A stretch of 64,000 bases of DNA from an archaeon UBA583 (lineage in GTDB: Archaea; Nanobdellota; Nanobdellia; Woesearchaeales; UBA583), in contig DAXK01000025.1 of NCBI GenBank assembly GCA_002506365.1, positions 34,692-98,691 of the forward strand. The letters are read 5' to 3'. Of this stretch, positions 1 through 64,000 are shown one piece after another (positions within the stretch are counted from its first letter, which is position 1; the number at the start of each line of letters is the position of its first letter). A program made the translations under genes and the position numbers. The notes under the pieces were generated by a model. That model made no database searches. It saw only the letters and a list, made by a program, of their open reading frames with translations, and was not told the origin of the DNA.

Positions 1-2679
1 ATTTAAACTCCAGATAATATTTTCATTGACATCATCACGATTTTTCATAGACATATGATTTGTATATCCGTTTTCATAACCAAATATAGCTCTATTTTCA
101 ATATGGGATAATGAATCATATAAATCTAAACCATCTTGATAGTTTAAAATTCTATCATTTGGGAAACCATTATATAATCTAATTTTATTAACTTCCACAT
201 TTGAAAAATCTATCATAGTATTTGGATTTGTTGCTAAATTATTATAAAAATTCATTAAGTTTAATGAAATTTTATCATGTCCAAAACCCAAAAATATTTT
301 TACCCAACCTGAGCCACCTAAACCTAGAATATTCGCATAATCACTAATCTCCAAATGAGTTAAATTACGTGTATTATTAATAAAATTTATAGCGTAATCT
401 CCAGCATTTAAATTTTCAACATTATTAATATAATATGGATGTACTGGACTACTTCTTGAACCTCTAGTGAAATCAGTATCATTGTTCAAAGTACTAGGAC
501 ATGCAATCCCGAAGAACTTGTCAACAGGCAACTCCGACATATCTACACTTTCCCAAGCACCATCAATTAAAACTTTTCCAGCATTATTTTTCCCATCTTT
601 TGAATACTCATTCAAACTAGATAAAGCAGCACGGCACCCATTACTGTGTCCAACATAATTAATTTGTGGTTTTTCTGAATAATATTGAACTGCGGCAATA
701 CTCGCAGGCCAGTGTGAATTAACTAAATCTCCATAAGTATAATCAGGTGAAGTTTCACTCTCAATATCAGGTCCACCAGTCATCTCCATAAGCCAAACAT
801 TTTGTCCATCTTGAACTAATTCTCTCCCAAAATCTTCAAAAGTATCAATATTACTAAATAAACCTCCACTCATAACAACTGGAGATTTATTTAATTCAAA
901 AGCATCAACAAACCCTTTAGAGTAGTCAATATTTAAATTCTTTAATCTTAATTGAACTTCTTGTTCATAAGATGTGTCTGCTGAATTAGTTTTAACAGTC
1001 TTAACACTTACATCAATATTATTACCATATAAAATGTTCTTAACTTGTGAAGCTAATAATTCATCATTGTTTAAAAAATTTTGACCCAGTCTATCATTAT
1101 TTAAAAAATCTACAACTGACAATCCCAATTTATCATAATTATCAATAATATCTAACTTTGGATTATTCGCAAACATCCAATCCATTTTTTTATTAACTAA
1201 CCTTTTAACTCCAGCAACACTACCAGGAATTCCATTTGAAGCAATTAAAATTAATGAGTTTTTAAATAAAACAGAAGAGGTGTATGGTTCCGTATAATCT
1301 TCATTAATAATTTTTAAGTTTTCTGATTCCTTCATTAAATTTTTCTTAGTTATAGCATTATCACCAACAACTAAATTATAATTAGCATCAAGTCTATTTG
1401 AAACAAGATTAAAATTACTATCTAAATAATCATAAACTACTTTATTAAGTTCGGGATAATTATCTCCAAAATCCACATCAACATATAAATTTAGATTATC
1501 ATAAGTAACCGGCAGTAATAAATAATTATTATTATAATCTTTTTCAAAAACATCTCCTGTAGGATTTATTTGTACATGAAAAAATTCCCCAACTTCAAGA
1601 TTTTTAAATTCGGTAATATTGATTTCATTAATTCCAAATTTAATATTTCTACCAATATGTTTTTCATCAATAATAATTCCTTTAACATTTTGTCTTTTAA
1701 TATTAAAAAATATATTTTCACCAATATTTTCTGAATTAACTTCAAACTTAAAAATATTATTTTCAGTATACACATTATTTGAGTCTATTGATAAATCCGC
1801 ATAACTTGAGATTTTAACTTTTTTCCAATTTTCTGGTGGTTCATAACCAGACTCACAAATTAATTCATTATCATTATTTACTACACAAAGAGTATTTGGC
1901 ATTCCTAAATTAACTGATTTAATATTTTCGGCAGGAAGTGTGTGAGGAAAATTACAATCCAAATTCCCATTTGTCATAATCCCACACACATTCTGACTTC
2001 TACCAACTGAAATTGAATTTAGTTTTTTATTTGTTACATTATATTTTTGTCTAGCATTATTGGACCTATGCCAACAAAAAGCATCATCATAAACATTTAC
2101 TGTACAAAAATAACTATTTTTAGTATCAACTGATTTAACTTTTTCCCAGTTTTTTGGAATATTAAAAAAGTCACCGTTGGAATCCCAACATGTAAGTTTA
2201 TTATTTAAATCAATTACGCAAGTATCAATAACTCCAGCCACAACACTTTGAATATTTGTCTCAAATCCTTGCGGAATTATTGTACTTACTCCACCTGAAA
2301 AACACCCTAACTCATCATTGAGATTAACAATACAAAACAAATAATGACCTACACTCACAGATTTAACATTCTTTTTCCAATAATCAGGAATATCAAAAGA
2401 TAATCTCCCATTCCCACCCCTAGGTCCAATATCATCACAATATAAAGAATTATCGTTTTTAACTACACAAGCAAAACCGTCCCAAACTGAAACTTCTTTA
2501 ACATTAGAATTAAATCCAGGTGGAAATTGTTCTAAAGAAGAACTTCCAGCCCAACACCCAAGTTCATCATTTTGGTTAATTGAACAAACAATTTGAATCC
2601 CTGACGAAGATTCACCAGATGAACCAGAAGCATTACCAACACCAAAAAACATTACAAAAAATACAAAAATGAAACTCAT
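1..2679 (-). CDS. Secreted multidomain protein, C-terminus cut by the window edge: signal peptide, seven Cys-paired RCC1-like propeller blades, a middle region, and a lipase-type alpha/beta hydrolase
   Basis: Absent from the ORF track because no stop lies inside the window. My reverse translation from the ATG at 2679-2677 stays open to base 1 (893 codons). It begins MSFIFVFFVMFFGVGNASG. It has seven ~50-aa units such as VKSVSVGHYLFCIVNLNDELGC. It then shows VGHSNGC (GxSxG elbow, about 636-650), followed by NDRIL and NHMSM as candidate Asp and His. Confidence 0.7.
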   Translation of the reverse strand, partial: MSFIFVFFVMFFGVGNASGSSGESSSGIQIVCSINQNDELGCWAGSSSLEQFPPGFNSNVKEVSVWDGFACVVKNDNSLYCDDIGPRGGNGRLSFDIPDYWKKNVKSVSVGHYLFCIVNLNDELGCFSGGVSTIIPQGFETNIQSVVAGVIDTCVIDLNNKLTCWDSNGDFFNIPKNWEKVKSVDTKNSYFCTVNVYDDAFCWHRSNNARQKYNVTNKKLNSISVGRSQNVCGIMTNGNLDCNFPHTLPAENIKSVNLGMPNTLCVVNNDNELICESGYEPPENWKKVKISSYADLSIDSNNVYTENNIFKFEVNSENIGENIFFNIKRQNVKGIIIDEKHIGRNIKFGINEINITEFKNLEVGEFFHVQINPTGDVFEKDYNNNYLLLPVTYDNLNLYVDVDFGDNYPELNKVVYDYLDSNFNLVSNRLDANYNLVVGDNAITKKNLMKESENLKIINEDYTEPYTSSVLFKNSLILIASNGIPGSVAGVKRLVNKKMDWMFANNPKLDIIDNYDKLGLSVVDFLNNDRLGQNFLNNDELLASQVKNILYGNNIDVSVKTVKTNSADTSYEQEVQLRLKNLNIDYSKGFVDAFELNKSPVVMSGGLFSNIDTFEDFGRELVQDGQNVWLMEMTGGPDIESETSPDYTYGDLVNSHWPASIAAVQYYSEKPQINYVGHSNGCRAALSSLNEYSKDGKNNAGKVLIDGAWESVDMSELPVDKFFGIACPSTLNNDTDFTRGSRSSPVHPYYINNVENLNAGDYAINFINNTRNLTHLEISDYANILGLGGSGWVKIFLGFGHDKISLNLMNFYNNLATNPNTMIDFSNVEVNKIRLYNGFPNDRILNYQDGLDLYDSLSHIENRAIFGYENGYTNHMSMKNRDDVNENIIWSLN

Positions 2680-2905
2680 TCTTTTAATTAAATTTAAATT
2701 TAATCCTTTTAACATAACACCAACACTCCAAAAAACTTTTATAAATAATTGTATAAATTAACAAATTAAATCAAAATAGGAGTTTATAAAACAATTTAAT
2801 AAACAAAACATTTGAAAATCAAAGTAAATTAAATTAAACAACTCCAATCATAATTTAACAATTACAATTCAAATTTATAAATAAAATAATTATTAAATAT
2901 ATTAA

Positions 2906-5900
2906 ATGGATTTAAAAAAATCTCTCAAAATAATATTTATGCTAACTTTATTTTTTCAAGTAAGTTACGCATTTGATTTAGATTCATTAATTAACTCTTA
3001 CGATTATACTTTTGAAAACGGAGTGGTTAATGTAGTACAAACGCAAGATAGTTTAATTGATACAAATCAAAATAACCTAACAGATAAATTAGAATTTAAT
3101 ATTGAAACAAATATATTTAATTCTAATTTAACAAATTACACAATAAGTGTGATATTAGATAATAAAAATTATATCTCCGAATATGTGAATTTAGAATCGA
3201 CTTTTTCAAAGATTCAAATTCCAACATATTTATTAAATGAAAATCAATATAATTATACAATTGAAATTAAAAATCAATTTAATTCAGTTGTATTTAGAAT
3301 GGATAATTATCAAACACAAATTTTAGATAATTACGAAACAGGATTTAATTTATATTCAACAATAGACAAATTAAATTTAGAAAATGAAATTCAATTCGAC
3401 TTAGAGTTTTCACAAATTCCAGAATTTGAAAATAAACAAGTTACTTTATTTTTAGAATACAATAACCAAACTTTAATTTATTCAAAAGAAGTTTTATTTG
3501 AAAATCCAAATCAATTAATTTCATTTAATATTCCAAAAGAAAATATTTTCCAAACAAAACACACAGGGAAATTTAAGTTAAAATCAATACTAGTAGATAA
3601 TAAAAGAATTTATTTAGATAATTATACAACAGATAGTTATTCATACATTGAATTTACAAATAAAAGTTTTATCACATCACAAGATTACTCTTTAGAAGAT
3701 TTAGATAATAATTCTTTATATGAAAAACTAAATATTAATTTTAACTTAAACATTGTTGAACAATCAAATTATGAAATAACATTTTCATTATTTGACTCAA
3801 ACAATAATTTTGTAAATACTTATTCAATTCAAAATGAATTAACAAATACAAATAATATTTTAACTCACTCATTTGACGGTGAAGAATTTTACAGAACTAA
3901 AATTAATGGACCATACACAATTAAAAATATTTATTTAAAACAAATAAATCAAAATTTAAATACTTCAGAAGTTATTGATGTTTCAAAAAATGAAATTACA
4001 ACTGAGCAAATTTCATACTTACAATTTGAAAAACCAACATTACCTGAATTAAATACTAAATTAATTACAACATTTGATGAATTAACAAATCAAACACAAT
4101 TAATTGTAATTGTAAATAACAATGGAACTTTCCCAGCATTTAATTTTAATTTAGAATTATTTAACTCAAAAGAATTTAGTTTCTCAGATAATATAATGTT
4201 TTTAAATACTGGTGAATCCATTAATTATTCATTTATATTTAACAATACAAATGGGTCTGAATTATATACATCATTAATTGATTCAAATAACTTTGTTGAT
4301 GAACTAAATGAAGAAAACAATCAAAACCAAATTAAAGGAATTGAACAAATTATTGACCAATCAGTTTGTGGACTAGAAAAATTACCAAACAAATTGATTT
4401 TTATAGATAGTAATTGTAATCCAATTATAAACGCTAGAGTAAATCTTCTAAAAGAAACTGGAACATATATTAAATATCTAAGAACAGACTCAAACGGAAT
4501 TGTTGACTTTTCAAATGATATATCACTAAATGGAAATAAATTCCAAATTGACCACAATGGAGCTAAATTTACAACAGAAATAAATAGTTTATTCAATGGT
4601 TCAATAATCCAATCTAAAGCATATTCATTAAAAGTTCTAGATAACAATAATGAACCAATTAAAAATGCGAGAATTAATCTCCTAAAAGAAACTGGGACAT
4701 ACATTAAATATCTAAGAACAAATGAAAATGGAACAGTTACTTTCCAAGTTGTACCAAACGCAAATATGAAGTTCCAAATTGATTACAACGGAGCCAAATA
4801 TTCAATGCCAGTAAACAACGATAATCAAATTAAAATTAATACAAAAGGATATTCACTAAAAGTTCTAGATAACAATAATGGACCAATTTCAAATGCAAGA
4901 GTAAATCTCCTAAAGGAATCAGGAACATATATTAAATATCTAAGAACAGATTCAAACGGAATTGTAACTTTCCAAAATGTACCAAATGCAAAACAACAAT
5001 TTCAAGTTGATTATAACGGAGCTAAATATTCAATGTATGTAAACAATGACACTCAAATTACAATTAATACTAAAGCATACTCTCTAAAAGTTTTAGATAA
5101 TAATAATGAACCAATTAATAATGTAAGAGTAAATCTCCTAAAAGAATCAGGAACATACATTAAATATCTAAGAACAGATTCAAACGGAATTGTAACTTTC
5201 CAAAATGTACCAAATGCAAAACAACAATTTCAAATTGATTACAACGGAGCTAAATATTCGATGTATGTAAACAATGACACTCAAATTACAATTAATACTA
5301 AAGCATACTCCCTAAAAGTTTTAGATAACAATAACAAACCAATTTCAAATGCGAGAGTAAATCTCCTAAAAGAAGCTGGAACATATATTAAATATTTAAG
5401 AACAGACACAAATGGAATTGTCACGTTTCAAAATGTGCCTAATGCAAAACAAAAATTCCAAATTGACCACAACGGAGCTAAATATTCAATACCAGTAAAT
5501 AATGACACTCAAATTACATTAAACACATTAGGATATTCATTAAAAGTTTTAGATAACAATAATGAACCAATTAACAATGTAAGAGTAAACTTACTAAAAG
5601 AATCTGGAACTTACATCAAATATTTAAGAACAGATTCAAATGGAGTTGTAACTTTCCAAAATGTACCAAATGCAAAACAACAATTTCAAATTGACCATAA
5701 TGGAGCAAAATATTCAATACCTGTAAATAACAATTCACAAATCATTATGAATACAAAGGGTTATTCATTAAAAGTTTTAGATAACAATAATGAACCAATT
5801 AATAATGTAAGAGTGAATTTACTAAAAGAGTCTGGGACTTACATCAAATATTTAAGAACAGATTCAAATGGAGTTGTAATTTTCCAAAATGTACCAAATG

Positions 5901-6484
5901 CAAAACAACAATTTCAAATTGACCACAATGGAGCAAAATATTCAATGCCAGTAAATAATGATACACAAATCACAATAAATACAAAAGCATATAGTTTGAA
6001 CCTAATTAATAGTCAAAACCTACCAATTAATAATGCTAGAGTAAATTTATTAAAATCATCAGGAACATACATCAAATACAAAAAAACAAATACAAATGGA
6101 ACAGTAATATTCCAAGTGGTACCAAATGCTAATCACAAATTCCAATTAGATTATAATGGAGATAAATATACTAGCCAATCAGTCTCAAACACAGAACCAA
6201 TTAGTGTTCAAACTTTTTCATTCGGAGGATTATTTGTTGATAGTTCATGTACTCCAACTGAAAATGTAAGATTTAATTTATTAAAAGAATCTGGAACATA
6301 TGTAAAAAATTTAAAAACTAATGGTTTAGGGGAAGGATCTTTTGAAGTTGTTCCAAATGCAAATATGAAAATTCAAGTTGACCATAATAGTCTTAAAGAA
6401 ACAACACAAGTATATTCAATTAATCAAAATACAAATTTAAATATTCAAACTTCACACAATTTAGGATGTTATAATAATTCTTAA
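2906..6484 (+). CDS. Secreted 1192-aa adhesin-like protein: signal peptide, CARDB-like segment, nine tandem carboxypeptidase-regulatory-like (prealbumin-fold) repeats
   Basis: ORF track. N-terminal hydrophobic signal IIFMLTLFFQVSYA. CARDB-like segment VNNNGTFPAFNFNLELFNS...DELNEENN. Repeat consensus YSLKVLDNNNEPINNVRVNLLKESGTYIKYLRTDSNGIVTFQNVPNAKQQFQIDYNGAKY. Confidence 0.85.
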   Translation: MDLKKSLKIIFMLTLFFQVSYAFDLDSLINSYDYTFENGVVNVVQTQDSLIDTNQNNLTDKLEFNIETNIFNSNLTNYTISVILDNKNYISEYVNLESTFSKIQIPTYLLNENQYNYTIEIKNQFNSVVFRMDNYQTQILDNYETGFNLYSTIDKLNLENEIQFDLEFSQIPEFENKQVTLFLEYNNQTLIYSKEVLFENPNQLISFNIPKENIFQTKHTGKFKLKSILVDNKRIYLDNYTTDSYSYIEFTNKSFITSQDYSLEDLDNNSLYEKLNINFNLNIVEQSNYEITFSLFDSNNNFVNTYSIQNELTNTNNILTHSFDGEEFYRTKINGPYTIKNIYLKQINQNLNTSEVIDVSKNEITTEQISYLQFEKPTLPELNTKLITTFDELTNQTQLIVIVNNNGTFPAFNFNLELFNSKEFSFSDNIMFLNTGESINYSFIFNNTNGSELYTSLIDSNNFVDELNEENNQNQIKGIEQIIDQSVCGLEKLPNKLIFIDSNCNPIINARVNLLKETGTYIKYLRTDSNGIVDFSNDISLNGNKFQIDHNGAKFTTEINSLFNGSIIQSKAYSLKVLDNNNEPIKNARINLLKETGTYIKYLRTNENGTVTFQVVPNANMKFQIDYNGAKYSMPVNNDNQIKINTKGYSLKVLDNNNGPISNARVNLLKESGTYIKYLRTDSNGIVTFQNVPNAKQQFQVDYNGAKYSMYVNNDTQITINTKAYSLKVLDNNNEPINNVRVNLLKESGTYIKYLRTDSNGIVTFQNVPNAKQQFQIDYNGAKYSMYVNNDTQITINTKAYSLKVLDNNNKPISNARVNLLKEAGTYIKYLRTDTNGIVTFQNVPNAKQKFQIDHNGAKYSIPVNNDTQITLNTLGYSLKVLDNNNEPINNVRVNLLKESGTYIKYLRTDSNGVVTFQNVPNAKQQFQIDHNGAKYSIPVNNNSQIIMNTKGYSLKVLDNNNEPINNVRVNLLKESGTYIKYLRTDSNGVVIFQNVPNAKQQFQIDHNGAKYSMPVNNDTQITINTKAYSLNLINSQNLPINNARVNLLKSSGTYIKYKKTNTNGTVIFQVVPNANHKFQLDYNGDKYTSQSVSNTEPISVQTFSFGGLFVDSSCTPTENVRFNLLKESGTYVKNLKTNGLGEGSFEVVPNANMKIQVDHNSLKETTQVYSINQNTNLNIQTSHNLGCYNNS
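4394..6481 (+). repeat. Nine in-frame tandem repeats of about 228 bp (76 aa) inside the 1192-aa gene
   Basis: I verified unit starts at 4622, 4850, 5078, 5306 and 5990, an exact 228-bp period. Units 3/4 and 6/7 are almost identical at nucleotide level over more than 100 nt. The first and last two units are diverged. Confidence 0.95.
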
Positions 6485-6578
6485 ATTTTTTATTTTTTAA
6501 ATTAAATAAACAACAACTACCAAATTAAAATAATTCTTTTTAAACCCAATTCATTGAAATACAATTAGGTAAAACAAA

Positions 6579-7901
6579 ATGTACGATATTATTCTAGGTC
6601 GGTCAAAAGGAGACCAAAAAAAATACGGAAAAAAAGGAACAGTATATATTGGAAAACAATATATTCAAATGGGAAACGAATCCTCATTATCCAATCCAAT
6701 TTATATGGATGTTGCCCGTGCCCACGCAATGCTAATAGTAGGAAAAAGAGGAGGGGGGAAATCCTATACTATGGGATCACTAGCCGAAGGACTAGCAGAT
6801 ATGGAACCAGAAGTTGCTGAAAACTTAGCCTTTGTTTTAATGGATACCATGGGAGTTTATTGGTCAATGAAATACGCCAACGAAAAAGAAGATGAACTTC
6901 TAAAAAGATGGGGACTTGAAGGAAAAGGACTTGATGTTCAAATCTATGTGCCAGGTGGATTTTATAATAAATACAAAGAAGATGGAATCCCAGTAGACTT
7001 CCCACTATACATTCAACCAAGAGAACTTTCGGTTGAAGACTGGATGCAAGTATTTAAATTACAATCAGATAATTTTATTTCAGTAATTATTTCAAAAATT
7101 GTTGGAGACCTTCTAACCACAAATAATAATTTCTCAATTGACGATATTATTAATAAAATTAATTCCTACGACAGAATTGATGATAAAGAAAAACTAACAG
7201 CATCAATGCGTTTTGAAAACACAAAAAACTGGGGAATTTTCTCAACAACAGCTACAAAAATTAAAGACTTACTACACGGAGGAAAAGTAACTGTAATTGA
7301 TTATTCTCCATTTGTAGCTTTACCTGGTGGTTGGGAAGTTAAAGCATTAGTATTAGGACTAATTTCAAAAAAGATTTTTGTAGAAAGAATGCTTGTAAGA
7401 AAAAATGAAGAAAAACAACAAATCTCTGCAAAAACTCAAGTAGTTCAAGAACTAGAAGAAATTGATGATATTCCAATGCCTTGGTTAATTGTAGACGAAG
7501 CACACGAATTCTTACCAAGAGGAGCAGACGATGAAGTTCCATCAAGTAAAGCTCTAATTACAATTCTAAGAGAAGGACGTCAACCAGGAGTAAGTTTAAT
7601 TTTAGCAACACAACAACCAGCTAAAATCCACACTGATGCAATCACACAATCTGACATCGTTTTAGCCCATAGAATTACTGCAAGTTTTGACCTTGAAGCA
7701 CTAGATAAAATCTTTTTATCCTATGATAGTAAAGGAAGTAAAGCACTATTTAACTCAATGCCAAGAACAAAAGGATGTGCAATTATCATGGACGATAAAA
7801 ACGAAAGACTACACACAATGCAAGTTAAACCAAGAATTAGTTGGCACGGTGGAGAAGACCCAAACGCAATCAGAGAAATAGAAGACGAATTTGATTTCTA
7901 A
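6579..7901 (+). CDS. HerA/DUF87-family P-loop ATPase (FtsK-HerA superfamily)
   Basis: Walker A VGKRGGGKSYT. Walker B WLIVDEAHEF. Distal LILATQQP and AHRI motifs typical of archaeal HerA-like (COG0433-type) ATPases. Confidence 0.75.
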   Translation: MYDIILGRSKGDQKKYGKKGTVYIGKQYIQMGNESSLSNPIYMDVARAHAMLIVGKRGGGKSYTMGSLAEGLADMEPEVAENLAFVLMDTMGVYWSMKYANEKEDELLKRWGLEGKGLDVQIYVPGGFYNKYKEDGIPVDFPLYIQPRELSVEDWMQVFKLQSDNFISVIISKIVGDLLTTNNNFSIDDIINKINSYDRIDDKEKLTASMRFENTKNWGIFSTTATKIKDLLHGGKVTVIDYSPFVALPGGWEVKALVLGLISKKIFVERMLVRKNEEKQQISAKTQVVQELEEIDDIPMPWLIVDEAHEFLPRGADDEVPSSKALITILREGRQPGVSLILATQQPAKIHTDAITQSDIVLAHRITASFDLEALDKIFLSYDSKGSKALFNSMPRTKGCAIIMDDKNERLHTMQVKPRISWHGGEDPNAIREIEDEFDF

Positions 7902-7950
7902 AAAAAGACTATTTTAAATTTAATAAAATAAAAATAAATATTTTTTAAAC

Positions 7951-8232
7951 TTACTTAAAACCAATATAATTATCCAAATTAATTTCTTTTCCAATAATAT
8001 GAGTATTTGTAGGAAAATATTTAATATTCCTATCACTCTGACTTCGAACATACCCAATTAACTCACTCGAACGAGCACCAGTTAAAGTAATAGTTTCATT
8101 AAAATCAGATAAATCTAAATCCTTAAAAGAATCAGCAATTAATTTTCCAAGTCCCTTCAAATCAGTATTAAAATTAGCAGGCACAAGCAATATCTCAGAA
8201 TTATTATTATTTAGGTTGTATTTTCTATCCAT
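7951..8232 (-). CDS. Hypothetical 93-aa protein
   Basis: ORF track only. It fills an otherwise empty gap. No motif recognised. Confidence 0.4.
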   Translation of the reverse strand: MDRKYNLNNNNSEILLVPANFNTDLKGLGKLIADSFKDLDLSDFNETITLTGARSSELIGYVRSQSDRNIKYFPTNTHIIGKEINLDNYIGFK

Positions 8233-8289
8233 CCTAAAAAAAACAACACAACTTTAAACTTTATAAATGTATTCGTGTTACTTATTAGT

Positions 8290-9513
8290 ATGAAAAAAAA
8301 CTCTTTGAAAGCAAAATTAACTGGAATTTTACCAGATGATGTAATTAACAAAGTAAATAGAAGTTTTGAAGTTGTTGGAGACATTGCAATTATTGAAATC
8401 TCTGAAGAACTAGAACAATATGAAAAACAAATTGGAGAAGCTTTACTACAAGTAAATGTTTCACTAAAAACAATTCTAAAAAAATCAGGAATTCACCACG
8501 GAGAATTTAGAACTCAAGATTTAGTATATGTAGCCGGTGTTGAAAAATACGAAACTGAATACTTAGAAAACGGAGTAAGATTTAAACTAAATCCTGGAAG
8601 AGTTTACTTCTCAGCAAGATTATCTACTGAAAGATCAGATCTTATGAGTATGCTTGATGAAAATCAAAGAGTATTAGTAATGTTTAGTGGTGCTGGACCA
8701 TATTCACTAACAGCACTAAAAATGAAACCAAACTTACCACTATTAACAGCTATCGAAATTAATCCTAACGGACACAAATACGCTACAGAAAGTTTAGCCC
8801 TAAATAAAAATATTTTAAAAAAAACAAAACAATACCAAAGTTTTCTAAAATTTGTAAAATCTCATAAACTTCCAGTTTTAGAAAAAAACACACTACCAAT
8901 GTTTAACAAAACAAAAGTAAACTTCATTAATGGAAATGTAAGAATTGAAACAAGAGAATTTCATTCAAAATTTGCTGATAAAAAGATTGAATTTTACGAC
9001 AACAATATTTTTGATTACGAATTTAAAAATATCTATCACATCCTAGACCAACTAAAAGATACTAAGATTAATATCGATGTATCAAAAATTCACAAAATTG
9101 ATGAATTTATTAATTTTTTTATTTTATTTTTCGACAAATTTCAATGGACTGCAAAAATCGAAAATAAAGATTATGTTTTTGAAAACTCAATTGAAAAAGC
9201 AGTATTTTTAGAATATTTAAGAAATCAAGAAAATAGAAAAATCGAAGAATTACACAAATATGATGAAATATATATGCCATTACCAAAAGATGCTGAATTA
9301 TTCCTAGATTGCGCATTTAGAAGTGCTGCTCCAGGTGCAATTGTCCATATGTATGACTTTGTCCATGAAAATGATTTCCCAAGTAAATCAGAAAATGCCG
9401 TAATTAAATCAGCTGAAAAAAATAATGTTAAAGTTGAAATTATTGAAACAAGAAAAGTAGGACAATACTCCCCAAGAAAATATAGAGTGTGCTGCGATTT
9501 CAAAGTTTTATAA
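8290..9513 (+). CDS. trm5: tRNA (guanine37-N1)-methyltransferase Trm5/Taw2-like (Met-10+ family) with large internal insertions
   Basis: FEVVGDIAIIEI, GVRFKLNPGRVYFSARLSTER, VLVMFSGAGPYSL, AIEINP and IYMPLPKDAELFLDCA match the Trm5/Taw2 order of motifs. The ORF track starts at GTG 8275. The ATG at 8290 (MKKNS) is the more likely start. Confidence 0.75.
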   Translation: MKKNSLKAKLTGILPDDVINKVNRSFEVVGDIAIIEISEELEQYEKQIGEALLQVNVSLKTILKKSGIHHGEFRTQDLVYVAGVEKYETEYLENGVRFKLNPGRVYFSARLSTERSDLMSMLDENQRVLVMFSGAGPYSLTALKMKPNLPLLTAIEINPNGHKYATESLALNKNILKKTKQYQSFLKFVKSHKLPVLEKNTLPMFNKTKVNFINGNVRIETREFHSKFADKKIEFYDNNIFDYEFKNIYHILDQLKDTKINIDVSKIHKIDEFINFFILFFDKFQWTAKIENKDYVFENSIEKAVFLEYLRNQENRKIEELHKYDEIYMPLPKDAELFLDCAFRSAAPGAIVHMYDFVHENDFPSKSENAVIKSAEKNNVKVEIIETRKVGQYSPRKYRVCCDFKVL

Positions 9514-9578
9514 TAAAACTTTTAATCAAAATTTTAATTCTTTAAAAAATAAAAAACAAATATCTCCACAAGAAATAT

Positions 9579-10622
9579 TTAAGCTAATCCTTCATAATAC
9601 CCTTGTAAATCCAAATCATAATTATTTTGTGCATACTTTGGACCATTATACTTTTTAGCAATTTGTTGATAATTTTTATTTTTCATATCATTAATAATTC
9701 CATTTTCTTCCAAAAACTTAAAAAAATAATTAATCATAGCATTTGAATCTTTAACTTTAGATAACAATAAATCAGCATCATCACTATTTTCATATCTAAC
9801 AATATTAGACCCTAACATTTGTGAAAAACCAAAACTTGAACTCTTAAAAGCAACAATATCATTAGCATCAAAAGCTTCTACAAAAGCATCATAATTTGTT
9901 TCCTTAGAAACTCTACTAAATGATTCTCCATTTTTTAAAGTGCAATCCACATCATCAAAACCTCTATTTTCTTCATTAAATTTATGACATTCAAATCTAA
10001 CTGATTTTTCAAAAGTTCTCCTATATCCATCCTCTTTAATAATTATGGCATAAATTAAATTCACATCAACATTATTTTTACTAGCATAAGTTTCAAATTG
10101 ATTTTTATTCAAATCATAAAAAATACTAGATTTAAACTTTTCAATTTTAGTAAGCATACTCCCCGTTAACTCAACAACATTAGTTTCAGAATTTAAAACA
10201 GCTCCATCTGAAATTGAATCAAAATCCCAAATATTATCATTATCAACCCCACTTAAAGCTTTTTCAATTTGAGTAAATAAAACACCACAATTTAATTTTT
10301 CATAATCCTTATGATTTTTATCATTACATTTAGTATAATACGAATTTAAAGAATTCCAAGTTGCAGTTTCCTGTTCATTACAACTCTCCAAAGTATCATC
10401 ATTACAAACTTTAACATTACAATTTGACTTTGAAATTTCACATTTTTCAATAATACTCTTTAACTTAAAATCAGAAATACCACCCTCCGCAGTATCAGAA
10501 ACTTCTGAAAACTGAGAAATAACTAACAAAACAACAATTAAAAGTAAAAAAAAACCAACTAACTTTGAAATAGATAACTCTACTCCTTTTTTATTAAAAG
10601 AAAAAATATTTTGAATAGACAT
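9579..10622 (-). CDS. Membrane-anchored protein with a C-terminal DUF3380-type N-acetylmuramidase-like domain
   Basis: N-terminal anchor NKKGVELSISKLVGFFLLLIVVLLVISQF. The C-terminus SSFGFSQMLG...YQQIAKKYNGPKYAQNNYDLDLQGYY resembles the SWGxFQIMG...YNGPxYxxNxYDxKL signature of phage/bacterial DUF3380 muramidases. Confidence 0.6.
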   Translation of the reverse strand: MSIQNIFSFNKKGVELSISKLVGFFLLLIVVLLVISQFSEVSDTAEGGISDFKLKSIIEKCEISKSNCNVKVCNDDTLESCNEQETATWNSLNSYYTKCNDKNHKDYEKLNCGVLFTQIEKALSGVDNDNIWDFDSISDGAVLNSETNVVELTGSMLTKIEKFKSSIFYDLNKNQFETYASKNNVDVNLIYAIIIKEDGYRRTFEKSVRFECHKFNEENRGFDDVDCTLKNGESFSRVSKETNYDAFVEAFDANDIVAFKSSSFGFSQMLGSNIVRYENSDDADLLLSKVKDSNAMINYFFKFLEENGIINDMKNKNYQQIAKKYNGPKYAQNNYDLDLQGYYEGLA

Positions 10623-10627
10623 TTTAT

Positions 10628-12106
10628 CTATCCCTTAATAACTGGAAAACTTTGGTAATACTTTCTAGTTTTACCATTATTTTTCACTTCAATCTCTAAA
10701 TCTGGTAATCTTACATCACCTAAAATACCTCTTTTATTAACTAAATTAAAACCTAATAATCTTGTATCTCCTCTTTCAAATCTAGTAAAATCCCAAACTA
10801 ATTTATACTGAGTATCACCCTTTAAAACATGTTTAGGTTCAGTTAAAGAAAAAGATTCATCCTTTACTTGTAAATAAGCAGGCATTCTGAAAATAATTTT
10901 TAATTTATCAATTTCATGTTCCTTAATATTCTCAAAACCAATTCTAACCTTAAACCCTTTAATTCCCTCATGAGATACTCTCTCAACTTCAAATAACTGA
11001 TTTTTAACAGCTAAAGGATTTGAATTCTTTCTAACATAAATATAACTTAAAATAATTCCAATTACAACAACTACAATAAATAAAGCTAAATAATTAAAAG
11101 AATAAGTAAAAGTTTTAGTTTGCCCTTTTTCTAAATTAACTTCAAAACCTACTCCATTTTCAGTTGAGAAATATTTTTCAGCATCAGTCCCAAATAATAA
11201 ACTTCTAAAAAATCCAAACTCTAATTCATCTTTATACGTATCAACCTCATTTCCTAAATTAGTAACTGAAATTTCAACTCTATCAGAAAATAAACCAGTC
11301 CCCCTATTTGATTTAACATCAATATTTTTATAAGAAGCAACTTTTAAATCAGAAACTGAATACCACTCTTGAGCAGATTCCCCTCCATCTTTTAAAACTC
11401 TAACAGTAACTTTAGCAAGATAATCACCTGGATTTAAAGAAGATGGAACATCTAACTGATAAATTTTATAACTAACATCTGATGTGAAAACATCTTCAAA
11501 AGTATCAAATTTATAATCTCCTAAACTAACAGAAACTTCTACATTTTGATCCTTAACAACAGCCTCAGAATTTACTGTAAACTTTAAAGCATTAACTGGA
11601 GACACATCAGTTTTTTGAATTTTAGTTGAAAACTTTAAATTATCCTTAGTTGGTTTAATATTAATACTATAAGTTAAAGAAACATCATCAGCTCCAATAA
11701 TTGTTACAGGAAACTCAAAAAAACCTGAATAATCTTCATTATTTTGAGAAATTTTAATTAAATTTGGACTAACTACATTTGGCGTATAATCAAAAGCTGA
11801 ATTTGCTTTTAATTCTAACTTTAAACTAACTTTTTCCCCTGCATTTAACTTAACATTTTTTTCACTTAAAGAAATATCCCATCCACTAATAGATGCAACA
11901 TTAAAATCAATATTTTGAACTTCATTTAAATTATTTTTAACTGTAAAAAAAAACTCACTCTCAATATGATTATTATAAACCTCGGAACTTAAAGTATTTA
12001 CCTCAACCTCAAATGCTCCATTTTCATTATAAACGTTATTTCCAAAAATAGAAACAAAAGAAAATAGAAATAAAAAAATAAAATTTAAACTTTTAAAATG
12101 TGTCAT
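10628..12106 (-). CDS. Type-I membrane protein: signal peptide, beta-rich CARDB-like ectodomain, one TM helix, about 125-aa cytoplasmic domain
   Basis: The ORF track extends to 12166, but that extension overlaps the TFB 3' end. The internal start MTHFKSLNFIFLFLFSFVSIFG gives a clean signal peptide. TM helix LALFIVVVVIGIILSYIYV. Function unknown. Confidence 0.6.
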   Translation of the reverse strand: MTHFKSLNFIFLFLFSFVSIFGNNVYNENGAFEVEVNTLSSEVYNNHIESEFFFTVKNNLNEVQNIDFNVASISGWDISLSEKNVKLNAGEKVSLKLELKANSAFDYTPNVVSPNLIKISQNNEDYSGFFEFPVTIIGADDVSLTYSINIKPTKDNLKFSTKIQKTDVSPVNALKFTVNSEAVVKDQNVEVSVSLGDYKFDTFEDVFTSDVSYKIYQLDVPSSLNPGDYLAKVTVRVLKDGGESAQEWYSVSDLKVASYKNIDVKSNRGTGLFSDRVEISVTNLGNEVDTYKDELEFGFFRSLLFGTDAEKYFSTENGVGFEVNLEKGQTKTFTYSFNYLALFIVVVVIGIILSYIYVRKNSNPLAVKNQLFEVERVSHEGIKGFKVRIGFENIKEHEIDKLKIIFRMPAYLQVKDESFSLTEPKHVLKGDTQYKLVWDFTRFERGDTRLLGFNLVNKRGILGDVRLPDLEIEVKNNGKTRKYYQSFPVIKG

Positions 12107-13061
12107 CTTTTCCATCATCCTCTTTAGATTTAGATTTAGCCTTGATTTTTTTAATTTCATCCTCAAGATCTAACTTTTGAATAATTTCCTTATATCTATT
12201 TCTAATTGTAACCTCAGTCACACCAGAAACATCTGAAATATCTCTTTGAGTTCTTCTCTCACCCTCTAATAAACCTGCAATATATAATGCTGCTGCAGCA
12301 ATTCCAATTGGACCTCTACCAGAAGTTAACTCTAAAGATAATGCTTGTGATAAAATTTCAACTGCTCTTGACTGTGTTTCAGGTCCATATTTTAAAACAC
12401 TTGCAAATCTTGAAATATAATCAACTGGATTTGATGGTAAAATTTTAATTCTTAATTCTCTTGTAATATATCTATAAGATCTTCCAATTTCCTTTTTATC
12501 AATTCCTGAAGCTTCAGCAATCTCATCTAAAGTTCTAGGAATATTTTGTCTTCTACAAGCAGCATACACAACTCCTGCAACAACACTCTCAATTGATCTT
12601 CCACGAACTAAATTCTTTTGAACAGCTTCAGTATAAATCTTTCCAGCCTCTTCTTCAATTGATGTTGGTAAATTCAAAAATGAAGATAAACGACGAAGTT
12701 CTCCTAAAGCAATCTTTAGGTTCTTCTCCATAACTGTAGACAATCTTTTTTGCCATCTCTTTAATCTTTGAAGTTTATATCTTTGTTTCTTATCTAAAGA
12801 AAAAGCATCACTCTCAGACCCAATAGAAGTTCCCATACCCATATCATACTTTGTATATGATGTTGGAGCACCAGATCTTCTCATCTCAGAATCATCTCCC
12901 TCTTCAAAGTCTCTCCATTCCTTTCCTAAAGAAATATTTTTTGCATCAATTAATAAACCACAACTTCTACAAATCATTTCCCCTCTATCTTTATCATTAT
13001 AAAGATTAGTTCCACCACACTCTGGGCATTTTTTTAAATTATCTGATCCTACCATTATCAA
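12093..13061 (-). CDS. tfb: Transcription initiation factor B (TFB/TFIIB)
   Basis: N-terminal zinc ribbon CPECGG...CRSCG followed by two cyclin-fold repeats (AACRRQNIPRTLDEIA, AAALYIAG). The ORF-track start is TTG. An ATG lies two codons downstream. Confidence 0.95.
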   Translation of the reverse strand: MIMVGSDNLKKCPECGGTNLYNDKDRGEMICRSCGLLIDAKNISLGKEWRDFEEGDDSEMRRSGAPTSYTKYDMGMGTSIGSESDAFSLDKKQRYKLQRLKRWQKRLSTVMEKNLKIALGELRRLSSFLNLPTSIEEEAGKIYTEAVQKNLVRGRSIESVVAGVVYAACRRQNIPRTLDEIAEASGIDKKEIGRSYRYITRELRIKILPSNPVDYISRFASVLKYGPETQSRAVEILSQALSLELTSGRGPIGIAAAALYIAGLLEGERRTQRDISDVSGVTEVTIRNRYKEIIQKLDLEDEIKKIKAKSKSKEDDGKDDTF

Positions 13062-13235
13062 TAAATTAACTTTAATTCACACAATATGAATAAAAAAGTT
13101 TTTAAATATACTTATTTTTCAAATTCATACAATAAAAAGATTTATTACCCTTCAATAGTGCTAAATAAAATAAAAATAAGTATTAAATTTCTCAAACTCG
13201 AATTTTTAGAATAAAATTTTAAAAATAAAAGAGAA

Positions 13236-13436
13236 TTATTCTCTCCCAATTAATAAATCTCCACCATTAATAGTTTTTCGACCACTATGTGTAGATATTT
13301 TTGAAGCCTTTAAAGATAATTCATATAAATAATGTTCTAAAATTTTCTTTAATTCTTCCTTAGCATCCTCAGAAACTCTTTCAGCACCCTTGTCCTTCAT
13401 TAATCTTTCAAGAGCTAATAATGGTAATTTTGCCAT
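13236..13436 (-). CDS. Archaeal histone (HMf-type histone fold)
   Basis: 66 aa. LPLLALERLMKDKGAERVSEDAKEEL...HSGRKTINGGDL matches the archaeal histone pattern. Confidence 0.9.
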   Translation of the reverse strand: MAKLPLLALERLMKDKGAERVSEDAKEELKKILEHYLYELSLKASKISTHSGRKTINGGDLLIGRE

Positions 13437-13688
13437 TTATAAATCCCCCTTTACTTGATTAAATGCAAGTGTTACATCTTTAGACTTTACTGTCTTTCTT
13501 CCTGAATGCTCTGCTAATAAAACCGCTTTTTTAATAATTTTTTCAGTTACATCTTCTAAAATTGTTGCAGCAGTTTGCTTAGCATCTTTAGAAACTCTCT
13601 TACCCGTTGCTTCTTGAATTAAAGCTCCTAACGGTGCAAATGGTAAAATATTTTCTCTCTTGACCATAATAATATATTCATAAGACAT
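13437..13688 (-). CDS. Archaeal histone (HMf-type); the probable start is the internal Met (MVKRENILPFAP)
   Basis: LPFAPLGALIQEATGKRVSKDAKQTAATILED...AEHSGRKTVKSKDV. Its stop TAA directly abuts the ATG of the next histone gene. Confidence 0.9.
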   Translation of the reverse strand: MSYEYIIMVKRENILPFAPLGALIQEATGKRVSKDAKQTAATILEDVTEKIIKKAVLLAEHSGRKTVKSKDVTLAFNQVKGDL

Positions 13689-13877
13689 TCTTTAAAAACA
13701 TTTGTTACTTTTGTTTAAAATTATAATTAAGAACAATAATTAAACTGAAATCCAAAAATTAATATGATTAAAATCATATAATACTAAAATAAATCTAAAA
13801 ATAATAATTAAAAAAATATATAAAGACAAGATAAATATTTATATTATTGAAAAGCAATTTTCAAAAATTACTATATT

Positions 13878-13951
13878 GGGAACGTAGTATAACCTGGCTA
13901 GAATAAGCGGCTCCAACCCGCTGGATGGGGGTTCAAATCCTTCCGTTCTCA
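13878..13951 (+). tRNA. tRNA-Trp (anticodon CCA)
   Basis: Acceptor GGGAACG/CGTTCTC. Perfect anticodon stem AGCGG/CCGCT with loop CTCCAAC. T-arm GGGGG-TTCAAAT-CCTTC. The D-stem is weak. No CCA is encoded. It forms a GC-rich island in AT-rich DNA. Confidence 0.75.
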
Positions 13952-14080
13952 CTTTTCTAAAAAAATACATTAAGATTTTCGAGTTTGAAATTTATCTAGA
14001 TTGTAAAAATCAAGTTTTCTCAATTAAAAATAATTCTAAATAAAACAAAAAAATATAAATAATTTTATTATAATAATTAT

Positions 14081-14599
14081 ATGAAATACTCAAACAAAGA
14101 ATTCCACTGTGAAAAATTTGAAAATATAAATCTTGAACTAGAAAATTTTGACAATACAACTTTAGAAAACTGCGAATTTAAAAACTGTGTAATCAATTCC
14201 ATATCAATAAAAAATACTAAATTTCTAAATGTTAAATTTTATAATTGTAAAATAATCGGATTAAAAATTGAAGATTCAAATAACTTATTTCTAGATTTTA
14301 AATTTGAAAATTCAAAAATTGAAGGTTGTGATTTTTCAAACTTAAACATTCAAAATACAAAATTTATTAATTGTAATATAATTAGTTCAAATTTTCAAAA
14401 AACAAATCTTACAAATTCAAGTTTTGAATACTCAAACCTACAAGATTCAATATTTGCAAACACAAATCTTACAAATGTAAATTTTAAAGAATCATTTAAT
14501 TATAATATAAATCCAACTGAAAATAAAATAAAAAATGCTAAATTTTCTCAACCAGAAGTAATAAACTTACTAAAATATTTTAAAATAAAAATAGAATAA
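14081..14599 (+). CDS. Pentapeptide-repeat protein
   Basis: There is a continuous 5-residue periodicity (e.g. NLTNSSFEYSNLQDSIFANTNLTNVNF) across about 150 aa. Confidence 0.8.
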   Translation: MKYSNKEFHCEKFENINLELENFDNTTLENCEFKNCVINSISIKNTKFLNVKFYNCKIIGLKIEDSNNLFLDFKFENSKIEGCDFSNLNIQNTKFINCNIISSNFQKTNLTNSSFEYSNLQDSIFANTNLTNVNFKESFNYNINPTENKIKNAKFSQPEVINLLKYFKIKIE

Positions 14600-14606
14600 T
14601 ATTAAT

Positions 14607-15365
14607 TTAATTCCTCATATTTTTACAAAAATTTAATAATTCTTCATACTCTATAACATAATCAAAATAAACAATATCATTTTTATACCTACTATAAACT
14701 AATTTCACAAGTTCTGATGTATAAAATGACCTATAATCAGGTTTATCAGTTTTATTTAAATGTGGTAAATAATTTAACTCATATTTTTTTCTAATACACT
14801 CGAAATTTTTTTCTAAATCCTCAAATTTTAAAACATCATCAACTATAAGTTTTCCATTCTCAAAAAGTAAATAATCCTGTGAAACAAAATGAAAATCTGA
14901 CATAAAATTTGGAACTTTACAAACAATTTTCACAAATTTTTCAAAAGATAAATTTCTATTTATAATACCAAAATATTTTTTATTCATATTATGATTTTCA
15001 TTTAGAACCTTACTAACATAACATGATACTAATCTCTCAAAAGGATTTCTAACAAAAGTAAATTTATAACAATCCAAATTTACTAATTTTTTATGATTTA
15101 TTTTAAATCTATTTTTACTCAAATGAACAGATTGATAATTTTTTTTATCATAAATTACACCCAACTTATCCAAAAATACACTATTTAATGAAGAATTACC
15201 TGTTTTAGGAATTGAAACAAAAGCAACATTAAGAGAATTATAATATAAAATATCATTTAATTTATTATTAAAAATTAGTCTTAATATAGACTCTAATAAA
15301 AAATAATTTGAATAAATAAATAGATTATTTTTACAAATAAAATAAAATTTTTTAAATATTATCAT
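14607..15365 (-). CDS. Sulfotransferase (Sulfotransfer_2-like, carbohydrate sulfotransferase type)
   Basis: FVSIPKTGNSSL resembles the PAPS 5'-phosphosulfate-binding loop. FTFVRNPFERLVSCY resembles the RxPxxRxxS 3'-phosphate motif. Confidence 0.65.
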   Translation of the reverse strand: MIIFKKFYFICKNNLFIYSNYFLLESILRLIFNNKLNDILYYNSLNVAFVSIPKTGNSSLNSVFLDKLGVIYDKKNYQSVHLSKNRFKINHKKLVNLDCYKFTFVRNPFERLVSCYVSKVLNENHNMNKKYFGIINRNLSFEKFVKIVCKVPNFMSDFHFVSQDYLLFENGKLIVDDVLKFEDLEKNFECIRKKYELNYLPHLNKTDKPDYRSFYTSELVKLVYSRYKNDIVYFDYVIEYEELLNFCKNMRN

Positions 15366-15408
15366 AAAATAAATAAATAAATAAATTTAACAAAATAATT
15401 AATTAAAA

Positions 15409-16029
15409 TTAATCATCTGAAATTGTATCACCATCAAAAACTGCATCCTCTTCATCCTCAGTTTTCTCCATAACTTTTTTCCTAAAATTTGGATTTTTCA
15501 TATTTCTCTCATAATCCACCTTCTTTTTAGCAGCTAGAATTTCACGAATATAAATTCTCCCAACATCTTCTTCCTTAATCTCTAACTTATCAATATACTC
15601 TTGAACTTTTTCATAAGAATCAGACTCAATTTCAAGCATAGGTTCTAAACCTACATACTCATCTAAATCAAAAACAATATCATCCAATCTATACTCAGTT
15701 CTATACTTTCTTAAATCAAAAATTTTAATATAACCTAAATCATTCAAAATTCTATGCATTGTTTTAAAATTTGAAATTTTAACACCAATTTCATCTCTCC
15801 CCACAATACTTTGAACTGACTTTTTCTTCCCCTTTAGATTTAAATAAATATATTTACCCTTTTGACGAATCCTTAAGGCTTTTCCTTGTCTTGATAAATC
15901 TCTATCAGGTGTATCAAATCTATAATCTATAACCTTCCCAGTAAAAATCTTCTTAGCCCCTAACGCTTCAATTTTCGCAATAATTTCTTCCTTATTAATA
16001 TGTCTAATTTTAACTTCGATTTCTTTCAT
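15409..16029 (-). CDS. CYTH-domain protein (CyaB-like class IV adenylyl cyclase / triphosphate tunnel metalloenzyme) with an acidic C-terminal tail
   Basis: N-terminal EIEVK (ExExK signature), then LRIRQKG, RDEIGV, RTEY and the EPMLEIE strand pattern typical of CYTH. Confidence 0.8.
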   Translation of the reverse strand: MKEIEVKIRHINKEEIIAKIEALGAKKIFTGKVIDYRFDTPDRDLSRQGKALRIRQKGKYIYLNLKGKKKSVQSIVGRDEIGVKISNFKTMHRILNDLGYIKIFDLRKYRTEYRLDDIVFDLDEYVGLEPMLEIESDSYEKVQEYIDKLEIKEEDVGRIYIREILAAKKKVDYERNMKNPNFRKKVMEKTEDEEDAVFDGDTISDD

Positions 16030-16053
16030 TTTTAATCCCCTATTAAAAATGAC

Positions 16054-16143
16054 ACCATTTCACATTGTGAAATCTGTGTCTAAAATTTCTTCACACCTTT
16101 TCAAATCTTTGATTTGATAATGGCTTAGGAATCTATGATTCCT
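16054..16143. repeat. Hairpin-repeat locus 1: a 17-bp palindrome, one family unit, and an extra 7-bp hairpin
   Basis: ATTTCACATTGTGAAAT (16057-16073). Family unit ACCTTTTCAAAT-CTTTG-ATTTGATAATGGCTTAGGA (16095-16129). AGGAATC-TAT-GATTCCT (16127-16143). Confidence 0.7.
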
Positions 16144-16246
16144 TGATTGTGAAGACATTCATTTTTTAATTTTATAATTTTAAAACTCCTCAAACAAATG
16201 TTGGGAATTTTCCTCAATAATTTTTTAATTTAAACTAATACTAACT

Positions 16247-17197
16247 CTAATCTCGTAATCTTGTAAGAATCGTTTTACTATCATCCTTAAACAAAACACA
16301 ATCCTCAAACTGAGCAACAATTTCTCCATCAATTGTTCCAAGTTCATCATACTCATATAATACATTATACTTTTTCAAAACAGAAACCGCATAATCAACT
16401 CTTCTCTTTGAAAAACCCTTAAACCAAGGATGTCCATTTAAATTATCCTTTAAAGCTTCATCCCATAACCACCGTTTAGAAAATGGTTGTTTAGGAAAAT
16501 GTTCTCTAATATGTCTTAATACTTTCATAGCAATAGGATCTCTAACTGGTTTATCTCCCTTTAAATGTAAAATATTAGATAATCTACATGCCTTAATTAA
16601 AGGTTGACCATAAGTAATAAAAGGTTCAATTGCTAATTGCATTTCACCCTCAACCTTTGAAGTATCCCCATTATTTAAATTTGGAACAGATAATCCACAA
16701 TGTAAATTATATCTCCCAATTTGATGACCTGACAAATTATGAATTGTATTAAATCCATTTTTCTCCGCAACTTTTTCAACAACATCCCCTACTTGAGCCA
16801 TAGACACACCATAATCAACAACTTCAACTGCAGCCTCTAAACAAGCTCTCGCAGTCTCAATTAATTCAGTATGATTATTTGTTGTAATCTCAACTGTAAA
16901 TGCATTATCAGTCATATATCCATCTTTTGATGCACCAAAATCTACTTTAATAACATCTCCAGACTTTAATTTATATCCTTCATCATAAACAGTATAATGG
17001 GCTGCCATATCATTAACTGATACCATTGCTGGAAAAGACGGTAAATACCCATTTTCAAAAATTCTACTTTCAATAAAATCAATAATCTCAAAAATATCAA
17101 CACCTTCTTTGATAATTAATGAAACATCTTTTCTTAATTGTCTAGTAAAACTTCCAAGTTCTTTCAAAATTTCTAAATTTAACTCACTCATTAACAA
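16247..17197 (-). CDS. map: Methionine aminopeptidase, type 2 (archaeal)
   Basis: DFGASKDGYMTDNAFTV, HNLSGHQIG and AIEPF are metal-ligand motifs, and a C-terminal winged insert is present. The ATG at 17191 is the likely leaderless start, about 26 nt from the TATA box. Confidence 0.9.
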   Translation of the reverse strand: MLMSELNLEILKELGSFTRQLRKDVSLIIKEGVDIFEIIDFIESRIFENGYLPSFPAMVSVNDMAAHYTVYDEGYKLKSGDVIKVDFGASKDGYMTDNAFTVEITTNNHTELIETARACLEAAVEVVDYGVSMAQVGDVVEKVAEKNGFNTIHNLSGHQIGRYNLHCGLSVPNLNNGDTSKVEGEMQLAIEPFITYGQPLIKACRLSNILHLKGDKPVRDPIAMKVLRHIREHFPKQPFSKRWLWDEALKDNLNGHPWFKGFSKRRVDYAVSVLKKYNVLYEYDELGTIDGEIVAQFEDCVLFKDDSKTILTRLRD

Positions 17198-17221
17198 AAT
17201 AAATATTTCATTTTATATAAA

Positions 17222-17307
17222 ACTTTGTCAAATCTCTGATTTGACGAAGGGTTAGAAAATGTAATTTTATTCACTTTGTCAAATTTTTTATTTAACAACC
17301 GCTTAAA
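17222..17307. repeat. Hairpin-repeat locus 2: two family units 51 bp apart
   Basis: ACTTTGTCAAAT-CTCTG-ATTTGACGAAGGGTTAGA (17222-17256) and ACTTTGTCAAAT-TTTTT-ATTTAACAACCGCTTAAA (17273-17307). Confidence 0.75.
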
Positions 17308-17312
17308 AATTT

Positions 17313-18440
17313 TCAATTCTTTATATCTTCCTTTTTAATTTCAAATCTTGACCCTAAATAAATCTTATTTACTTTACCTACTCTAATTCTCTTTAGAATC
17401 TTCTTATTATCCAATTTAGATATAATCTTACTCAAATTTGATTTTGTAAGTTTTGGTAAAAAATTTAAAATATCATACTGTGAAATCCCATCATTTTCCT
17501 TAACACAAGATACAACTAACTTCTCATTATCAGTTAAAAATCTCGCCATAACTTCTCGATACTCCTCTTCATTAAACCCAGGTTTTTCAGGCTCAATAGA
17601 CAAATCATCTTTTGTTAAAATTTCAATATCTTCCTCAGACACTTTATCTTGAACATCATCATAAGACACATCATCTGAACTACTTTTATCTTCTTTAACT
17701 CCTTCAGCAATAATTTTCTTTTTAACATCAGCTTTCACCCCTTTTTTAGCCTTAAAAGTTCGATTCAAACTTATGTTAACATTAAATAATCTAAACTTAC
17801 TTGAAAAAATAAACATTAAAACTAAAATTACTAAAGTAGATAACAAAACAACTCCAGATACAATAATTATTAAATTATCAGTCCAAAATTTATTATTTTT
17901 AATATCATCAATTGAATTTAAATTTGAAAACTCTAAACGAAATAATTCCTCTCTATCAATATTAGATAATTCCCAATTAAAACTACCATCATCTAAAACT
18001 CTATAATCTCTTGGAAAAAAAGTTTCAATATTCCCAATATTCTCAACTAATTCAACATTCATAATTAATTTATCAACTACAAAATTAAAATTTGAATATA
18101 ACTCAAAAGCATTTTTTTCATAAATATTTTGAGTAATTGTCTCTGAAACAAATCTTATCTTAAAAGAACTATTTCTCACAGTATGTGGATTTACAATAAT
18201 GTAATCTCCAGCAATTGAATATTTAATTTTATCTCCATAATTTGAAATTAATGACTCAACTTTCGCATCACTAGGTTTTTCAAAAGAAAAACTTCTATAA
18301 GACTCAGTTTCATCAAAAATAAATTCATAATCAAACACAGAATAAGTAGAATAAATATCTACATTCACATTAACATTGGCAGCATTTAACCCTGCAAATG
18401 TTAAAAAAAAAATTAAAAAACTAAATAATTGCTTAAGCAT
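17313..18440 (-). CDS. Membrane-spanning protein: signal peptide, ectodomain, TM helix, acidic linker, C-terminal winged-helix (MarR/TrmB-like) DNA-binding domain
   Basis: Signal peptide FSFLIFFLTFAGLNA. TM helix IIIVSGVVLLSTLVILVLMFIF. C-terminus LTDNEKLVVSCVKENDGISQYDILNFLPKLTKSNLSKIISKLDNKKILKRIRVGKVNKIYL has a wHTH pattern. Confidence 0.6.
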   Translation of the reverse strand: MLKQLFSFLIFFLTFAGLNAANVNVNVDIYSTYSVFDYEFIFDETESYRSFSFEKPSDAKVESLISNYGDKIKYSIAGDYIIVNPHTVRNSSFKIRFVSETITQNIYEKNAFELYSNFNFVVDKLIMNVELVENIGNIETFFPRDYRVLDDGSFNWELSNIDREELFRLEFSNLNSIDDIKNNKFWTDNLIIIVSGVVLLSTLVILVLMFIFSSKFRLFNVNISLNRTFKAKKGVKADVKKKIIAEGVKEDKSSSDDVSYDDVQDKVSEEDIEILTKDDLSIEPEKPGFNEEEYREVMARFLTDNEKLVVSCVKENDGISQYDILNFLPKLTKSNLSKIISKLDNKKILKRIRVGKVNKIYLGSRFEIKKEDIKN

Positions 18441-18493
18441 CTAACTATAATGGGTTAAACAATATTTATAAACTTTATTAAACAAGTTAACCT

Positions 18494-19210
18494 ATGATTA
18501 ATCACATAGGATTTATAATGGACGGTAACAGAAGATTTGCTGCAAAAAACAATATGGACAAAAAACAAGGATATACTCTAGGTTTAGAGCAGTTTATAAA
18601 TTTTGTAAAATATCAAATTAAATATCAAATCAAAGAAACCAGTTATTTCGCACTATCTAGTGACAATTTAGAAAAAAGAGAAAAAACTGAATTAAATATT
18701 TTAAAGAAACTATTGGAAACTCTAACACAAAATCCAGACACAAAAAAATTATTTATTGAAAATAAAATCAAACTTCAAATTAAAGGTTACAATGATAAAA
18801 ATGACAATAAATTAAAAGAATTTGGCATAAATAAATTTCAAAATGAAATTGATGAATGGAACAATAAAAATCAAAATTATGATTTTATCGTAAATATCGC
18901 ATTAAACTATGATGGTCAATTAGAGATTTCTGAAGCTTTTAAAAAAATTCATAATAAAATTCAAAATAATGAACTTACTGTTGAACAAATCACTCCGAAA
19001 ATAATTAAAGAAAATATTTGGTTTAATGGAAATACTCCTGAGATTATCGTAAGGCCTGGAGATGCTCCAAGATTATCAGGATTTATGCTTTGGGATAGTG
19101 AATACTCAGAAATATACTTAACTAAAAAATTATGGCCTGAATTAGACGAAAACGATTTTAAAAACATAATTGAATGGTTCTCAAAACAAAATAGAAATTT
19201 TGGTAAATAA
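18494..19210 (+). CDS. uppS: Undecaprenyl/di-trans,poly-cis-prenyl diphosphate synthase (cis-prenyltransferase)
   Basis: IGFIMDGNRRFA at the N-terminus and RPGDAPRLSGFMLWDSEYSEIY near the C-terminus. Confidence 0.9.
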   Translation: MINHIGFIMDGNRRFAAKNNMDKKQGYTLGLEQFINFVKYQIKYQIKETSYFALSSDNLEKREKTELNILKKLLETLTQNPDTKKLFIENKIKLQIKGYNDKNDNKLKEFGINKFQNEIDEWNNKNQNYDFIVNIALNYDGQLEISEAFKKIHNKIQNNELTVEQITPKIIKENIWFNGNTPEIIVRPGDAPRLSGFMLWDSEYSEIYLTKKLWPELDENDFKNIIEWFSKQNRNFGK

Positions 19211-19268
19211 TTTACATTATAAATTTTAAATAATAAGAATAAAAATAATTTTTATGTGAATAAATTAT

Positions 19269-19583
19269 TTACATATACTTATCTAACCAAGAATCAACAT
19301 CAGGTTCAGAATTTCCTGAATTAACTAATGAAACTTTTAAAGATTCTCTTGGATAGGAATCCTTATACTGATTAATATAATTTTTAGCTTTTTCTTCAGC
19401 ATCAGATAAAGTTGGAGAAAAATTCGCATTTTTATTAACTCCTCCTGAATAGCTCGACATACTCTCAAACTGACTTTCTTTTTTCTTTTTAATTCTAATA
19501 AACCCAATAACAATTGCTAAAAAACCAGGTATAACAATTATCAATAATTTTGTAAGTTCAGATAACTCATTCCAACCAGCCAT
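19269..19583 (-). CDS. Small single-pass membrane protein, hypothetical
   Basis: TM helix LLIIVIPGFLAIVIGFIRI. Its start lies 1 nt after the gap stop, so co-transcription is likely. Confidence 0.5.
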   Translation of the reverse strand: MAGWNELSELTKLLIIVIPGFLAIVIGFIRIKKKKESQFESMSSYSGGVNKNANFSPTLSDAEEKAKNYINQYKDSYPRESLKVSLVNSGNSEPDVDSWLDKYM

Positions 19584-19584
19584 A

Positions 19585-20643
19585 TTACTTTTTAGAAATT
19601 ACTTTCATAACCTCCACCATTCTATTAGAGAATCCCCACTCATTATCATACCAAACAACTAATTTTAACATATTACCTCCAACAACTTCAGTGCATAAAC
19701 CATCAACAATTCCTGAATGTGGATTTCCAATAATATCAGATGAAACTAATTCATCCTCAGAATATTCAACAACTCCATTTAATTTATTTAAAGATAATTT
19801 CTTTAAAAATTCATTAATTTCATCTTTAGTAACATCTTTATTTAATTCTAAATTTAAATCAGTAACACTACCATCAATTGTTGGAACTCTATAAGCAATT
19901 CCATGTAATTTCCCTTCCAGTTCAGGAATTAAACGAATTACAGCTTTTGCAGCCCCAGTTGTAGTAGGAACAATATTAAATGGTGCAGCTCTCCCCCTTC
20001 TTAAATTAGAATGAGTTGCATCTAAAATTCTTTGATCACCAGTAACTGAATGAATTGTTGCAAACATTCCTTTTTTAATTCCAAATTTTTTATTAATCTC
20101 ATTAACAATTGCTGACATTGAATTAGTTGTACAACTTCCATTTGAAACAATATCTTGATTATCATACTCATAATCATTAACTCCACGAACAAAATAAAAA
20201 CAATCTCCTTTAGCTGGCGCAGATAATAACATTTTCTTAGCTCCTTGTTTTAAATGAACTCTAGCATCAGCAACTTTTGTAAACATTCCCGTACACTCAC
20301 AAACAACATCCACATCTAATTCCCCCCAAGGTAAATTATTAACAAATCTTTCTTGTAAAACTTTAATTTTTTTAGTTCCTACAACTAAATACTCGCCATC
20401 AACAGAAACTGGAACATCAAAAGTTCCCTGCGCTGTATCATGTTTTAAATAATAAGCACACGCATTAACATCTGATAAATCATTAATAGCCACAAATTCA
20501 ACATTTGGATCATGATATCCAGCTCTTAAAATCATTCTACCAATTCTTCCAAATCCATTAATTGCAATTCTTACTTTTTTATTAGAAGAAATTTCTTTTT
20601 TAACTTTTTTTAAATCTACATCACTCATACAATTTTTATACAA
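19585..20643 (-). CDS. gap: Glyceraldehyde-3-phosphate dehydrogenase, class I (bacterial/eukaryal type)
   Basis: INGFGRIGR dinucleotide loop. The SNGSCTTNS active-site Cys motif and WYDNEWGFSNR C-terminal motif are class I hallmarks. Confidence 0.9.
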   Translation of the reverse strand: MYKNCMSDVDLKKVKKEISSNKKVRIAINGFGRIGRMILRAGYHDPNVEFVAINDLSDVNACAYYLKHDTAQGTFDVPVSVDGEYLVVGTKKIKVLQERFVNNLPWGELDVDVVCECTGMFTKVADARVHLKQGAKKMLLSAPAKGDCFYFVRGVNDYEYDNQDIVSNGSCTTNSMSAIVNEINKKFGIKKGMFATIHSVTGDQRILDATHSNLRRGRAAPFNIVPTTTGAAKAVIRLIPELEGKLHGIAYRVPTIDGSVTDLNLELNKDVTKDEINEFLKKLSLNKLNGVVEYSEDELVSSDIIGNPHSGIVDGLCTEVVGGNMLKLVVWYDNEWGFSNRMVEVMKVISKK

Positions 20644-20761
20644 ATAACCTAATTAATAATTTATAATCTTTTAATAGTGAGTATAGAATTTAAATTAAAA
20701 AAATACAACACAATTCAAAACATTTATAAGTGAATAATAACTATTTTTAATATCAGGTAAT

Positions 20762-20836
20762 GACCACATTAGTGTAACCTGGTTAGCACCTATGGTTGTG
20801 GCTCATAGAGTCCGGGTTCAAATCCCGGGTGTGGTC
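20762..20836 (+). tRNA. tRNA-His (anticodon GTG) with a genomically encoded G-1
   Basis: Eight-bp acceptor GACCACAT/GTGTGGTC (G-1:C73). D-stem GTGT/GCAC. Anticodon stem TATGG/TCATA with loop TTGTGGC. T-arm CCGGG-TTCAAAT-CCCGG. Confidence 0.85.
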
Positions 20837-21018
20837 CTTAATCGAAACATTAGTTTCAAAAAAGATAACACGCCACAAATAAGATTAAATCAAAAAGATT
20901 TAAACTTTTTTAAATTCTAAATAAAAATTAAATAACTAAAAAACAAATTATACTATTTTAAATTATTCTAAAAATAAAATTAGATATCTTAATAAACAAA
21001 AATAAGTTATTTATTTCT

Positions 21019-21579
21019 ATGAGACATCACAGTCACAAAGATAAAACTGAAAGATTTTTAATTGATTTTGAAGAAACATCTCCAACAGTAATGCTTGGAC
21101 TTATGGTTATATCACTTGGACTTTATTCTATTATTTGGATTTATATCACAAATAAACAACTTGAAGACCACGACAAACACGCACCTGAAAGTTCCAGAGG
21201 AATCTCAGTTATGGCAATTTTACCACTTATTTGGTTTTTTTTAACCTCATTAATTGAGAATAAATTATTAACTACATCAATCCCATTATTATATACAATT
21301 TTAAAAATAGGTGTATGGGGATTTATCTTTTTTTTAATTATTAAATTTTTAATGGATTTTGTTCAATCATTCACAAATATTACTAAAAGTCAACCATTCA
21401 TTTGGAATTCATTAAATATAATCGGAATTATCGGATTACTCGGATTAATCCTACATAAACCATATATGTATCCATTTTTAATTGGAATTATATTTTCAGT
21501 AATTGGAATGCAAACAGAATTAAACTCATTATTAAAAAGTCACAACATTAAAAAAGTTGGTAGTAATTATTACAAATAA
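21019..21579 (+). CDS. Polytopic membrane protein, hypothetical
   Basis: ORF track. There are 4-5 hydrophobic segments (e.g. VMLGLMVISLGLYSIIWIYI, GVWGFIFFLIIKFLM). Confidence 0.55.
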   Translation: MRHHSHKDKTERFLIDFEETSPTVMLGLMVISLGLYSIIWIYITNKQLEDHDKHAPESSRGISVMAILPLIWFFLTSLIENKLLTTSIPLLYTILKIGVWGFIFFLIIKFLMDFVQSFTNITKSQPFIWNSLNIIGIIGLLGLILHKPYMYPFLIGIIFSVIGMQTELNSLLKSHNIKKVGSNYYK

Positions 21580-21585
21580 ATTAAA

Positions 21586-21765
21586 ATGTCATATAAACTA
21601 ATATTACCTCACGAGTTTATTGACTCAGATGATTTCAATTATGTATATATAATATTAATAATTACAATAATTCTTACAACATACATTCTTCAATTTTTCA
21701 TAGAATTAAAAGATATAATTATTTTATCAATTATACTTTTTTTAATAACAAAATACACTAAATAA
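21586..21765 (+). CDS. Possible 59-aa membrane mini-protein (below the ORF-track cutoff)
   Basis: My translation is MSYKLILPHEFIDSDDFNYVYIILIITIILTTYILQFFIELKDIIILSIILFLITKYTK. It starts 6 nt after the upstream gene's stop. Confidence 0.3.
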   Translation: MSYKLILPHEFIDSDDFNYVYIILIITIILTTYILQFFIELKDIIILSIILFLITKYTK

Positions 21766-21772
21766 AATATAA

Positions 21773-22609
21773 TTAATCATAATTTTTTGTAGGAATAATC
21801 ACCTTTGAACATCCAATACTACTCCCGCCATTTGTAAAATTAATATTTCTTTGAGCATTAAATTCCCCATACTCTTCAAATTTTTCAATATACACACCAG
21901 AAAATCCATCAATTGAAGAATCTGCAATTAAATAATTAATTAATGAACTCCCATAAATTCCAAAAAAACGTGAAACCGTAGAAGTGAAACTCTCGGTGGC
22001 TTCTGCATAGATTGAACCTTCTGAATCAAATTTAGGTTTATACGCATAACCCAAAACCCTTAAATATTCTCCTTGCTCAACATTTGACATTAAACCTTTT
22101 GAACTTAAAAAAATTTTATTAGTATTAACCATCTCAGACTCATTATTAAATAAACTTCTATACCTATCCTCAATTAACATTTTAGAAAATTTAATATTAA
22201 AATTATCTATGTCCTCAACTACTTTAACAAATCCACAATGAATACACACAGATTTATCCTCAATCCCAGCACCAAAAAAATCTTTACCAGCACCAATTTC
22301 ACTATAACAATTAGTAAGTAATTTTGCAGTATCAGACATTTTAGTTTGAGATAACTCAACATCCTTAGACGGACAAATATCACTAACAGAAGTTAATAAT
22401 AATGAAGTAATTGTATCTAATCCACCTCCAAAATATTTTGGTTTCCCATCCAAATTTGAAACAAAAAAATTACACACATTAACCTCAGAATCATAAGAAT
22501 CATTCAAAAAATCATAAACAAAAAAAATCATCAAAATTAAAATTATAACTCCCAATAAAACTTCTATTAGTTGAGTAAATTTCAAATCTCCTTTTTTATA
22601 ATATTTCAT
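21773..22609 (-). CDS. N-terminally anchored or secreted hypothetical protein with a pilin-like leader
   Basis: MKYYKKGDLKFTQLIEVLLGVIILILMIFFV has a basic KKG followed by FTQLIE plus a hydrophobic helix. This resembles a class III (prepilin-type) signal. The rest is Cys-containing and presumably extracytoplasmic. Confidence 0.5.
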   Translation of the reverse strand: MKYYKKGDLKFTQLIEVLLGVIILILMIFFVYDFLNDSYDSEVNVCNFFVSNLDGKPKYFGGGLDTITSLLLTSVSDICPSKDVELSQTKMSDTAKLLTNCYSEIGAGKDFFGAGIEDKSVCIHCGFVKVVEDIDNFNIKFSKMLIEDRYRSLFNNESEMVNTNKIFLSSKGLMSNVEQGEYLRVLGYAYKPKFDSEGSIYAEATESFTSTVSRFFGIYGSSLINYLIADSSIDGFSGVYIEKFEEYGEFNAQRNINFTNGGSSIGCSKVIIPTKNYD

Positions 22610-22624
22610 TTTTAATAACTAAAT

Positions 22625-24142
22625 TTAATCCTCAACATCAAATAATTTTTTAGCAATTTGTTTTGAATCAAAAACAATTAAATCATCATAAGTTTGACCA
22701 ACACCTAAAAAATAAATTGGTTTATCAATTGAATAAGCAGTCGTTACAACACTCCCCGGTTTCTCATCAGTATCAACCTTAGTTAAAATTGTCCCATCAA
22801 CTTTAACTCCTTGATTAAATAAATTAATTTGATCAATCAAATCATTTCCAGAAACTGAATCTCCAACAAAAATTGCCATATCTGATTTTGAAACTCTCTT
22901 AACTTTTTCAAGTTCCATCATTAAATTAGAATTATTTGGCATACGCCCAGCAGTATCAATTAAAACTACATCAATCTTTTTAGCTTTAGCATGTTCAATT
23001 GCATCATACGCAACTGCAGCTGGATCTCCCCCACCCTTATGCATAATTAATTTAAAATCAAGAGCCTTTGAATGTTCTTCTAATTGTTCAACAGCAGCAG
23101 CCCTAAATGTATCTGCAGCAGCAACTACAACAGACTTATTATTATTTTGTAAATACTTTACAATCTTTGCAATAGTTGTAGTCTTACCAGTCCCATTAAC
23201 TCCTAAAACTAAAATTTTAACAGGTTCATCAGAACTAAAAGAATTTAATTTATCTAAAAAACTAGACTCATGTTTTTTTAAAACTTCTTCAACTTCACTC
23301 TCCAAAACTTCACGAATTTTTTCCGACAATTTAAACCTATTAAAAGATTTTCCAACCAATTCAGTTTTCAACTTTCTTTCAACTTTTTCAACAATTTCAA
23401 AAGCAATATTAATCTCTAATAAAAACATTTGTAGTTCAACCCAAATATTATCAAAATCATCAGATGAAATAGTTTTTGCTTTTAACTTTGAAAAAAAACC
23501 ACTACTAGATTCATTCTCAGCATCAAAAACTTTTTTTTTTGTTTCCTCAAAAACTTCTTCAACTGATTCATTTGGAATTTCATGAACTTTATCTAAATTT
23601 TCACCTTCAACTTCAGATTCTAATTCCTCTGAAATTTCATCCATTTTTGAAGAATCAGAAATATCAGACATTACATCCTCCTCTAATTTTTCTTCAACTT
23701 TTTCTTTTTCTTCTAATTCAGATATATTTTCAGAAACTTCTTTTTTAGATAAATCATGATGTTCCTTAATTGCTGATTTTTCAGATTCAGATACATCTTC
23801 AAGCATCTCATCCTCAACCTTTTCCAATTCTTCTACATCTTTTTTATCCTCATCTTCCTTATCAGATGATCCAAAAATTCGCCCCAAAAATCCTTTCTTT
23901 TTAGGTTCCTCAATATCCTCTTCTTTTAAAATATGATCTTCAGAAACTTCAAATTCATCTACAGATTCATCTCCACTAGAACTTTTAACTTCATTTTCAA
24001 TTTCTTTATCAATTTCTTCTAATTTAGGTGTTTTAGGAATTGATTCAACTTCAACCTCCTCAACTGTATCATGATTATCTTCAACATAATCTTCAGAACT
24101 TTTGAAAACATTTTTCAGTTTCCCTTTAATTTTACCAAACAT
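22625..24142 (-). CDS. ftsY: Signal recognition particle receptor FtsY with a long acidic N-terminal domain
   Basis: GVNGTGKTTTIAKI (G1), DTAGR (G3), TKVDT (G4), and an acidic E/D/K-rich N-terminus of about 200 aa. Confidence 0.95.
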   Translation of the reverse strand: MFGKIKGKLKNVFKSSEDYVEDNHDTVEEVEVESIPKTPKLEEIDKEIENEVKSSSGDESVDEFEVSEDHILKEEDIEEPKKKGFLGRIFGSSDKEDEDKKDVEELEKVEDEMLEDVSESEKSAIKEHHDLSKKEVSENISELEEKEKVEEKLEEDVMSDISDSSKMDEISEELESEVEGENLDKVHEIPNESVEEVFEETKKKVFDAENESSSGFFSKLKAKTISSDDFDNIWVELQMFLLEINIAFEIVEKVERKLKTELVGKSFNRFKLSEKIREVLESEVEEVLKKHESSFLDKLNSFSSDEPVKILVLGVNGTGKTTTIAKIVKYLQNNNKSVVVAAADTFRAAAVEQLEEHSKALDFKLIMHKGGGDPAAVAYDAIEHAKAKKIDVVLIDTAGRMPNNSNLMMELEKVKRVSKSDMAIFVGDSVSGNDLIDQINLFNQGVKVDGTILTKVDTDEKPGSVVTTAYSIDKPIYFLGVGQTYDDLIVFDSKQIAKKLFDVED

Positions 24143-24201
24143 ACTAAAAATATAACTTTAAACTTTAAAAACTTTAAGTGTAACTAAATATAATATTAAT
24201 A

Positions 24202-24876
24202 TTATTTATATCTATTTAATTCATCACCAGCTAAAACTAAATGGTGTAACTCAACAGGCCTCCACTCATCAAAAACTAAATCAGCTGAAAGCCACCCACA
24301 AATTTCATCCGCATTTCCAATTGTAGCTGATAACCCAATAATTCTAATATTAGAATATTTTGCTTTAAAAATTGATAATAAAACTTCTAAAGTAGCACCC
24401 CTAGACTCATCATTAATTAAATGAACTTCATCTGCAATAACTAAACCTACATCATCTAAAAAATGACGTGAATGTCTAATCATACTATCTAATTTCTCAG
24501 AAGTTAACATTAAAACATCAAACTCATTTGCAAATCTTTCATCAGTTGCATCTCCAACAGAAATTTTTACACTAAAATCTTCGCCGTAAGTTTCTTTAAA
24601 TTCCCTATACTTTTCACTAGCTAAAGCTTTTAATGGCACAACATACAAAACTCTCTTTTTTTTATTTAAAATAGTATCAAGCATTGCTAATTCTGCAACT
24701 AAAGTTTTCCCCGAACCAGTCGGAGTACAAACAATTTGATTGTTAGAATTAGAAAATAAACCTTTTTCAATTGATTTAATCTGTGATGGTCTAAACTCTA
24801 AAATTCCTTGTTTTTTTAAAATATCTCCAATATTCTCAGGAATCTTAGAAAAAATATTATCATTATTTTTAGTCAT
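24202..24876 (-). CDS. Ski2/Hel308-like superfamily-2 helicase fragment (RecA1 domain only); a split gene or a remnant
   Basis: Motif I TPTGSGKT, Ia VVPLKALASEK, II DEVH, III SAT, then WRPVEL and a stop. Motifs IV-VI (RecA2) are absent. FtsY starts only 59 bp downstream. Confidence 0.65.
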   Translation of the reverse strand: MTKNNDNIFSKIPENIGDILKKQGILEFRPSQIKSIEKGLFSNSNNQIVCTPTGSGKTLVAELAMLDTILNKKKRVLYVVPLKALASEKYREFKETYGEDFSVKISVGDATDERFANEFDVLMLTSEKLDSMIRHSRHFLDDVGLVIADEVHLINDESRGATLEVLLSIFKAKYSNIRIIGLSATIGNADEICGWLSADLVFDEWRPVELHHLVLAGDELNRYK

Positions 24877-24999
24877 ACAACTAACTAAGCACTAAAAGTT
24901 TAAATATTTAACCTAATAAATATAAAGTTAAAAAACCATAAATAAATGCTAAAAATGAAATAAAAATATTTCATTTTTTAAAATATTAATAATTTAAAA

Positions 25000-25107
25000 A
25001 TGGAAACAGAAAATGTTAAAAATTGCGATAACTGTGGTGAAGAAAATTTGTTAACAAATTTAAAAGTAAGTTTAGGAGGAATGAAATTATGCCCTACATG
25101 TGAATAA
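25000..25107 (+). CDS. Zinc-ribbon mini-protein 1 (35 aa)
   Basis: My translation is METENVKNCDNCGEENLLTNLKVSLGGMKLCPTCE. It has the pattern CxxC-x18-CxxC. A TATA-like TTTTTAAAATAT lies about 20-30 nt upstream. Confidence 0.5.
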   Translation: METENVKNCDNCGEENLLTNLKVSLGGMKLCPTCE

Positions 25108-25161
25108 ATTATTATTATTCAAACATTTTTAAAATAAACTAAAAAAATCAAACTAAAAAAA

Positions 25162-25281
25162 ATGGAACACGAAATGAAACAATGTGATAAATGCGAAAGA
25201 CTAGTAAATATTCAAGACCTTAAACAAATTGAGGATAAAAGTGTTTGTAAAGATTGTCAAACAACTAAAAAACTAAATTAA
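25162..25281 (+). CDS. Zinc-ribbon mini-protein 2 (39 aa)
   Basis: My translation is MEHEMKQCDKCERLVNIQDLKQIEDKSVCKDCQTTKKLN. It has the pattern CxxC-x17-CxxC. TTTTTAAAATAA lies upstream. Confidence 0.5.
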   Translation: MEHEMKQCDKCERLVNIQDLKQIEDKSVCKDCQTTKKLN

Positions 25282-25414
25282 TTAATCAATATTATGTGAA
25301 ATAATAATTTTATATATTATTTTATTTAAAATAAAAACTGAAACAAAAATAAATAAATAATTCTAAAAAATCAACCTCAATAATATATAGTTAATTCTAC
25401 TACTTTTAATTACA

Positions 25415-25519
25415 ATGAAACAAATAGACAAAGTATGCGAAGATTGCGGGAAAACTTTTAAAGTGGCTCAGAAAGAATTATTTAAAACTAAAATTTGTAT
25501 GCCCTGTTTAAACAATTAA
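25415..25519 (+). CDS. Zinc-ribbon mini-protein 3 (34 aa)
   Basis: My translation is MKQIDKVCEDCGKTFKVAQKELFKTKICMPCLNN. It has the pattern CxxC-x16-CxxC. AATATATAG lies upstream. Confidence 0.5.
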   Translation: MKQIDKVCEDCGKTFKVAQKELFKTKICMPCLNN

Positions 25520-25614
25520 TTATAATTGCTTAAATTCTAAAACTACTACCTTAAATAATAAAATAATTAAAATAATTATACTAAAATATAATATAAAAAT
25601 AATTAAAATCTCAT

Positions 25615-26169
25615 TTAATTAAATTTAATATTATACTTTTTCTCAAAAATATTAAAAACAAATTCATAAAAACTTTCATTATTTGGAACAAATTTATTCT
25701 CATTCTCAAAATAAAATCTTTTTAAATCAACTAACTTAATTTTTTCAAGTTTTGAAACTTCATCATTTAAAATAAAATTAAACTTATCTCCAAAAACAAA
25801 ATAAGTATGTCTAAATTCATTCTCAAACCAACCACAATTTAACTCTTGTTTAAACCTAAAAATAAATTCCTCACCCAATTCATCTTCGCTAAAATCTAAA
25901 CCAACTTCCTCAATACATTCCCTAACAGCTCCTTGACGACCACTCTCCCCAGTATCAACATGACCTCCAACACACACATCATACTTTCCAGGATGACGAA
26001 CATTATCTCCACGAACTTGAAAATACACATAACCATTTTCAATAACCCAAATATTTGCTGCTCTATGACATAAATTATTTTCATGTAAATCAAAATAATC
26101 TGTAGTTTTTCCAGTAGGTTTATTATTTTCATCAACAATATCAATATCTGCATAAACTTGTTTTTCCAT
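25615..26169 (-). CDS. Nudix hydrolase (IDI-1/ADP-ribose pyrophosphatase-like)
   Basis: Complete Nudix box GGHVDTGESGRQGAVRECIEEVGL. Confidence 0.85.
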   Translation of the reverse strand: MEKQVYADIDIVDENNKPTGKTTDYFDLHENNLCHRAANIWVIENGYVYFQVRGDNVRHPGKYDVCVGGHVDTGESGRQGAVRECIEEVGLDFSEDELGEEFIFRFKQELNCGWFENEFRHTYFVFGDKFNFILNDEVSKLEKIKLVDLKRFYFENENKFVPNNESFYEFVFNIFEKKYNIKFN

Positions 26170-26212
26170 TTTTAAAAATATAACAAAAAAATAAATAATT
26201 ATTCTAAAATAA

Positions 26213-28123
26213 TTACATATTTTTCTTTAATAATGATGAAATTAATTTTCCATCAACTGCTCCAGCAAACTCCTTCATACACATTCCCATAACTGCACCA
26301 AATGGAGCTCCATTTGCTTTTAAAATAATCTCTTTAATTTTCTCTTCAACAGCTACTTCATCAACTGGCTCAGAAATTAAATTATTTTTTTCCAAATAAT
26401 CTTGTAAATTAGAAACCTCATTTAATCTGTCCTTATACAAAGATACAAAAATATCTCTAATTGAATTTTGATTAAAATTATTTTCCTTAATTGACTTTGC
26501 TAAATCTAACATTAAAGAATACTTAAAATCAACTGGTTCAATTTTATCTCTTTTTTTAATATCTTTAGCAAGGTCAAAAATAATTGAATACAATGCAGTC
26601 CCAGTTTTTGAAGATTCACTAATTAAAGAACTAACTTGCTCTTCAGAATACTTATCTAAAAAATCAACAACCTTTGAATTATCAACCCCAAAAGATTTAG
26701 ATAATCTATCAAGTTTTGTTGAATACAATTCAGGAATTGAAATTTCATCAACTAACTCAGAATCAAACTCAATTGTTTGAACATCAGTTTCTGGATACAT
26801 ACGAGCAGAACCAGGCATAGGTCTTGAAAATTTAGTAACTGTTCCCTTAGGATCAACTTGTCTAACTTCTTCTTCAACTGAACTAATTAATTGATTAATA
26901 ATATCTAACACATTATTTAATGATTTCTCAGCAATATTTTTCTCATTACAAATTAAAATAAATCCATCTTTTTCAGTAGTTCCAATTGAAGTTTTTACAC
27001 TCTCAACTTCCTCTGGAGTTATCCCATATTTAGGTAACTCATCTGAATGAAATAACCCCTTAATCATTGGAAAATGTTTTTTATTTCTATCTGAAACTTC
27101 ACTAGCAAATCTATGATTTTCTTGTAATTCATGACCTAAAATTCCTGTAAAATTATCTAACTTAATTGCTAAAACACTTGAATTTTTAATTTCTAAATTT
27201 GTTTTAACAACAGCAGATTCAGTATCTTTAAAAATTGAAGTCACATCAAAAATTTCTGAAGTTACTTTTTGAACTCCTCTAGATTTTAATTCATCAATAA
27301 TAGATAAATGAATTTTTTGTCTTCTCATCTCATCCTTTAAAATTTCAGGAATTAATTTTAAATTTTGAGTTCCCTTAATCTCAACTCTAGCTCCACCAAT
27401 AATTGAAACATTTAAATCTTGTCTAATTGTTCCAAGTCCACGTCTTGTTTGTTTAAAACTTCTTAAAATATCTCCAATAACAGTAGCTGCTTCTAAAGCT
27501 TGTTCCGGTGAATAAATTTGAGGTCCAGTTGTAACCTCAATTAAAGGAATTCCTTGTCTATCTAAACTATAAACATTATGTGAATCAAATCTTTCAATAG
27601 CCCGACAAGAATCCTCTTCTAAATTAATTCCTAAAATTTCAATTTTACCTTGTGAAGTTTCAAAATATCCACCTTGACCAACCATAGCAGTTCTTTGAAA
27701 ACCAGTTGTCACAGACCCATCAATAATTAACTTCCTCATAAATTGAACTTTATCAAAAAACTTTAAATTAAACATCTTACTAACTCCAATCACAGCATCA
27801 AGAGCAGGTTTACTAGGTCCTTTTGGAGGTTCCTCATCTAAATCCACTAAACACGCAATTTCATCATTAAAAATATACTCATTAAATTTTCCTTTCTTAA
27901 ATTCAGCTAAAGCAGCAACATCAATAGTTCCACTCTCCCCAGTTGAAAATCTTAATCTTCTTGAAATTTTTTTATCAAAAGAATCATTAGGCATAACATT
28001 ACAAGGACAGCAGCAAAATAGTTTTCCACTATTTAATTGTTGATGAATTTCTAAACCACAAAGCAGTCCCATTGCCTTATAATCTAACTCTTTTAAATCA
28101 TCTCTAAAAATTAATTTACTCAT
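26213..28123 (-). CDS. gatE: Glutamyl-tRNA(Gln) amidotransferase subunit E
   Basis: GLLCGLEIHQQLNSGKLFCCCPC, DEEPP, IDGSVTTGFQRT, LDRQGIPLIEVTT and RRGLGTIRQDLNVSI. At 636 aa it has the inserted domain and a YqeY-like tail, as in archaeal GatE. Confidence 0.85.
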   Translation of the reverse strand: MSKLIFRDDLKELDYKAMGLLCGLEIHQQLNSGKLFCCCPCNVMPNDSFDKKISRRLRFSTGESGTIDVAALAEFKKGKFNEYIFNDEIACLVDLDEEPPKGPSKPALDAVIGVSKMFNLKFFDKVQFMRKLIIDGSVTTGFQRTAMVGQGGYFETSQGKIEILGINLEEDSCRAIERFDSHNVYSLDRQGIPLIEVTTGPQIYSPEQALEAATVIGDILRSFKQTRRGLGTIRQDLNVSIIGGARVEIKGTQNLKLIPEILKDEMRRQKIHLSIIDELKSRGVQKVTSEIFDVTSIFKDTESAVVKTNLEIKNSSVLAIKLDNFTGILGHELQENHRFASEVSDRNKKHFPMIKGLFHSDELPKYGITPEEVESVKTSIGTTEKDGFILICNEKNIAEKSLNNVLDIINQLISSVEEEVRQVDPKGTVTKFSRPMPGSARMYPETDVQTIEFDSELVDEISIPELYSTKLDRLSKSFGVDNSKVVDFLDKYSEEQVSSLISESSKTGTALYSIIFDLAKDIKKRDKIEPVDFKYSLMLDLAKSIKENNFNQNSIRDIFVSLYKDRLNEVSNLQDYLEKNNLISEPVDEVAVEEKIKEIILKANGAPFGAVMGMCMKEFAGAVDGKLISSLLKKNM

Positions 28124-28157
28124 AAAATATCAAAGCCCATCATATTTATATAGTTTA

Positions 28158-29324
28158 TTACTTTGTAAACTTACTTCGTATATAACTAATCAAATCAGAA
28201 CCAGAAATATTAACACTTGAAGGTCCAACTCGAATATAAAATTCTTCTTTTTTCTCCCACAATAAAAATATCTCTTTTCTAAAACTTTCAACTTCAACTT
28301 TTAAAATATATTTATCCTCAAACCAAATTACATCAATCACAATATTTGAACTAACATTAGCACCAATTTGTTGTTTAATCATATTAACTAATTGTAATTT
28401 ACACTTATCATCAGATTTAAAATTATCTGGACCCAATCCTGAAATTTCCCCTAAATCTGAAACTCCAATAAATAAAACTCCTCCTTTTGAATTTAAAAAA
28501 GCACAAATTGTTTTCAAAACTGAATGTTCCATTCGTTTATCTAATTTATTTGTATGTAAATTTGTCCGTAAACTTTCCTTAAATTCAACTAAATCTGATT
28601 CACCCTTATCAATTAAATCTAAAATTAAATCTCTCGTTAAATTTAATTTTGAACTTTTAATTCCAAAAAATTTTCTAAAATAATAAATCACTTTATGTTT
28701 ATCATCCCCAACTAAATATAAATAAACAAAAATACTAACTAAAAACGATCCAAAAAAATGAACAGAAATAAATCCCAAACTAGCTGACAAATTATAAAAT
28801 AAAAAAGATAAACCAAACATATAATTCATTAAATACCTAAAAACTTCTATAAATGTTACAAAGGAAACTGAAAAAGAAAACAAAAAAAAAACTAAAAATC
28901 CAGGATTAATATTAGATATTTTTTTTTTATCCGATAAAAACCAATAAAATACAAAAAAACCTAAAATTGAAATTATAAAACTAAAAAATAAATTCTTTAA
29001 AACTCTAAAAATAAATTCCTGATGTAAATATCCAAAATCTAAAAAACCAAAAGTTCTAAAAAAAATTAAACCATAAATAAATACAACTAAAAAATACTCA
29101 AAAGCAGATAACTTTTGAAACTTACTAATAAACTTAAAAAAATAAGGAAAATAAAAAATAAAAAAAGTTAAAATAACAAAACTCAATATTATCCAATACT
29201 TTTCATATATTGAAATAATTCCTGCAAAAAATAAAAATAAGTTGAAATAAAGAAAATATAGCTTATCAAAATTAAGTTTACTCATAAATAAACTAATATA
29301 TACATATATAAAAAGATAAATCAC
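28158..29324 (-). CDS. Polytopic membrane domain fused to a C-terminal AlbA_2 (Schlafen-like, putative nucleic-acid-binding) domain
   Basis: About 220 aa of F/L/I-rich TM segments, then GESDLVEFKESL...VLKTICAFLNSKGGVLFIGVSDLGEISGL, which matches the AlbA_2 core (ExxxLEFK...AFxNxxGGxLxIGVxDxGxIxG). Confidence 0.65.
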   Translation of the reverse strand: MIYLFIYVYISLFMSKLNFDKLYFLYFNLFLFFAGIISIYEKYWIILSFVILTFFIFYFPYFFKFISKFQKLSAFEYFLVVFIYGLIFFRTFGFLDFGYLHQEFIFRVLKNLFFSFIISILGFFVFYWFLSDKKKISNINPGFLVFFLFSFSVSFVTFIEVFRYLMNYMFGLSFLFYNLSASLGFISVHFFGSFLVSIFVYLYLVGDDKHKVIYYFRKFFGIKSSKLNLTRDLILDLIDKGESDLVEFKESLRTNLHTNKLDKRMEHSVLKTICAFLNSKGGVLFIGVSDLGEISGLGPDNFKSDDKCKLQLVNMIKQQIGANVSSNIVIDVIWFEDKYILKVEVESFRKEIFLLWEKKEEFYIRVGPSSVNISGSDLISYIRSKFTK

Positions 29325-29438
29325 TTTAAAATAAAATAAAGTGTAGTTTAAATTTGAAACTTAAATAAAAATAAAACACAAAATCAAATTTTAAAGATAA
29401 AGTAAAATTATATTATAAAAAATAAGAAAATAAAAAAA

Positions 29439-30731
29439 TTACCAAGTAATTTTTTCTTTAGAAAAATAAAATGATACTGCTCCAAAAACACAAAACATTC
29501 CAGTTAAAATTAAACCGTATTTATATGAAAAATAATCATTAAATAATGATCCAAATAAAATTCCAATAAATAAAGCTAAACTCCACACAATCTCAGCCAC
29601 AGCAGTAACTCTCCCCATAAACTCCTTTTCAGTATTTAATTGAATTAAATATGAATACCTAATATACTGTAATCCCGCTACAACTCCAGTTAATACAACA
29701 ATAAAGAAAAATAAAACATAAAATTTTTCAATAGGTAAAACAAAACTTAAAATAGCTGCTAAAAACATTAAAAACGCCCCAAATAAAAAAACCCAAACAG
29801 ATAAAACTGATTCCTTAAATTTATGTAATAAACTTTTAATCGCTGGAGTAAACATTGCCCCAATAGCCACAAACAAAAAAATAAAAGTTGAATGACTCCC
29901 AACTAACATTGTATCCGTATTAAACCCTAAATCAAACAAAATCGGTTTAACATTTTCAAAAACTCTAATAGAATAATCGATAATAGTTGATGCAAATAAA
30001 GAAACTACAAAAAAATGGAAAAATATTAAATTTGAAATAATAAATTTAACATTAACATTTGAATTTAAATACATTAATCCTTCCTTAAGTTCAGTTTTAT
30101 GTCTCTTTATCCCATTTTTAAAACTCTCAACATTAGGTAACTTTTTACTCAAAACTTTATTTTCATCATTATATTTAATAAATAATAATAAAATTAAAGA
30201 TACAATATAAGTTAAAGAATCAAGCAAAAGAGCATTTTTAACACCTATCGCAGACAATAAAAAAGCTCCAACACCCAAACCAATAAACATTGCCAAAATT
30301 TCCATAAACGCAAAAAGTTTATTGAAAAAAACTAAATTTTCCTTTTTAACTAAAAACGGAATAATAGATTTTTTGGCAGGTTCAAACATTGAAGTAAAAA
30401 ACCCAATTAAAAAAACACAAAGATATAATATCCATAACGAATTATGAAAAAAATATAATAATAATAAAACTGATGCTCTCCCAATATCAGCAAAAATTAA
30501 AATTTTTCTCTTCTCAACTAAATCAGCCATTAAACCAAATAAATACCCAAAAATTAAAAATGGAAATATTTGAAAAGCAATAATAAATGAAGATTGTGAT
30601 GATGAATTAACATCCATAACAATCATTGCCGCAATTGTTAAAAAAACTGAAGTAGAAATTCTATCCCCTAAAATTGAAATAAATTGTCCAATCATTAATA
30701 AACTAAAATTCCTTTTAGTATTGTAAGCCAT
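29439..30731 (-). CDS. Major facilitator superfamily transporter
   Basis: About 12 hydrophobic segments. LMIGQFISILGDR and ADLVEKRKILIFADIGRA loop motifs typical of the MFS. Confidence 0.75.
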   Translation of the reverse strand: MAYNTKRNFSLLMIGQFISILGDRISTSVFLTIAAMIVMDVNSSSQSSFIIAFQIFPFLIFGYLFGLMADLVEKRKILIFADIGRASVLLLLYFFHNSLWILYLCVFLIGFFTSMFEPAKKSIIPFLVKKENLVFFNKLFAFMEILAMFIGLGVGAFLLSAIGVKNALLLDSLTYIVSLILLLFIKYNDENKVLSKKLPNVESFKNGIKRHKTELKEGLMYLNSNVNVKFIISNLIFFHFFVVSLFASTIIDYSIRVFENVKPILFDLGFNTDTMLVGSHSTFIFLFVAIGAMFTPAIKSLLHKFKESVLSVWVFLFGAFLMFLAAILSFVLPIEKFYVLFFFIVVLTGVVAGLQYIRYSYLIQLNTEKEFMGRVTAVAEIVWSLALFIGILFGSLFNDYFSYKYGLILTGMFCVFGAVSFYFSKEKITW

Positions 30732-30835
30732 AATAAAATAAAATAAACTATTATTTAAAAAATCTACTCATAAAAATTTAATTAATTAATGAAAATCTAG
30801 AAATAATAATATAAAAAAATAATTGTTAAAAACAA

Positions 30836-31027
30836 TTATTTATAACGTCCAACAATGTCAATAGATTCAACATGTGACATCACAGCCCCTCTACAACAGA
30901 ATCTCTCTAACCCAATTGCATCTAAAGCTTCCTTAACACTCTTACCTTCTTCAATTAATTTATTATACTCATCCCAGTGAACAGAAATTGGTGTTCCACA
31001 GGAGATACATCTTACAGGAATAATCAT
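30836..31027 (-). CDS. rpoN: DNA-directed RNA polymerase subunit N (Rpo10/RpoN)
   Basis: MIIPVRCISCGTPI...RFCCR zinc-binding pattern, 63 aa. Confidence 0.95.
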   Translation of the reverse strand: MIIPVRCISCGTPISVHWDEYNKLIEEGKSVKEALDAIGLERFCCRGAVMSHVESIDIVGRYK

Positions 31028-31166
31028 AGTAAAAATAAATCAAAAAAGATTTATAAGGTTATCCCAAAACTCCAAAGAAAACTACTATAAATAATGCCAA
31101 AAATAAATTAAAAAAACATAAATCAACTAATAAAAAAATAAAAAATAAAAAAAATGTGAAAAAGAA

Positions 31167-34100
31167 TTATAATTGACTAATAATCATTCTAACATAAAAA
31201 CTTGGATGTCCTTTTTGTAATAAAGTATTCAAAATATCATCATCTGAAATACCTCTACTCTTTAAAGACTTAATTAAATGAACTAAATTTTGTTCATAAT
31301 CAGCCATATTAGATACTAAACTTGTAGAATCAATCTTTGGAGCAGGTAAAACATCTTGCTTAACTCTTAAATCATTTAAATCATCTCTAACAAAAGTAAT
31401 TTCTTTCTCTAAACTATTTTTCATTAAATCAAAATCACGAACTCTCTTAACAACTTCTGATCCCGCAAAATTAATTCTATTAATATGTGTATCAACTAAA
31501 TTTACCTTATCAGTCATTAATTCTTTAACTTCCTTCATTAAATCCTCAACTTCATCAACAACAATACCTTTAAAATTTGTAAACTCTTCATTAATATCAA
31601 GCATCTTTCTATTCATAGATTGCTCTAAATTAACAATTTTATCATCAGTTAACTCTCTTAACTCAGCTTCAAGTTTTTGGAAATCATCCATCAGCTCATT
31701 TTCACGATTTGATAAAGCATCAACCTTAGATTTATTTTCTTCCTCAATTTGTAAAATTCTTGAATTAAAAGAAGACTCTAAAAACATTAATCTTTCTTCA
31801 ACTTTAGTATTTAACTCATTCTTTAAAGCTAAATTATCTTCAACTAACTCCCTTTCTCTTTGAGAAATTGACTTAATTCTCTCATTTGCTTCATCCTCAA
31901 TTGCAATAATTCTTGAATTAAAAGAAGACTCTAAATTCATAACTCTCTCCTCAATCCTCTCATTTACATTTTGACTTAAATCACTTAAATCCTCAACAAA
32001 TTCTCTTTCCCTTTGAGAAATAAATAATAATCTTTGTTCAGAATCAGTCTCAAACTTAGAAACTTTCCCAGTAAATGTTTTTTCTAAATCATCAAACTTT
32101 TTATCAATAATTCCACCAAATTCTTCATTAATATTTGTAAAACTCTCAACAAATTCCTCCTCTCTTTTTTCAAGAGTTAAAACTCCACTCTCAATTTTTT
32201 TCTCAATTCTCTTTTCAAAAGAAATAACACTTTGAGTTAAATCATCTTCCCTAGACTCAACCATCTCAACTTTCTTCTCAACAGTTTGAACTTTACTATT
32301 AATTGAATCTTCAACAATCTTTAACATATCTAAACTTTGTTCAACTCTATCCTCAACAAACTTTAAATTTTTATCAACAAACTTTTTCTCAATTGCTTCT
32401 AATTTTTCCTTTTGAAAATTAAATAAATTATTTACTTTCTCATTAAAAGTATCTCTAAATCTATCCTCATTAGCTTGAGACTTCTCTTTTTCTAACATAA
32501 TAACTTCAGAAATTGAATCTCGTATAGAATTACCAAAAGTTTCAATATCTAACTTTCTAGCTTTTGTAGTCTCCTCTAACTCCCCAACAAAAACATCTTT
32601 CTCAACTTCTAAATTTCTCTCCTCAGTCTTAATTTTATTTAATTGTTCATCTAAACTCTCAACATACTCTTTTGTATGATTAGCAATTTCAGCCTTAAAC
32701 TTCCCAAGTTCAGAAATCGCAACATTTTTTTCATCCTCTAAAGTTAATAACTTTTTCAAAAACTCTTCTTCCTTTAATTTTAATTCATGTTCAAATTTTT
32801 CTAAACTTAAATTAAATTCTTCCTCACTTTTTTTAATTGAAAAAATTACTTTATCTTCAACATCAGCTTTCAAATCAGACCTAAAATCATTAGTCTCAGC
32901 TTTAATCTTAGTTAATTGATCAGAACAAACAGTAACTTGTTTTGCTAAAACTTCTTCAACTTCAACTCTTAAACTATCAAAAACCTCACCAGATTTTTCC
33001 ATATCTCTAGCAATTTCTCTCTTAGAACTTGAAAGTAACTCAACAATCTCAGAATGAATCTCAGTTCTCTCATTTTGAAGTAATTCTCTCTCATGATTAA
33101 TAGCTTCAACCTTTCCAGATAAAGATTCTTCTTGAATTTTTAACCTTTGTTCAAAATTTTCAATATGAACTTCAAATTGTCTATCAAACTCCTCAACTTG
33201 TTCTTTTAATTTTGCAGATACAACATTTGCTAAAGAAGTTTCAATATCCTTATTCTCAATTTCAAACTTTTGAAAAATTGAATCAATTCTTAATTGAGTT
33301 GTTTGAATAGACTCTGAAAATCTTTCCTCAAAACTTTCCTTTTCCTTCTCTAAACTTTCTCTCTCAAAATTCACTAAATTTAAACTCTTCTCAAACTTTT
33401 CCTCAACTTTAGCTACTTTCTTTTCAAACTTTAAAAAATTAGAATCATACTTTTTATTAAATTTCTCAATTTGAACATTTAATTTTTTAGTAACAGTCTC
33501 AAACAATCCAGCTTTTACATCCTTATTTGATTCCTTAACTGACAAAATAGCTTCCTTAACTTGATTTTTAGACTCAATAAATAATTTTGAAAATTTCTCA
33601 TTAAAATTATTTCTCTCATTTGCTAACCCTTCCCTATCTAAAGATAATTTTTTAATTTCTGAATCTAACATTAAATCTCGCGCATCCAATTCTTTCTCAA
33701 AACTATTTAACTCATCACTTAAAGTTTTCTTAAATTCATCAACTTGTGATAATAATCTTCCTTCAACTTCATGTTTTAAAATATCAAACTTTTGATTATT
33801 ACTATCCTCAATCCTACTTAAAGTATCATTATTAATTTTAACTTGATTATCTAACTCAAACTCTACATTACTTTTCGTATCAGACACTAAAGAACTAAAC
33901 TTATCCTCTAAACTAACTGCGATATTTTCTAAATCTTTTCTATCCTTAGTTAACTGTTTAATTTCAGAACTAAACTTTAAATCTCTTGCATCTAATTCTT
34001 TTGTAAAATTAATTAATTCTGTATCTAAACTTTTTTTAAAATCATTAATTTGAGTAAACAACTTTTCCTCAACACTATCTTTTAAATCTTTTAACTTTTC

Positions 34101-35261
34101 CTTTGAATCTAATTCAACTCTCGCTAAAGTTTCATTATTAACCTTAATTTGATTATCTAAATCAAATTTAATTTGTGCTTCCGCCTTAAAGATTTTATCT
34201 TTAATATCCTTATTAAAAATTTTCTTTTCTTTTTCTAAATCAAGTTTTTTCAAAAGTTCATCCATTTCAGCTTTAAAAGCTGTGATTTTATTTTCTAAAA
34301 CTGAAACATCCATCCCAATTTGAATCTTAACTTTTTGCATAAAATCTTTCTCTTTTAAAGTTAAATCAGATTCCCTATTTGACAAAACTTTCAATTCCTT
34401 ATCTAAAGACTCAATATAATTTTTAACATGATTTGACAAATCAGCCTTAAAAACTTTTAATTCAGATTCTAAATCATTTTCCTTTTTACTAAAATCTTGA
34501 TGATTAGCTTGTAATTCAATTTCAATTCTATGTAATAATTCCTGTCTAATTTTTTTCTCAACTTGCTCAAATTGATTATCAACATTTAACTCAAAATTAC
34601 CAAATACTTTTTTTTGATTCTCAGTAAATTCATCTTCAAATAAATTCACCTTATCAACAACTTCATTAACCTTACCTACAATAAATTGTGCTTGCCTTCT
34701 TTCCTCCTCACGAATTTCAACACTATTTTTTTCCTCAAACTTTTCATTACTCTTAATTAAATCATTAATTGATTTTTTCATATCAGAAATTTCTAAATCT
34801 GTTTTTTTATGTAAAGCAATTGTAGACTCAATAGCTTTTGATAATTTAGAAGAAATTAAACCCTCAATACTAATTTGTAAATCCTCTGAAACATTTTTCT
34901 TAAAAGTTTCAAATTGTTTTTGTAAATTAGAATTAGTCTTTAATCCATCTAATAATTTATCCTCAAAACTCTCCAAAATATTTGTAAACTTTTTATGTGA
35001 TTTTTTATGTTTAAAATCAAACTCACCTTTTAATTTATCAAACTCATCCTCTAAAATTAAATTAAATTCTTTACTAACTTCCTTTTTAATTTTAGGCATA
35101 CTTAATTTTTTTAAAATCGGATTAACTTCATCTAAAATTTCAGATTTCAAATTAGTCAAAATATCTTCATTTTTAATAGTTGTAGATTTTTTAGAAATTG
35201 TTTTTTTAGCTGTTTTAGTTCCAGCTGTTTTCTTAACGATACTCATAACATTTTTTAGCAT
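31167..35261 (-). CDS. Giant 1364-aa cytoplasmic coiled-coil protein with modular internal repeats
   Basis: E/K/L-rich heptad-like sequence throughout, with no signal peptide or TM helix. Repeated modules, e.g. FTKELDARDLKFSSEIKQLTKDRKDL versus FEKELDARDLMLDSEIKKLSLDREGL, and LESSFNSRIIAIEDE versus LESSFNSRILQIEEE. Short globular tail GISDDDILNTLLQKGHP. Confidence 0.8.
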   Translation of the reverse strand: MLKNVMSIVKKTAGTKTAKKTISKKSTTIKNEDILTNLKSEILDEVNPILKKLSMPKIKKEVSKEFNLILEDEFDKLKGEFDFKHKKSHKKFTNILESFEDKLLDGLKTNSNLQKQFETFKKNVSEDLQISIEGLISSKLSKAIESTIALHKKTDLEISDMKKSINDLIKSNEKFEEKNSVEIREEERRQAQFIVGKVNEVVDKVNLFEDEFTENQKKVFGNFELNVDNQFEQVEKKIRQELLHRIEIELQANHQDFSKKENDLESELKVFKADLSNHVKNYIESLDKELKVLSNRESDLTLKEKDFMQKVKIQIGMDVSVLENKITAFKAEMDELLKKLDLEKEKKIFNKDIKDKIFKAEAQIKFDLDNQIKVNNETLARVELDSKEKLKDLKDSVEEKLFTQINDFKKSLDTELINFTKELDARDLKFSSEIKQLTKDRKDLENIAVSLEDKFSSLVSDTKSNVEFELDNQVKINNDTLSRIEDSNNQKFDILKHEVEGRLLSQVDEFKKTLSDELNSFEKELDARDLMLDSEIKKLSLDREGLANERNNFNEKFSKLFIESKNQVKEAILSVKESNKDVKAGLFETVTKKLNVQIEKFNKKYDSNFLKFEKKVAKVEEKFEKSLNLVNFERESLEKEKESFEERFSESIQTTQLRIDSIFQKFEIENKDIETSLANVVSAKLKEQVEEFDRQFEVHIENFEQRLKIQEESLSGKVEAINHERELLQNERTEIHSEIVELLSSSKREIARDMEKSGEVFDSLRVEVEEVLAKQVTVCSDQLTKIKAETNDFRSDLKADVEDKVIFSIKKSEEEFNLSLEKFEHELKLKEEEFLKKLLTLEDEKNVAISELGKFKAEIANHTKEYVESLDEQLNKIKTEERNLEVEKDVFVGELEETTKARKLDIETFGNSIRDSISEVIMLEKEKSQANEDRFRDTFNEKVNNLFNFQKEKLEAIEKKFVDKNLKFVEDRVEQSLDMLKIVEDSINSKVQTVEKKVEMVESREDDLTQSVISFEKRIEKKIESGVLTLEKREEEFVESFTNINEEFGGIIDKKFDDLEKTFTGKVSKFETDSEQRLLFISQREREFVEDLSDLSQNVNERIEERVMNLESSFNSRIIAIEDEANERIKSISQRERELVEDNLALKNELNTKVEERLMFLESSFNSRILQIEEENKSKVDALSNRENELMDDFQKLEAELRELTDDKIVNLEQSMNRKMLDINEEFTNFKGIVVDEVEDLMKEVKELMTDKVNLVDTHINRINFAGSEVVKRVRDFDLMKNSLEKEITFVRDDLNDLRVKQDVLPAPKIDSTSLVSNMADYEQNLVHLIKSLKSRGISDDDILNTLLQKGHPSFYVRMIISQL

Positions 35262-35513
35262 ATAAAGATTATATATCTTATTCTTAATTCAAAAATAGTT
35301 AAATCACATATCAAATAACACATAAATAAAAATTAAAAAAATAACTCCTAAAAAAAGTTAAATTAAACTCAAAAACAAATAAATTAAAACTAAAAAAATA
35401 TATTTCAAAATTTTCAAAATAACTAAAAACTTGGAAACATTTTTAAACAATACAAGTTTATTTTATAATTAGACGGATTGGCAATTAAGTAGAACTTATT
35501 TTGACAACATATT

Positions 35514-35596
35514 GTAGGGGTCGCCCAGTCCGGTCAAAGGCGCTGGATTTAGGCTCCAGTCTGTAAAGTTCGTGGGTTCAAATCCCATCCCTTACA
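35514..35596 (+). tRNA. tRNA-Leu (anticodon TAG), long variable arm
   Basis: Acceptor GTAGGGG/CCCTTAC. Anticodon stem CTGGA/TCCAG with loop TTTAGGC. Long variable arm. T-arm GTGGG-TTCAAAT-CCCAT. Confidence 0.85.
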
Positions 35597-35606
35597 CTCT
35601 TTTTTA
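35597..35606 (+). terminator. Oligo-T tract directly after tRNA-Leu
   Basis: CTCTTTTTTA. A T6 run is the usual archaeal termination signal. Confidence 0.4.
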
Positions 35607-35746
35607 AGTATTAAAAATTTATTGAGAATTTTACTATATAAAATAATTTGAGGAGATATAATATAATCAATAGATCCAGTTTAATAATTAGTTCAAATAT
35701 TATTTTAAAATTAAAGAAAAATTAGTTATAATTTTACTATATAAAA

Positions 35747-36937
35747 TTAACCTAAAAAATTAAGATTTAATTTGGCTCCTTTTGATTTGCCAGAATTATG
35801 TATTTCAGCTTTAGCTCTAAATGAATCCATATGTTTATTTAAAGCAGCATTTGCAATCTTATCTGGAATATATTCAGCAAACCAAAAAGGATTTGAATCT
35901 TCATTTCTATCAAGTTGATAATTTTTATTAGATTTTATTAAAGGTAAATATACATTTTCTCTAAAAAATTTAATTTCTTCACATGCTTGTAATTCCTGGG
36001 CATTTTGCATATTATTTTTATATTTAAAAGGTTCAAATTTAATTAAATCAACTAAGTAAAGATTCATTAAAATATTTATAGTCCAAATAATTAATTTAAA
36101 ATTTTTTGATTTTGGATTAATATCATATATAATTAACTTTAAAGTATTTAATGACTCACGATTGTTATTATTATATTTATCAGTTCCTTTTTTATCAACT
36201 ATTTTAAATTTTTGTTCCCCTATTTTCTCCCCATAAATCGCATAAAATAATGTTTTTAAAAAAGGTTCAGAATATCTATAGTTTGAATTTTCCAAATTAT
36301 CAATATATCTTTCAATAGCTTTTTTAAATTCATACATTGCAGAGTTTTTAGATTTAATATATTTATTAAAATCCACATAAGAATTATACTCAACTAATGG
36401 ATTATTAACACTACTTGAATTACTCCCATCAGTAAATCTTGGTTTTTTTCTAATTAGATTTACTTTATTCCAAATACTTGGATCTACTGGTTTAACACTA
36501 CTTCCAGACTTACCTGGCCTTCGCATAAAAAATGGAAATAATGTCCAAAATGCAGGGTCATAAGTTTTAGTTTCATCAGTAATCATCCACACATTATCGT
36601 TTGAATCATAATATTCTGTATCATGAACACTTTCACCAAAAAGAACATATTCTCCAAATTTTTTTTCATAATCACCAATATTTCCATTAATAATCATTTC
36701 ATAAAATTTTCTTAAACCCAAACTATCTATATCATTAATCCATTTAGGCATTGATTGTTTTTTTCTTTGTTTTGTTTTCAAACCAGCATTAGCAGTTCCA
36801 GGTAAAATTGTAGCTGCAGCAATTCCTGCAACCCCCATAGCCCCTTTTTTTAAAAAATCACGTCGACTAGAATTAATATTTTCATCTGGAATATCATGTC
36901 CCATATTTTGTAAAGCAGATTTTATTTTTTCAAACAT
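35747..36937 (-). CDS. Twin-arginine (Tat) signal-bearing secreted protein, function unknown
   Basis: SRRDFLKKGAMGVAGIAAATILPGTANAG is a textbook Tat signal. I recognised no family in the mature part. A TATA box lies about 26 nt upstream of the ATG, so the transcript looks leaderless. Confidence 0.7.
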   Translation of the reverse strand: MFEKIKSALQNMGHDIPDENINSSRRDFLKKGAMGVAGIAAATILPGTANAGLKTKQRKKQSMPKWINDIDSLGLRKFYEMIINGNIGDYEKKFGEYVLFGESVHDTEYYDSNDNVWMITDETKTYDPAFWTLFPFFMRRPGKSGSSVKPVDPSIWNKVNLIRKKPRFTDGSNSSSVNNPLVEYNSYVDFNKYIKSKNSAMYEFKKAIERYIDNLENSNYRYSEPFLKTLFYAIYGEKIGEQKFKIVDKKGTDKYNNNNRESLNTLKLIIYDINPKSKNFKLIIWTINILMNLYLVDLIKFEPFKYKNNMQNAQELQACEEIKFFRENVYLPLIKSNKNYQLDRNEDSNPFWFAEYIPDKIANAALNKHMDSFRAKAEIHNSGKSKGAKLNLNFLG

Positions 36938-36969
36938 AAATCAAAACTTAAAAAATTAATATATAAATG

Positions 36970-36993
36970 TTTGTGACTTTTAAAAGTCACAAA
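36970..36993. promoter_or_regulatory. Perfect 24-bp palindrome between the surface giant and the Tat-protein gene, abutting the latter's TATA box
   Basis: TTTGTGACTTTT|AAAAGTCACAAA read directly. TTTATATA follows on the minus strand. Confidence 0.7.
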
Positions 36994-37005
36994 AGAATAA
37001 AATAA

Positions 37006-40000
37006 CTAATTATTTTTCCTTAAATAAAAACTAATTGAACCTTTATTTTTACTAACTCCATTATCAAAAATATCATAATCCAAAGTTAATTTTGGTGTTT
37101 GAGAACTTCCAAAAAAATAATCCCAACCAGAACCAGTTGTTGAAACTAAATTATTATCTTCTAAAATATCAAAAATTAAACCTAACTCATCATTATTAAT
37201 AAAATTCTCAAATTTTTTTGAATCCACTGAAATTAAACCTTTATCTCCAAAATCCAATCTATCCACACTCAATCTAAACTCTCCACTCATCTTATCAGAA
37301 CGATAATTCCCTCCAAAAATAAATTCTAATTTTAAATCTAATGAACTTGAATCTAAATCAACAGGATAATTATCATTATTATCTAAACTTGTAATATCAA
37401 AATAATATTTATTAGCAACATTTGATTCCTTACTTAAAGTAAAACTTATTTTTTCTTCACGAGTATTAACTGGAACATTTGAAATAATATTCCCTTCCTC
37501 ATCAGTTCCCGCATTCGGATTATAATTTTTAAAAGTTTCAACTGAAGAAATTAAATCTACATTTGAATACTCAATCATCTTTAAATTCACATTACAAGAA
37601 CCTGGACTCACACTAGCACTCTTAAAACTAATTTGTTTTCCACTTCTAGATTCTAAACCTCCAATATATGATCCATTTTGAGGAATTAATTCAACTTTAA
37701 AATCTATATTACTTAATTCACCACCATAACTAATTTGTAATTTATTAGTCATATTTGCTTTAAATACAATATATTTATCTTCATCCGAACCATGAACCTC
37801 TTTAGGTTCAGATGTCTCATCAACTCCATCAATAACAATACTAGTTGGAGTAAAAGTTACAACTTTATCCTTATCTGTTGAAGTAATTTTAACAAAATAA
37901 GCTCCTTCACCAGTATGAGTTGCAACTAAACCAGAACTATCGCCAACTAAAGGTAACTCTTCAAATAATTGATTAACAACAAATCCTTTACCTAATTTAT
38001 CATTTTCAATTCTAATAAAACCAATTTCATTTTTCTTAGTTTTTTCAGCATGTAAATAATATTCATTATCTTTTCCTTCATTACAAACTCCATAATAAAC
38101 AATTGCAGCATCATCAGTATATAAATTTAAATCAGGTGATGTGAATTTAATTTTCCCTGAAACTGATTCTCCTGAATAAAATGGTTTAGGAGTAATTGAA
38201 GACTCAGAACTTCTTGGAACAATTCTTGACTTACTAGTATCAATTGTAAATAAATTACTTTCACTTGAATCTCCAAAAATTGAATCACACTTAAACCCAG
38301 CACCAGCACCTAATAACCCAGCTGAAAAAGAACACTGAGCAAATAAAGTTTCAGCCTTATGAGCAATTGGAAACTCTTGAACCTTAGTTTGTTTTGTTCC
38401 CTTCATATCATAACTATGTGTAATTCTTAACTTATTATACCAAACTCTAGCAGGAGCTTCAGTAATAATTTGAGACTCTTGTTTACTTCCACCATCTCTA
38501 ACAATTAAAGTTTTAGACTTAAAACTACCAGCATTAACTTCAGAACTTACAATAACTCCCTCATCTGGACAAAATTCAGAATTATCATATCCCTTATCAC
38601 AAATTAATTCAATCTTTGAAGTAATTGCTTGACCACCAGATAACGCTCCATAAGTAAATAAATATCTAATTGATAACTGACCTGTAACTGGGTCATAACC
38701 TTGTAATCTGGATTCAGGAAATGGAGGTCCAAAAGTTGGTTCAACTTCATTAGCTTCAATTGAACTTAAAATATTTTCAGTTAAAGCAGACCAATCCCCA
38801 GTAATTGCTCCTAAACAAGCTTTATTAATAATACTATCAGAACTTAAACCACTTTGAGATAAAATTGAACCATCATAACGACTTTCAAACTTTTCCTTAT
38901 TTTTATTCATTTGACCAAAAAAATCAAAAGTAGGTTTTCTCTCACCAGAACCTTCAGCCCCAGACTGTGAGTTATAAGATTGTTGTAATTCAGGTAAAAT
39001 AACATTTGTTGCAACATCACAAACCGCTTGCCCAAATAATCTTTGACAATAACTACCCTTAACTGTTCCAATCTTTGCTTGTTCCAAACAATCATAAATT
39101 CCTTGTTGAATTTTTAATAAATTTTTAGAATGTGAATAAGTATCAACAATTGCTCCACATCTAATAGATGATAAAATACTAACTGATGAAGACTTACCAG
39201 AAACTCCTGACTCTTGTGACCATTCACCATCTCCCTCTTCAACTGTATCAGCACCAAAAAAATTACATTTAGTATCATCAAAATTTGGAGCTCCAGCACT
39301 ATAACAAACTTGTCCCTTAAAAGCTCCAAAATTAACTGAATCAGTTTCTTTATCATAAGGCAAACACTGTTTATCAAAATCTAATTCTGCTTCAACAGTA
39401 TGTGAAAATCCACTTGAACTTTCATCAGAATATTTTTTTCCACTACCTGAAACCCACTTTCCACCAGTCACTGTATCAGTATTACAATCACCACCAACAT
39501 TTGGTTCAAATTTACCTACAACTTTATCTCCTTGAGTATAACTTACCCCATGAGAATATTCATCTTTACTCATAAATTGATCTTGCGCCCCATCACACTT
39601 ATATGGTGCAGGTAATCCAGCAATTCTATCACAAGCCATATATAACTCTCTATCAGCTTTATTATATTCAGCCTCCTTATCATCTGAATCTGATACTTCA
39701 ATTGATGCTCTATCCCAAGCATTTTGAAACTTAGCATAAGTACAATAAACAACTCCACCTAATGATGCCCATTTCATACCTTCAGTAAATTGTTCAGTAA
39801 CCTTAATTGTTTTATTCAAAAACGCTTGAGCTTTTTCAATTTTTTCAACAGACAACCAATCTTGAGTATTCTCAACAACAACTTTTGTTTGAAAATAAAC
39901 TGGATTAACTGTATCAATTGGAACATCAATTTCTTCTAACCCATAAACAATACTTAAACCAAATCCAATTTCAATTTCATCAAACCAATCTCTCTCATCT

Positions 40001-42018
40001 CTCTCCTCTTGAGTATCAATTTTTTTAACAGATACAGGAACAAAAACAGTTAATAAATTACTATCTTTCTCATAAGCATAATTTACTCTACTTGATTCAA
40101 CATTTACATACTTTGTATCTGGATAAGCTTTTGTATCTTTAATTACTCTAACTGAAGTAATATCTTTAACTTGACTTGAACCTAAATATTGAAATTGTGC
40201 AATAATTCCAACCTCAACATTCCCACTCCCAGTTCTTTGTCCTTCTTCTAATTGTAATAACTCAGCTTCATAAACAGTTGAAGGTGTAACTGTAATTTCA
40301 ACATCATCCCACAAAGTATTTCCAGCATCAAAAGTTACTGAAAAATCCTCAATTTTTTCATTTCCAAACTTATCAACTAAAACCATACAAATAGTATTTT
40401 TAGTTTTAACACTAGATACTTTTGTAGAATTTAAATCACTAAACTCTAAATTTTTTTCTTGTAAAGAAATTAAAGTTTCAAAATTTCCATCTGAATCAGA
40501 TTTTAATTCATTCTTTTGAGAAATTAAACTAAGTAAACTTAATTGACCATCAGGAATATTAGGAATTGGTTCTGAATTTCCATCATCTTCAGCGTTATTT
40601 AAATTTCTAAAAAATACATTTTCATAACTATTACAAGTAACTTTATCTCCATCTTCATTAGTTGTATCCTCAGAAATTGTAAAAATCACCATATTAACAT
40701 TTGGTTTATTTGTTTTTCCTTCAACATTTTGTAAAAAGAAATGAACATTTTTTTCTTCAAAAACGGCATCTGGTTTTAAACTATCTTCAACAATTCCAGG
40801 TTTCTCATTATCATAATTAATTTGATGAGCTTTATGAGCTAAATTTCCTGCTGCATCAACAACTTTTAAATCTAAACTATTTTTTCCATCCTTTAAATTT
40901 AATTCTAACTCAATATTCCCACCAATAATTTCTGAAGTCTCAGTTTTATTATTAAAAGTATAATTTAACTCAATCCCATCAGCTGAAATATTTAAAACAA
41001 TAGAATTTGAATTTGTATCAATATTTTCCCCATCTAAAAATGCTTTCTTTTTTCCATCAGTATTTGACTTAAAATAAATTTTAGAAATATCAATTACTGG
41101 TTTTTCCTTATCAACTAAAACAGAACTAAAAACTTGCCCAGTAAAAATATTTTTATTAACTAAATCTGTTGAAATAATTCTAACTGAATTTAAACCTTCC
41201 GCTAAATTTGTAATTGTAAAATTAAATCTATTAGCATCTAAAGTAACTTCTTTTAAAGCTCCTAAATTTGCTAAATCACCATCAAGATTTAAAACATAAT
41301 ACAATGGATATTGTGAATCTGAAACTGATCCAGAAATAGTTACTCTTTTTTCATTTGTAATATTATCAAAACTATCAACTAAAATATTATTTGGAAATTT
41401 ATTATAATCAACATTAAACTCCTCACTATAAGTTTCAAAAGAATTATCTAAAGAAGTAACTTGAAATCTAAAAACATTTTCTCCATTTTCCAAATAATTT
41501 TGATAAACATTTACAAAAGTTTTCTCAACAACTGAATCTTCAATAATTATTTGCTTTAAAGCGCCAGTTTCCTCATTTCTATAATCAAAATTTGAAACAG
41601 AATCAAAATATTGTTGACTTGAACTTGTTCCAGGATTTAATCTTTTAAACATCACACCAGAAATATTAATTGAAAAAACATTTGTTGGATGAACATTTCT
41701 AAAAACTACATTAGAATTTACAGGAATAAATTCATCCTTAATTTCAGAATCTAATTCAATAACAACTGGTTCTGAAAAAACATCAATTGCATCAATATAA
41801 TTCTCATTAGAATATAAACTAACTCGAACTCCTTGCGATGCTGAAAATGTAACATCAACTTCTCCACTTTCATAGTTGGATTCACTAAACTCAAAATTTG
41901 GAAATGCGAAAATAAAATTCCCAAAACTAAAAAATAAAACAATCAAACTAATTTGCTTTAAATAATTTGTATAATTCATACCAAACATCCTAAAAATCAC
42001 TTTATTATAGTTTCGCAT
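37006..42018 (-). CDS. Giant 1670-aa secreted or N-terminally anchored surface protein with Ig-like modules and a Cys-rich core
   Basis: N-terminal hydrophobic ISLIVLFFSFGNFIFA. Ig-like boundaries VDKEKPVIDIS and YDNEKPGIVED. About 20 Cys are concentrated between residues ~745 and ~1400. No C-terminal TM helix. Confidence 0.8.
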   Translation of the reverse strand: MRNYNKVIFRMFGMNYTNYLKQISLIVLFFSFGNFIFAFPNFEFSESNYESGEVDVTFSASQGVRVSLYSNENYIDAIDVFSEPVVIELDSEIKDEFIPVNSNVVFRNVHPTNVFSINISGVMFKRLNPGTSSSQQYFDSVSNFDYRNEETGALKQIIIEDSVVEKTFVNVYQNYLENGENVFRFQVTSLDNSFETYSEEFNVDYNKFPNNILVDSFDNITNEKRVTISGSVSDSQYPLYYVLNLDGDLANLGALKEVTLDANRFNFTITNLAEGLNSVRIISTDLVNKNIFTGQVFSSVLVDKEKPVIDISKIYFKSNTDGKKKAFLDGENIDTNSNSIVLNISADGIELNYTFNNKTETSEIIGGNIELELNLKDGKNSLDLKVVDAAGNLAHKAHQINYDNEKPGIVEDSLKPDAVFEEKNVHFFLQNVEGKTNKPNVNMVIFTISEDTTNEDGDKVTCNSYENVFFRNLNNAEDDGNSEPIPNIPDGQLSLLSLISQKNELKSDSDGNFETLISLQEKNLEFSDLNSTKVSSVKTKNTICMVLVDKFGNEKIEDFSVTFDAGNTLWDDVEITVTPSTVYEAELLQLEEGQRTGSGNVEVGIIAQFQYLGSSQVKDITSVRVIKDTKAYPDTKYVNVESSRVNYAYEKDSNLLTVFVPVSVKKIDTQEERDERDWFDEIEIGFGLSIVYGLEEIDVPIDTVNPVYFQTKVVVENTQDWLSVEKIEKAQAFLNKTIKVTEQFTEGMKWASLGGVVYCTYAKFQNAWDRASIEVSDSDDKEAEYNKADRELYMACDRIAGLPAPYKCDGAQDQFMSKDEYSHGVSYTQGDKVVGKFEPNVGGDCNTDTVTGGKWVSGSGKKYSDESSSGFSHTVEAELDFDKQCLPYDKETDSVNFGAFKGQVCYSAGAPNFDDTKCNFFGADTVEEGDGEWSQESGVSGKSSSVSILSSIRCGAIVDTYSHSKNLLKIQQGIYDCLEQAKIGTVKGSYCQRLFGQAVCDVATNVILPELQQSYNSQSGAEGSGERKPTFDFFGQMNKNKEKFESRYDGSILSQSGLSSDSIINKACLGAITGDWSALTENILSSIEANEVEPTFGPPFPESRLQGYDPVTGQLSIRYLFTYGALSGGQAITSKIELICDKGYDNSEFCPDEGVIVSSEVNAGSFKSKTLIVRDGGSKQESQIITEAPARVWYNKLRITHSYDMKGTKQTKVQEFPIAHKAETLFAQCSFSAGLLGAGAGFKCDSIFGDSSESNLFTIDTSKSRIVPRSSESSITPKPFYSGESVSGKIKFTSPDLNLYTDDAAIVYYGVCNEGKDNEYYLHAEKTKKNEIGFIRIENDKLGKGFVVNQLFEELPLVGDSSGLVATHTGEGAYFVKITSTDKDKVVTFTPTSIVIDGVDETSEPKEVHGSDEDKYIVFKANMTNKLQISYGGELSNIDFKVELIPQNGSYIGGLESRSGKQISFKSASVSPGSCNVNLKMIEYSNVDLISSVETFKNYNPNAGTDEEGNIISNVPVNTREEKISFTLSKESNVANKYYFDITSLDNNDNYPVDLDSSSLDLKLEFIFGGNYRSDKMSGEFRLSVDRLDFGDKGLISVDSKKFENFINNDELGLIFDILEDNNLVSTTGSGWDYFFGSSQTPKLTLDYDIFDNGVSKNKGSISFYLRKNN

Positions 42019-42228
42019 AACTTTGAAGTAGAAATTTCAAAAAAAATAAAGAAAATAGAAAAATGTAAATTAAAAAACAATTAAAACTAAGAAAATAAAT
42101 AATCAAATTAATTAAAAATAAAGAAAATAAAAATAAAAAATAAAGAAAAAAATATATATTAAATTAAAAATTAAAATTTATATAAAAATAGACATAAGTT
42201 TATATAATTCTAAAAACAATATTTTATT

Positions 42229-42738
42229 ATGAGTGATAATACAACCAAAAACAAACAAACAAATTCAACCAAAAATGTATATTTTTCAAACATTCCAAGA
42301 AGAAAAATATATGAAGAAATGATGAATTTTGAAGAAGGTTTAATGGAATTAGATATTTTACAATATAATCAAATTAATTTTGATAAATTTAAAGATAAAT
42401 ATAATAAAGATACTCTACATTCTATGAAACAATCATATCACAATGTAAAATCTTTAATGATTATGTTTTTAGAAAATAGAAAATACGCTAAAGAACAAGA
42501 ATACTTACAAGATTTAAAATTATTAAATTCTGATCAAAAAACAACAAATAAATGTTTAAGATTAAATAAAAATTTAACTTTAAAAAATAAATATTTTTTA
42601 TTAAAATTAGATTACATATTTAGAAAACACAATCATTTGGAAAATTTAAATCAAGCTCAAAAAGTGTATAAAGATTTCATTAAATTTAATGATTTAATGC
42701 CTACATTTTTAGAATTAAGAAGAGATAATATGAAATAA
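42229..42738 (+). CDS. Hypothetical basic K/N-rich protein
   Basis: ORF track only. No motif recognised. Confidence 0.4.
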   Translation: MSDNTTKNKQTNSTKNVYFSNIPRRKIYEEMMNFEEGLMELDILQYNQINFDKFKDKYNKDTLHSMKQSYHNVKSLMIMFLENRKYAKEQEYLQDLKLLNSDQKTTNKCLRLNKNLTLKNKYFLLKLDYIFRKHNHLENLNQAQKVYKDFIKFNDLMPTFLELRRDNMK

Positions 42739-42821
42739 ATAATCATAAATGAATTTATCCATTTTAATCCATATAAACAATTGGATTTAAAATGAAAAAC
42801 AATACAAAAATAAAATAAAAA

Positions 42822-43025
42822 ATGACAGAAATATACTTAGAAAAAGAAAATAAAACAATTACAAAAGAACTAGAAAAACCAATGGAATTAAAAAAATTAT
42901 TAAAAGAATTAAATATTTCCATTGAATCAATTATTCTTGTAAAAAATGATGAAATTACACTTGAAGATGAAGATGTAAATAATGAAGACAAAATAAAAAT
43001 TTTATCCGTGGTTTCAGGAGGTTAA
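42822..43025 (+). CDS. ThiS/MoaD-type ubiquitin-like small modifier (SAMP-like) ending in Gly-Gly
   Basis: 67 aa. The C-terminus KIKILSVVSGG-stop matches the beta-grasp pattern with a diglycine tail. Confidence 0.7.
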   Translation: MTEIYLEKENKTITKELEKPMELKKLLKELNISIESIILVKNDEITLEDEDVNNEDKIKILSVVSGG

Positions 43026-43292
43026 ATAAAATAAATTTTTTAATAATATAATAAACTATCCTCAAAAATAGTTATCAAAAATTAATTCTTTTAAACACCT
43101 GATTTTAACAAAAAAATTGAAAAAATAAATAAAAATAAGTAAAAAAAAATATTTTTTTCAAAAAAAATAAAAAATTAAATCTAAATTAAAAAATAAAAAA
43201 TAAAATATTTTATAAAAGTTCAAAAAGAAACCATTTTTTATAACTAATAAATTAAAATATTATATTATATACACAATTCATTAAATTGTATT

Positions 43293-44252
43293 ATGGGACT
43301 TTTTTCAAAAAGTAAAGAATCACAAGATTTGAAACAAACACAAGAAATAAAAGATGTAAGCACAGAACCATCTTTAGATTCAAATCAACCTAATTTAGAA
43401 AATACTCAATTACCAGAGTTAAATTTAGAAGGGCAAATGCCAAATCCAAACCAAACACAACAAACTAATTTTAATAATCCATTTGCGACTAGACAAACTA
43501 GTCAAACTCAACCAGAATTAAATTTAAATAATCAAATGCCCAATATGACAACACAAAATAATAATGATAATAATACTCAACCAGAATCAACCCAAACTCA
43601 AAATTTAGAGCAAAATCCAATGCCAACAAATCCACCAATTGGAGATTTAATTAATTCAAATAATAATAATAATAATAATACTCAACAAAATCAATCTCAA
43701 CCAGAATTAAATTTAAATAACCAAATGCCAGATATGACAACACAAACCCAACAACAAAATCAACCATCACAAACAAATTCAATATTTAATACTGACAAAT
43801 CAAAACTTCCATCAGATATTTCAGCAAATTCAACACAACAAAATCCAGCCCAACCAAATTCATTACAAATCGAACAACAAAAACAAGAATATACAAAAGA
43901 TCAAATTCAAGAATTAGTTGATGAAACAGTTGAACAAGTAATTGAAGAAAGATGGCAACAACTAGTTCAAAAAATCGAAAAAGTAGCTCAATGGAAAGAT
44001 AAACAAGAACAACACATCAATTTAATTAAAGATGATATCTTAACAATGAAAGAAAGTTTTGACAAACTAGAAAAAAGAATTGTTGATAAAGTATCTAGTT
44101 ACGATAGAAATATTTTAGATGTTAATTCAGAAATTAAAGCTCTTGAAAAAGTATTTCAAAAAATTACTCCAACACTTGTAAACAATGTAAATGAATTATC
44201 AAATATTGCAAAAACATTCAAACCAGATTCCAAAACTGACAATATTGAATAA
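43293..44252 (+). CDS. Q/N/P-rich low-complexity N-terminal half plus a C-terminal coiled coil, hypothetical
   Basis: Three copies of QPELNL(N/E)(N/G)QMP(N/D)MTTQ-like repeats, and a poly-N run. C-terminal about 130 aa of heptad-like sequence. Confidence 0.6.
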   Translation: MGLFSKSKESQDLKQTQEIKDVSTEPSLDSNQPNLENTQLPELNLEGQMPNPNQTQQTNFNNPFATRQTSQTQPELNLNNQMPNMTTQNNNDNNTQPESTQTQNLEQNPMPTNPPIGDLINSNNNNNNNTQQNQSQPELNLNNQMPDMTTQTQQQNQPSQTNSIFNTDKSKLPSDISANSTQQNPAQPNSLQIEQQKQEYTKDQIQELVDETVEQVIEERWQQLVQKIEKVAQWKDKQEQHINLIKDDILTMKESFDKLEKRIVDKVSSYDRNILDVNSEIKALEKVFQKITPTLVNNVNELSNIAKTFKPDSKTDNIE

Positions 44253-44295
44253 ACCCCAGTTAATATATAAATTCAAAAAATAAATATTTGAAAAA

Positions 44296-44982
44296 TTATT
44301 TTGAAAAAAAATTAAAAGATCTAGAAGGATTTTTAATAACTAATCCTGAATTATCAATAATAAAATTAACCATTTTAGATTCAGGCTTAAACTTATGTTT
44401 CTTTAACCTTGCAAACTTATCTTCATCATCTTTTCCAAGTTCTAAAATAGTTTTACTCCAATACTCCATAACATTACCACCAGTCATTTTCATCTCCTTT
44501 GTATCAAAATCAACATAACAATGATTTGTAACAATTACAGGAATATTAAAAGCCCTCGCAATCTCAGTCAATAATCTTAATTGCTCCCCCAAATCAGAAT
44601 TAATCTTTTTAGGAGAATCTCCAAGTTTCAAACGATAAAGCATAACCAAAGAATCAACAATAACTAATCCAATACTTTTAGCATTTCTAATTTGCCGATT
44701 TAAACTCTCAATTACTTTTTGTTGGTCCTCAAAAGTTTTAGGACTAATTACAATAATATTATTTAAATTAATTTCAGGATTAATTTGTTTTAATCTCTCA
44801 GCAGAAAACCCACCTTCAGTATCAACATAAATTATCTTTTTACCAGTTTTCAAATATGCACTAACATACTCAAAACACAAAGTTGATTTTCCTGTCCCAG
44901 GAGCACCATAAATTGAAGTAATAGTATTTGTTTGTAATGGTCCAACTAATTCATCAATAAATTTTTCAAGTTTAACTTCCAT
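44296..44982 (-). CDS. radB: RadB (archaeal Rad51/RadA paralog)
   Basis: YGAPGTGKST Walker A, YVDTEGGFSAERLKQI, VIVDSL Walker B, and a C-terminus LKKHKFKPESKMVNFIIDNSGL like the RadB tail. Confidence 0.85.
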   Translation of the reverse strand: MEVKLEKFIDELVGPLQTNTITSIYGAPGTGKSTLCFEYVSAYLKTGKKIIYVDTEGGFSAERLKQINPEINLNNIIVISPKTFEDQQKVIESLNRQIRNAKSIGLVIVDSLVMLYRLKLGDSPKKINSDLGEQLRLLTEIARAFNIPVIVTNHCYVDFDTKEMKMTGGNVMEYWSKTILELGKDDEDKFARLKKHKFKPESKMVNFIIDNSGLVIKNPSRSFNFFSK

Positions 44983-44998
44983 ATTTTTAATTTTTAAC

Positions 44999-45352
44999 TT
45001 ATAATAATTCTAAAACACTCTCTGGAGGTCTTCCAATCTTTGCTTTATCTCCAACAATTACAATCGGCCTTTCAATAACTCTTGGATACTTAACCATTAA
45101 CTTAATTGCATCATCATCCTCAAGTTTACCAAATTCACCAATATAATCTTTAACTTCCTGTTCATTTTTACGTAATAATTCAACAGCAGAAATATTTAAT
45201 TTTACTAAAATTTCTTTAATCTCATTTGAAGTTAATTTATCTTCCAAATATAATCTAACAACTGGTTCATGTTTCCACTCTTTTAACAATTCTAAAGTTT
45301 GTCTTGATTTTGAACATCTAGGATTATGTATAATTGTAATTTCTTCACTCAT
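44999..45352 (-). CDS. ArsC/Spx/YffB-family thioredoxin-fold protein
   Basis: IIHNPRCSKSRQTLELL N-terminal Cys motif and VIERPIV near the C-terminus. Confidence 0.75.
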   Translation of the reverse strand: MSEEITIIHNPRCSKSRQTLELLKEWKHEPVVRLYLEDKLTSNEIKEILVKLNISAVELLRKNEQEVKDYIGEFGKLEDDDAIKLMVKYPRVIERPIVIVGDKAKIGRPPESVLELL

Positions 45353-45457
45353 AAATATACTAATATTTTCAGATATATAAACTTAAAGTATAATTTAAAA
45401 AAATAACTTAATGATTAAAATAAAAATATATAACATTTAAAATTATAAAAATATAAT

Positions 45458-46000
45458 ATGAAACAAAAAATAATACTATACATTGCAATGTCTATCGACG
45501 GATTTATAGCAACACCAGACCTCTCAGTTAATTGGTTAGATAAATATAATAACTCTGGAGACGATTTTGGATATAATCAATTTATAAAAAATATTGATAC
45601 TCAAATATTAGGAGAAACAACATATAATCAATTTAAAGAAGTCTATAATAATGAAAACAAATTAAATACAATCGTGTTTTCAAAAAATAAAACATCAACA
45701 GACAATAATAATAACAATAACAATAATAAACTAAAATTTGTAAATCAAACCCCAACCCAACTAATTAACTCACTAGATAAAAACACTCATAAAAATATTT
45801 GGATTGTTGGTGGAGCAAATATAACAAATCAATTTTTAAAAGAAAATTTAATTGATGAAATCATATTATCAATAATGCCTGAAATTTTAGGAAGTGGAAT
45901 TAGACTATTTTCAAATGATAATAATATTTCAAATATTTTCAAATTAAAAAATATAAATAAATTTAAAAAAAATGTAATTCAATTACACTACACCAAATAA
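45458..46000 (+). CDS. RibD C-terminal / dihydrofolate-reductase-like domain protein with a poly-Asn insert
   Basis: ILYIAMSIDGFIATPD, IWIVGGANI and DEIILSIMPEILGSGIRLF. There is an inserted N-run. Confidence 0.7.
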   Translation: MKQKIILYIAMSIDGFIATPDLSVNWLDKYNNSGDDFGYNQFIKNIDTQILGETTYNQFKEVYNNENKLNTIVFSKNKTSTDNNNNNNNNKLKFVNQTPTQLINSLDKNTHKNIWIVGGANITNQFLKENLIDEIILSIMPEILGSGIRLFSNDNNISNIFKLKNINKFKKNVIQLHYTK

Positions 46001-46096
46001 ATTTAAAAAAATCATATACATATACATTTAAAATTAACAAACATAGTTTCAAATTTAAATCATAAAATTATAAACAAATAAAAACAAGTAATTCCA

Positions 46097-47359
46097 GTGG
46101 AAATATTTAGTCTATTAATAATTATAATATTAGCAATTATAACAGGAATAATTACTGGATTAATTCCTGGACTACATATTAATTTTATTTCAATACTAAT
46201 TTTAATTAATTTTCAAACATTTCAAAAAATTCTCCCAATTGAACAATTAATTATATTTATTATAATAATGAGTCTAACTCACACATTTATTGACTTTATT
46301 CCATCAATAATGTTTGGTATTCCAAATAGTGATACAGCCATGTCAATTTTACCAGGTCAACAAATGATTTTAAATGGTCAAGGCTATAAAGCAATATTTT
46401 TATCAAATTTAGGTAGTCTTTTTGGAGTAATTACATCACTTTTTATTGGAATAATATTCTATTTTAATTTAGAAACATTTTATAATCAAATTCAACCGCT
46501 ATTACCCTATATACTAGCAATTATTGTGTGTTTAGGTATTTTTTTAGAACCCAATTTTGACTCTAAATTTAGAGCAATTATGCTAATATTATTTACAGGG
46601 GGGTATGGGATTTTTCTTCTTAATTCAACTCAACTAAATCAACCATTACTAATATTATTTACAGGAGTTTTTGCAAACGCAGCAATAATAAATTCATTAC
46701 TTACAAAATCTCAAAAAATACCTCAACAAGATTATAAATTACCTAAATTAAAACAAACCATAACTAAAAAATATTTAAAATCAATTCTAAATGGAACAAT
46801 TTCATCAAGTATTTGTTCAATAACTCCAGCAATAGGAAATATACAAGCAGCAACAATCTCAACAATTACATCATCAAAAAATAAAAAAACACAAAACCAA
46901 CAAGAAAATTCACAAGAAAATCAACAAAATTTCATAAGTTTAATTTCATTAATTAATACAAATAACTTTATTTTAAGTCTTATAACATTTCTAACAATCT
47001 CTAAAGCAAGAAACGGAAGCATATTTGTAATATCTCAAATTACAAATACAATAACAATTAACCAAATAATTAAATTTTACTTAATAATACTAATTACAAC
47101 TCCAATAATTTTTTATTTAACTTTAAAAATTGGAAAATTTGCCATTAAAAAATTATCAAAACTAACTAAACAACTAAAACAAATTAATTTCACATTACTA
47201 ATACTTTTAACTATACAAATAACATACTTAGAAAGCTATTTTGGACTATTATGTTTAATCGGAGCAACATTATTAGGTTATTTGACAATTATATTAAATA
47301 TTAAAAGAATTCACCTATTATCTGCTTTAATTATACCAACGATAATAAATCTAATTTAA
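46097..47359 (+). CDS. Polytopic membrane protein, possibly TctA/DUF112-like
   Basis: GTG start. More than 10 hydrophobic segments. GLIPGLH and ILPGQQ motifs are reminiscent of DUF112. A Q/N-rich central loop is present. Confidence 0.45.
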   Translation: MEIFSLLIIIILAIITGIITGLIPGLHINFISILILINFQTFQKILPIEQLIIFIIIMSLTHTFIDFIPSIMFGIPNSDTAMSILPGQQMILNGQGYKAIFLSNLGSLFGVITSLFIGIIFYFNLETFYNQIQPLLPYILAIIVCLGIFLEPNFDSKFRAIMLILFTGGYGIFLLNSTQLNQPLLILFTGVFANAAIINSLLTKSQKIPQQDYKLPKLKQTITKKYLKSILNGTISSSICSITPAIGNIQAATISTITSSKNKKTQNQQENSQENQQNFISLISLINTNNFILSLITFLTISKARNGSIFVISQITNTITINQIIKFYLIILITTPIIFYLTLKIGKFAIKKLSKLTKQLKQINFTLLILLTIQITYLESYFGLLCLIGATLLGYLTIILNIKRIHLLSALIIPTIINLI

Positions 47360-47381
47360 ATTAATTCAATCCAATATTAAA

Positions 47382-47870
47382 TTATAAAAAATTAAAATCA
47401 GAATTAGTTAATTCTCTAACCTCAAATAAAACCGAATTTACATCTTCTAAATCCAAATAATATGTAACAGACAATTTTAATTTATTTCTATCATCAAGTT
47501 CACAAACAAAAATATAATTTTTACCTAAGCCTAAATTAACATCATCAACATCAAAAATATTTTTTAAAATAAAATTATTATTTACAAAACTAAAATTATC
47601 TAAAACATTTAACTTTTTAATATTTTCAAAATCAATATCGGATAAATTAATATCTAAAGATTTATTTAAAATAACTCTATCAATATCCAAATACACAATA
47701 AACTCAACATTTGTAATATTTGTTCGAACTCTTAAAACTAACTCATCACTTTTTTCAAAATTATTATGATTATGAATATTTTCCTCAATAATTGAAGTAA
47801 TTAAATATTCAAAATTATCATAAACAAATTTATTATTAACTTTAAATTCCATAAAAAAAATATAACTCAA
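47382..47870 (-). CDS. Hypothetical 162-aa protein
   Basis: ORF track only. Confidence 0.4.
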   Translation of the reverse strand: MSYIFFMEFKVNNKFVYDNFEYLITSIIEENIHNHNNFEKSDELVLRVRTNITNVEFIVYLDIDRVILNKSLDINLSDIDFENIKKLNVLDNFSFVNNNFILKNIFDVDDVNLGLGKNYIFVCELDDRNKLKLSVTYYLDLEDVNSVLFEVRELTNSDFNFL

Positions 47871-47971
47871 AATAATATAAACATTATTTGTAAATAATAA
47901 AAATTAAAATATAGTTTCAAAAATAAATTAAATATAAGAAAAAAAAGAAAAGTATGAAAATAAGGAAAACC

Positions 47972-49402
47972 TTATTTACGCATAAACTTTCTTAAAACAG
48001 AAAAGTCTTCCATAGACTCCTTTGCTAAACTTGTGTAAAATTGATAAATAATCATAACCATTAATAAAATACCAGTCCCTGAAGTTAAAGCTCCTAATAA
48101 ATCAGCAGAAGCTGCTAATAAACCAATACCTATTCCACCCATAATAGTTAAAGGAGTAATATATCTAGCTAAAACTCTCTCAACAATTCTCTCATCTTTT
48201 CTAAACCCAGGAATTTGTAAACCTGAATTTAAAATTTGTTTAGCTTGAGATCTTGAATCCATACCTGCTGTTTGAACCCAGAAATAAGCAAACAAAGTAG
48301 CTCCAATAACCATATATAAAGTATATGATAACATATGAGGCCAAACACCTAAAGTAAATAAATTACCTAAATTATTCCAAATATTTGAAGGATGTGCAAT
48401 CCAATTAATTAAACCTGAAATAGGAGTAGCTGACCCAGCTGCAAATTGACCAATAACATTTTCTGAAATAAATCTTGTAAATGCTGATGAATTAGCTGAC
48501 TCTGCTAAACTTTGTAATAACCTTGCCCACAATTGTAAATTAGCTCCTAAAGCAGAAACTAAAATAACTGGAATTACCCCTGAATAAAAAAAGTTCAAAG
48601 GCCATTTCATTGATTGTCCTCTAACTCTTCCAAAAGATAATGGAATTTCAACATTAATACTTTGAAAAAATACAATTAAAAAGAACAAAGCAACAGTAAT
48701 TGCAATTGGACCTAAAACCGCAGTTAAAAATGTCATTGGATCTCCATGAGATAAATAATATAATCCTGCCCATAACTTTCCAATAGCTGGTTCAGTTCCT
48801 GAGAACCCCCAAGCCATAGCCCCAGTTTGAGTAAAAGGACTAAAAATTTGTAAAAATACAGCTTGACCAATTCCAGCTGCAATAAAAATTGAAACACCTG
48901 AACCAAATCCCCACTTCTTTACAACTTCATCCATAAAGAATACTAAAAATCCTCCTAAAGCTAATTGAGCTACAACAAACCAGAACACATCTGCTGATGC
49001 AGCGGAAACTGCCCCAAATTTAACATATACAAAAGATTCTACAATAATAAAAAAGAATGTTAATAATTTATGAGTTCCATGCCATAAAAATTTACCTTCT
49101 TCATTAGTTAAATCAATTTTAACAATACCTGAACCTTTTAATAATTGAAGAACAATAGATGCTGTAACAATTGGACCAATTCCTAATGTTAGTAATGCTC
49201 CAAATTTTGCACCTAATAATAATTCTAATGTCTTAAAATATTCAGCTTGTGTACCTAAAACTCCATATAATGGAATGGAAGCTAGAAATAAAAATATAAC
49301 TAAAATTCCAAATGTCCATAATAATCTTGTTTTTAAACTTTGTTTTTTCTCCGGGTTTGCAACTTCTGGCAAACTCGCAACAATATTTCTATAAAGTGAC
49401 AT
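47972..49402 (-). CDS. secY: Preprotein translocase subunit SecY
   Basis: Ten-TM pattern. TLGIGPIVTASIVLQLL (TM2 plug region) and a conserved C-terminal loop. It lies downstream of uL15, as in the conserved operon. Confidence 0.95.
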   Translation of the reverse strand: MSLYRNIVASLPEVANPEKKQSLKTRLLWTFGILVIFLFLASIPLYGVLGTQAEYFKTLELLLGAKFGALLTLGIGPIVTASIVLQLLKGSGIVKIDLTNEEGKFLWHGTHKLLTFFFIIVESFVYVKFGAVSAASADVFWFVVAQLALGGFLVFFMDEVVKKWGFGSGVSIFIAAGIGQAVFLQIFSPFTQTGAMAWGFSGTEPAIGKLWAGLYYLSHGDPMTFLTAVLGPIAITVALFFLIVFFQSINVEIPLSFGRVRGQSMKWPLNFFYSGVIPVILVSALGANLQLWARLLQSLAESANSSAFTRFISENVIGQFAAGSATPISGLINWIAHPSNIWNNLGNLFTLGVWPHMLSYTLYMVIGATLFAYFWVQTAGMDSRSQAKQILNSGLQIPGFRKDERIVERVLARYITPLTIMGGIGIGLLAASADLLGALTSGTGILLMVMIIYQFYTSLAKESMEDFSVLRKFMRK

Positions 49403-49619
49403 AAAATATCATCTACTTTAGTGTTTAAAAATATTACCTGTATTATTATAAAAAAACAAGTGAAAATAACTTAAATCACACACAAATATCACAAATTATC
49501 ATAAATAATTAATTTAAATAAATAAAATAAATAATAACAAGAATAATAATAAATTAAAAATTAAATATAGAAAAATTATAAGTAAATAAAAATTAATTAA
49601 TTAAAAAATAGAATGAAGA

Positions 49620-50084
49620 TTATTCTTCATCAAATTCTGGTTCATCAGCTTCTGTAACAGTAACTGATCCACCAGCAGCTTCAACTGCTGCTTTAGCATT
49701 AGCTGAAATTTCTTCACAAACAATGTTTAACTTAGCAGAGAATTTTCCTCTTCCTAAAACTTTGTTAATTTTCATCTTAGTTGTATCTAAATTTCCATCA
49801 ACAATTAATCCAGCTTCAGTTAAATCACCGATGTGGTTTTCAATGTAAGTTAAAGATAAAACATTAATCTTTCTTTTATGAATTGATGAGAATCCTTTCT
49901 TACCATAGTAAGCTTTTCCAACAGTTGTTAAAATTGTAGGTTTCTTAGCATCTCCTCTAGCTCCAGTACCTGCCATACCTTTACCACCTCTATTTCCTGC
50001 ACCTCTGTGCTTTTTCTTGTGTCCCCAACCGTGAGAGGAAGTTCCTCTTTGTGTCTTTACTTTGGACTTTTTATGTTTTAACAT
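49620..50084 (-). CDS. rpl15: Ribosomal protein uL15
   Basis: GTSSHGWGHKKKHRGAGNRGGKGMAGTG. Confidence 0.9.
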   Translation of the reverse strand: MLKHKKSKVKTQRGTSSHGWGHKKKHRGAGNRGGKGMAGTGARGDAKKPTILTTVGKAYYGKKGFSSIHKRKINVLSLTYIENHIGDLTEAGLIVDGNLDTTKMKINKVLGRGKFSAKLNIVCEEISANAKAAVEAAGGSVTVTEADEPEFDEE

Positions 50085-50340
50085 TTTTAATTACCAATTG
50101 TATCACATCAACATATAATTAAATAAAATTAATGTAATTACTTAAGTATAGAAAATTGAAAACGCTTTATAAATATTAAGGTTTGAAATCACCATACAAA
50201 GATAAGAATTTAAGTAATTTGGATACTAAACTCAAAACATTTTAGCAAAATGAAATAAAAAACACTATTTTGAAAATAATAACCTAAACTACTCAAAAAT
50301 AATAAAACAACTATATAACATAATAATAATAAAATTAAAT

Positions 50341-52536
50341 ATGTTTAACCAATTAAAAAAATCTAATATTTCTAAAAAAACAAAAAAAAACCAATTAGAT
50401 TCATTATTTTACCCTAAATCCATCGCAGTAATTGGAGCATCCAATGATATATCTAAAATTGGTGGATTCATATTTAAGCAAATTAAAAATAAAGCAAAAC
50501 ACATAATTCCACTCCCAATTAATCCAACATCACTAAAAGTTCAAAATATTGATGCTTATCAAAATATTCTAGCAATCCCACACAACCAAGAACCTGAATT
50601 AATTATCATTGCAATCCCTAAAAAATTTATTCTACAAACATTAGAACAAATTACTCAAACAAAAACAAAAAATATTGTAATTATTACAGCAGGATTTAAA
50701 GAAACTGGGAAACAAGGTAAAGAAGATGAAGATAAAATAAAACAAATCATCAAACAAAATAATTTAAATTTAATTGGTCCAAATTGTTTAGGATTTTTAA
50801 ATCCAGAAATTAACCTTAACTGTTCTTTTGCTAAAGATATACCACATTCAGGAGATATTGCTTTAATTTCACAATCTGGCGCAGTTATTGATGCAATTAT
50901 TGATTGGAGTTTTGAAAAAAGAATTGGATTCTCAAAAATTGTATCTCTAGGAAATATGGCAGGATTAGATGAATTAGAGATATTAAAATATTTAAAAAAT
51001 GATAAACAAACTAAATCAATTGTATTTTATATGGAAACATTAGAAAAAGGAAAAGAATTTGGAAAACTATTAAAACAAATTTCAAAAACAAAACCAGTAA
51101 TCATTATTAAACCTGGTAACTCACAAAATGCTAAAAAAGCAATTGGTAGTCACACAGGATCATTAGCTCAAAATTCAACACTTTCACAAACATTAATTAA
51201 AGAAAATAATGGTATTTTAGTTGATAATTTAAACGAATTATTTAATATTTTAATTGGAATAAATAATATTGATAAAATTAAACAAACTAATGATATTGAA
51301 CAAATAAATAATACTATAATTTTAACAAATGCGGGAGGACCTGGAGTAATTGCAACAGACGAATTAGAAAATTCAAATTTAAAATTATACTCTCTAACTC
51401 AAAAACAAAAACAAAATATACAAAAAAACCTACCGTCTCAAGCAAGTATAAATAATCCTATTGATATAATTGGAGATGCTAAATCTGACAGATACACAAA
51501 TACACTAAAAGAATTAATAAAAATTAAAGATTTAAATAATATTATCATTTTATTAACTCCTCAAATTATGACTGATTGTGAAAATATTGCTAAATCAATA
51601 ATTGACATATCAAAAAAAACTAACATAAATATTATGGTATCATTTTTAGGAAATAAACAAGTAAAACATTCTAAATTATTATTTAATAATTCAAATTTCC
51701 CTGAATTCGACACACCAAACGACATCATTACAACTCTTAACAAATTAATTAATTATAAATCTTATAATTATTTAGATTCAAACATTGAAAATAAAAAACT
51801 TAAATTTGATGAGAAAAAAATTAAAAATATTCAATCAAAATTAAAAAATAAACAAGGATTACTAGATCAAGAATTAACTAATCAAATTTTAAAAACATTA
51901 AATATAACCCCATTTAATAAACAATTCATTAAATCAGAACAAGACATATTTAAACTTAAAATTGATCCAAAATTAACTTATGTAATAAAAGCTGACGCTA
52001 AAGAATTAATCCATAAAAAAGAATTTAATGCAATTAAATTAAATATTAATTCAACTAACTATAAAGATGAAATAAATTTAATGATTAAAGAAATTTCGAA
52101 AACTTTGACAAATATTTCATCTGACAACAACTTAGATATCTCCAATTCATTAATATCAAAACAATTTACAATCACAATAGAAGAACAAATAAAAGGAATT
52201 GAAACTATTGTAGGACTTAAGCAAGATGAAAGCCTAGGAAATTTTATTATGTTTGGTATGGGTGGAACTTATGTATCCATATTTAATGATGTAAACTTTA
52301 GTCAAACTCCCCTTACAAAAACTAAAACTAAACAACTAATTCAAAAATCAAAAGTTTCAAAATTATTAAATGGTTACCGTGGAGATAAACCTGTAAATAT
52401 TAAAGCTTTAGAAAATACAATTCAAAATATTTCATACATTCAAGAAATTTATCCAATGATTAAAGAAGTAGATTTTAATCCAATTATTTGTAATGAACAT
52501 GATTGTTATTTAGTAGATGTAAAATTAATATTATAA
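50341..52536 (+). CDS. acd: Acetyl-CoA synthetase (ADP-forming), fused alpha-beta form
   Basis: N-terminal CoA-binding FYPKSIAVIGAS, phospho-His loop GSHTGSLA, and a C-terminal ATP-grasp portion. Confidence 0.8.
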   Translation: MFNQLKKSNISKKTKKNQLDSLFYPKSIAVIGASNDISKIGGFIFKQIKNKAKHIIPLPINPTSLKVQNIDAYQNILAIPHNQEPELIIIAIPKKFILQTLEQITQTKTKNIVIITAGFKETGKQGKEDEDKIKQIIKQNNLNLIGPNCLGFLNPEINLNCSFAKDIPHSGDIALISQSGAVIDAIIDWSFEKRIGFSKIVSLGNMAGLDELEILKYLKNDKQTKSIVFYMETLEKGKEFGKLLKQISKTKPVIIIKPGNSQNAKKAIGSHTGSLAQNSTLSQTLIKENNGILVDNLNELFNILIGINNIDKIKQTNDIEQINNTIILTNAGGPGVIATDELENSNLKLYSLTQKQKQNIQKNLPSQASINNPIDIIGDAKSDRYTNTLKELIKIKDLNNIIILLTPQIMTDCENIAKSIIDISKKTNINIMVSFLGNKQVKHSKLLFNNSNFPEFDTPNDIITTLNKLINYKSYNYLDSNIENKKLKFDEKKIKNIQSKLKNKQGLLDQELTNQILKTLNITPFNKQFIKSEQDIFKLKIDPKLTYVIKADAKELIHKKEFNAIKLNINSTNYKDEINLMIKEISKTLTNISSDNNLDISNSLISKQFTITIEEQIKGIETIVGLKQDESLGNFIMFGMGGTYVSIFNDVNFSQTPLTKTKTKQLIQKSKVSKLLNGYRGDKPVNIKALENTIQNISYIQEIYPMIKEVDFNPIICNEHDCYLVDVKLIL

Positions 52537-52561
52537 GATAATATTCCACCAAACAATAACA

Positions 52562-54304
52562 TTACCAAAATAAAATTAAAGGGATTATAAATAATAAAAC
52601 GCCAACAAATACAAAATAAATTGAAGTTTCAATAAAATTTATATTTTTATTTGAGTATACAACATCATTTGAATTTAAAGTTAATAATGATAATTCTTTT
52701 TGTTCTAAATCCGTTTTTTTCTTTTTAACTTTTATTTCTTTTTTAATTACATCATTTGATAAAATATTAAAATTTGAAATGCTATCATTTATTAATTTTG
52801 GAATATATTCTTTACTAAAATTAAAACTAACCGATTCATAATTAAAATTCTTTAATTCTATTTTTTTATATTTACACAACAATTTTAAATTTTCAAAATT
52901 AGAGAATTTATTTACATCAATATCCAAACTATTTACTCCTATCGAAACATTTACAATATTACTAACTTTTGTCCTAACCTTATTCACATAACAATAACTT
53001 TCCAAATTTACTATATTCGAACTAATATTAAAATATATTTTATTTAAATCAATATTAAAATTTGAAATCTTGTAAAATTGATTAACTTTTTTAGTCAAAT
53101 TAATATATTTTACATTTTTTAGACCATTTTCACCAAATACACTAACATTAGTTATAAAATTATATCTCTTATTAACATCCAACCCCACAACTTTTAAATA
53201 ATCATATTTTAAATCTGAATTACCAATATATACTCTTCCTGACAAATTTTCAAATTCATCTAATCTTTGTTTTAAAATTATTTTTGAATTTAAATAAAAA
53301 TTAACTACTGACTTTCGATTATCCCCCCTATAAATTTCATAATCTAAATAATCCTCGGACCCATTAACTAATGAATTTATATTTAATAACTTAACATAAG
53401 ACTCTTTAACTAAATCATCACCATTTGAAATTTGACTATTTTGAGTTTTAACAATTGTATTTGTTTTTACATAATCTGAATAATAATAAACATATTTTTC
53501 AGATTGAATTGAACAATTTAAAAAATTTAATTCCCCTAAAATTTTTAAAATCTGCGTAGAACCTTTAGGAGTGTAATATTTCCAACCAAAACTAGTTGTA
53601 TTTCTCATACCTTTAACATAATTTCCTTTAAAATTTTCAATCCAATAATTTACTAAATAATTTCCACTCGAATAATTTGAACTAAACTTAAACTTTAATT
53701 TATCTTCAAATATATCATCATTCACTACAATATCAAAATTATAATTTCCACAAGAAATATTTTCATTTGATTTTTCATCTGGAAGTATGTCTGAACTTTT
53801 ATTAAATAATATATTTGGCCCACAAATAGATTTAGATGATTTTACCCACGTATTATTTATAAAAATTAAACTTTCAAAATCTTTAAAATTAAAAGTATTA
53901 TCTTCAATATTAGACAAATTAAAACTTAAATTTCCAATTAAAAAACTCTCTCCGCTTGATTTAAGACCTCCATTTGAGACCTGAGACTTATCAGTTTTAT
54001 AGATAGAACAATTCAATAAATCTACGCCCACATAATTTTTAACAAAATTATTTCCAACTACTAAATAATAATTTGAACCATTAACAAATTTTAATAATTC
54101 TAAACTATTATTTTTTAAAGATTCATCAATAATAACCTCCTTTGATAAATTCAAAAAAGAATCTGAATAAATTTCAACATACTCATCCCCAATAAAATTA
54201 ACCTCAGAAATATAACTAACATTAGAAAAACATAATATTACATTAAATAATAAATTAAAAAATAAAACTAGAATAAAATATAACTTTCTTTGAAAATTAA
54301 ACAT
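52562..54304 (-). CDS. Surface protein: signal peptide, N-glycosylation-sequon-rich ectodomain, C-terminal TM anchor
   Basis: Signal peptide LYFILVLFFNLLFNVILCFS. Many N-x-S/T sites. C-terminal IYFVFVGVLLFIIPLILFW. The N-terminal EVNFIGDEYVEIYS is lamin-tail-domain-like. Confidence 0.6.
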   Translation of the reverse strand: MFNFQRKLYFILVLFFNLLFNVILCFSNVSYISEVNFIGDEYVEIYSDSFLNLSKEVIIDESLKNNSLELLKFVNGSNYYLVVGNNFVKNYVGVDLLNCSIYKTDKSQVSNGGLKSSGESFLIGNLSFNLSNIEDNTFNFKDFESLIFINNTWVKSSKSICGPNILFNKSSDILPDEKSNENISCGNYNFDIVVNDDIFEDKLKFKFSSNYSSGNYLVNYWIENFKGNYVKGMRNTTSFGWKYYTPKGSTQILKILGELNFLNCSIQSEKYVYYYSDYVKTNTIVKTQNSQISNGDDLVKESYVKLLNINSLVNGSEDYLDYEIYRGDNRKSVVNFYLNSKIILKQRLDEFENLSGRVYIGNSDLKYDYLKVVGLDVNKRYNFITNVSVFGENGLKNVKYINLTKKVNQFYKISNFNIDLNKIYFNISSNIVNLESYCYVNKVRTKVSNIVNVSIGVNSLDIDVNKFSNFENLKLLCKYKKIELKNFNYESVSFNFSKEYIPKLINDSISNFNILSNDVIKKEIKVKKKKTDLEQKELSLLTLNSNDVVYSNKNINFIETSIYFVFVGVLLFIIPLILFW

Positions 54305-54356
54305 ATAAATTATATTAATTTAAACTTAATAAAATCTATATTTAAAATTGAAACTT

Positions 54357-55754
54357 TTATTTATTTAAAGTCTCAATAATTCTCATCCCTGAAAACATTT
54401 TATCTTCACAAAATTTATCAGAAATTACTTGAATTCCAACAGCAACCTTATCACCGTCATAATCAATAACAGCACCATTAACAACACCACCACAAACTCC
54501 AGCCAAATTTAAAGGTGTTGTAAAAGCATCATACGCATACATTGCTTCAACTGAAACATCTGAACCAATTTTATGAGGTAACATTGGAGTTACAGGAGTT
54601 AAAATACAATCTACATTCTCAAACGCTTTTGAAAATTCTTCAGCAATCATTTCCTTAACCTTTAATGCTTTTTTATAATAAGCCCCATCAAATTCAGATT
54701 GAGTAATAGCTTGACCCCCATAAATACGTCGTAAAACTTCCTCACCAGCCGTATCTTCAATTTTTTCACCATACTTAACACCATCAAATTTACGAGTTCC
54801 AGAATAAAATTCAGCGTAAACAATAGGATAATAAGCTTGAACAGCTAATTCAATATTATTAACTGAAACCTCAACAACCTCATAACCTTCCGTTTTTAAT
54901 TTTTCAATATTTGAATTAAATACTTGACTTATCTCATTATCAGAAATCATATCAACAAATTCTTTAATAATTCCAAATTTAGGTTTAAAAGATTCTTTTT
55001 TTTCCACATATGATAAAATATCTCTATCAAAAGTTGTTGCATCGTTACTAGATAACCCTGAAATCACTTCCATACATAAAGCAGACCCATAAACATCTTT
55101 TGAGAAAGGTCCAATTTGATCTAAACTCATAGATAAATCTACTAAACCATATCTAGACACTCTTCCAAATGATGGTTTAACTCCCACAACATTACAATGA
55201 GACGCTGGATTACGAATACTTCCACCAGTATCACTCCCTAAACTGATATCACAAAAATCTGCTGCCACAGCTGCTGCAGACCCACTAGAAGACCCTCCTG
55301 GAACTCTTCCAACACTAAAAGGATTATCTGTAGCTCCAAAAGCACTTGTTTCACCACTTGCACCATTAGCAAATTCATCATTATTTACATTACCCAATAT
55401 AATTCCACCTTCTGCCACAATATTTTTAATAACATCAGCATCAAATGACCCTTTATAGTTCTCTAAAGTCTTTGAAGCGCAAGATACAATCATATCTGTA
55501 ACAGAGATGTTAGATTTAACTAAAAAACATAAACCAAATAATTTACCTAAATTATCCCCATTTTCCCTTTTTTTATCTAAATCTGCTGCAATTTCAAGAA
55601 CATTATTACTTTTTTCTAAAACAATATTAAATTTACTATTATTTTTCTCAATTTCTGCTAAAAAACTTTTAGCATTATCAACACAAGTCAATTCTCCGCT
55701 TTTTAAAAGCTCAATTTTAGACTTAATATCAGTATTATTAACCATAATTAACAT
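54357..55754 (-). CDS. gatA: Amidase-signature enzyme, Glu/Asp-tRNA amidotransferase subunit A
   Basis: GGSSSGSAAAVAA and GSDTGGSIRNPA amidase signature. The ATG at 55745 is the likely leaderless start. Confidence 0.85.
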   Translation of the reverse strand: MLIMVNNTDIKSKIELLKSGELTCVDNAKSFLAEIEKNNSKFNIVLEKSNNVLEIAADLDKKRENGDNLGKLFGLCFLVKSNISVTDMIVSCASKTLENYKGSFDADVIKNIVAEGGIILGNVNNDEFANGASGETSAFGATDNPFSVGRVPGGSSSGSAAAVAADFCDISLGSDTGGSIRNPASHCNVVGVKPSFGRVSRYGLVDLSMSLDQIGPFSKDVYGSALCMEVISGLSSNDATTFDRDILSYVEKKESFKPKFGIIKEFVDMISDNEISQVFNSNIEKLKTEGYEVVEVSVNNIELAVQAYYPIVYAEFYSGTRKFDGVKYGEKIEDTAGEEVLRRIYGGQAITQSEFDGAYYKKALKVKEMIAEEFSKAFENVDCILTPVTPMLPHKIGSDVSVEAMYAYDAFTTPLNLAGVCGGVVNGAVIDYDGDKVAVGIQVISDKFCEDKMFSGMRIIETLNK

Positions 55755-55774
55755 AATTTAAACCCATATTTAAA

Positions 55775-55858
55775 ACTTTGTCAAATTTTAATTTGACAAT
55801 GGCTTAGATATTGTAAATTTCTTGACTTTGTCAAATTTTAATTTGACAATGGCTCAGA
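55775..55858. repeat. Hairpin-repeat locus 3: two near-identical 34-nt family units with a 50-bp period
   Basis: ACTTTGTCAAAT-TTTA-ATTTGACAATGGCTTAGA (55775-55808) and the same sequence with CTCAGA (55825-55858). Both have perfect 9-bp arms. Confidence 0.85.
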
Positions 55859-56382
55859 AACATTTAATATTATTTAATTTTATGATATTAAAATTTAAAA
55901 TTAAATTAATAGATAAATAAATCATAAACATAATTTAAATTAAATCTCAAAAATATTTCTTAAAAATAATCAAAAACTTCTCCTGGAATAAAAAATTATT
56001 AATAAATAAATATGAATGGATATGTTTTTATTTTAGACAAAAAAAGATTAATCAAAAATTTAAGATATATTTAATCTTAAATTTAAAAATTAGTTAAAAC
56101 TTCGTATGGAAATATCAGATACCATAAAAATAACTCTTAAATTTCCTTTAAATTACAATTATTCTAAATTTATAAGCTAATATTTCGTTTGGAAAAAAAT
56201 AATGAATTAAATTTAAAATTAAATTGGATTTATAATGTTTTTAAATATAAAAAAATATGTTTAAACATTAATATTTATGTTAATGATTCTTTGAAATCTC
56301 CAACTAAAAAAATTTGAACATCCTATAAATTTTAAATTTAATAATAACAAATATTTTTAAAAAAACTAAAACTAAAAATTCT

Positions 56383-58698
56383 ATGACTAATAACCAATTC
56401 TTGTATCAAATTGATAAAAAAGAAACAAAAGATAACATTATTCTAACTAAATACTTTGTAGATGATAAATTCGACACAATTACTCAAAATGTTGAAATTC
56501 CTTATCAAATCTTAGCTAATAAGGATGATTTTAACAAATTAAATATAAATGCTGATAATATTATAGTAACACCTGCAAAATTAACGGACATAGATAACAA
56601 TGATGTAATCAAAATTCACGCTAATAGTAAAGAACTTTATGATTTTATCCTCTCTGAGCTAAAAGACATCAATTCTAAGGTATATGAACACGATTTGCCT
56701 ATTGAACATAAATATCTTATTGAAAATGATTTATCATTAGTTTCAAATAACAACTTTAAACCTACTTTAAAATATTTATCTGTTGATATTGAAACAATTG
56801 GACAAAAAGACGCCCAAGAAATAATAATGATTAGTTCTTTTAGTCAATTAGATAAAAAAATGTCTAAAGTTTATTGTGATATGAGTAAAATTACTAACTC
56901 AAAGCTATCAGAAGTTGAGAACCATAAATTTAAAGAATTTGAACTTGTTAAATGTGAAAATGAAGAAGATTTACTAATTAAATTTCAAAATGATTGTATA
57001 GAATTCTCTCCACAACTCCTAATCGGTTGGAATGTTATTGATTTTGATTTTAATATTATTAAACAACGTTTAAACACATTTGGTTTAGACTTTAAACTCT
57101 CTAAATTTACTGGAAATTGTAAATTAAGGCTCACAAATGATTTTTTTAGCCAGTCGACTATGACTTGTCCAGGAATTTTAGTTTTTGATATAATTCATGT
57201 ATTAAAAAAAAACTTCTACGAATTTGAAGATTTTAAACTAGATACTGTGGCAAAAGCAGTTTTAGGAGATAATAAAATTGACATTGAAGATGATTCTGCT
57301 CCAGACTCAATTGAAAATAAAATTCAAGCTATTGAAAATATGTTCAAAAAAGATCCTATAAAATTAATTGAATATAATTTTAAAGATTCATTACTTGTAT
57401 CAGAAATTGTTGAAAAACTTCACCTATTAGATTTAGTTTACAAAAGATCCATCTTAACCGGAACTCCTCTTGCTAAAGTAAAATCTCCTATAGCTACATT
57501 AGATATTATGTATCTAAAAGAACTTCATAAACAAAATAAAGTTGCAAACACAAACTGGAACTTTCAAAAATCACAACCAATTGAAGGAGCATTTGTAGTT
57601 GAACCAACTCAAGGATTTTATGAAGATGTTATGGTTCTCGACTTTAAATCATTATATCCTTCAGTTATGATGACATTTAATATTGACCCATTTACTCAAA
57701 ACAAAGGAACTCAAATCAAAGCTCCAAACGGTGCCACATTTTCAAATGAACCTGGAATTTTACCTAAACTAATATTAAAACTGTACAAAGAAAGAGATAT
57801 TGCAAAACAAGAAAAAGATGCTAATAAATCTCAAGCTCTTAAAATTACAATGAACTCATTCTACGGTGCTATGGCATCACCTAAATCAAGATATCACAAC
57901 TCCGAATTAGGTGAATCAATTACAGCTTTTGCAAGACACATTACAAAAACTGCAATTACAGTAACTGAAGATTTAGGACATAAAGTTGTATATGGAGATA
58001 CTGATTCCATTTTTGTAAAATTAAAAGACTTATCTCCAAAAGAAAAACTTGAAGTTAAAATTTCCGCTGGAAAAGTTTTAGAAAAAACATTAAACAAATA
58101 TTATGAAAATTGGATTACTAAAGAATTCAGACAAAAAAACTTTTTACAAATTGAATTTGAAAAAATGTATTCTAAATTTTTTATTGCAAGTAAAAAAAGA
58201 TATGTTGGATACGATGAATTTACTAAAAAAACACAATTTGTTGGAATGCAAGCAATTAGAGGTGACTGGACTGATATGGCAAAAGAATTCCAAATTAAAT
58301 TAATTAAATTAATATTTGATAATAAATCACATCAAGAAATTGAAAAATTCCTTTTAGACGAAATTTCAGACATTAAAAAAGGTTTATTTGATGACAAACT
58401 AATCTATACTAAAAAGATTGCTAAACCGCTCTCTGAATATACTAAAATCACTCCTCCTCACGTTAAAGCAGCTAAAGAAGTTCAAGGATTTTCAGGAAGA
58501 GTTGTAAAATACTATTTAACAAAAAATGGACCTAAACATATTTCACTTTTTGATATTAAAAAAGATGAATTGGACTATGACCACTATATTGAAAAACAAC
58601 TAAAAGGAGTCTCAGAAGAAATATTAAATTGTATTGGAATTAAATTTGATGAAGTAGTATTTAAGAAAAAACAAAAATCTCTTTCATCTTTTTTCTAA
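56383..58698 (+). CDS. polB: Family B DNA polymerase
   Basis: Exo I DIET, Exo II GWNVIDFDF, motif A DFKSLYPS, motif B KITMNSFYG, motif C YGDTDS. Confidence 0.95.
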   Translation: MTNNQFLYQIDKKETKDNIILTKYFVDDKFDTITQNVEIPYQILANKDDFNKLNINADNIIVTPAKLTDIDNNDVIKIHANSKELYDFILSELKDINSKVYEHDLPIEHKYLIENDLSLVSNNNFKPTLKYLSVDIETIGQKDAQEIIMISSFSQLDKKMSKVYCDMSKITNSKLSEVENHKFKEFELVKCENEEDLLIKFQNDCIEFSPQLLIGWNVIDFDFNIIKQRLNTFGLDFKLSKFTGNCKLRLTNDFFSQSTMTCPGILVFDIIHVLKKNFYEFEDFKLDTVAKAVLGDNKIDIEDDSAPDSIENKIQAIENMFKKDPIKLIEYNFKDSLLVSEIVEKLHLLDLVYKRSILTGTPLAKVKSPIATLDIMYLKELHKQNKVANTNWNFQKSQPIEGAFVVEPTQGFYEDVMVLDFKSLYPSVMMTFNIDPFTQNKGTQIKAPNGATFSNEPGILPKLILKLYKERDIAKQEKDANKSQALKITMNSFYGAMASPKSRYHNSELGESITAFARHITKTAITVTEDLGHKVVYGDTDSIFVKLKDLSPKEKLEVKISAGKVLEKTLNKYYENWITKEFRQKNFLQIEFEKMYSKFFIASKKRYVGYDEFTKKTQFVGMQAIRGDWTDMAKEFQIKLIKLIFDNKSHQEIEKFLLDEISDIKKGLFDDKLIYTKKIAKPLSEYTKITPPHVKAAKEVQGFSGRVVKYYLTKNGPKHISLFDIKKDELDYDHYIEKQLKGVSEEILNCIGIKFDEVVFKKKQKSLSSFF

Positions 58699-58784
58699 AT
58701 AATATTTATATTTTGGTAATCAAATATAGCTAAAGCATTCTTTCAGAAAAAAAGTAAAAAAATAAACCAAAATGATAAAAACTA

Positions 58785-59432
58785 TTAATCTTTTTTATGT
58801 TCCTTTCTCATAAAATCCATCATACTATCATGAGAACTAGAATCCATCTTTTCACTTTTTAAACTCTCAAGTTCCTCACGCACATCAGTATACTCTTCTG
58901 GAGCAATCTTTGTAAATAAAGAAATAATTACATCATTATCAAAAATCCCACAATCGACACATCTATTCGCAAACCTCTCAATTTCAACCTTTTCATCAAA
59001 GCCAATCCGCACAATAAACCTCTTTAAAAAATCAATCGTAATTAAAGACAAATATCCTCCTGCTACCTCATACGCTTGTTTTTTATTTTCAAAATCATAT
59101 CTCTCAATCTCAAAAATATCAATTAAATAAGAAATAAAATCTTCTAAAATAACTCCAAACTCACTATTTAATCTATAATCTAAATACTCATCTGAGCTAA
59201 GCCTTAAAAATTCTTTAAAAGATGTAAATTTAACCATACTCATTGGAATAATTTTACCACAATAAATATCTTTTTTAACGGAATATTTACCCCTATTACG
59301 AGCTCCAGAACCATCTCCTAATTTCTTTGGTTTACGCTTTAAAGTTCGCCCATCTCTAACATAAATAGTCTCCCTCAAATACAAATATCCTCTAGATTCA
59401 GGCTTTTTAGTATTTTTTTTTTCCCACAACAT
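58785..59432 (-). CDS. Hypothetical 215-aa protein with a basic N-terminus
   Basis: ORF track. AAAGTTTATATAAG promoter-like element about 26 nt upstream. Confidence 0.45.
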   Translation of the reverse strand: MLWEKKNTKKPESRGYLYLRETIYVRDGRTLKRKPKKLGDGSGARNRGKYSVKKDIYCGKIIPMSMVKFTSFKEFLRLSSDEYLDYRLNSEFGVILEDFISYLIDIFEIERYDFENKKQAYEVAGGYLSLITIDFLKRFIVRIGFDEKVEIERFANRCVDCGIFDNDVIISLFTKIAPEEYTDVREELESLKSEKMDSSSHDSMMDFMRKEHKKD

Positions 59433-59597
59433 AAATTAAAAATAAATTTATCTTATATAAACTTTACCCACCTGTAAATAAAACATTCTTTATTCATCTT
59501 AATTAGTGAATAAATAATGTTTCACCAACTCTTGTATTGATGTGAAATTCAATTTACAAATACATTGGATTTAAATGAAAAATAAATTGATATTTTT

Positions 59598-60035
59598 TCA
59601 ATAAAATCTATCAATAAATGGTTTAATTTTATCTTTACACTTCTCAATCGAAAATACAAACTCATATTCATTAATCTCATCAATTCCTATCCACTCATAC
59701 CCTAAATGTTCAGATGATAAAACTGGTTTTCCTTTTTCAAATTCATAATTATCACAAAAAGATAAACCAAAAATAAAAGTAAATTCAGGTTTATTAGATG
59801 GATTAGCATAGTAATTAATTGTATGAATTTCATTTAAATTAATTCCTAATTCTTCAACCCCTTCTCGTTTTAAACCATCAATTGAATCCTCTCCAAAATC
59901 ATAACTCCCTCCAACAAAATCCCATAAATTAGCACTTTCAGATTTATAATCAGATCTTTTTAAAATTAAAATTTTTTTAGTTTCTTTATTATAAACAACA
60001 CACTTTTGAGCAAAATAAACATTCTTTAAAGCCAT
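59598..60035 (-). CDS. Nudix hydrolase
   Basis: Nudix box GGSYDFGEDSIDGLKREGVEELGI. Confidence 0.85.
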   Translation of the reverse strand: MALKNVYFAQKCVVYNKETKKILILKRSDYKSESANLWDFVGGSYDFGEDSIDGLKREGVEELGINLNEIHTINYYANPSNKPEFTFIFGLSFCDNYEFEKGKPVLSSEHLGYEWIGIDEINEYEFVFSIEKCKDKIKPFIDRFY

Positions 60036-60097
60036 ATAAAAATAATATAAATAATATCATATTTAAAATTTTATAACTTAACTAATTTAATTAAAAT

Positions 60098-60117
60098 TAC
60101 TCAAAATAATTTGAGTA
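60098..60117. promoter_or_regulatory. 20-bp palindrome in the divergent Nudix / wHTH-Nudix promoter region
   Basis: TACTCAAA-ATAA-TTTGAGTA. ATTTATAAAT follows 3 nt later and lies about 26 nt before the ATG at 60151. Confidence 0.65.
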
Positions 60118-60150
60118 GATATTTATAAATATTAAAATAATAAAAATAAT

Positions 60151-60867
60151 ATGATAAAAGAAAACTCAATTCAAATTGACATACTAAGAAAATTTAAACA
60201 CCACGAAAAATTAAAATATTCTCAAATCCATAACAAACAATTAGCATCAAGTTCTCAATTTGATTACCATTTAAAACAATTAATAATAAACCAATTAATT
60301 GAAAAATCAAAAGATGATTACTACATTTTAACATACAAAGGACTTCAACTAATCTCAGAAATTGATGGGACAGAAATTAAAATTAAAAAAAAACCATTTG
60401 TATGTGGCTTTTTACTAGCATATAATGAAAATGGAGAAATTCTACTAAATATTCGTAAAAAGCAACCTTTTCTTAATTTTTACAATGTTCCAGGTGGAAA
60501 AGTTGATCTTGGTGAAACCACAAAACAATGCGCTATAAGAGAATTTACTGAAGAAACTGGAATAGAATGTAAATCTGTAAAACTTAAAGCAATCTGTGAA
60601 AAATTAAGTTACAATGAAAATGAAGAATTAATTCACCACATTATAGGATATTTCTACACAACAAATAATTCATATGGAACTTTAGTTAAAGAAAATGATG
60701 AAGGGAAAAACGAATGGATAACTTTAAACAAATTAAAAAATAAATTAAAATTCCCCGAATTAGAATACTTAATACCAAAATTAATTGAAAATAATGATAA
60801 TATTTTAATTGAAAATTATAAAAGAATTGTAAAAAATAACATAATGAACTTTGAAATAATAAACTAA
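60151..60867 (+). CDS. Winged-helix DNA-binding domain fused to a Nudix hydrolase domain
   Basis: N-terminal IDILRKFKHHEKLKYSQIHNK...HLKQLIINQLIEK (wHTH pattern). Nudix box GGKVDLGETTKQCAIREFTEETGI. Confidence 0.75.
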   Translation: MIKENSIQIDILRKFKHHEKLKYSQIHNKQLASSSQFDYHLKQLIINQLIEKSKDDYYILTYKGLQLISEIDGTEIKIKKKPFVCGFLLAYNENGEILLNIRKKQPFLNFYNVPGGKVDLGETTKQCAIREFTEETGIECKSVKLKAICEKLSYNENEELIHHIIGYFYTTNNSYGTLVKENDEGKNEWITLNKLKNKLKFPELEYLIPKLIENNDNILIENYKRIVKNNIMNFEIIN

Positions 60868-60896
60868 AAATAAAAATAAATAATAAAAAAGTGGTT

Positions 60897-61394
60897 TTAA
60901 GCCACATCTAAAATTTTCTTTAAAGCAATAGATGAAATAACTGAACATGTAAAATAAGTCCCTAACCATCCAAATTGTGTAAACCCTAAATCCCAAAATT
61001 CTCCTAAATGACCATAATAAGTCTTAATAAAAAAAAATAAAAATAACATTGGAATCATTGTAATTAACATAATTTTTGGATTCATAGCATGTTTCATATT
61101 CTCTAAATTTTTTTTCATAATCTCAGACTGTAAAGCTTGCGCTTTCTTTGGGTCTTTTTTCATCATTTCTCGAACTTTCTTTTGTAACTTTTTCATATCA
61201 GCTCTTAAAGCTTTAATTTTTACTTGGTCTGATAAAAACTTATTAACTAAAGTTGTAAATAAAGCTCCAACTAATGCAATTAAAGCAATATCTAAAACTG
61301 GGCTAGATAAAAAAGGGGCAGTTTGCCCAATTAATGTAGGAATCACTGTATCATTAACAGCACCCACAATTGTTTCATTTAATGTTTGATTCAT
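60897..61394 (-). CDS. DUF106 / EMC3-TMCO1-like (archaeal Oxa1-superfamily) membrane insertase
   Basis: TM1, then a basic coiled-coil hairpin KIKALRADMKKLQKKVREMMKKDPKKAQALQSEIMKKNLENMK, then two more TM helices. Confidence 0.7.
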   Translation of the reverse strand: MNQTLNETIVGAVNDTVIPTLIGQTAPFLSSPVLDIALIALVGALFTTLVNKFLSDQVKIKALRADMKKLQKKVREMMKKDPKKAQALQSEIMKKNLENMKHAMNPKIMLITMIPMLFLFFFIKTYYGHLGEFWDLGFTQFGWLGTYFTCSVISSIALKKILDVA

Positions 61395-61444
61395 AACTAT
61401 TAATATTTAATTACATTTATAAAATTTAGTAACCTCTTAATTTT

Positions 61445-62116
61445 ATGAGATATTCAAGACAAGACGCCTTAAAACAATTACCAAACAATTTTTCTAAAAC
61501 AATCCACAATAAAAAATTAATTATCGTAGGATGTGGTGGAATTGGTTCACCATTATCTGAATTATTAGTAAGAGGAGGATTTCAACATTTAACATTATTA
61601 GATACAGATTTAGTTGATCAAACAAACCTTCAAAGACAAACATTTATTGAATCAGATGTTGGAACTCCAAAAACAACTGCTTTAAATCAAAGGCTAAACC
61701 AAATTGACTCAAAATCAAATATAAATATAATCAATGATACACTAAACTCTGAAAACATCAATCAAATTTGTAAAAATGCTGATTTAATATTAGATTGCAC
61801 AGATAATTTTGAAACAAGAATATTAATTAATCAATATTGTGAACAAAATAAAAAAGATTGGATTTATTCTGGAGCTGTAAAAACACAAATAATCTCTTGT
61901 TTATTTTTAGGAGAAACTAAATTATTCAAAAAAGTATTTCCAAAACCAATCCAAGATGAATCATGTTGTGAAGTTGGAGTATTAGCATCAACAACATTCG
62001 CCAGTGCAAGCTTAACATATAACCAAGTTTTAAAATATTTTTTAGGTCAAAAAGAACAAAATTTAATTAAACAAGACTTATGGAACAACCAACTTTTTTC
62101 AATTAAATTAAAATAA
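61445..62116 (+). CDS. E1-like ThiF/MoeB/UbaA-family adenylyltransferase (short form)
   Basis: RYSRQ, IVGCGGIGS nucleotide loop, LLDTDLVDQTNLQRQ, and CTDNFETR. Confidence 0.8.
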   Translation: MRYSRQDALKQLPNNFSKTIHNKKLIIVGCGGIGSPLSELLVRGGFQHLTLLDTDLVDQTNLQRQTFIESDVGTPKTTALNQRLNQIDSKSNINIINDTLNSENINQICKNADLILDCTDNFETRILINQYCEQNKKDWIYSGAVKTQIISCLFLGETKLFKKVFPKPIQDESCCEVGVLASTTFASASLTYNQVLKYFLGQKEQNLIKQDLWNNQLFSIKLK

Positions 62117-62195
62117 TTTTATTACTTTTTCAAAATTTCAACTAATTTTCACTACACACATTAAACACACAACAATTATATAACTTATATAAATA

Positions 62196-62214
62196 AAATA
62201 TACATTGTATATTT
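62196..62214. promoter_or_regulatory. 19-bp palindrome with an ATACATTGTAT core
   Basis: AAATATACA-T-TGTATATTT read directly. Confidence 0.6.
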
Positions 62215-62272
62215 AATGATTCTGGATACCTCAAGTCAGTAAATACTAAAAAAGATAAATAAAAACAATATA

Positions 62273-62293
62273 ATTAAATACATTGTATTTAAT
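62273..62293. promoter_or_regulatory. 21-bp perfect palindrome with the same core, overlapping or abutting the TATA region of the Nudix gene at 62318
   Basis: ATTAAATACA-T-TGTATTTAAT read directly. It ends 25 nt before the ATG. Confidence 0.65.
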
Positions 62294-62317
62294 AACATAT
62301 AAATTTTAAAATCAAAA

Positions 62318-62803
62318 ATGAATTCAAAAAATAAAAATAATCCAGAAAAAATAAATCAAAAAAATTCAAAATATGGAGAAAATGGATTTAGAAATATTTC
62401 AGCAGTTGTAATAATAAATAAAAATAATAAAAAATTACTATTCCAACAAAGACCAAAAGAAACCAAATGGAATCCAGATGTATGGGGATTTTTTGGAGGT
62501 AAATTTGAAAATAATGAAACTAAAGAACTTTGCGCGATTCGTGAAATAAAAGAAGAAACAAATCTAAATTTAAACATAAATAAATTAAAATATATTAATA
62601 TGTATATTTATGAAAATACTAATTGTTATTTTTTTTATTACTTTTTAGAAGAATCTGAACTAAAACATTTTAAACTACAGGAAGGACAAGACTTTTGCTG
62701 GAAATCATACCATCAAAGTTTAGAACTTGACTTTGGAACAGTAAAAAACTGGCAACTAAACTTTCTAAACAATGAAATTAAAAACATATTAAAAATTAAT
62801 TAA
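62318..62803 (+). CDS. Nudix hydrolase (variant box)
   Basis: GGKFENNETKELCAIREIKEETNL, with the box Gly replaced by Asn. Confidence 0.8.
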   Translation: MNSKNKNNPEKINQKNSKYGENGFRNISAVVIINKNNKKLLFQQRPKETKWNPDVWGFFGGKFENNETKELCAIREIKEETNLNLNINKLKYINMYIYENTNCYFFYYFLEESELKHFKLQEGQDFCWKSYHQSLELDFGTVKNWQLNFLNNEIKNILKIN

Positions 62804-63192
62804 ATAATTAATTAATTAATTAATTAACACATAACCAAACTACTCACAAATCTCAACTGTTTCATTATTTGAAAAATTAACTTCCCAGCACTTAAATTCA
62901 TAAGGTTACTCATTAAAATTTAAAACTATTAACATTACTCCTAAACTTAAAATAACTAAAATTACAATAATTATTTTTTCCATTCCACAAACAATCTAAT
63001 TTTATTACTTATTTAAACAAATGTTATACTTTAAATTAACCTAAAACTAATAAATTTAAAAATAATTCTTAATATGATTAAATTATTTAATCAAACTCAA
63101 ACAAAAAACACTTTTTTAATAAAATTAATATAATTATTTCAAACATAGAATAAAATACATCAAACATAACTTCATAACTTTGAGAATAAAAT

Positions 63193-63263
63193 AAAGTTTC
63201 ACATTGAAACTTTGTAAAATTCTTTGATTTTACAACAGATTAGGAATTCATCAAAATATTCTT
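63193..63263. repeat. Hairpin-repeat locus 4: small hairpin, one family unit with a compensated arm, and a second hairpin
   Basis: AAAGTTTCA-CAT-TGAAACTTT (63193-63213). ACTTTGTAAAAT-TCTTTG-ATTTTACAACAGATTAGGA (63209-63245). AGGAAT...ATTCTT (63242-63263). Confidence 0.7.
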
Positions 63264-63321
63264 AAATACTAAAATTACAACCTTAAATAAAAATTAATAG
63301 AAATAAAAAGAATAGATAAAT

Positions 63322-64000
63322 CTATTCAGTAATTTTTAAAATCATTTTTTGTTCCTTAGCAATCTTTACTAAAGAATCTCTAAACTTATCAAATAACTTT
63401 TGAGCTGACTTTAAATCATCGTGAGTAATTGTTACTGCAAACTCACCTGCAGCAGTATAAATAATTGAAACTTTATCATAATTTAAAGGTTTTAAAGACT
63501 CACTAATTGCATCTTTAATTAAAATTGATCCATTCCCCGCTGTTGACTTTAAAGAAAAATTTTCCTTAAACACAACTTCCTCAGGTTTAATTCTCTCATT
63601 AATAATTTTTAAAAATGCATCCTTTGTTTTTTGATCAATCTCAGTAAACATATCAAGTTTCTTATTATCAATCATAATATCATATAATGCATCATAAACT
63701 GTTTCATACTCCTCAAAAATTGGTTCATAAGTATTCTCAAATAAAGTATCCTTATCAGAACCTACTTCCTTTGCAACATCCATATAAATTCTCTCAGAAT
63801 ACTCTTCCTTTTTAATAGACTCTTGTTTATCCTTCATAACTTGAATTGGAACTCTTCTCAAAGAAACATCAATTCTATTTAATTTAGGGTCAACTCTTAA
63901 AACCTTACAAACAATAACTTTATTCTCAACAACATGATCTCTTAAATTTCTAATTCTTCCAGGTGCAATCTCTGAAATTGTTAAAACTCCTTCCTTTTCA
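63322..64000 (-). CDS. eif2a: Translation initiation factor aIF2 alpha subunit, N-terminus beyond the window
   Basis: The ORF track starts at an internal TTG. My translation stays open to the edge: ...EKEGVLTISEIAPGRIRNLRDHVVENKVIVCKVLRVDPKLNRIDVSLRRVPIQ (S1 domain), then the helical and alpha-beta domains. Confidence 0.85.
   Translation of the reverse strand, partial: EKEGVLTISEIAPGRIRNLRDHVVENKVIVCKVLRVDPKLNRIDVSLRRVPIQVMKDKQESIKKEEYSERIYMDVAKEVGSDKDTLFENTYEPIFEEYETVYDALYDIMIDNKKLDMFTEIDQKTKDAFLKIINERIKPEEVVFKENFSLKSTAGNGSILIKDAISESLKPLNYDKVSIIYTAAGEFAVTITHDDLKSAQKLFDKFRDSLVKIAKEQKMILKITE

What the first reader, a model, noticed from the sequence alone, without database searches (positions are those of the whole stretch)
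1..2679. Edge-truncated 893-codon ORF missing from the ORF track: Cys-paired RCC1-like propeller fused to a lipase-type hydrolase
The track shows only three tiny ORFs in the first 2.7 kb. The minus strand, however, reads open from the ATG at 2679 to base 1. The product has a signal peptide and seven ~50-aa blades, each with two conserved Cys (V-K-S-V-S-x-G...C...N-x-L-x-C). A C-terminal alpha/beta hydrolase carries GHSNG plus candidate Asp (NDRIL) and His (NHMSM). In a reduced archaeon, a secreted propeller-lipase fusion is a plausible tool for attacking or harvesting host membrane lipids. I do not recognise this architecture as a described family.
Basis: partly seen in the sequence, partly recalled or inferred. 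Interest (0 to 1): 0.6.

Follow-up and report, generated by a model that had tools for sequence, protein, structure and literature searches.

The report
Propeller-headed secreted lipase-like archaeal hydrolase
A tiny, host-dependent (DPANN/Woesearchaeota) archaeon encodes a complete 905-residue secreted protein that joins a seven-bladed binding propeller to a lipase-like enzyme, and that enzyme module is an unnamed cassette found across its relatives behind interchangeable front ends.

Summary
The ORF is real and far beyond chance. It is complete, not truncated: the TAA stop lies in the 3 nt left of window base 1, and the contig runs on for 34.7 kb. The likely start is the ATG at 2715 (905 aa), not 2679.

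Architecture:
- signal peptide
- seven-bladed RCC1_2/BLIP-II-type propeller, blades 33-45 aa, each with a C-x9-C pair
- CARDB-like Ig domain
- unassigned alpha/beta domain
- capped alpha/beta-hydrolase with Ser691-Asp854-His887, conserved 60/60, 60/60 and 58/60 in homologues

Fold search and profile-sequence search both place the hydrolase nearest gastric and lysosomal acid lipases.

The Ig + middle domain + hydrolase unit is a C-terminal cassette with no specific Pfam or NCBIfam model. About 100 cluster representatives match at E<=1e-30, almost all from Woese-/Pace-/Nanoarchaeia. It is fused to subtilase, FG-GAP or beta-helix heads. An RCC1 head appears only here.

Within the genus the cassette is patchy and tandemly duplicated. 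The genome lacks three archaeal lipid-synthesis markers and carries a bacterial-wall muramidase 9.5 kb away.

Best reading: a surface-targeted carboxylic-ester (lipase-like) hydrolase used on host or prey envelopes. The fold and active site are well supported. The substrate and biological role are inferred.

The parts
2737..2745 (-). TATA-like box TTTATAAAA, about 26 nt upstream of ATG 2715
   Evidence: Located. The box and its flank are conserved in the related 624-bp contig L081, while the neighbouring intergenic DNA has diverged.
1..2715 (-). Complete 905-codon coding sequence. The stop codon TAA lies just outside the window, at L002 9998-10000.
   Evidence: Identical to database cluster P0002, 905 aa.
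2629..2715 (-). Signal peptide, residues 1-29: n-region K3/K11/R12, h-region SFIFVFFVMFFGVG, c-region GNA|SG
   Evidence: This is the only Kyte-Doolittle hydrophobic segment in the protein. AF2 predicts a helix at 7-23. The cleavage site follows the -3/-1 rule by inspection; no predictor was run.
1840..2610 (-). Seven-bladed RCC1_2/BLIP-II-type beta-propeller (residues about 36-292), one C-x9-C pair per blade
1516..1803 (-). CARDB-like Ig spacer (residues about 305-400), first part of the conserved cassette
   Evidence: It aligns to the region carrying Pfam CARDB in homologues: P0021 487-570, P0073 463-557, L005 protein 1039-1120. The profile hits PDB 2l0d 'cell surface protein' at E=4e-4. Our own sequence gets no Pfam hit, and the AF2 model here is low-confidence because the alignment did not cover it.
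1030..1491 (-). Conserved alpha/beta 'middle' domain (residues about 409-562), fold family unassigned
   Evidence: AF2 pLDDT is mostly 85-95 with beta-alpha-beta topology. It is conserved in homologues, including the motif GN.IEG.(I/V)AA.K.L. No PDB or Pfam sequence match.
1..1017 (-). Capped alpha/beta-hydrolase, acid-lipase-like (residues about 567-905). The cap covers about residues 742-842 (window 190-492).
859..867 (-). Oxyanion-hole loop G617-G618-L619, equivalent to His-Gly-Leu of gastric and lysosomal lipase
   Evidence: HMMER alignment to 6v7n and 1hlg. G618 is conserved 59/60 and L/I619 58/60.
643..645 (-). Nucleophile Ser691 (AGT) in YVGHSNGCR
   Evidence: 60/60 conserved. It lies between strand 293-298 and helix 300-312 of the model, the nucleophile elbow. 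Codon checked.
154..156 (-). Catalytic acid Asp854 (NDRIL)
   Evidence: 60/60 conserved. It follows strand 452-458, which corresponds to beta7.
55..57 (-). Catalytic His887 (NHMSM)
   Evidence: 58/60 conserved. It follows strand 483-488, which corresponds to beta8.
499..636 (-). Cys694 (window 634-636) and Cys739 (window 499-501): inferred disulfide beside the active site
   Evidence: The pair is C/C in 46 of 60 homologues. When the first Cys is lost, the second is also lost in 13 of 14 cases.

Best explanation
This is a complete, Sec-exported, disulfide-stabilised surface or secreted protein of a Woesearchaeota-type DPANN archaeon. It has two functional ends. The N-terminal compact seven-bladed RCC1_2/BLIP-II-type propeller is a binding head that recognises a protein or surface ligand. 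The C-terminal cassette consists of a CARDB-like Ig spacer, a conserved alpha/beta domain, and a capped acid-lipase-like alpha/beta-hydrolase. It is an active serine carboxylic-ester hydrolase that uses Ser691-Asp854-His887 and a Gly-Gly-Leu oxyanion loop. The head brings the hydrolase to a target surface, where it cleaves ester-linked lipids or other hydrophobic esters. The most plausible target is the envelope of a bacterial host or prey, possibly alongside the nearby muramidase. Shown: the ORF, the domain folds, triad conservation, the cassette's distribution, and head swapping. Inferred: export, disulfides, catalytic activity, lipid substrate, and host-directed role.
For: The ORF is complete. 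The signal-peptide-like N-terminus is the only hydrophobic segment, and homologues also begin with signal peptides. Propeller: the repeats match RCC1_2 proteins, and the AF2 model with Foldseek matches BLIP-II, UVR8, CRINKLY4 and RCC1. Hydrolase: the AF2 model has pLDDT 89.3 and pTM 0.85. The top Foldseek hits are gastric and lysosomal acid lipases (E 1e-11), followed by about 1,000 other alpha/beta-hydrolases. The independent profile-sequence search gives 6v7n at 1.7e-8, 1hlg at 2e-7 and 1k8q at 8.5e-7, aligned from the oxyanion strand to the nucleophile elbow. The triad is conserved 60/60, 60/60 and 58/60, and Cys694/Cys739 co-vary. The cassette is always C-terminal. It is fused to S8 (11 of 29), FG-GAP (8 of 29) and NosD (6 of 29) heads. 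It was found in 76 DPANN loci. Within the genus it is patchy and tandemly duplicated, which is typical of fast-evolving interaction genes. Context: GGGPS, CarS and HMG-CoA reductase were not found in the genome. A PF11860 muramidase lies at window 9579-10622, and a divergent 1192-aa adhesin-like gene is adjacent. A published analogue exists: a CPR predator with a secreted phospholipase plus peptidoglycan hydrolases (PMC8080830).
Against: There is no biochemical evidence. The protein itself scores below the Pfam Abhydrolase_1 and RCC1_2 cut-offs. The fold-search margin of acid lipases over generic esterases, C-C hydrolases and haloperoxidases is modest, with TMt only 0.57-0.65, so lipid specificity is not established. 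If the host is an archaeon with ether lipids, an esterase cannot cut its membrane lipids. Hydrolysing lipids also does not obviously supply intact membrane lipids. The assembly is only 74% complete, so the missing lipid genes are suggestive only. No membrane anchor other than the N-terminal segment was found, so surface retention versus release is undecided.
Confidence: 0.6

Rival explanations
1. It is the same enzyme fold acting on a non-lipid substrate: a surface esterase or depolymerase for polymers (acetylated polysaccharides, polyhydroxyalkanoate, cutin-like polyesters), or an alpha/beta-fold peptidase, used to feed on environmental or host-derived polymers.
For: Foldseek hits within about 2-3 logs of the lipases include aryl esterases, macrolide esterases, a PE hydrolase, epoxide hydrolases and the proline iminopeptidase-type F1. 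The profile also touches the extracellular PHB depolymerase PhaZ7 at E about 5e-3. Sister proteins carry polymer-degrading or carbohydrate-binding heads such as S8 protease and NosD/beta-helix.
Against: The best matches by both structure and sequence are triacylglycerol and cholesteryl-ester lipases, and they share a large helical cap inserted after beta6. The PhaZ7 match is confined to about 35-50 residues around the nucleophile elbow.
Confidence: 0.22
2. The constant C-terminal cassette is mainly an envelope-attachment or display module. It inserts into or covalently acylates to a membrane or S-layer component through its hydrophobic cap and Ser nucleophile, and it presents the interchangeable N-terminal heads outward.
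For: The cassette is always at the extreme C-terminus, with 0-28 residues after it and no other anchor. The heads are swapped while the cassette stays constant. PGF-CTERM or archaeosortase-type anchors were not seen in these proteins by inspection of the sequences.
Against: A full, strictly conserved Ser-Asp-His triad with oxyanion loop is expected for a turnover enzyme. Headless copies (middle domain + hydrolase only) exist, for example L005 8708-10285 and 10663-11985, and these would have nothing to display. There is no precedent for this mechanism in this fold family.
Confidence: 0.1
3. The propeller is the functional end. Like BLIP-II, it binds and inhibits a specific host or competitor enzyme, and the hydrolase is accessory.
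For: BLIP-II is the best structural match, at TMt 0.70-0.74 and RMSD 3.6-4.3 A over about 265 columns. It has the same compact blades of about 40 residues.
Against: Sequence identity to BLIP-II is only 12-14%. The compact RCC1_2 propeller is a generic binding scaffold found in thousands of surface proteins. The part under the strictest conservation is the hydrolase active site.
Confidence: 0.05

Closest known systems
Gastric and lysosomal acid lipases (human LAL 6V7N, human gastric lipase 1HLG, dog gastric lipase 1K8Q)
   Same: They are the best hits by both structure (Foldseek E 1e-11 to 1e-10) and profile-sequence search (E 1.7e-8 to 8.5e-7). The sequence alignment covers the oxyanion strand (PVV..(H/G)G(L/I)), the D(V/I)W strand and the YVGHS(Q/N)G nucleophile elbow. 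Both have a Ser-Asp-His triad in the canonical order and a helical cap inserted after beta6.
   Different: Identity is only 12-15% and TMt 0.53-0.59. The oxyanion dipeptide is Gly-Gly instead of His-Gly. The Pfam Abhydro_lipase N-terminal segment is not detected. Here the domain is preceded by a conserved alpha/beta domain and an Ig domain and sits at the C-terminus of a multidomain archaeal exoprotein. It also has an inferred disulfide Cys694-Cys739 and conserved cap residues (His787, Ser817, Tyr824) and Arg695 of unknown role.
Cassette-bearing surface proteins of Woese-/Pace-/Nanoarchaeia, annotated only as 'S8 family serine peptidase', 'CARDB domain-containing protein' or 'hypothetical protein' (e.g. 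P0009, P0016, P0008; the CP060218.1 tandem array)
   Same: They share the same Ig + middle domain + hydrolase cassette at 30-52% identity, always C-terminal, with the same triad and Cys pair.
   Different: Their heads are subtilase, FG-GAP propeller, NosD/beta-helix or Cys-rich modules, and some copies have no head. None of the 150 best representatives, and none of the 40 related genomes, pairs the cassette with an RCC1 propeller. Most also keep a second Cys pair (TEC..CP) that this protein has lost.
BLIP-II (1JTD, 3QHY, 3QI0) and the Pfam RCC1_2 / RCC1-like-domain propellers; CRINKLY4 ectodomain (7A0J)
   Same: A seven-bladed propeller with compact blades of about 40 residues and three strands each. 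The C-x9-C pair lies on adjacent strands, as in the bacterial RCC1_2 motif 'HTCA...G.L.CWG'.
   Different: The 'CWG.N..GQ' half of the motif has degenerated to CWAG/CDD/CFSG/CWDS/CWHR/CNFP/CESG, so the Pfam model scores only 10.6 bits against a 22-bit cut-off. The whole-genome RCC1_2 scan also misses it. There is no evidence for beta-lactamase binding or GEF activity.
Secreted phospholipase plus peptidoglycan hydrolases of the CPR predator Vampirococcus lugosii (PMC8080830)
   Same: The functional scenario is the same. An ultrasmall, lipid-auxotrophic episymbiont or predator has a secreted lipid-ester hydrolase, wall hydrolases, type IV pili and large adhesins (here).
   Different: It is a different domain of life and an unrelated enzyme architecture. 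The comparison is by analogy only.

Membership tests
alpha/beta-hydrolase fold superfamily | Canonical central beta-sheet flanked by helices (fold match to solved members) | tested here: met
   The AF2 model has pLDDT 89.3. There are 1,163 PDB matches at E<=1e-3, and all of the 50 best listed are alpha/beta-hydrolases.
alpha/beta-hydrolase fold superfamily | Nucleophile elbow G-x-S-x-G after beta5, acid after beta7 and His after beta8, all conserved | tested here: met
   G-H-S691-N-G lies between strand 293-298 and helix 300-312. Asp854 follows strand 452-458 and His887 follows strand 483-488. Conservation is 60/60, 60/60 and 58/60. The 3-D geometry itself was not measurable because no coordinates were available.
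alpha/beta-hydrolase fold superfamily | Score above the Pfam Abhydrolase_1 (PF00561) gathering cut-off | tested here: not met
   This protein scores 13.9 bits against a cut-off of 25.8. Homologue P0006 reaches 26.3 bits, and P0008, P0009 and P0020 reach 23-25 bits.
Acid lipase family (gastric/lysosomal lipase) | Significant sequence-profile similarity across the catalytic core | tested here: met
   E values are 1.7e-8, 2e-7 and 8.5e-7 to 6v7n, 1hlg and 1k8q. The alignment covers only the oxyanion strand to the nucleophile elbow, about 90 profile positions.
Acid lipase family (gastric/lysosomal lipase) | Helical cap/lid domain inserted after beta6 | tested here: met
   Helices lie at fragment residues 356-437, between strands 339-345 and 452-458. 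Alignment lengths to the lipases are 393-415 columns.
Acid lipase family (gastric/lysosomal lipase) | Pfam Abhydro_lipase (PF04083) N-terminal segment; His-Gly oxyanion dipeptide | tested here: not met
   There is no PF04083 hit at E<=1. The dipeptide is Gly617-Gly618. I therefore describe the domain as acid-lipase-like and do not file it as a member.
Acid lipase family (gastric/lysosomal lipase) | Hydrolysis of triacylglycerol or cholesteryl esters | not testable with these tools
   Requires an enzyme assay.
RCC1_2 / RCC1-like-domain beta-propeller | Seven repeats forming a closed propeller | tested here: met
   Seven C-x9-C units. AF2 predicts seven three-strand blades. Foldseek matches BLIP-II (TMt 0.70-0.74), UVR8, RCC1 and HERC2.
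RCC1_2 / RCC1-like-domain beta-propeller | Homology to proteins that pass the Pfam RCC1_2 and WD40_RLD cut-offs | tested here: met
   phmmer E values are 1e-23 to 1e-37 to P0080, P0091, P0097, P0154, P0156 and others. These score 162-720 bits on PF13540. All seven repeats align in register.
RCC1_2 / RCC1-like-domain beta-propeller | Own score above the Pfam RCC1_2 cut-off (22 bits) | tested here: not met
   The score is 10.6 bits, E=0.56. The genome scan with PF13540 finds nothing in the window's own genome.
CARDB Ig-like domain | Match to PF07705 | tested here: inconclusive
   Our own sequence gets no hit. The aligned region of homologues passes or approaches the cut-off: P0016 38 bits, P0073 26.6, L005 protein 23.0. 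The profile hits 2l0d at E=4e-4. The AF2 model is of low confidence here.
Sec-type secreted protein | N-terminal n/h/c signal peptide with an A-x-A-like cleavage site | tested here: inconclusive
   The pattern is seen by inspection and hydropathy only, and no signal-peptide predictor was available. Paired Cys conservation supports an extracytoplasmic location.

The most novel reading that the evidence does not exclude
The Ig + alpha/beta domain + acid-lipase-like hydrolase unit is an undescribed, DPANN-specific 'constant' C-terminal cassette. Its strictly conserved catalytic centre would do something other than bulk lipolysis. One possibility is breaching a host membrane locally to open the cell-cell contact through which these lipid-auxotrophic archaea obtain lipids. 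Another is covalently acylating the protein to a membrane lipid as a new kind of archaeal surface-anchoring chemistry. Under either reading, the swappable heads (subtilase, FG-GAP, beta-helix, RCC1) set host or ligand specificity.
Probability: 0.12. Interest if true: 0.8.

Novelty: new variant of a known kind. Interest (0 to 1): 0.45.

Why it matters
How DPANN archaea that cannot make their own lipids attach to other cells, open them and take material from them is largely unknown. This locus gives a concrete, expressible candidate: a lipase-like enzyme with an intact, strongly conserved active site carried on a targeting propeller. It also reveals a cassette family with no specific Pfam or NCBIfam model. 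About 100 cluster representatives at 50% identity match at E<=1e-30, and the family is multi-copy, tandemly duplicated and head-swapped, which is the evolutionary signature of host-interaction genes. In this genome it sits alongside a bacterial-wall muramidase, so it would support the view that some Woesearchaeota exploit bacteria rather than archaea. Practically, the cassette deserves its own profile model, because it is currently annotated only as 'hypothetical', 'S8 peptidase' or 'CARDB protein'.

Tried and rejected
- Direct Pfam and NCBIfam scans of the protein gave only sub-threshold Abhydrolase_1 and RCC1_2 hits and no NCBIfam hit.
- Single-sequence phmmer against PDB sequences gave only noise: trefoil factor and primase at E>1.
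- The word-index search with the N-terminal 310 residues found only the protein itself.
- Conserved-partner test: the 145-aa multi-TM protein, whose ATG starts 1 nt after the stop, has no homologue in ORFs of 76 related loci and no Pfam hit. I rejected it as a conserved partner.
- Paralogue test: there is no second cassette copy in this genome.
- Orthologue test: no RCC1+cassette protein in 40 related genomes. The only close relative (P0086, 69% identity) lies on a 624-bp contig and gives no information on architecture.
- Recent horizontal transfer of the gene is not indicated. Its GC is 28.2% against 25.3% for the window, and the blades are old, with mean 19% pairwise identity.
- Model coordinates are not exposed to the Python box, so triad and disulfide geometry could not be measured.
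- Four literature searches found no description of this cassette.
- The middle domain could not be assigned to any known fold family by sequence.
Full report
OBSERVATION

The minus strand of window 1-2679 translates to 893 residues without a stop. With open ends allowed, the frame runs to an ATG at 2715, giving 905 aa. At about 25% GC roughly 8.8% of random codons are stops, so an open frame of this length has a chance probability near 1e-36 (my arithmetic; composition).

The window is positions 34692-98691 of a 119-kb contig. In the extended locus L002 the ORF is 9998..12715. The last sense codon, AAT (Asn905), is window 1-3, and the TAA stop occupies the three bases immediately to the left. 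The protein is therefore complete. 'Edge-truncated' reflects only where the window was cut.

The upstream ATG at 2715 is the better start, for three reasons:
- It adds MLKGLNLNLIKR, the positively charged n-region of a signal peptide.
- A 69%-identical relative (P0086) begins with the same residues.
- In the DNA alignment with that relative's contig, a TTTATAAA box (window 2737-2745) and the sequence from ATG 2715 onward are conserved, while nearby intergenic DNA is not. The box centre is about 26 nt from the ATG, which fits a leaderless archaeal mRNA.

ANATOMY (905-aa numbering)

Residues 1-29 form the only hydrophobic segment and end in GNA|SG.

Residues about 36-292 contain seven units, each with two Cys exactly ten apart: 44/54, 83/93, 128/138, 166/176, 204/214, 244/254 and 277/287. 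The periods are 33-45 aa.

A search of 1.84 billion cluster representatives matched this region to giant multi-repeat proteins at E 1e-23 to 1e-37. Pfam scores those proteins at 162-720 bits on RCC1_2 and on the RCC1-like domain. They carry the same C-x9-C spacing ('HTCAV..G.L.CWG'), and all seven of our repeats align with them in register.

An AF2 model built on that alignment has pLDDT mostly 80-93 across residues 40-290, with three strands per blade. Foldseek's best PDB matches are BLIP-II (TMt 0.70-0.74), then UVR8, the CRINKLY4 ectodomain, HERC1/2, RPGR and RCC1. In every blade the two Cys residue numbers sum to the value expected for directly opposed positions on the two adjacent predicted hairpin strands (strand limits). 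I therefore infer, without having measured it, seven cross-strand disulfides.

The protein's own Pfam RCC1_2 score is sub-threshold at 10.6 bits, because the 'WG.N..GQ' half of the motif has decayed.

Residues about 305-905 are a conserved unit. The representative search gave 1,597 hits at E<=1e-3 and 103 at E<=1e-30. Most of these cover query residues from about 290-480 to about 890.

- The first part (about 305-400) aligns to the segment that Pfam calls CARDB in homologues. A profile of the family also hits the CARDB-like PDB entry 2l0d at E=4e-4.
- The second part (about 409-562) is a beta-alpha-beta domain that is confidently modelled but has no recognisable relatives.
- The third part (about 567-905) is an alpha/beta-hydrolase.

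The hydrolase evidence is as follows. The AF2 model of residues 393-905 has pLDDT 89.3 and pTM 0.85. Foldseek returns dog and human gastric lipase and human lysosomal acid lipase first (E 1e-11 to 1e-10), followed by a long list of esterases and other alpha/beta-hydrolases. Independently, an HMM of 60 homologues searched against PDB sequences finds the same three lipases at E 1.7e-8 to 8.5e-7. The alignment runs from the oxyanion strand (PVV..GG(L/I)) through D(V/I)W to YVGHS(N/Q)G.

Across 60 homologues, Ser691 and Asp854 are invariant and His887 is present in 58. They follow the strands corresponding to beta5, beta7 and beta8, and a helical cap sits between beta6 and beta7. Cys694, next to the nucleophile, and Cys739 co-vary: C/C in 46 sequences, and both lost in 13 of the 14 that lack the first. 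This supports a disulfide and an oxidising, extracytoplasmic location.

DISTRIBUTION AND EVOLUTION

The cassette is always at the extreme C-terminus, with 0-28 residues after it. Among 29 long homologues the heads are subtilase (11), FG-GAP propeller (8), NosD/beta-helix (6) and extra CARDB (4). None has an RCC1 head. The closest cassette relatives carry S8, Cys-rich or unassigned heads.

A scan of one genome per prokaryotic species returned 76 loci. All are labelled Woese-, Pace- or Nanoarchaeia/Nanoarchaeota, apart from 'uncultured Methanosarcinales' MAG labels that are probably wrong and one record labelled only 'archaeon'. One of the 'Methanosarcinales' records is a 774-kb 'chromosome'.

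Within the window's genus, 8 of 19 other species have the cassette. Arrays occur: G007 has three adjacent genes and G013 has six matches. The G007 array (CP060218.1) consists of an S8-CARDB-cassette gene followed by two headless copies.

No relative has an RCC1+cassette orthologue, and this genome has a single copy. RCC1_2 propellers do occur in other surface proteins of four congeners, so the head type was available locally for shuffling. The gene's GC content is native (28.2% against 25.3% for the window), and the blades are old, with mean 19% pairwise identity.

CONTEXT

The divergent neighbour (2906-6484) is a 1192-aa protein with repeated CarboxypepD_reg/CARDB domains. To the left are a T2SSF/TadC-type gene and two small proteins whose N-termini look pilin-like.

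GGGP synthase, CDP-archaeol synthase and HMG-CoA reductase were not found in this assembly, which is 74% complete. All three were found in the four archaeal control genomes. The gene immediately downstream encodes a 145-aa multi-TM protein and starts 1 nt after the stop. It is not conserved next to cassette genes elsewhere.

INTERPRETATION

Well supported:
- The protein is an exported modular protein.
- It has an RCC1-type binding propeller.
- It has an acid-lipase-like serine hydrolase whose catalytic apparatus is under strong purifying selection.
- That hydrolase is embedded in a DPANN-wide cassette with interchangeable heads.

Inferred:
- It is catalytically active.
- Its substrates are ester lipids.
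- It acts on host or prey envelopes.

A serine esterase cannot cut the ether lipids of an archaeal host, so the idea works for bacterial targets (consistent with the muramidase) or for non-membrane esters. Hydrolysis also destroys intact lipids rather than delivering them, so local breaching of a membrane is more plausible than harvesting.

Three rivals remain open:
- a non-lipid esterase or depolymerase (0.22)
- an anchoring or display role for the cassette (0.10)
- a BLIP-II-like inhibitor role for the head (0.05)

A published functional analogue is the CPR predator Vampirococcus, which carries a secreted phospholipase, peptidoglycan hydrolases, pili and giant adhesins (PMC8080830).

NOVELTY

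The folds are known. The RCC1-head + cassette architecture is unique among the sequences I searched. The cassette has no specific Pfam or NCBIfam model, only marginal generic Abhydrolase_1 and CARDB hits. Four literature searches found no description of it. Database names are only 'hypothetical protein', 'S8 family serine peptidase' or 'CARDB domain-containing protein'.

I rate it a new variant of a known kind, of moderate interest. Its value lies mainly in being an experimentally tractable handle on DPANN-host interaction.

Noticed in passing
L002 9559-9996 (minus strand; just left of the window) and L002 6549-9569: A 145-aa protein with several predicted transmembrane segments starts 1 nt after the hydrolase gene's TAA. 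The leucyl-tRNA synthetase gene then overlaps its end by 11 nt. A surface hydrolase, a small membrane protein and LeuRS therefore appear tightly stacked on one strand. The small protein has no Pfam hit and no homologue next to cassette genes in 76 other loci.
   Followed up: partly
L005 8708-10285 and 10663-11985 (CP060218.1, Woesearchaeota HK-STAS-Nano-1): Two 'headless' cassette copies (middle domain + hydrolase, 525 and 440 aa) sit directly downstream of a full S8-CARDB-cassette gene. The similar headless protein P0008 has no obvious signal peptide. They could be orphan or spare cassettes, mis-called starts, or decaying duplicates.
   Followed up: partly
L007, L017, L025, L028, L051 and other loci: Many MAGs labelled 'uncultured Methanosarcinales archaeon' carry this DPANN-specific cassette. 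One (OZ246410.1) is a 774-kb 'chromosome'. The taxonomic labels of these records are probably wrong.
   Followed up: no
P0012: One S8+cassette protein is annotated as coming from a Parcubacteria (CPR bacterium) bin, GW2011_GWA2_31_28. This is either mis-binning of an archaeal contig or an archaea-to-CPR transfer.
   Followed up: no
L002 259-2619 (left of the window): A T2SSF/TadC-type membrane protein (PF00482, E=7e-10) is followed by two small proteins of 190 and 172 aa. Their N-termini (KAQAAIEFLMTYGWMLLVV; KKGQASMEYMAIFGIGFLLV) look like archaeal type IV pilin class III signal peptides, but they have no Pfam hit.
   Followed up: partly
L002 4448-6441 (left of the window): Four tandem paralogous genes encode small proteins of 148-171 aa with similar N-terminal 'NL(E/D)xF/YL' segments. 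They have no Pfam match. This is a lineage-specific small-protein family of unknown function.
   Followed up: no
It is relevant because it points to bacterial targets.
   Followed up: partly
window about 748-780 (residues about 646-656, GPDIESETSPDYTY): Most cassette homologues have a second Cys pair here (GP.TEC..CP.YTY). This protein and a few relatives (P0008, P0011, P0019) have lost both Cys together, which is another sign that the cysteines act in pairs.
   Followed up: partly
L088, L089, L091 (same-genus genomes G011, G013, G014): Other surface proteins of this genus carry canonical RCC1/RCC1_2 propellers joined to Big_7 Ig domains or DUF2341. RCC1 propellers are therefore a recurrent building block of Woesearchaeal exoproteins.
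   Followed up: partly

Follow-up and report, generated by a model that had tools for sequence, protein, structure and literature searches.

The stretch of DNA analysed here, a window of 64 kb, carries a gene for a 347-amino-acid protein with a C-terminal muramidase domain of the PF11860 (DUF3380) family and a predicted N-terminal membrane anchor. We refer to it as the slot gene, the slot being the position that follows a partner gene of ~492 aa, and this position was surveyed in 18 distinct loci. The genes and features of the locus, with the evidence used to define them, are listed below.

8290..9513, plus strand: TYW2/Trm5-type methyltransferase gene, convergent with the slot gene; conserved downstream border (Pfam)
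9579..10622, minus strand: slot gene, encoding the 347-aa PF11860/DUF3380 muramidase, predicted to be membrane-anchored (ORF list, Pfam, AF2, Foldseek)
9582..10130, minus strand: PF11860 muramidase head of the 'RFEC' clade, residues 165-347 (profile, fold and clade analysis)
9618..9620, minus strand: codon of Y335, equivalent of the Pae87 cleft residue Tyr174 (alignment)
9942-9944, minus strand: codon of C227 (conservation pairing with C212)
9984..9992, minus strand: codons of E211-C212-H213, within 'RFECH' (alignment and clade conservation)
10032..10034, minus strand: codon (GAG) of E197, equivalent of the general-acid Glu (Pae87 Glu29, AP3gp15 Glu101; HMMER alignment)
10242..10460, minus strand: Cys-rich helical stalk, residues 55-127 (alignments A1, A3 and A4; AF2)
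10509..10562, minus strand: predicted single TM helix or signal anchor, LVGFFLLLIVVLLVISQF, residues 21-38 (Kyte-Doolittle, AF2)
10563..10622, minus strand: short N-tail, predicted cytoplasmic, residues 1-20 (sequence and charge count)
10628..12118, minus strand: partner gene, an Ig-like membrane protein of 492-496 aa (homologs, AF2, synteny)
12093..13055, minus strand: TFB gene (Pfam TFIIB and Zn_Ribbon_TF)
13236..13688, minus strand: two tandem archaeal histone genes (66 and 83 aa), conserved upstream border (Pfam, translations checked)

The slot gene has an ATG start and a TAA stop, the latter at 9579-9581 in the ORF list. The stop codon of the co-oriented partner gene lies 5 nt upstream of its ATG, the partner is found directly upstream of the slot gene in 18/18 loci, and the two genes are probably co-transcribed. 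The 3' end of the TFB gene in turn overlaps the partner start by 14-26 nt, an arrangement kept in most related loci that reach far enough upstream; at locus L012 no TFB gene was called. The TYW2 border also has one exception, locus L006, where a Rce1-like gene lies downstream of the slot. The archaeal nature of the window is confirmed by its TFB, histone and TYW2 genes and by GatE, family-B DNA polymerase (PolB) and SecY, which it also encodes; a DUF87 ATPase is among the neighbours, and relatives are labelled Nanoarchaeota. The order histone-histone-TFB-492aa-slot is conserved at 32-55% protein identity, and the locus is vertically inherited.

The partner protein (AF2 pLDDT 84.6) starts with a signal-like helix, followed by about three Ig-like domains of beta-sandwich fold outside the cell, a TM helix and a C-terminal beta-sandwich domain placed on the opposite side of the membrane from the ectodomain. 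This C-terminal domain is highly conserved, with a majority-residue fraction of 0.77 vs 0.50 in the ectodomain. Homologs of the partner fall into 37 clusters, some of which are labelled Nanoarchaeota. Its fold search gave no match beyond generic ones to tandem Ig/macroglobulin-like folds, at low TM scores, and any role given to the partner is therefore a guess.

The slot protein begins with a tail carrying K11, K12 and K20 upstream of the hydrophobic segment, in keeping with the positive-inside rule, and the 'KK[GA]' motif of this tail is kept among relatives in the alignments. The hydrophobic segment is 18 residues long, reaches a Kyte-Doolittle maximum of 2.78 in a 19-residue window, and is helical (residues 21-38) in the AF2 model, which has a mean pLDDT of 78.9. 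The KKG and hydrophobic anchor that the original prediction had read from the N-terminus are thus both present. In the slot protein and its relatives seven residues, E15 and K20 among them, separate 'KKG/KKA' from the hydrophobic segment, a spacing which would not match the FlaFind-type pattern of [KR][GA] directly before the hydrophobic helix. Given the 'KKG' and the length of the N-terminal helix in the model, a class III (type IV pilin-like) signal peptide was considered as an alternative. The topology is most likely N-in, C-out (type II), with a predicted extracytoplasmic head, and the topology signals place all 8 cysteines on the outer side of the membrane. Alternatively, the hydrophobic segment could be a signal peptide that is removed, or proteolysis or vesicles could set the enzyme free.

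Between anchor and head lies the stalk, where the original prediction had noticed a Cys-rich region and where six cysteines are found (C61, C68, C73, C81, C99 and C112), with two more (C212 and C227) inside the head. Most cysteines of the slot protein are invariant or near-invariant among relatives; in the stalk this applies to C73, C81 and C99, as well as to W89 (alignments A1, A3 and A4). The AF2 model has stalk helices at residues 83-100 and 114-127. The stalk is without a Pfam or PDB match, and the slot protein as a whole has no NCBIfam match and no known wall-binding Pfam domain (LysM, PG_binding_1, SH3 etc.). By analogy with the three-helix PG_binding_1 domain, a PG-binding stalk was considered.

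The head matches PF11860 'Muramidase' with 72.5 bits (cutoff 22.3 bits; E=6.9e-20) over residues 198-344 and profile positions 16-172 of 175, and relatives score 83-134 bits. The DUF3380-type protein proposed for an archaeal genome is therefore supported by a significant profile-HMM match to that family. Its signature, which had been placed in the C-terminal ~110 aa, is real, but the true domain is longer, at ~180 aa (residues ~165-347), and the stated part is its best-conserved section. PHROG endolysin families 2860 and 1224 also match the slot protein (E about 1e-17), as do the PDB entries 7q4s, 7rum and 5nm7 (E about 1e-9 when the single sequence is searched, and 1e-22 to 1e-16 when the family profile is used). 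Across residues 160-347 the AF2 pLDDT is mostly >85, and the best seven Foldseek matches are only Pae87, LysT84 and AP3gp15 (E 4e-7 to 4e-6), with a TM score against Pae87 of 0.68 (normalised to Pae87); the fold matches also include phage N-acetylmuramidases. By profile and predicted structure, the head belongs to the PF11860 family and would have the lysozyme-like alpha/beta fold of Pae87, AP3gp15 and LysT84.

Residue equivalences were taken from the HMMER alignment to 7q4s, with numbering corrected for a 20-residue tag. E211 aligns with Pae87 Glu46 (AP3gp15 Glu118), the second catalytic Glu, and H213 with His48. Glu occupies the E197 position in 132/134 aligned domains and the E211 position in 133/134, and Tyr the Y335 position in 133/134. 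The check for a conserved catalytic Glu thus finds both of the residues mutated in Pae87, plus the His and the Tyr, and by alignment all four cleft residues (E197, E211, H213 and Y335) are retained in the slot protein. Mutation of the two catalytic Glu positions in phage enzymes abolishes or strongly lowers muralytic activity (PMC8972805, PMC5674055). Hydrolysis of MurNAc-GlcNAc by PF11860 enzymes, i.e. muramidase as opposed to lytic transglycosylase activity, has been demonstrated for phage members only (PMC5674055, PMC8972805).

The head sits in a clean clade, 'RFEC', compared here with outgroup domains drawn from an exhaustive HMMER search. C212 and C227 are both Cys in 45/45 clade members vs 0/89 domains outside the clade, and an N-terminal TM anchor is found in 46/51 members vs 6/98 others. 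H213 is substituted in 16/45 members, e.g. by Leu in P0009 and P0011, and the distant member P0039 carries PG_binding_1. A word-indexed homolog search with the family profile added a single protein. A contig search with alignment A2 found only one GTDB species representative, a Nanoarchaeia MAG, so the species-level distribution is poorly sampled.

At all 18 loci the protein in the slot has an N-terminal anchor, and nearly all of these proteins share the Cys stalk; its pattern cannot be seen in L013, L020, L021 and the partial L018. The heads are PF11860 in seven loci, tentatively VgrG3-C-like in five, SLT-like in four (46.5 bits at L020, and 13.5-19.8 bits, under the 21.3 cutoff, at the other three), Amidase_2 in one (73.2 bits) and DUF2272 in one (58.8 bits). 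The assignment to the T6SS VgrG3-C-like type is tentative because most Pfam matches lie under the cutoff of 27 bits (27.9 bits for L022; 17.8-23.3 bits or none for the other four) and the head profile has no PDB sequence relative. The DUF2272 domain is papain-like and is classed with NlpC/P60, CHAP and Tse1-type amidases. The same N-terminal module is also fused to Peptidase_M15_3 (54 bits), outside the 18 slot loci.

Two strain pairs capture the exchange of these heads. Along L022 and L023 the DNA identity runs at 92-100%, then about 40%, then 82-100%, the divergent part being roughly 950 bp that cover stalk and head. P0011 and P0013, which occupies the same locus, are near-identical over residues 1-120, and their heads differ thereafter. 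Both pairs represent cassette replacement with breakpoints at a module border, and the anchor is the best-conserved part across swaps. The locus is thus a polymorphic effector slot with a constant N-terminal module and exchangeable heads. Neither this polymorphism nor the partner gene had figured in the original prediction. No cognate immunity gene is found downstream of the slot, where the convergent TYW2 gene comes next; such a gene would be unnecessary for a producer without murein. As is established for these families, Amidase_2 and M15 enzymes cut MurNAc-L-Ala and D-amino-acid bonds that are found in murein alone.

The reading that we hold to be probable, with some reserve, is that the locus encodes a contact-dependent, polymorphic, membrane-anchored murein hydrolase aimed at bacteria. 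The archaeon is presumed to be without a bacterial-type wall, the analysis having covered a 64-kb window of its genome. A DPANN (Nanoarchaeota-type) archaeon would display a disulfide-stabilised N-acetylmuramidase on the outer face of its membrane, and the enzyme would cut the MurNAc-beta-1,4-GlcNAc glycan of bacterial murein with E197 and E211 as its catalytic pair, in the manner of phage DUF3380 endolysins. Being tethered on a ~120-residue stalk, it would act solely on a bacterial wall in direct contact. By locally thinning or breaching that wall, the archaeon may attach to a bacterial host or prey cell, gain access to its cytoplasm or feed on it. Recombination would replace stalk and head, or the head alone, with other wall-lytic enzymes while the anchor stays, and such swapping would be expected if bacterial targets differ or evolve resistance. 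The interaction with, or predation on, bacteria that had been suggested for this enzyme is still the best reading, and it is strengthened by the other wall-lytic heads, including the murein-specific Amidase_2, that relatives hold in the same slot. That the slot holds wall-cutting enzymes suggests a physical attack of these archaea on bacteria, or feeding on them. Pace-/Woesearchaeota DPANN have been proposed to attack bacterial walls via lytic transglycosylases (PMC8204110, PMC9723730), and archaeal murein hydrolases (PGHs) kill bacteria in experiments (PMC12352652).

The same reading can be taken further, to an inherited 'wall-piercing' module in which an Ig-like protein with a conserved cytoplasmic domain would work with an anchored hydrolase whose stalk and head are swapped among six murein-specific chemistries, although we regard this extension as rather doubtful. 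If it is true, the hosts or prey of these DPANN are bacteria and not archaea, head type follows the partner bacterium's wall chemotype or its state of resistance, and the module is an archaeal counterpart to bacterial polymorphic effector systems, without a secretion machine or immunity gene.

An origin as a recent prophage or viral endolysin gene, or as contamination by DNA of bacteria or phages, in either case without a function for the archaeon itself, would fit a family best known from phage endolysins, but it is now scarcely credible. The phage enzymes share at most 27% identity with the slot protein, and GC and GC3 (0.12) of the slot gene are the same as those of neighbouring housekeeping genes. 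The flanks are histone, TFB and TYW2 genes, with no phage genes among the neighbours and no phage or prophage lysis cassette, and at least 18 loci keep the gene order, down to 32% identity. No relative of the RFEC clade was found among IMG/VR viral contigs; the scan yielded only an unrelated endolysin of a high-GC bacterial phage, of the FEPH (non-RFEC) type, and on this result a viral origin of the clade is rejected. The same contig was also assembled independently in ENA, JGI and Logan, which counts against such an origin. The original suggestion of a phage-derived enzyme thus fails for a recent acquisition, which phage divergence, host-like GC3, synteny and the IMG/VR result effectively refute, and the same observations make any bacterial or phage transfer ancient. 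It is also very unlikely that the enzyme targets the wall of an archaeal host, e.g. methanogen pseudomurein, or serves as an autolysin or remodelling enzyme for a wall polymer of the archaeon itself. The bioreactor metagenome sample may contain methanogens, all cultivated DPANN hosts so far are, to our knowledge, archaea, and a fixed place beside housekeeping genes would suit a housekeeping function. However, as is established, PF11860 enzymes cut MurNAc-beta-1,4-GlcNAc and lysozymes spare the beta-1,3 talosaminuronic linkage of pseudomurein, while Amidase_2 and M15 heads need MurNAc-L-Ala or D-amino-acid bonds, which pseudomurein does not contain. An essential autolysin is not expected to switch between glycosidase, amidase and peptidase chemistry among close strains, and in a 2025 survey PGHs were all but absent from archaea that make pseudomurein (PMC12352652).

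Two further explanations were considered. Nutrient scavenging, in which the tethered hydrolase digests free murein debris (necromass) and the amino sugars and peptides are taken up while no living partner is attacked, is unlikely. It draws on the same molecular evidence as the preferred reading, the tether would keep products near the cell, and the source was a bioreactor with abundant bacterial biomass. The metabolism encoded by DPANN genomes is reduced, and a proposed 'DPANN shunt' would recycle cell material (PMC9723730). Yet strain-level exchange of heads of differing bond specificity resembles an effector arms race, unlike a stable set of catabolic enzymes, the conserved neighbourhood holds no uptake or catabolic genes (NagA/NagB/MurQ-type), and one enzyme of a single bond type yields mostly large muropeptides. 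A released antibacterial weapon, for which the hydrophobic segment would direct export and cleavage or vesicles would free the enzyme so that it kills competing bacteria at a distance, is quite unlikely. Archaeal PGHs carrying signal peptides do kill bacteria (PMC12352652), and head polymorphism would fit the patchy distribution and domain shuffling that mark weaponised PGHs. Here, however, a hydrophobic segment of 18 residues that runs into a predicted helix fits a signal anchor better, swaps conserve the anchor more than any other part, and the locus is syntenic and vertically inherited, neither plasmid-borne nor patchy. A lone muramidase also cannot reach a diderm wall from outside without contact or a permeabiliser.

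The proposal that DPANN archaea may live on bacteria rather than archaea has so far been argued mainly from scattered annotations of lytic transglycosylase domains. If the contact-dependent hydrolase is indeed aimed at bacteria, the slot locus offers a sharper handle, i.e. an enzyme that is small and easy to express and that a whole lineage encodes at one fixed place on the chromosome. Intact catalytic residues, a predicted extracytoplasmic topology and strain-level swapping among wall-lytic heads, several of which cut bonds peculiar to bacterial murein, would together be difficult to account for unless the target is bacterial, alive and evolving. Partner organisms could be identified with tagged inactive heads that serve to probe for wall binding and with antibodies raised to the partner protein. 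The RFEC clade may also supply muramidases that are stabilised by disulfides and active outside the cell, and that differ from the phage endolysins under development as antibacterials.

The closest known enzymes are the phage DUF3380/PF11860 endolysins Pae87 (Pseudomonas phage JG004, 7Q4S/7Q4T), AP3gp15 (Burkholderia phage AP3, 5NM7), LysT84 (7RUM) and Gp110 of Salmonella phage 10. The slot protein resembles them in its catalytic fold, in the Glu-Glu pair with His and Tyr and in the C-terminal 'YNG..Y..N.YD' motif, at 18-27% identity. The phage enzymes are soluble, cytoplasmic and holin-released, and are monomodular or carry an N-terminal PG_binding_1 domain, whereas the slot protein combines a TM anchor and a Cys-rich stalk and is encoded by an archaeal chromosomal gene. 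It also has RFEC...C, with the clade-specific Cys pair, where the phage enzymes have FERH.

Among archaeal enzymes, a GH25 muramidase of Aciduliprofundum boonei was reportedly described by Metcalf et al. in 2014. Archaeal hydrolases acting against bacteria are known from a PLoS Biol 2025 survey of modular PGHs and from the 'Woldo' M23 enzymes of Halogranum (PMC12352652). The slot gene shares with the surveyed genes an exported murein hydrolase product, inferred or shown in those cases to act on bacteria, and the survey found Nanoarchaeota enriched for PGHs and noted domain shuffling (PMC12352652). The surveyed genes are patchy and often plasmid-borne, in contrast to the fixed syntenic chromosomal locus of the slot gene, with its partner and its predicted membrane anchor. 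The survey required a known wall-binding domain, so the slot architecture would go uncounted, and PF11860 is not mentioned in its main text or in the supplements examined (PMC12352652). DPANN lytic transglycosylases likewise have extracellular domains that cleave glycan strands, which have been read as tools for attachment to, or attack on, bacterial walls (PMC8204110; Vigneron et al. 2022, PMC9723730). They are SLT/GH23 enzymes in giant proteins of up to 3,000 aa, for which no swappable slot or partner gene is described, whereas slot proteins of the PF11860 type are anchored and ~300-370 aa long, and SLT-like heads are alternative alleles of the slot.

The constant N-terminal module with interchangeable lytic heads recalls bacterial polymorphic effector and toxin loci and T6SS wall effectors, such as the Tse1/Tae amidases and the C-terminal muramidase of VgrG3. 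The DUF2272 head and the tentatively assigned VgrG3-C-like heads are related to T6SS effector domains, and here too the breakpoints fall at the module boundary. Unlike these bacterial systems, the slot locus has an archaeal host and is without T6SS, T7SS, CDI or an immunity gene, and its delivery appears to be simple surface display. DPANN wall hydrolases have already been reported, and the swappable slot adds a new variant to them.

The predicted wall hydrolase gene of the window sits at a polymorphic locus, and this is the chief finding beyond the original prediction. The genes discussed here are as follows.

2906-6484, plus strand: 1192-aa protein of repeated beta-sandwich domains
6579-7901, plus strand: DUF87 (HerA/FtsK-like ATPase) gene
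8290-9513, plus strand: TYW2/Trm5-type methyltransferase, 407 aa
9579-10622, minus strand: muramidase, 347 aa (the slot gene)
10628-12118, minus strand: Ig-like membrane protein of ~492 aa (the partner), directly upstream of the slot gene
31167-35261, minus strand: ORF of 1364 aa
37006-42018, minus strand: ORF of 1670 aa

The slot ORF lies where it was originally placed, and its residues 198-344 match PF11860 'Muramidase' (DUF3380) in Pfam at 72.5 bits (E=6.9e-20; gathering cutoff 22.3 bits). In PHROGs it falls in two endolysin families, and no NCBIfam model matches it. The only solved sequence relatives in the PDB are three phage DUF3380 endolysins, Pae87 (7Q4S/7Q4T), LysT84 (7RUM) and AP3gp15 (5NM7). 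The same three rank top (E 4e-7 to 4e-6) when the PDB is searched by Foldseek with an AlphaFold2 model made from 13 family sequences (mean pLDDT 78.9, block means mostly >85 for residues ~160-347), with a TM of 0.68 normalised to Pae87. In a viral structure library the top named matches of the model are phage N-acetylmuramidases. The catalytic domain spans ~180 residues, longer than the ~110 first assigned to it.

The motif NEV-E-SKG of AP3gp15 contains Glu101, whose replacement in the E101A mutant costs the enzyme 99.4% of its activity (PMC5674055). Catalysis in Pae87 involves Glu29 (the counterpart of Glu101) and Glu46, in a cleft with conserved His48 and Tyr174, and muralytic activity is strongly reduced by E29A and E46A (PMC8972805). 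An HMMER alignment to 7q4s, corrected for the 20-residue tag on the chain, equates E197, E211, H213 and Y335 of the muramidase with Glu29, Glu46, His48 and Tyr174, respectively. Among the aligned domains, Glu occupies the E197 column in 132/134 and the E211 column in 133/134, and Tyr the Y335 column in 133/134. The catalytic Glu sought by the original prediction is therefore present, as E197, accompanied by E211.

Residues 1-20 include K11, K12 and K20 and are followed by an 18-residue hydrophobic helix (residues 21-38; Kyte-Doolittle maximum 2.78 in a 19-residue window), with all eight cysteines (61, 68, 73, 81, 99, 112, 212 and 227) C-terminal to it. From this we infer that the helix is a signal anchor of N-in/C-out type and that the extracytoplasmic domain is oxidised. 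An exhaustive HMMER search returned 748 representatives at E<1e-3, only 10 of them at E<1e-30. Among the top 156, 51 carry the motif 'RFEC' where the phage enzymes have 'FERH', and an N-terminal transmembrane segment occurs in 46/51 RFEC proteins versus 6/98 others. A neighbour-joining tree of 134 domains, a crude distance tree that names no donor lineage, gathers all RFEC sequences (45/45) into a single clade without any intruder. Cys212 and Cys227 are found in 45/45 members and 0/89 sequences outside; their confinement to this anchored clade suggests an extra disulfide suited to extracellular life. Three clade members known from the exhaustive search only, without a locus, have larger architectures: P0039 (752 aa) has two PG_binding_1 domains, P0025 (576 aa) a Pfam-negative C-terminal extension whose H..G.A.D-like motif resembles M15 peptidases, and P0078 (1877 aa) the muramidase at its extreme C-terminus. 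A 55% identical relative on a 7.6-kb JGI contig (P0003) is missing ~19 residues spanning the catalytic E197 region, which points to a decaying allele or else to an artefact of assembly or gene calling.

In several representatives the match to the muramidase is confined to the N-terminal 120-150 residues. The C-termini on this shared module are SLT (P0146, 28.4 bits), Peptidase_M15_3 (P0068, 54.2 bits) and others without Pfam assignment. With the partner as bait, 37 clusters and 8 more metagenome loci were found. The 18 distinct loci collected all encode an N-terminally anchored slot protein, starting -4 to +27 nt from the partner stop.

C-terminal catalytic domains (heads) at the slot; Pfam scores in bits, L numbers being related loci
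PF11860: window 72.5, L023 109.5, L018 (partial) 74.8; also L004-L007
SLT type (cutoff 21.3): L020 46.5, L011 19.8, L008 18.5, L013 13.5
T6SS_VgrG3-like_C type (cutoff 27): L022 27.9, L021 23.3, L012 19.2, L017 17.8, L016 no match
Amidase_2: L019 73.2
DUF2272: L010 58.8

Most VgrG3-like heads (four of five) and most SLT-like heads (three of four) fail to reach the Pfam cutoff. DUF2272 is a papain-like domain grouped with NlpC/P60, CHAP and Tse1-type amidases (PMC10318531). Most head types share a Cys-rich stalk, C..C..C..W..C..C, a pattern not seen in L013 (alignment) or in L020, L021 and the partial L018 (sequences). L022 and L023, from one sample, have a VgrG3-like and a PF11860 head in the same slot: their DNA is 92-100% identical across the partner 3' end and the first ~45 slot codons, ~40% identical over the ~950 bp of stalk and head, and 82-100% identical past the stop codon. 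Likewise, P0011 (PF11860) and P0013 (SLT-like) hardly differ over residues 1-120 but are unrelated beyond them; P0013, too, is encoded at the TFB-492aa-slot locus. At the sequence level these pairs are two direct examples of cassette replacement.

Only 5 nt separate the partner stop from the muramidase ATG, and the two genes are likely co-transcribed. In the partner model (pLDDT 84.6) a signal-like helix is followed by roughly three beta-sandwich domains, a transmembrane helix (339-360) and, across the membrane, a C-terminal beta-sandwich domain; the fold matches are generic Ig/macroglobulin repeats. The majority-residue fraction is 0.77 in the presumed cytoplasmic domain versus 0.50 in the ectodomain. 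Our guess is that it holds the hydrolase in position, as an adhesin or a scaffold. The TFB 3' end overlaps the partner start by 14-26 nt (window 12093-12118) and the order histone-histone-TFB-partner-slot is conserved in most related loci. Surface proteins and a general transcription factor are apparently grouped here much as in an operon. The 1192-aa protein, encoded about 3 kb away from the muramidase locus and built of repeated CarboxypepD_reg, Big_1, SpaA, macroglobulin and CARDB-like domains, is likely a surface or adhesin protein. DPANN archaea typically have large surface proteins specific to their lineage. The two giant ORFs have no Pfam match at E<=1e-4 and no detected SLT domain; giant murein-transglycosylase proteins occur in related groups (Castelle et al., 2021).

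TYW2 is convergent with the slot gene in most loci keeping the histone-TFB-partner-muramidase order, an exception being L006, with an Rce1-like gene downstream of the slot. The adjoining DUF87 gene, conserved in the closer loci L004, L005 and L007, belongs to the same stable neighbourhood. The methyltransferase is 404-407 aa in L004, L005, L007 and L012 and 312-313 aa in L010, L011 and L013; together with the Pfam MTase match of the window protein, broken into two stretches, this suggests a ~95-aa insertion in part of the lineage. The plus strand shows a strong GC skew that is negative throughout (cumulative -9.4 over 64 kb) and the minus strand holds most genes, which fits one replichore arm with no switch point inside the window.

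A recent prophage, or contamination, is scarcely credible as the source of the gene. The same contig, from a bioreactor metagenome (SRR1023996/PRJNA226580; WGS AYRE01), recurs in independent ENA, JGI and Logan assemblies. With ~25% GC and genes for TFB, two histones, TYW2, GatE, an SRP54-type GTPase (FtsY-like), family-B DNA polymerase, SecY and ADP-forming acyl-CoA synthetase, the window is part of an archaeal chromosome. Named relatives of muramidase and partner are labelled Nanoarchaeota or Nanoarchaeia MAGs. The original prediction had raised import from phage; a recent import is contradicted by identity to phage endolysins of <=27%, a host-like GC3 (0.12, neighbouring genes 0.11-0.16), an IMG/VR search that found no RFEC-clade relative, its matches being confined to an unrelated enzyme of a high-GC bacterial phage, and a histone-histone-TFB-partner-muramidase order retained where muramidase identity is only 32-55%. 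Together these show that the gene is old and vertically inherited within its lineage. This lineage is sparsely sampled: ~25 clusters (50% identity) align along most of the muramidase, and the gene occurs in a single GTDB species representative. The IMG/VR contigs L014 and L015 are high-GC bacterial phage regions whose conventional, N-terminally extended PF11860-type endolysin genes ('FEPH' type) adjoin tail-fibre-like genes and an integrase, and are unrelated to the archaeal clade.

As to role, every head family at the slot is, by its domain assignment, wall-lytic. Amidase_2 enzymes cut the MurNAc-L-Ala bond and M15 peptidases cut bonds beside D-amino acids. It is established for these families that such bonds are present in bacterial murein and missing from pseudomurein and S-layers, and a target in pseudomurein or the archaeon's own wall is very improbable. 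The simplest explanation for a slot that mounts various murein-cleaving chemistries on a constant anchor, in an archaeon covered here over 64 kb of its genome and presumed to have no need of murein, is that the enzymes act on the walls of bacteria. A tethered enzyme would act upon contact, and heads swapped at strain level would point to a changing target. The anchor may instead be cleaved, or processed in a pilin-like manner at the 'KKG' motif; a released, bacteriocin-like weapon is quite unlikely, and scavenging of murein debris is conceivable but unlikely. Tethering and swapping together would favour contact-dependent breaching of the walls of bacterial hosts or prey, a prediction that, taken whole, we consider moderately probable. 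Within it, the biological role is much less certain than the molecular identity and the description of the polymorphic locus.

We found no published description of three features: a membrane-anchored RFEC clade within PF11860 from DPANN archaea, the constant and syntenic position of its gene beside a conserved partner, and the swapping of up to six families of wall-lytic heads in the manner of cassettes. The central idea of the original prediction, an archaeal wall hydrolase directed against bacteria, is already known, since extracellular lytic-transglycosylase proteins of Pace- and Woesearchaeota have from 2013-2015 on been read as directed against the walls of bacteria (PMC8204110, PMC9723730) and a 2025 study of archaeal peptidoglycan hydrolases (PGHs) preceded ours. 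That study makes no mention of PF11860 in its main text or the supplements searched, and restricted its count to proteins in which a wall-binding domain is recognised; it showed that archaeal PGHs kill bacteria and found Nanoarchaeota to be enriched in them (PMC12352652).

Follow-up and report, generated by a model that had tools for sequence, protein, structure and literature searches.

YacG is a bacterial zinc-finger inhibitor of DNA gyrase, about 60 aa long and with a functional C-terminal tail. Among archaea, zinc-finger micro-proteins of one domain form an established class, in which deletion gave a phenotype in 12 of 16 mutants tested (PMC6562870). Brz is a zinc micro-protein that controls the transcription of its neighbouring gene (PMC2253796). 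Of 14 C(P)XCG proteins purified from Haloferax, five were zinc-free, some haloarchaeal proteins of this kind carry a metal other than zinc, and the geometry of the cysteines is beyond what AlphaFold2 can predict (PMC11241148). Here we describe a tandem trio of genes for predicted two-CxxC micro-proteins, ORF1, ORF2 and ORF3, in a DPANN archaeon. As judged from the sequences compared, they are conserved, orphan families held by selection in a small DPANN clade, and we would place them, as new orphan members, in the archaeal class of one-domain zinc-finger or zinc-ribbon micro-proteins. At 35, 39 and 34 aa, with orthologues alike, all three are within the limit of <70 aa set in the Haloferax definition, and the C(P)XCG motif as defined there was not found in the trio (PMC11241148).

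The window, which is the whole 64,000-nt stretch of DNA that was analysed, belongs to a genome (G000) of 1.39 Mb and 25.6% G+C in 48 contigs. Its genes for GatE, FtsY and Hel308 mark it as archaeal. The three mini-genes are on the plus strand in a 738-bp gap that runs from the ATG of hel308N (24876, minus strand) to the stop of a Nudix gene (25615). ORF1 (25000-25107; 35 aa, METENVKNCDNCGEENLLTNLKVSLGGMKLCPTCE) has a CxxC-x18-CxxC pattern at C9/C12/C31/C34, ORF2 (25162-25281; 39 aa, MEHEMKQCDKCERLVNIQDLKQIEDKSVCKDCQTTKKLN) has CxxC-x17-CxxC at C8/C11/C29/C32, and ORF3 (25415-25519; 34 aa, MKQIDKVCEDCGKTFKVAQKELFKTKICMPCLNN) has CxxC-x16-CxxC at C8/C11/C28/C31. The start of ORF2 is ambiguous, as an in-frame ATG at 25174 gives 35 aa instead of 39. 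A sequence-only reading of this DNA had proposed three plus-strand two-CxxC mini-genes of 34-39 aa in an ORF-free gap, spaced about 160-250 bp apart. Re-reading confirmed the coordinates and motifs, and the start-to-start distances are 162 bp (ORF1 to ORF2) and 253 bp (ORF2 to ORF3). The genes had also been described as hidden, which turned out to be accurate for one of them. The exact sequence of ORF3, alone among the trio, was not found in a collection of 15 billion proteins, but ORF1 and ORF2 have already been called as proteins: the exact 35-aa ORF1 is present with NCBI among its sources, and ORF2 is present both in its 39-aa form, from JGI/IMG, and in the 35-aa form that starts at the second ATG, whose sources include NCBI.

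The motif is rare in this genome. Among 2807 ATG ORFs of 25-70 aa, only 12 have two CxxC motifs placed 8-30 residues apart: ORF1-3, three further orphans and six known zinc proteins (S27ae, L37e, L37ae, L40e, Spt4 and a Trm112-like protein). Ten first-order Markov genomes of equal size gave a mean of 0.2 such ORFs per genome, and the motif is thus ~60-fold over chance genome-wide. Since 0.2 are expected per genome and three were found in 520 bp, the trio is not an artefact of composition. Only in 25000-25499 does the GC skew become positive, in keeping with coding on the plus strand amid minus-strand genes. The G+C content of the trio is like that of the host. Rfam gave no match in the trio stretch, and ARAGORN found nothing there.

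Conservation was assessed in four lineages: the window genome, the environmental lineages L016 and L015, and the lineage of G013 (L002 and L017-L025). G013, which carries the NCBI label 'Nanoarchaeales archaeon DT_72', is the closest GTDB relative of the window genome, whose place among DPANN archaea follows from that label, and has the same gene order (ftsY, hel308N, three mini-ORFs, Nudix, gatE). L015, L016 and nine contigs of the G013 lineage were obtained through exact-sequence look-ups. In all four lineages, which are closely related and are the only base for conservation here, the trio is syntenic and intact, with lengths of 35, 39-40 and 34 aa and with 12 of 12 cysteines kept. Indels of up to ~100 nt are confined to the spacers, and the ORF1-ORF2 spacer varies from 17 to ~160 nt. 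In ORF1 the invariant core is NCDNCGEEN...LKVSLGGM.LC.TC. In ORF3 it is C-E-x-C-G-K...VAQKELF.TK.C.PC, and 22 of the 34 columns are invariant. ORF2 has a conserved C-terminal end, T-x-K-[KQ]-[LI]-N.

Substitution patterns were examined by pairwise Nei-Gojobori dN/dS. Values were 0.03-0.19 for ORF1 and 0.05-0.18 for ORF3, with 0.05-0.21 for the neighbouring hel308N. ORF2 is the fastest-evolving member of the trio (0.27-0.91), and one of its pairs is near-neutral at 0.91. For the concatenated trio dN/dS was 0.15-0.25, and both off-frames gave ~0.9-1.9. Fisher tests used G000/L016 and L015/L017 as phylogenetically independent pairs, a topology that the helicase identities support. Non-synonymous changes were depleted in each gene (p = 3e-10 for ORF1, 0.005 for ORF2 and 4e-7 for ORF3). 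The sequence-only reading had proposed to look in relatives for the same frames and cysteines and for synonymous-biased substitution, and it had named the loss of the Cys pairs or frames in relatives as grounds for dropping the idea. The opposite was seen in the four lineages, where frames and cysteines are kept and non-synonymous change is depleted. The conserved frames, lengths and cysteines, together with the synonymous-biased substitution, argue that ORF1-3 are very probably real protein-coding genes.

The trio has a narrow distribution. It is present in two of the 20 genomes of the GTDB genus and missing from the other 18, and no zinc mini-ORF was found within ~1.5 kb of hel308N in the 17 other genus genomes with readable flanks. 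Six-frame searches of 300 genomes of the order with the ORF1 and ORF3 profiles gave no credible match, and the weak matches to ORF2 in relatives were L40e and noise. Profile scans of JGI metagenome contigs found no relative of ORF1 or ORF3, a scan of IMG/VR viral contigs with the ORF1 profile found no relative of ORF1, and G013 was the sole match in the profile scan of genome contigs. When the ORF3 profile was run against 1.84 billion protein representatives, only one true relative was returned, P0017, a same-clade copy with a frameshift. The remaining 50 matches, to multi-repeat C2H2 or FCS/TRASH-like proteins, covered 'CExCGKxF' alone. A homologue search with the 40-aa ORF2 orthologue of G013 returned only itself. 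These searches mark the trio as accessory genes specific to one lineage, a shallow clade inside a single genus of DPANN archaea (class Nanoarchaeia).

On the left, the trio is flanked by hel308N (24202-24876, minus strand), which is divergent from ORF1 and encodes the 224-aa RecA1 half of a split Hel308 (positions 10-214 of 704 in the NCBIfam Hel308 model). The C-terminal half is unlinked, at 16094-17773 of contig C6, and no mini-ORF adjoins it. Beyond hel308N is ftsY, ~860 bp from the trio. On the right, convergent with ORF3, is a gene for a 184-aa Nudix hydrolase (25615-26169, minus strand; PF00293, E=8e-10). The sequence-only reading had treated these flanks as meaningful context, which did not hold up. 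Every one of the 20 genus genomes has a split Hel308, with an N half of ~221-224 aa and a C half of ~559 aa, and the trio is absent from 18 of them; thus, the half-helicase is a genus trait unrelated to the trio. The Nudix gene is found in only three of the 20 genomes, and in one of them, G012, hel308N adjoins it with no mini-ORFs between. Three members of the genus have gatE immediately beside hel308N, and in a fourth one small gene stands between them. Because gatE abuts hel308N in these three relatives, Nudix and the trio together look like a clade-specific insertion between the two genes, and the gene orders suggest that the trio came in, or arose, along with Nudix. The simplest history would be an insertion in the ancestor of the four lineages. 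Neither an integrase nor a transposase was found among the five flanking genes checked with Pfam and NCBIfam, and the nearest tRNA gene is >4 kb from the locus.

In a spacer of ~21% G+C, TATA-like strings alone are uninformative, and the four-lineage alignment was used to assess promoter-like signals. The clearest signal is a block on the plus strand 5' of ORF3 (25357-25400), near-invariant in a spacer that is otherwise full of indels. It consists of ATAATTCTAAAAAATCAACC and TAATATATAGTTAATTCTAC, with one and two variable columns, respectively, separated by 4 nt that vary. The TATA-like AATATATA lies within the block at -33..-26 from the ATG of ORF3, the same geometry as the hel308N TATA boxes have in most other genomes of the genus that were examined. 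We infer from this good comparative evidence that ORF3 has a dedicated TATA-type promoter. Such a position of AATATATA implies a leaderless or near-leaderless message, and the ORF3 mRNA is probably of this kind.

The region between hel308N and ORF1 (24877-24945) is also nearly invariant in the four lineages and may serve as a divergent control region. It contains a 12-nt palindrome, TTAAATATTTAA (24900-24911), at about -35..-24 from the ATG of hel308N, and in most other genomes of the genus that were examined a TATA box stands about as far from the start of hel308N. TTAAATATTTAA is a putative TATA box of hel308N on these grounds, and since its position matches the hel308N TATA boxes of the genus, the block would be first of all a leaderless helicase promoter. 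Facing ORF1 is another conserved box, AAATATAAAG (24918-24927), a candidate plus-strand TATA. The distance from this box to the ORF1 ATG ranges from ~27 to ~72 nt depending on the lineage, and its role for ORF1 is therefore uncertain. In two lineages ORF2 starts just 17-25 nt past the stop of ORF1, so co-transcription of the two genes is likely there. Between ORF1 and ORF2 of L016 lies a repeat element of 86 nt that has two hairpins and a T7 run. The claim that each ORF has its own TATA-like element about 20-30 nt upstream is supported for ORF3, where the element is conserved, and arguably for ORF1, but in ORF2 it is without comparative support.

Next, the peptides were compared with known families and folds. 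No family was reached by ORF1-3 in Pfam, NCBIfam, PHROG or PADLOC, in agreement with the sequence-only reading, which had recognised no known system here. The best profile matches were generic zinc-ribbon and zinc-finger models, with 15-19 bits against cut-offs of 25-34. In Pfam the bits and gathering thresholds were 16.0/27 for PF13248, 15.1/29.3 for PF13719, 15.6/34.4 for PF09723 and 17.6/24.9 for PF01258. The matched Pfam family differs between orthologues, so the likeness is one of knuckle and not of family. The three mini-genes had been taken for paralogues, and this is not what profile comparison indicates: hhalign among the three ortholog profiles gave probabilities of 2.7%, 8.3% and 2.2%, and only 6-13 columns around the first CxxC knuckle were aligned. 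ORF1-3 thus appear to be three separate orphan families. Net charge is conserved within each and distinct between them (-3 for ORF1, ~0 to -1 for ORF2 and +2 to +3 for ORF3).

AlphaFold2 models of ORF1 and ORF3 were built from the four-sequence alignments, and both are compact. The ORF3 model (mean pLDDT 86) is a beta-hairpin (strands 3-7 and 14-18) followed by a short C-terminal helix (29-32). Its second CxxC is at the start of the helix, an arrangement that looks more like a treble clef or zinc finger. The ORF1 model (mean pLDDT 77.6) has strands at 6-8 and 15-17 and short bridges. Foldseek matches in the PDB were nearly all zinc modules, among them YacG, the C-terminal ribbon of FwdE, HVO_2753, Nop10, L37e and FCS, PHD and RING knuckles; the best E was 0.76 and none was significant. 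A sequence search of the PDB gave only C2H2 knuckle matches, bL32 and noise. RpoP/Rpo12 (PF03604) was tried as an identity for the trio and rejected. One ORF3 orthologue only was matched (E 0.021), and the RCP.CG..(I/L)L.K tail is missing, with the C-terminus of ORF3 just three residues past its last Cys. A genuine RpoP with an RCPYC...VLKK tail is encoded at 2772-2918 of contig C37, adjoining L37ae. A search with PF03604 found no RpoP in three genus genomes. Nop10 (PF04135) was likewise rejected: there was no match at E<=0.1 in six-frame searches of G000 and G013, and ORF1-3 are too short to leave room for the Cbf5-binding C-terminal segment of Nop10.

Taken as a whole, the best explanation is that these are three independent genes for one-domain Cys4 metal-binding micro-proteins, and we consider this likely. 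Each peptide would fold its two CxxC knuckles on short beta-hairpins that clamp one metal ion, most likely Zn2+. Metal binding, taken by itself, has a somewhat better than even chance. ORF1 would be expressed from the divergent hel308N/ORF1 control region, ORF2 from the ORF1 transcript or from its own start, and ORF3, probably leaderless, from its own conserved TATA-type promoter. The micro-proteins may then be small binding modules that tune the activity of a larger partner, as described for haloarchaeal zinc-finger micro-proteins. By this analogy, a role as binding module or regulator is put forward tentatively, with the chances slightly against it. A nucleic-acid-binding or protein-modulating function, which the sequence-only reading had offered, is plausible for ORF1-3. 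ORF3, being basic, would go well with nucleic acid or with an acidic surface, and of the trio it is the leading candidate for a nucleic-acid binder. ORF1 is acidic and would more probably have a protein as its partner. The complementary charges of the trio (-3, ~0, +2/+3) leave joint action possible. It is very unlikely that ORF1-3 assemble into a hetero-oligomeric zinc-ribbon particle that serves as a clade-specific regulator at the divergent hel308N promoter or on split Hel308 or Nudix, as enzymes gained or rearranged at this site. If this were true, three unrelated micro-protein genes would have been kept together because their products act as a unit, and the hetero-oligomer would be a multi-subunit factor made of micro-proteins only.

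Four other explanations appear less likely than independent binding modules. In the first, the products of the trio would be accessory subunits or regulators of the neighbours. They would bind split Hel308, for instance to clasp or regulate its N half, or the Nudix hydrolase, or they would control their own expression at the divergent promoter. A conserved control region common to ORF1 and hel308N, which point away from each other, is present in four of four lineages, Nudix and the trio apparently arrived together between gatE and hel308N, and YacG, a known zinc-protein modulator in its action on gyrase, is a weak structural neighbour. Brz is a further precedent (PMC2253796). However, the split of Hel308 extends to all 20 genus genomes and the trio to only two, zinc mini-ORFs are missing near hel308N (~1.5 kb) in 17 others, in G012 hel308N is next to Nudix but the trio is missing, and no mini-ORF accompanies the Hel308 C half. 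The conserved hel308N/ORF1 block is explained by the helicase's own promoter. Together these points make a link to the neighbours unlikely. Metal handling, with the Cys4 peptides as mini metallochaperones that buffer or deliver Zn, Co, Ni or Cu, is a little less likely again. The genome does have further orphan Cys-rich mini-ORFs, including one for a 60-aa protein (contig C28, 19326-19508) with a trio-like N-terminus and a metallothionein-like tail, and a non-zinc metal is found in some haloarchaeal C(P)XCG proteins (PMC11241148). Against this, one Cys4 site per 35 residues is a low capacity, no metal transporter or metal-dependent regulator is nearby, and the strongly conserved non-Cys surface residues (LKVSLGGM, VAQKELFKTK) point to a specific macromolecular interface.

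The narrow distribution of these orphan families and their clade-specific insertion in a variable neighbourhood would also fit cargo of a mobile or viral element, such as micro-proteins for anti-defence or host takeover, brought in between gatE and hel308N. Faint likenesses in PHROG (Lar-like restriction alleviation, E 0.05; DksA-like, E 0.055) and to PF14354 (E 0.44) are in the same direction. Yet the trio has host-like G+C, stable inheritance and purifying selection in four lineages, the peptides have no PADLOC match, the five flanking genes include no integrase or transposase, the nearest tRNA gene is >4 kb off, and the scan of viral contigs, made with ORF1 only, found no relative. We regard cargo of this kind as highly improbable. 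The last explanation is that there are no new genes here at all and that the ORFs are chance ORFs, part of a structured non-coding RNA or diverged universal small zinc proteins (RpoP, Nop10 or ribosomal). Short ORFs are plentiful in AT-rich genomes, as the 2807 counted here illustrate, and the match of one ORF3 orthologue to the RpoP model (E 0.021) and the three genus genomes without an RpoP match to PF03604 could be cited in its favour. It is largely refuted, and extremely improbable, in view of the ~60-fold excess of the motif over chance, the codon-periodic substitution with conserved frames and cysteines, the lack of an Rfam match, and the presence of RpoP, S27ae, L37e, L37ae, L40e and Spt4 elsewhere in the genome. 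The trio is missing from 18 of 20 genus genomes, so it is not a universal component.

The result is useful as a correction to annotation. When uncultured archaea are annotated, small proteins are systematically overlooked, and ORF3 is missing from a 15-billion-protein collection despite selection as strong as that on the adjoining helicase gene. Since DPANN archaea are host-dependent and their genomes are tiny, genes that selection maintains in a single lineage are candidates for the functions that set close relatives apart. The locus offers a clean comparison, with four lineages, three orphan families and an insertion site, and it could be a test case for micro-protein detection tools and metal-binding assays. 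Neither a new system nor a new mechanism is evident from it, and no long-standing question is opened.

Several known systems resemble the trio in part. The generic C4 zinc-ribbon and zinc-finger families of Pfam (Zn_ribbon_3 PF13248, Zn_ribbon_5 PF13719, Zn_ribbon_8 PF09723 and zf-dskA_traR PF01258) have in common with it the CxxC-x(16-18)-CxxC spacing and the predicted hairpin knuckles, and match most of the peptide with a best E of 0.004-0.02, at 15-18 bits and below gathering. For the ORF3 model, YacG (4tma_K) ranked second among the Foldseek neighbours (TMq 0.46, E 1.9, probability 0.2). There is no sequence similarity between YacG and the trio, and the likeness, that of a very small stand-alone Cys4 protein acting on a nucleic-acid enzyme, is an analogy of mode of action only. 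Compared with the haloarchaeal one-domain zinc-finger micro-proteins, the trio is far shorter (34-39 aa), is from a DPANN genome of 25% G+C, and comprises three unrelated families in tandem. Its second knuckle is a CxxC without Gly, and ORF2 is unlike that class in having no CxxCG at all (the knuckles are CDNCG and CPTCE in ORF1, CDKCE and CKDCQ in ORF2, and CEDCG and CMPCL in ORF3). Neither by sequence nor by profile was there significant similarity to a haloarchaeal family, and three of the four ORF2 orthologues touch PF24458 (DUF7573) below threshold. HVO_2753 (6ydh) and a 'small CPxCG-related zinc finger protein' (8q5b) are among the weak structure and sequence neighbours. Like the haloarchaeal proteins, those of the trio are stand-alone archaeal proteins of <70 aa that are essentially one Cys4 module, they are mostly orphans encoded by several genes per genome, and ORF1 (CDNCG) and ORF3 (CEDCG) have a CxxCG first knuckle.

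The gene hel308N, which lies beside the trio of Cys4 micro-protein genes (window 24202-24876, minus strand), encodes only the N half of Hel308, 224 aa comprising RecA1. The C half, 559 aa running from RecA2 to the C-terminus, was found on the plus strand of a different contig, C6 (16094-17773), of the assembly that holds the window, G000. Hel308 is a trans-split gene. Each of the 20 genomes in the GTDB genus shows the same split, and in most of them the N half is about 221-224 aa long.

Gene order near hel308N differs among genus members (window 24877-28123; loci L046, L049, L054, L056, and L055). In three members, gatE and hel308N directly adjoin, and a single small gene separates them in a fourth. 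The Nudix gene and the trio sit between gatE and hel308N in G000 and G013, its closest GTDB relative, while in G012, a member without the trio, hel308N is followed by the Nudix gene. Only 3 of the 20 genomes carry the Nudix gene, and hel308N is its neighbor every time.

Beyond the trio, G000 contains three further orphan Cys-rich mini-ORFs, all on the minus strand. The 38-aa product of C28:7130-7246 contains KCCECG...CEAC, and the 60-aa product of C28:19326-19508 has a similar N-terminus followed by a metallothionein-like Cys-rich tail (CCMPCDCQICKCNGPCSNECKCHCC). The third (C42:87187-87315, 42 aa) has a basic tail and belongs to a 90%-identity cluster of seven members in JGI metagenomes. RpoP (Rpo12; C37:2772-2918, minus strand, 48 aa) adjoins L37ae, and its first knuckle is an unusual C-x4-C (CANPKC). 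When three genus genomes, one of them closed, were searched in six frames with PF03604, RpoP was missed.

An 86-nt repeat element is inserted directly 5' of the ORF2 ATG in L016 (2111-2196), an environmental lineage with an intact trio, and two tandem copies lie directly 5' of a thioredoxin gene in G000 (C2:5618-5782). Besides a T7 run, the element has a pair of hairpins, AGCACA-T-TGTGCT and GAAATTTC...GAAATTTC. At both sites, its 5' end repeats the bases with which the gene that follows begins (ATGGAACAC and ATGGTAC). The repeat resembles target-site duplication where a leaderless gene starts.

Follow-up and report, generated by a model that had tools for sequence, protein, structure and literature searches.

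CDI (CdiA-CT/CdiI) and Rhs loci are polymorphic toxin loci that carry orphan CT/immunity cassettes, and in these orphan modules a truncated copy of the large gene stands together with a partner gene. In Neisseria, pilE and pilS bring about antigenic variation by gene conversion, and diversity-generating retroelements are known in DPANN archaea. Host recognition and attachment by DPANN archaea is an open question with very few candidate molecules. In other Nanoarchaeota, the highest densities of non-synonymous SNPs fall in hypothetical cell-surface proteins (PMC6142677). The locus described in this report, two neighbouring genes in the 64-kb stretch of DNA that we analysed (the window), provides a concrete candidate. 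It encodes a giant protein and a partner with a twin-arginine (Tat) signal, and judged from sequence the pair is a candidate cell-surface recognition module. We tentatively favour the reading that the two are exported separately and bind to one another outside the cell.

The features of the locus are collected in Table 1. The preliminary description had placed a co-directional pair of 396 and 1670 codons, 68 bp apart, beside a tRNA-Leu gene, and these coordinates hold; the giant gene is the upstream member of the pair. The tRNA-Leu gene is conserved, is convergent with the Tat-signal gene and forms the distal edge of a variable slot, and the hypervariable cassette ends ~40 bp short of it. Between the two genes, a T-rich tract follows the stop codon of the giant, a perfect palindrome, GTGACTTTTAAAAGTCAC, occupies positions 36973-36990, and a TATA-like box, TTTATATA, lies at 36960-36967, ~26 nt before the ATG of the Tat-signal gene. 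In sequence comparison ACAAAC(A/C)TTTATATAT is common to the window and the related loci L004 and L005. We regard these elements as a putative promoter and terminator, and because the Tat-signal gene has a TATA-like box of its own, the two genes are probably transcribed separately. Homologues of the divergently transcribed 169-aa gene are found directly upstream of the giant in L004, L005, L006, L008, L014, and L018 and not in L007 or L011. The gene is a frequent, non-universal neighbour of the giant, and its membership of the module is doubtful.

Table 1. Positions of the features of the locus in the window.
Feature	Position	Strand	Basis
tRNA-Leu (anticodon UAG)	35514-35597	+	ARAGORN; Rfam RF00005, 49 bits
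Hypervariable cassette: Tat-signal gene codons ~85-396 and 3' flank	35638-36684	-	Comparison with L004
Tat-signal protein gene, 396 aa	35747-36937	-	ORF list
Signal peptide region of Tat-signal gene, codons 1-52	36782-36937	-	Alignments
Intergenic region	36938-37005	-	Sequence
Giant gene, 1670 aa	37006-42018	-	ORF list
Giant C-terminal tail, second variable stretch, residues 1561-1670	37009-37338	-	Identity and dN/dS versus L004
Giant hypervariable patch, residues 1321-1480	37579-38058	-	Pairwise identities, dS
Giant conserved Cys-rich alpha/beta core, residues ~720-1320	38059-39861	-	Conservation profile
Giant hydrophobic segment, residues 19-43	41890-41964	-	Hydropathy scan, homologue N-termini
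Divergently transcribed 169-aa gene	42229-42738	+	Homologues near giant in relatives; no family match

The giant contains a single hydrophobic segment near its N-terminus, and the hydropathy scan reveals no other transmembrane candidate. A conserved FPxFxF motif follows this segment in the homologues. Gene callers begin the gene at M11 or M14 (nt 41988 or 41979), which shortens the protein to 1660 or 1657 aa, and one of these two codons is likely the real start. The protein had been described as signal-anchored; the N-terminal hydrophobic segment is indeed present, but it resembles a cleavable Sec signal more than an established anchor. The C-terminal tail has neither a transmembrane segment nor a known sorting signal, and the C-termini of the homologues are polar. 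Searches of Pfam, NCBIfam, PDB, PADLOC, and PHROGs returned no match to the giant save weak Ig-like ones, and neither an S-layer domain nor PGF-CTERM was matched in Pfam or NCBIfam. Evidence for the Ig-like modules first proposed for the giant is weak. Big_13 and Glucodextran_B both match sub-threshold at residues 343-402, Big_13 with 19.2 bits where the cut-off is 27 and Glucodextran_B in 11 of the 14 giant homologues (best 5.5e-5). The AlphaFold2 model of residues 560-1330 (pLDDT 60) has a long helix pair, beta domains, and a helical bundle, of which only the beta-sandwiches found matches in Foldseek against PDB and BFVD, all to generic Ig-like folds at E ~1e-3. The core contains ~18 invariant or near-invariant cysteines, a pattern that fits an extracytoplasmic, disulfide-bonded protein, and dN/dS versus L004 is 0.09 at residues 961-1320 and 0.32 at residues 801-960. 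The 14 homologues, found among 5.8 billion proteins, are 1435-1778 aa long and 31-100% identical, and all lie on Nanoarchaeota-type contigs of a small, rare clade of tiny, symbiotic-type DPANN archaea with ~25% GC; the giant is present in 3 of 185,579 species genomes.

The 396-aa protein contains SSRRDFLKK at residues 23-31, followed by a Gly/Ala-rich h-region and TANAG, and it matches TIGR01409 at 24.3 bits, above the curated cut-off of 16.7, confirming the twin-arginine signal originally read from the translation. It alone among window ORFs of at least 45 aa has an RR motif near the N-terminus. In the alignments, a conserved n-region, MFxKIKxxLxxxGHxIP, precedes SRRDFLKK, the Gly/Ala-rich h-region, and an A-x-A-type cleavage site. 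R25, R26, F28, and K30 do not vary across 15 sequences, conservation in the A-x-A columns reaches 84% and 95% over 62 sequences, and RRxF[LM]K is invariant although identity in the mature part falls to ~22-30%. The mean Kyte-Doolittle hydropathy of the h-region is 1.59 in the 396-aa protein and its giant-neighbour relatives versus 2.38 in the Sec-type segments of the giants. The Tat h-regions consist of ~58% G/A/S/T versus 21% in window ORFs, and such a Gly/Ala-rich segment of low hydrophobicity stands out from a proteome whose G+A content is merely 8.9%. Furthermore, PF10518 recognises 11 of 15 family members (best E 8.6e-7), a PDB search with the family profile finds the Tat signals of NosZ, AioB, and EfeB, and PGAP labels two orthologues 'twin-arginine translocation signal domain-containing protein'. 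Both partners thus carry export signals, and the 396-aa protein would presumably use the Tat pathway. No tatA or tatC was found among the ORFs of the 64-kb window or in the listed Pfam hits of genes that flank related loci, a scope (64 kb of the source genome and at most 24 kb per relative) that is too little to count as absence.

The pair recurs in relatives, in line with the proposal that the two genes belong together. A Tat-family gene adjoins the giant in 10 of 11 distinct lineages, and the pairing was reached from both ends, from giant homologues and from the Tat-family profile search; one family member found by the profile search only (P0044) abuts a 1670-aa giant that is 39% identical to that of the window. 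The two genes are co-directional in the window, L004, L005, L008, L009, and L010, and convergent and abutting in L006, L007, L011, and L018. In the remaining lineage (L014, L015, and L016) the giant has no Tat-family gene within ~9-10 kb.

Between the window and L004, amino-acid identity is 85.6% for the giant and 88.1% for the coiled-coil gene beyond the tRNA. The first 84 residues of the Tat protein are 73.8% identical, and from residue 85 onward identity is 21-22%. At the DNA level, identity is 85-89% on both sides of the cassette, blastn finds no match inside it, and the breakpoints are sharp. The giant has its own variable block: the patch is 59% identical against 88-92% for the backbone, its dS is 0.72 against 0.32-0.36, and it is the least conserved region of the giant in distant pairs. 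The tail varies as well (68% identity, dN/dS 0.50). The segments between the variable blocks are conserved, with 90% identity at giant residues 1481-1560 and 87% at the DNA level from the intergenic region into the 5' end of the Tat gene. The patch and the Tat protein vary jointly between the window and L004 and between two copies of the pair in L007, and more weakly between L009 and L010, where the patch is 97% identical against a backbone of 73-82% and the Tat proteins, at 77%, are the most similar pair; this co-variation rests on two or three comparisons of tightly linked segments.

The locus L007 contains, as assembled, a 2.9-kb tandem copy that comprises giant residues 1101-1715 and the Tat gene. 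The blocks of the two copies are 100% identical (dS below 0.01), apart from the Tat gene and the giant patch, whose dS is 0.59, and the mature parts of the two Tat paralogues differ with a dN/dS of 1.44. The extra giant copy is a 5'-truncated 3' third without a signal peptide, followed by a second partner gene. L007 is a short-read MAG, and the duplication could be an assembly artefact of strain variants. Orphan truncated copies of this kind are absent from the window and from the loci other than L007.

The alternative that survives best is that the two genes are uncoupled neighbours, fast-evolving exported proteins in a recombination-prone slot, their adjacency reflecting inherited gene order and their variability linked tracts. 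The order giant, tRNA-Leu, coiled-coil gene, rpoN, MFS is that of conserved chromosome, and the wider region from radB through these genes to gatB is syntenic at most loci, with tRNA-Leu beside or near the pair in L001, L004, L005, L006, L009, L010, and L018. Synteny inherited within a narrow clade could account for most of the pairing. The slot between giant and tRNA holds varying cargo: nothing in L014, where tRNA-Leu lies directly beside the giant; one Tat gene in the window, L004, and L005; two in L010; a Tat gene and Fic in L009; and a Tat gene, an MNT/HepT pair, and a phosphatase in L018. One relative, L020, has the converse arrangement to L014, a family member with no giant nearby. The patch and the cassette are less than 2 kb apart, and linked recombination in a hot spot could yield co-variation without any interaction. 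Against this explanation, the pair is kept in L007 and L011 despite altered gene order on both sides, it survives a change of relative orientation, and it is duplicated as a unit in the L007 assembly. Moreover, conserved segments separate the variable blocks, and therefore a single recombination tract fails to explain the pattern. We consider uncoupled neighbours somewhat unlikely.

A second alternative is that the C-terminal region of the giant is a polymorphic effector delivered to neighbour or host cells, that the Tat protein is a folded-exported immunity partner guarding the cell's own envelope, and that orphan cassettes switch the variable part. A large secreted protein does lie beside a small, apparently co-varying gene, the truncated, signal-less copy and second partner gene of L007 resemble an orphan module, and the dN/dS above 1 between the L007 partner paralogues is in keeping with this alternative. 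Two further hints are at noise level: two family members match the PoNi_N immunity domain very weakly (E 0.009), and one relative sits in an IS-rich patch with an RHS-domain gene ~4 kb away. However, Pfam, NCBIfam, and PADLOC reveal no toxin domain, and the patch lies inside the protein with a conserved stretch behind it, whereas the toxin domain of such loci is terminal and preceded by a demarcation motif. The partner, at ~300 aa and from a family with conserved motifs, is also unlike typical immunity proteins, and an effector with its immunity partner is in our view quite unlikely.

The mature part of the Tat protein bears on a third alternative. The preliminary description saw no recognisable domain in it, which holds in that no Pfam or NCBIfam model covers the family or matches the mature part, but relatives do exist: the profile search at E<=1e-3 identified a ~300-aa family of at least 118 clusters, defined at 50% identity. 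PDB sequences matched nothing in the family beyond the signal peptide. As far as these searches reach, the family is previously undescribed. Its fold is probably helical; the AlphaFold2 model of the 396-aa protein is helical with a pLDDT of 42, which is unusable as fold evidence. The wider family shares the motifs PPGI..D, EPA, NPxLxxFxxGIxxYFxxW, W...HY, ExPLxK, and IRGPPYY, and a series of conserved polar positions (D, E, N, E, D, H/Y, E, R). The RR motif is kept in 63 of 89 near-full-length relatives; ~30% are without it, some of these having a Sec-like signal instead, and no conserved metal-binding motif was seen. These results give no sign of cofactor loading; in the preliminary description, Tat export had been taken to imply folding or cofactor loading beforehand.

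With its conserved polar positions, the family looks more like an enzyme or a fixed scaffold than like a pure binding partner, and the protein might be an exported enzyme that modifies or lyses the envelope, with the giant as substrate, scaffold, or unrelated neighbour. The giant-neighbour copies in L006, L011, and L018 keep ~27 of 30 consensus positions. The 396-aa protein is a divergent member that keeps 16 of 30, with four of the conserved acidic or His positions lost, and in the L004 and L005 copies 11 of 30 remain; on this explanation the window copy would be degenerate and possibly non-catalytic. The Sec-like signals on some members would also suit an enzyme, since the fold is then independent of Tat. 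Yet no enzyme family in Pfam or NCBIfam matches, and both the co-variation with the giant patch and the dN/dS above 1 are left unexplained, making this alternative improbable. A mobile element at tRNA-Leu, where the preliminary description proposed to look for insertion, or diversification by a diversity-generating retroelement is very improbable: variable DNA does abut the 3' side of the tRNA gene, but the window ORFs include no integrase, reverse transcriptase, or transposase, the tRNA end has no att-like direct repeat, neither patch nor cassette is repeated elsewhere in the 64-kb window as a template would be, the GC content of the cassette (22.9%) resembles that of the window (25.3%), and the locus is syntenic across the clade, so that we rejected the tRNA-integrated island and largely rejected the retroelement target.

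On the binding-pair reading that we favour, the locus would be a lineage-specific two-protein module of the cell envelope in a small, low-GC Nanoarchaeota (DPANN) clade. The giant would be exported via Sec and present Ig-like beta-sandwiches, a disulfide-rich core, and a variable C-terminal region of ~350 residues. The Tat-family partner would be exported separately and released outside the membrane, judging from its twin-arginine signal and conserved A-x-A site. The giant would make contact through its patch (residues ~1321-1480) and the Tat protein through its mature part. Homologous recombination among divergent alleles or cassettes, with the conserved flanks serving as homology arms, would reshuffle both interfaces. 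The most likely role would be variable cell-cell (host) recognition or attachment. The undescribed interaction system envisaged at the outset fits the recurrent pair, the export signals, and the joint mosaic variation; binding between the two proteins, their surface location, the use of Tat, and attachment to a host are what we infer. A more specific proposal, which we deem unlikely, is a cassette-switching surface recognition or effector-neutraliser pair, in which a swappable giant patch and a cognate Tat partner are exchanged by recombination and set the range of hosts or neighbours. We know of no such determinant of host or neighbour engagement that has been defined genetically in DPANN archaea.

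The locus has a hypervariable patch mapped in each partner, and natural allele swaps (the window versus L004, and the two L007 copies) could supply controls for cognate versus non-cognate pairing. The family of at least 118 clusters, mostly with Tat signals, is new to Pfam and NCBIfam. If complete genomes of the clade encode TatA and TatC, this would mean that strongly reduced archaea retain the Tat pathway for a passenger that is not a redox protein. Even if the pairing were mere synteny, the account of a recombination hot spot and of a new domain family would keep its value.

Compared with known Tat substrates (TIGR01409, PF10518), the 396-aa protein shares the S-R-R-x-F-L-K motif, the moderately hydrophobic Gly/Ala-rich h-region, and the A-x-A site, but its mature domain matches no known passenger and has no evident cofactor-binding motif, and the RR is missing from the aforementioned share of relatives. 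The giant resembles archaeal S-layer and large Ig-like surface proteins in its Sec signal, size, beta-sandwiches, single-copy gene, and core chromosomal neighbourhood. It differs from them in having no S-layer Pfam domain, C-terminal anchor, or PGF-CTERM, and its Cys-rich core is atypical. The full-length gene and truncated copy of L007, with identical flanks around a divergent block, recall Neisseria pilE/pilS; here there is one extra copy in one lineage, and the window has no silent copies.

The likeness to CDI and Rhs loci extends to a giant secreted protein, a variable C-terminal part, an apparently co-varying small gene, sharp recombination boundaries, and the orphan copy of L007 as that contig is assembled. 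In contrast to those loci, the present one is archaeal, has no toxin domain or demarcation motif, and carries its variable block internally; its ~300-aa partner is exported and often convergent, and no CdiB- or T6SS-type secretion partner accompanies it. The Nanoarchaeota surface proteins of Jarett et al. 2018 (PMC6142677) are different proteins from thermophilic Nanoarchaeota, and the part of that paper drawn on here reports no two-gene pairing, Tat signal, or cassette structure. The same part describes exported hypothetical proteins of a DPANN symbiont that evolve fast and have a proposed role in host recognition, features in which they resemble the pair described here.

The giant, a secreted protein of 1670 residues, and the 396-residue Tat protein, named for its twin-arginine (RR) signal, are encoded in the same direction beside tRNA-Leu with 68 bp between their ORFs, as the preliminary description had it. 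The window has a GC content of about 25% and carries common archaeal core genes (secY, ftsY, a family-B DNA polymerase, gatA, gatB/E, radB, TFB and GAPDH); its contig is also contained in a bioreactor metagenome. Between 30.5 and 44.5 kb, no structured RNA was found besides the tRNA. In the spacer there are a palindrome, a tract rich in T and, 26 nt upstream of the Tat-gene ATG, a TATA-like box. Because this box is kept in the window and in two related loci, L004 and L005, the Tat gene probably has a transcript of its own, which may be leaderless. The palindrome is common to the window and L004, not to more distant relatives, and may act as an operator or form a terminator hairpin.

Features of the window, with position, strand and basis or remark
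Feature	Position	Strand	Basis or remark
1192-aa protein	2906-6484	+	CarboxypepD_reg, bacterial macroglobulin (MG3/MG4), CARDB, Ig-like repeats
347-aa protein, N-acetylmuramidase domain	9579-10622	-	PF11860, E 7e-20
Four NUDIX-domain genes	25615-26169, 59598-60035, 60151-60867, 62318-62803		
1364-aa protein	31167-35261	-	directly after tRNA-Leu
tRNA-Leu	35514-35597	+	ARAGORN, Rfam; anticodon UAG
Hypervariable cassette	35638-36684		no blastn match to L004
396-aa ORF, Tat protein	35747-36937	-	ORF call
Perfect 18-nt palindrome GTGACTTTTAAAAGTCAC	36973-36990		between giant stop codon and Tat-gene TATA-like box
1670-aa ORF, giant	37006-42018	-	ORF call
Hypervariable patch of the giant	37579-38058		residues about 1321-1480
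169-aa protein	42229-42738	+	divergent from giant; conserved SNIPRRKIYEE motif

Other genes of the window deserve mention. The 1364-residue protein appears to be mostly coiled coil and has no signal peptide; relatives keep a coiled-coil gene (866–1335 aa) at the same position. Its family matches are confined to the coiled-coil tail of ZorA models (E about 4e-7), probably a compositional effect. The 169-residue protein has no family match and could act as a regulator or simply be an unrelated neighbour; its gene is divergent from the giant in most syntenic relatives and is not beside the giant in L007 and L011. The 1192-residue protein is probably a second large surface-exposed protein of the window, and the PF11860 domain is of a peptidoglycan-cleaving enzyme type, here encoded by an archaeal genome. 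The four NUDIX genes, of which one also encodes a fused winged-helix domain, are many per 64 kb for an apparently reduced genome.

The giant has one hydrophobic segment (residues 19–43). As to its supposed Ig-like modules, an AlphaFold2 model of residues 560–1330 (pLDDT 60) contains beta-sandwiches, but the Pfam evidence is below threshold (Glucodextran_B matches in 11 of 14 homologues), and Foldseek comparison of the model with PDB and BFVD gave generic Ig-like or beta-sandwich matches only. Beyond the weak Ig-like matches, no model in Pfam, NCBIfam, PDB, PADLOC or PHROGs matched the protein, and a profile search of PDB sequences returned nothing. Fourteen homologues of 1435–1778 aa were found among 5.8 billion proteins, the giant is present in three of 185,579 species-representative genomes, and scans of genome and metagenome contigs added a single lineage (L014–L016); the named relatives are "Nanoarchaeales" or "Nanoarchaeota archaeon" MAGs. 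Conservation is highest in a cysteine-rich core (residues about 720–1320, with some 18 invariant or near-invariant Cys) and drops over the last 350 residues.

Near its N-terminus the Tat protein has SSRRDFLKK, after which come a hydrophobic stretch rich in Gly and Ala and a cleavage-type site, TANAG. The twin-arginine signal claimed for it was upheld by the curated model TIGR01409 (24.3 bits; cut-off 16.7), and it alone among the window's ORFs has an RR motif near the N-terminus. A word-based homologue search with this protein matched only itself and, repeated with a 10-sequence alignment, gave two proteins only, the other candidates having probably been crowded out by matches to signal-peptide words. 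With a profile made from the proteins next to the giants, 118 clusters (representatives at 50% identity) were recovered at E ≤ 1e-3, 64 of them at E ≤ 1e-10, in 1.84 billion proteins. Judged by these profile matches, the family to which the partner belongs is undescribed and numbers at least 118 clusters; the partner had rightly been called a protein without recognisable domain, as its mature domain is covered by neither Pfam nor NCBIfam models, but it is no orphan. PADLOC and PHROGs held no informative family either, and among PDB sequences the family profile met only Tat signal peptides (NosZ, AioB, EfeB and similar proteins). Members, mostly of 250–400 aa, have in common the motifs PPGI..D, EPA, NPxLxxFxxGIxxYFxxW, SIFxAA, W...HY, ExPLxK and a C-terminal IRGPPYY. 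The window copy is divergent (16 of 30 consensus positions kept), and the giant's neighbours in L006, L011 and L018 keep 27 or so. An AlphaFold2 model from 15 sequences reached a pLDDT of 42 and gave no usable fold. Likenesses to alginate lyase (an NNHSYW-like 'TNHY' motif) and to alpha-helical pore-forming toxins were dropped, as no search supported them. Two longer proteins, P0059 (887 aa) and P0144 (622 aa), have the family domain at the C-terminus and no RR motif, and the N-terminal part of P0059 has no Pfam match; both may have arisen by fusion or by faulty gene calling.

Of 89 near-full-length family members, 63 have an RRxF[LM]-type motif; in the others a KR variant or a Sec-like signal takes its place. 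The mature sequence has become nearly unrecognisable, yet the RR motif, a weakly hydrophobic h-region and the A-x-A site have stayed the same, which argues that the Tat-type signal of the family is functional. Neither TatA nor TatC was found in the 64-kb window or among the Pfam matches listed for the flanking genes of related loci, in each case a small part of the genome. A literature search returned no report of Tat in Nanoarchaeota, Woesearchaeota or Pacearchaeota, and in the searchable literature TatC is reported only for some Nanohaloarchaeota. The proposal that Tat export implies cofactor loading found no support: no metal-binding motif was seen, and many relatives lack RR, some carrying Sec-like signals instead.

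The context of the giant was read in eleven distinct lineages. The Tat gene lies downstream and co-directional in the window, L004, L005, L008, L009 and L010 (the last with two tandem copies), and abuts the giant convergently in L006, L007, L011 and L018. The expected co-occurrence thus held in all lineages read but one (L014–L016), the sole lineage with a giant and no Tat-family neighbour, where tRNA-Leu directly follows the giant. The record of L014 (CAYSDY010000001.1, a 345-kb contig; also L015 and L016) is titled 'uncultured Methanosarcinales archaeon'; the stretch of L014 that was read is 26.8% GC, with giant, tRNA-Leu and coiled-coil gene ordered as in Nanoarchaeota loci, and the record label or binning looks wrong.

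Adjacency alone could be inherited order, because most loci share one backbone (radB, 169-aa gene, giant, tRNA-Leu, large coiled-coil gene, rpoN, MFS, gatB). The giant and Tat gene are still paired in L007 and L011, where the surroundings differ on either side. The pairing was reached from the Tat-family side too, since P0044, a member found by the family profile only, adjoins a 1670-aa giant 39% identical to the window's. The family also occurs outside this context: L020 (a 47% GC contig) has a member among IS elements with no giant nearby. At positions 9000–15000 of L020, P0057 sits in a patch of about 41% GC on a contig of 47–52% GC, with transposase, integrase and RHS-domain genes around it, which may reflect horizontal transfer of the family into a different organism.

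Accessory genes in the slot between the giant and tRNA-Leu differ between lineages (a Fic-domain gene at 7191–8048 of L009, an MNT/HepT toxin-antitoxin pair with an Exo_endo_phos gene at 8469–9917 of L018, and small unknown ORFs at 14094–16136 of L006), which suggests that the slot is a local hot spot where genes are gained and lost. That the giant and Tat protein are unlinked neighbours within a recombination hot spot, a reading to which the changing slot lends itself and the pairing in L007 and L011 does not, is a doubtful explanation.

The variable parts were compared between the window and L004. DNA identity is 85–89% from the upstream gene over the full length of the giant and the spacer to about codon 84 of the Tat gene; blastn gives no match across the cassette, and identity returns about 40 bp from the tRNA. 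The corresponding amino-acid identities are 85.6% for the giant, 88.1% for the coiled-coil gene, 94.7% for the 169-aa gene and 73.8% for residues 1–84 of the Tat protein, as against 21% from residue 85 onward. In other lineage pairs the two proteins diverge roughly in proportion (80% and 77%, 61% and 42%, 59% and 45%), and the window/L004 difference is therefore read as allele replacement. Within the giant, identity falls to 47–60% at residues about 1361–1480 and 57–70% at residues 1561–1640. The raised dS of the patch (0.72, backbone 0.32–0.36) suggests that an older allele was imported and that faster change is not the whole cause. Between L009 and L010 the giant patch is 97% identical and the backbone 73–82%, and their Tat proteins, at 77%, are the most similar of any pair. 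At the level of sequence, the giant and Tat protein are a recurrent, co-diversifying pair of a rare DPANN clade, the co-variation being drawn from few, tightly linked comparisons.

A 2.9-kb tandem duplication in L007 (11300–14209 and 14265–17200; same DNA as L013), read from a short-read MAG, comprises the last 615 codons of the giant, residues 1101–1715 (a 625-aa ORF with no signal peptide), and a second Tat gene. The copies consist of 100% identical blocks except at the giant patch (dS 0.59) and the Tat gene, the divergent interrupting blocks being 64–82% identical; the mature parts of the Tat paralogues have a dN/dS of 1.44. The duplication could be real cassette architecture or an artefact of assembling strain variants from short reads.

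Each of the two proteins has an export signal, and the signals differ in type. Our best explanation, held tentatively, is that the giant and its Tat partner are exported separately, bind each other outside the membrane and are reshuffled by recombination. The giant would pass through Sec and fold outside the membrane with disulfides, and the partner would pass through Tat and then be cleaved. The variable patch and the partner's mature domain would bind each other, and recombination across conserved flanks would swap both. The role of the pair would most likely be host or neighbour recognition, which fits the elevated non-synonymous variation that PMC6142677 reports in hypothetical surface proteins of other Nanoarchaeota. 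The preliminary description's reading of the pair as an undescribed attachment or host-interaction system is supported in part.

An effector and exported-immunity pair with orphan cassettes is unlikely: the arrangement of the locus is suggestive, but no toxin domain was found and the variable block is internal. That the partner comes from a family of exported enzymes and is degenerate in the window is improbable; the window copy is indeed divergent, and the PDB matches of the family end at the signal peptide. A mobile element or diversity-generating retroelement (DGR), despite the tRNA-Leu beside the pair, is very improbable, as the window has no template repeats, reverse transcriptase, integrase or att repeats: permissive blastn for a DGR template gave AT-rich noise only, a repeat search ruled out att repeats, and the locus is no tRNA-borne insertion. 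Silent cassettes in the window were likewise ruled out by tblastn.

The pair resembles polymorphic surface or toxin loci in layout. It departs from polymorphic toxin loci in their defining features, the toxin domain being absent and the variable block internal. That it represents a cassette-switching recognition or effector-neutraliser system in DPANN archaea seems rather unlikely.
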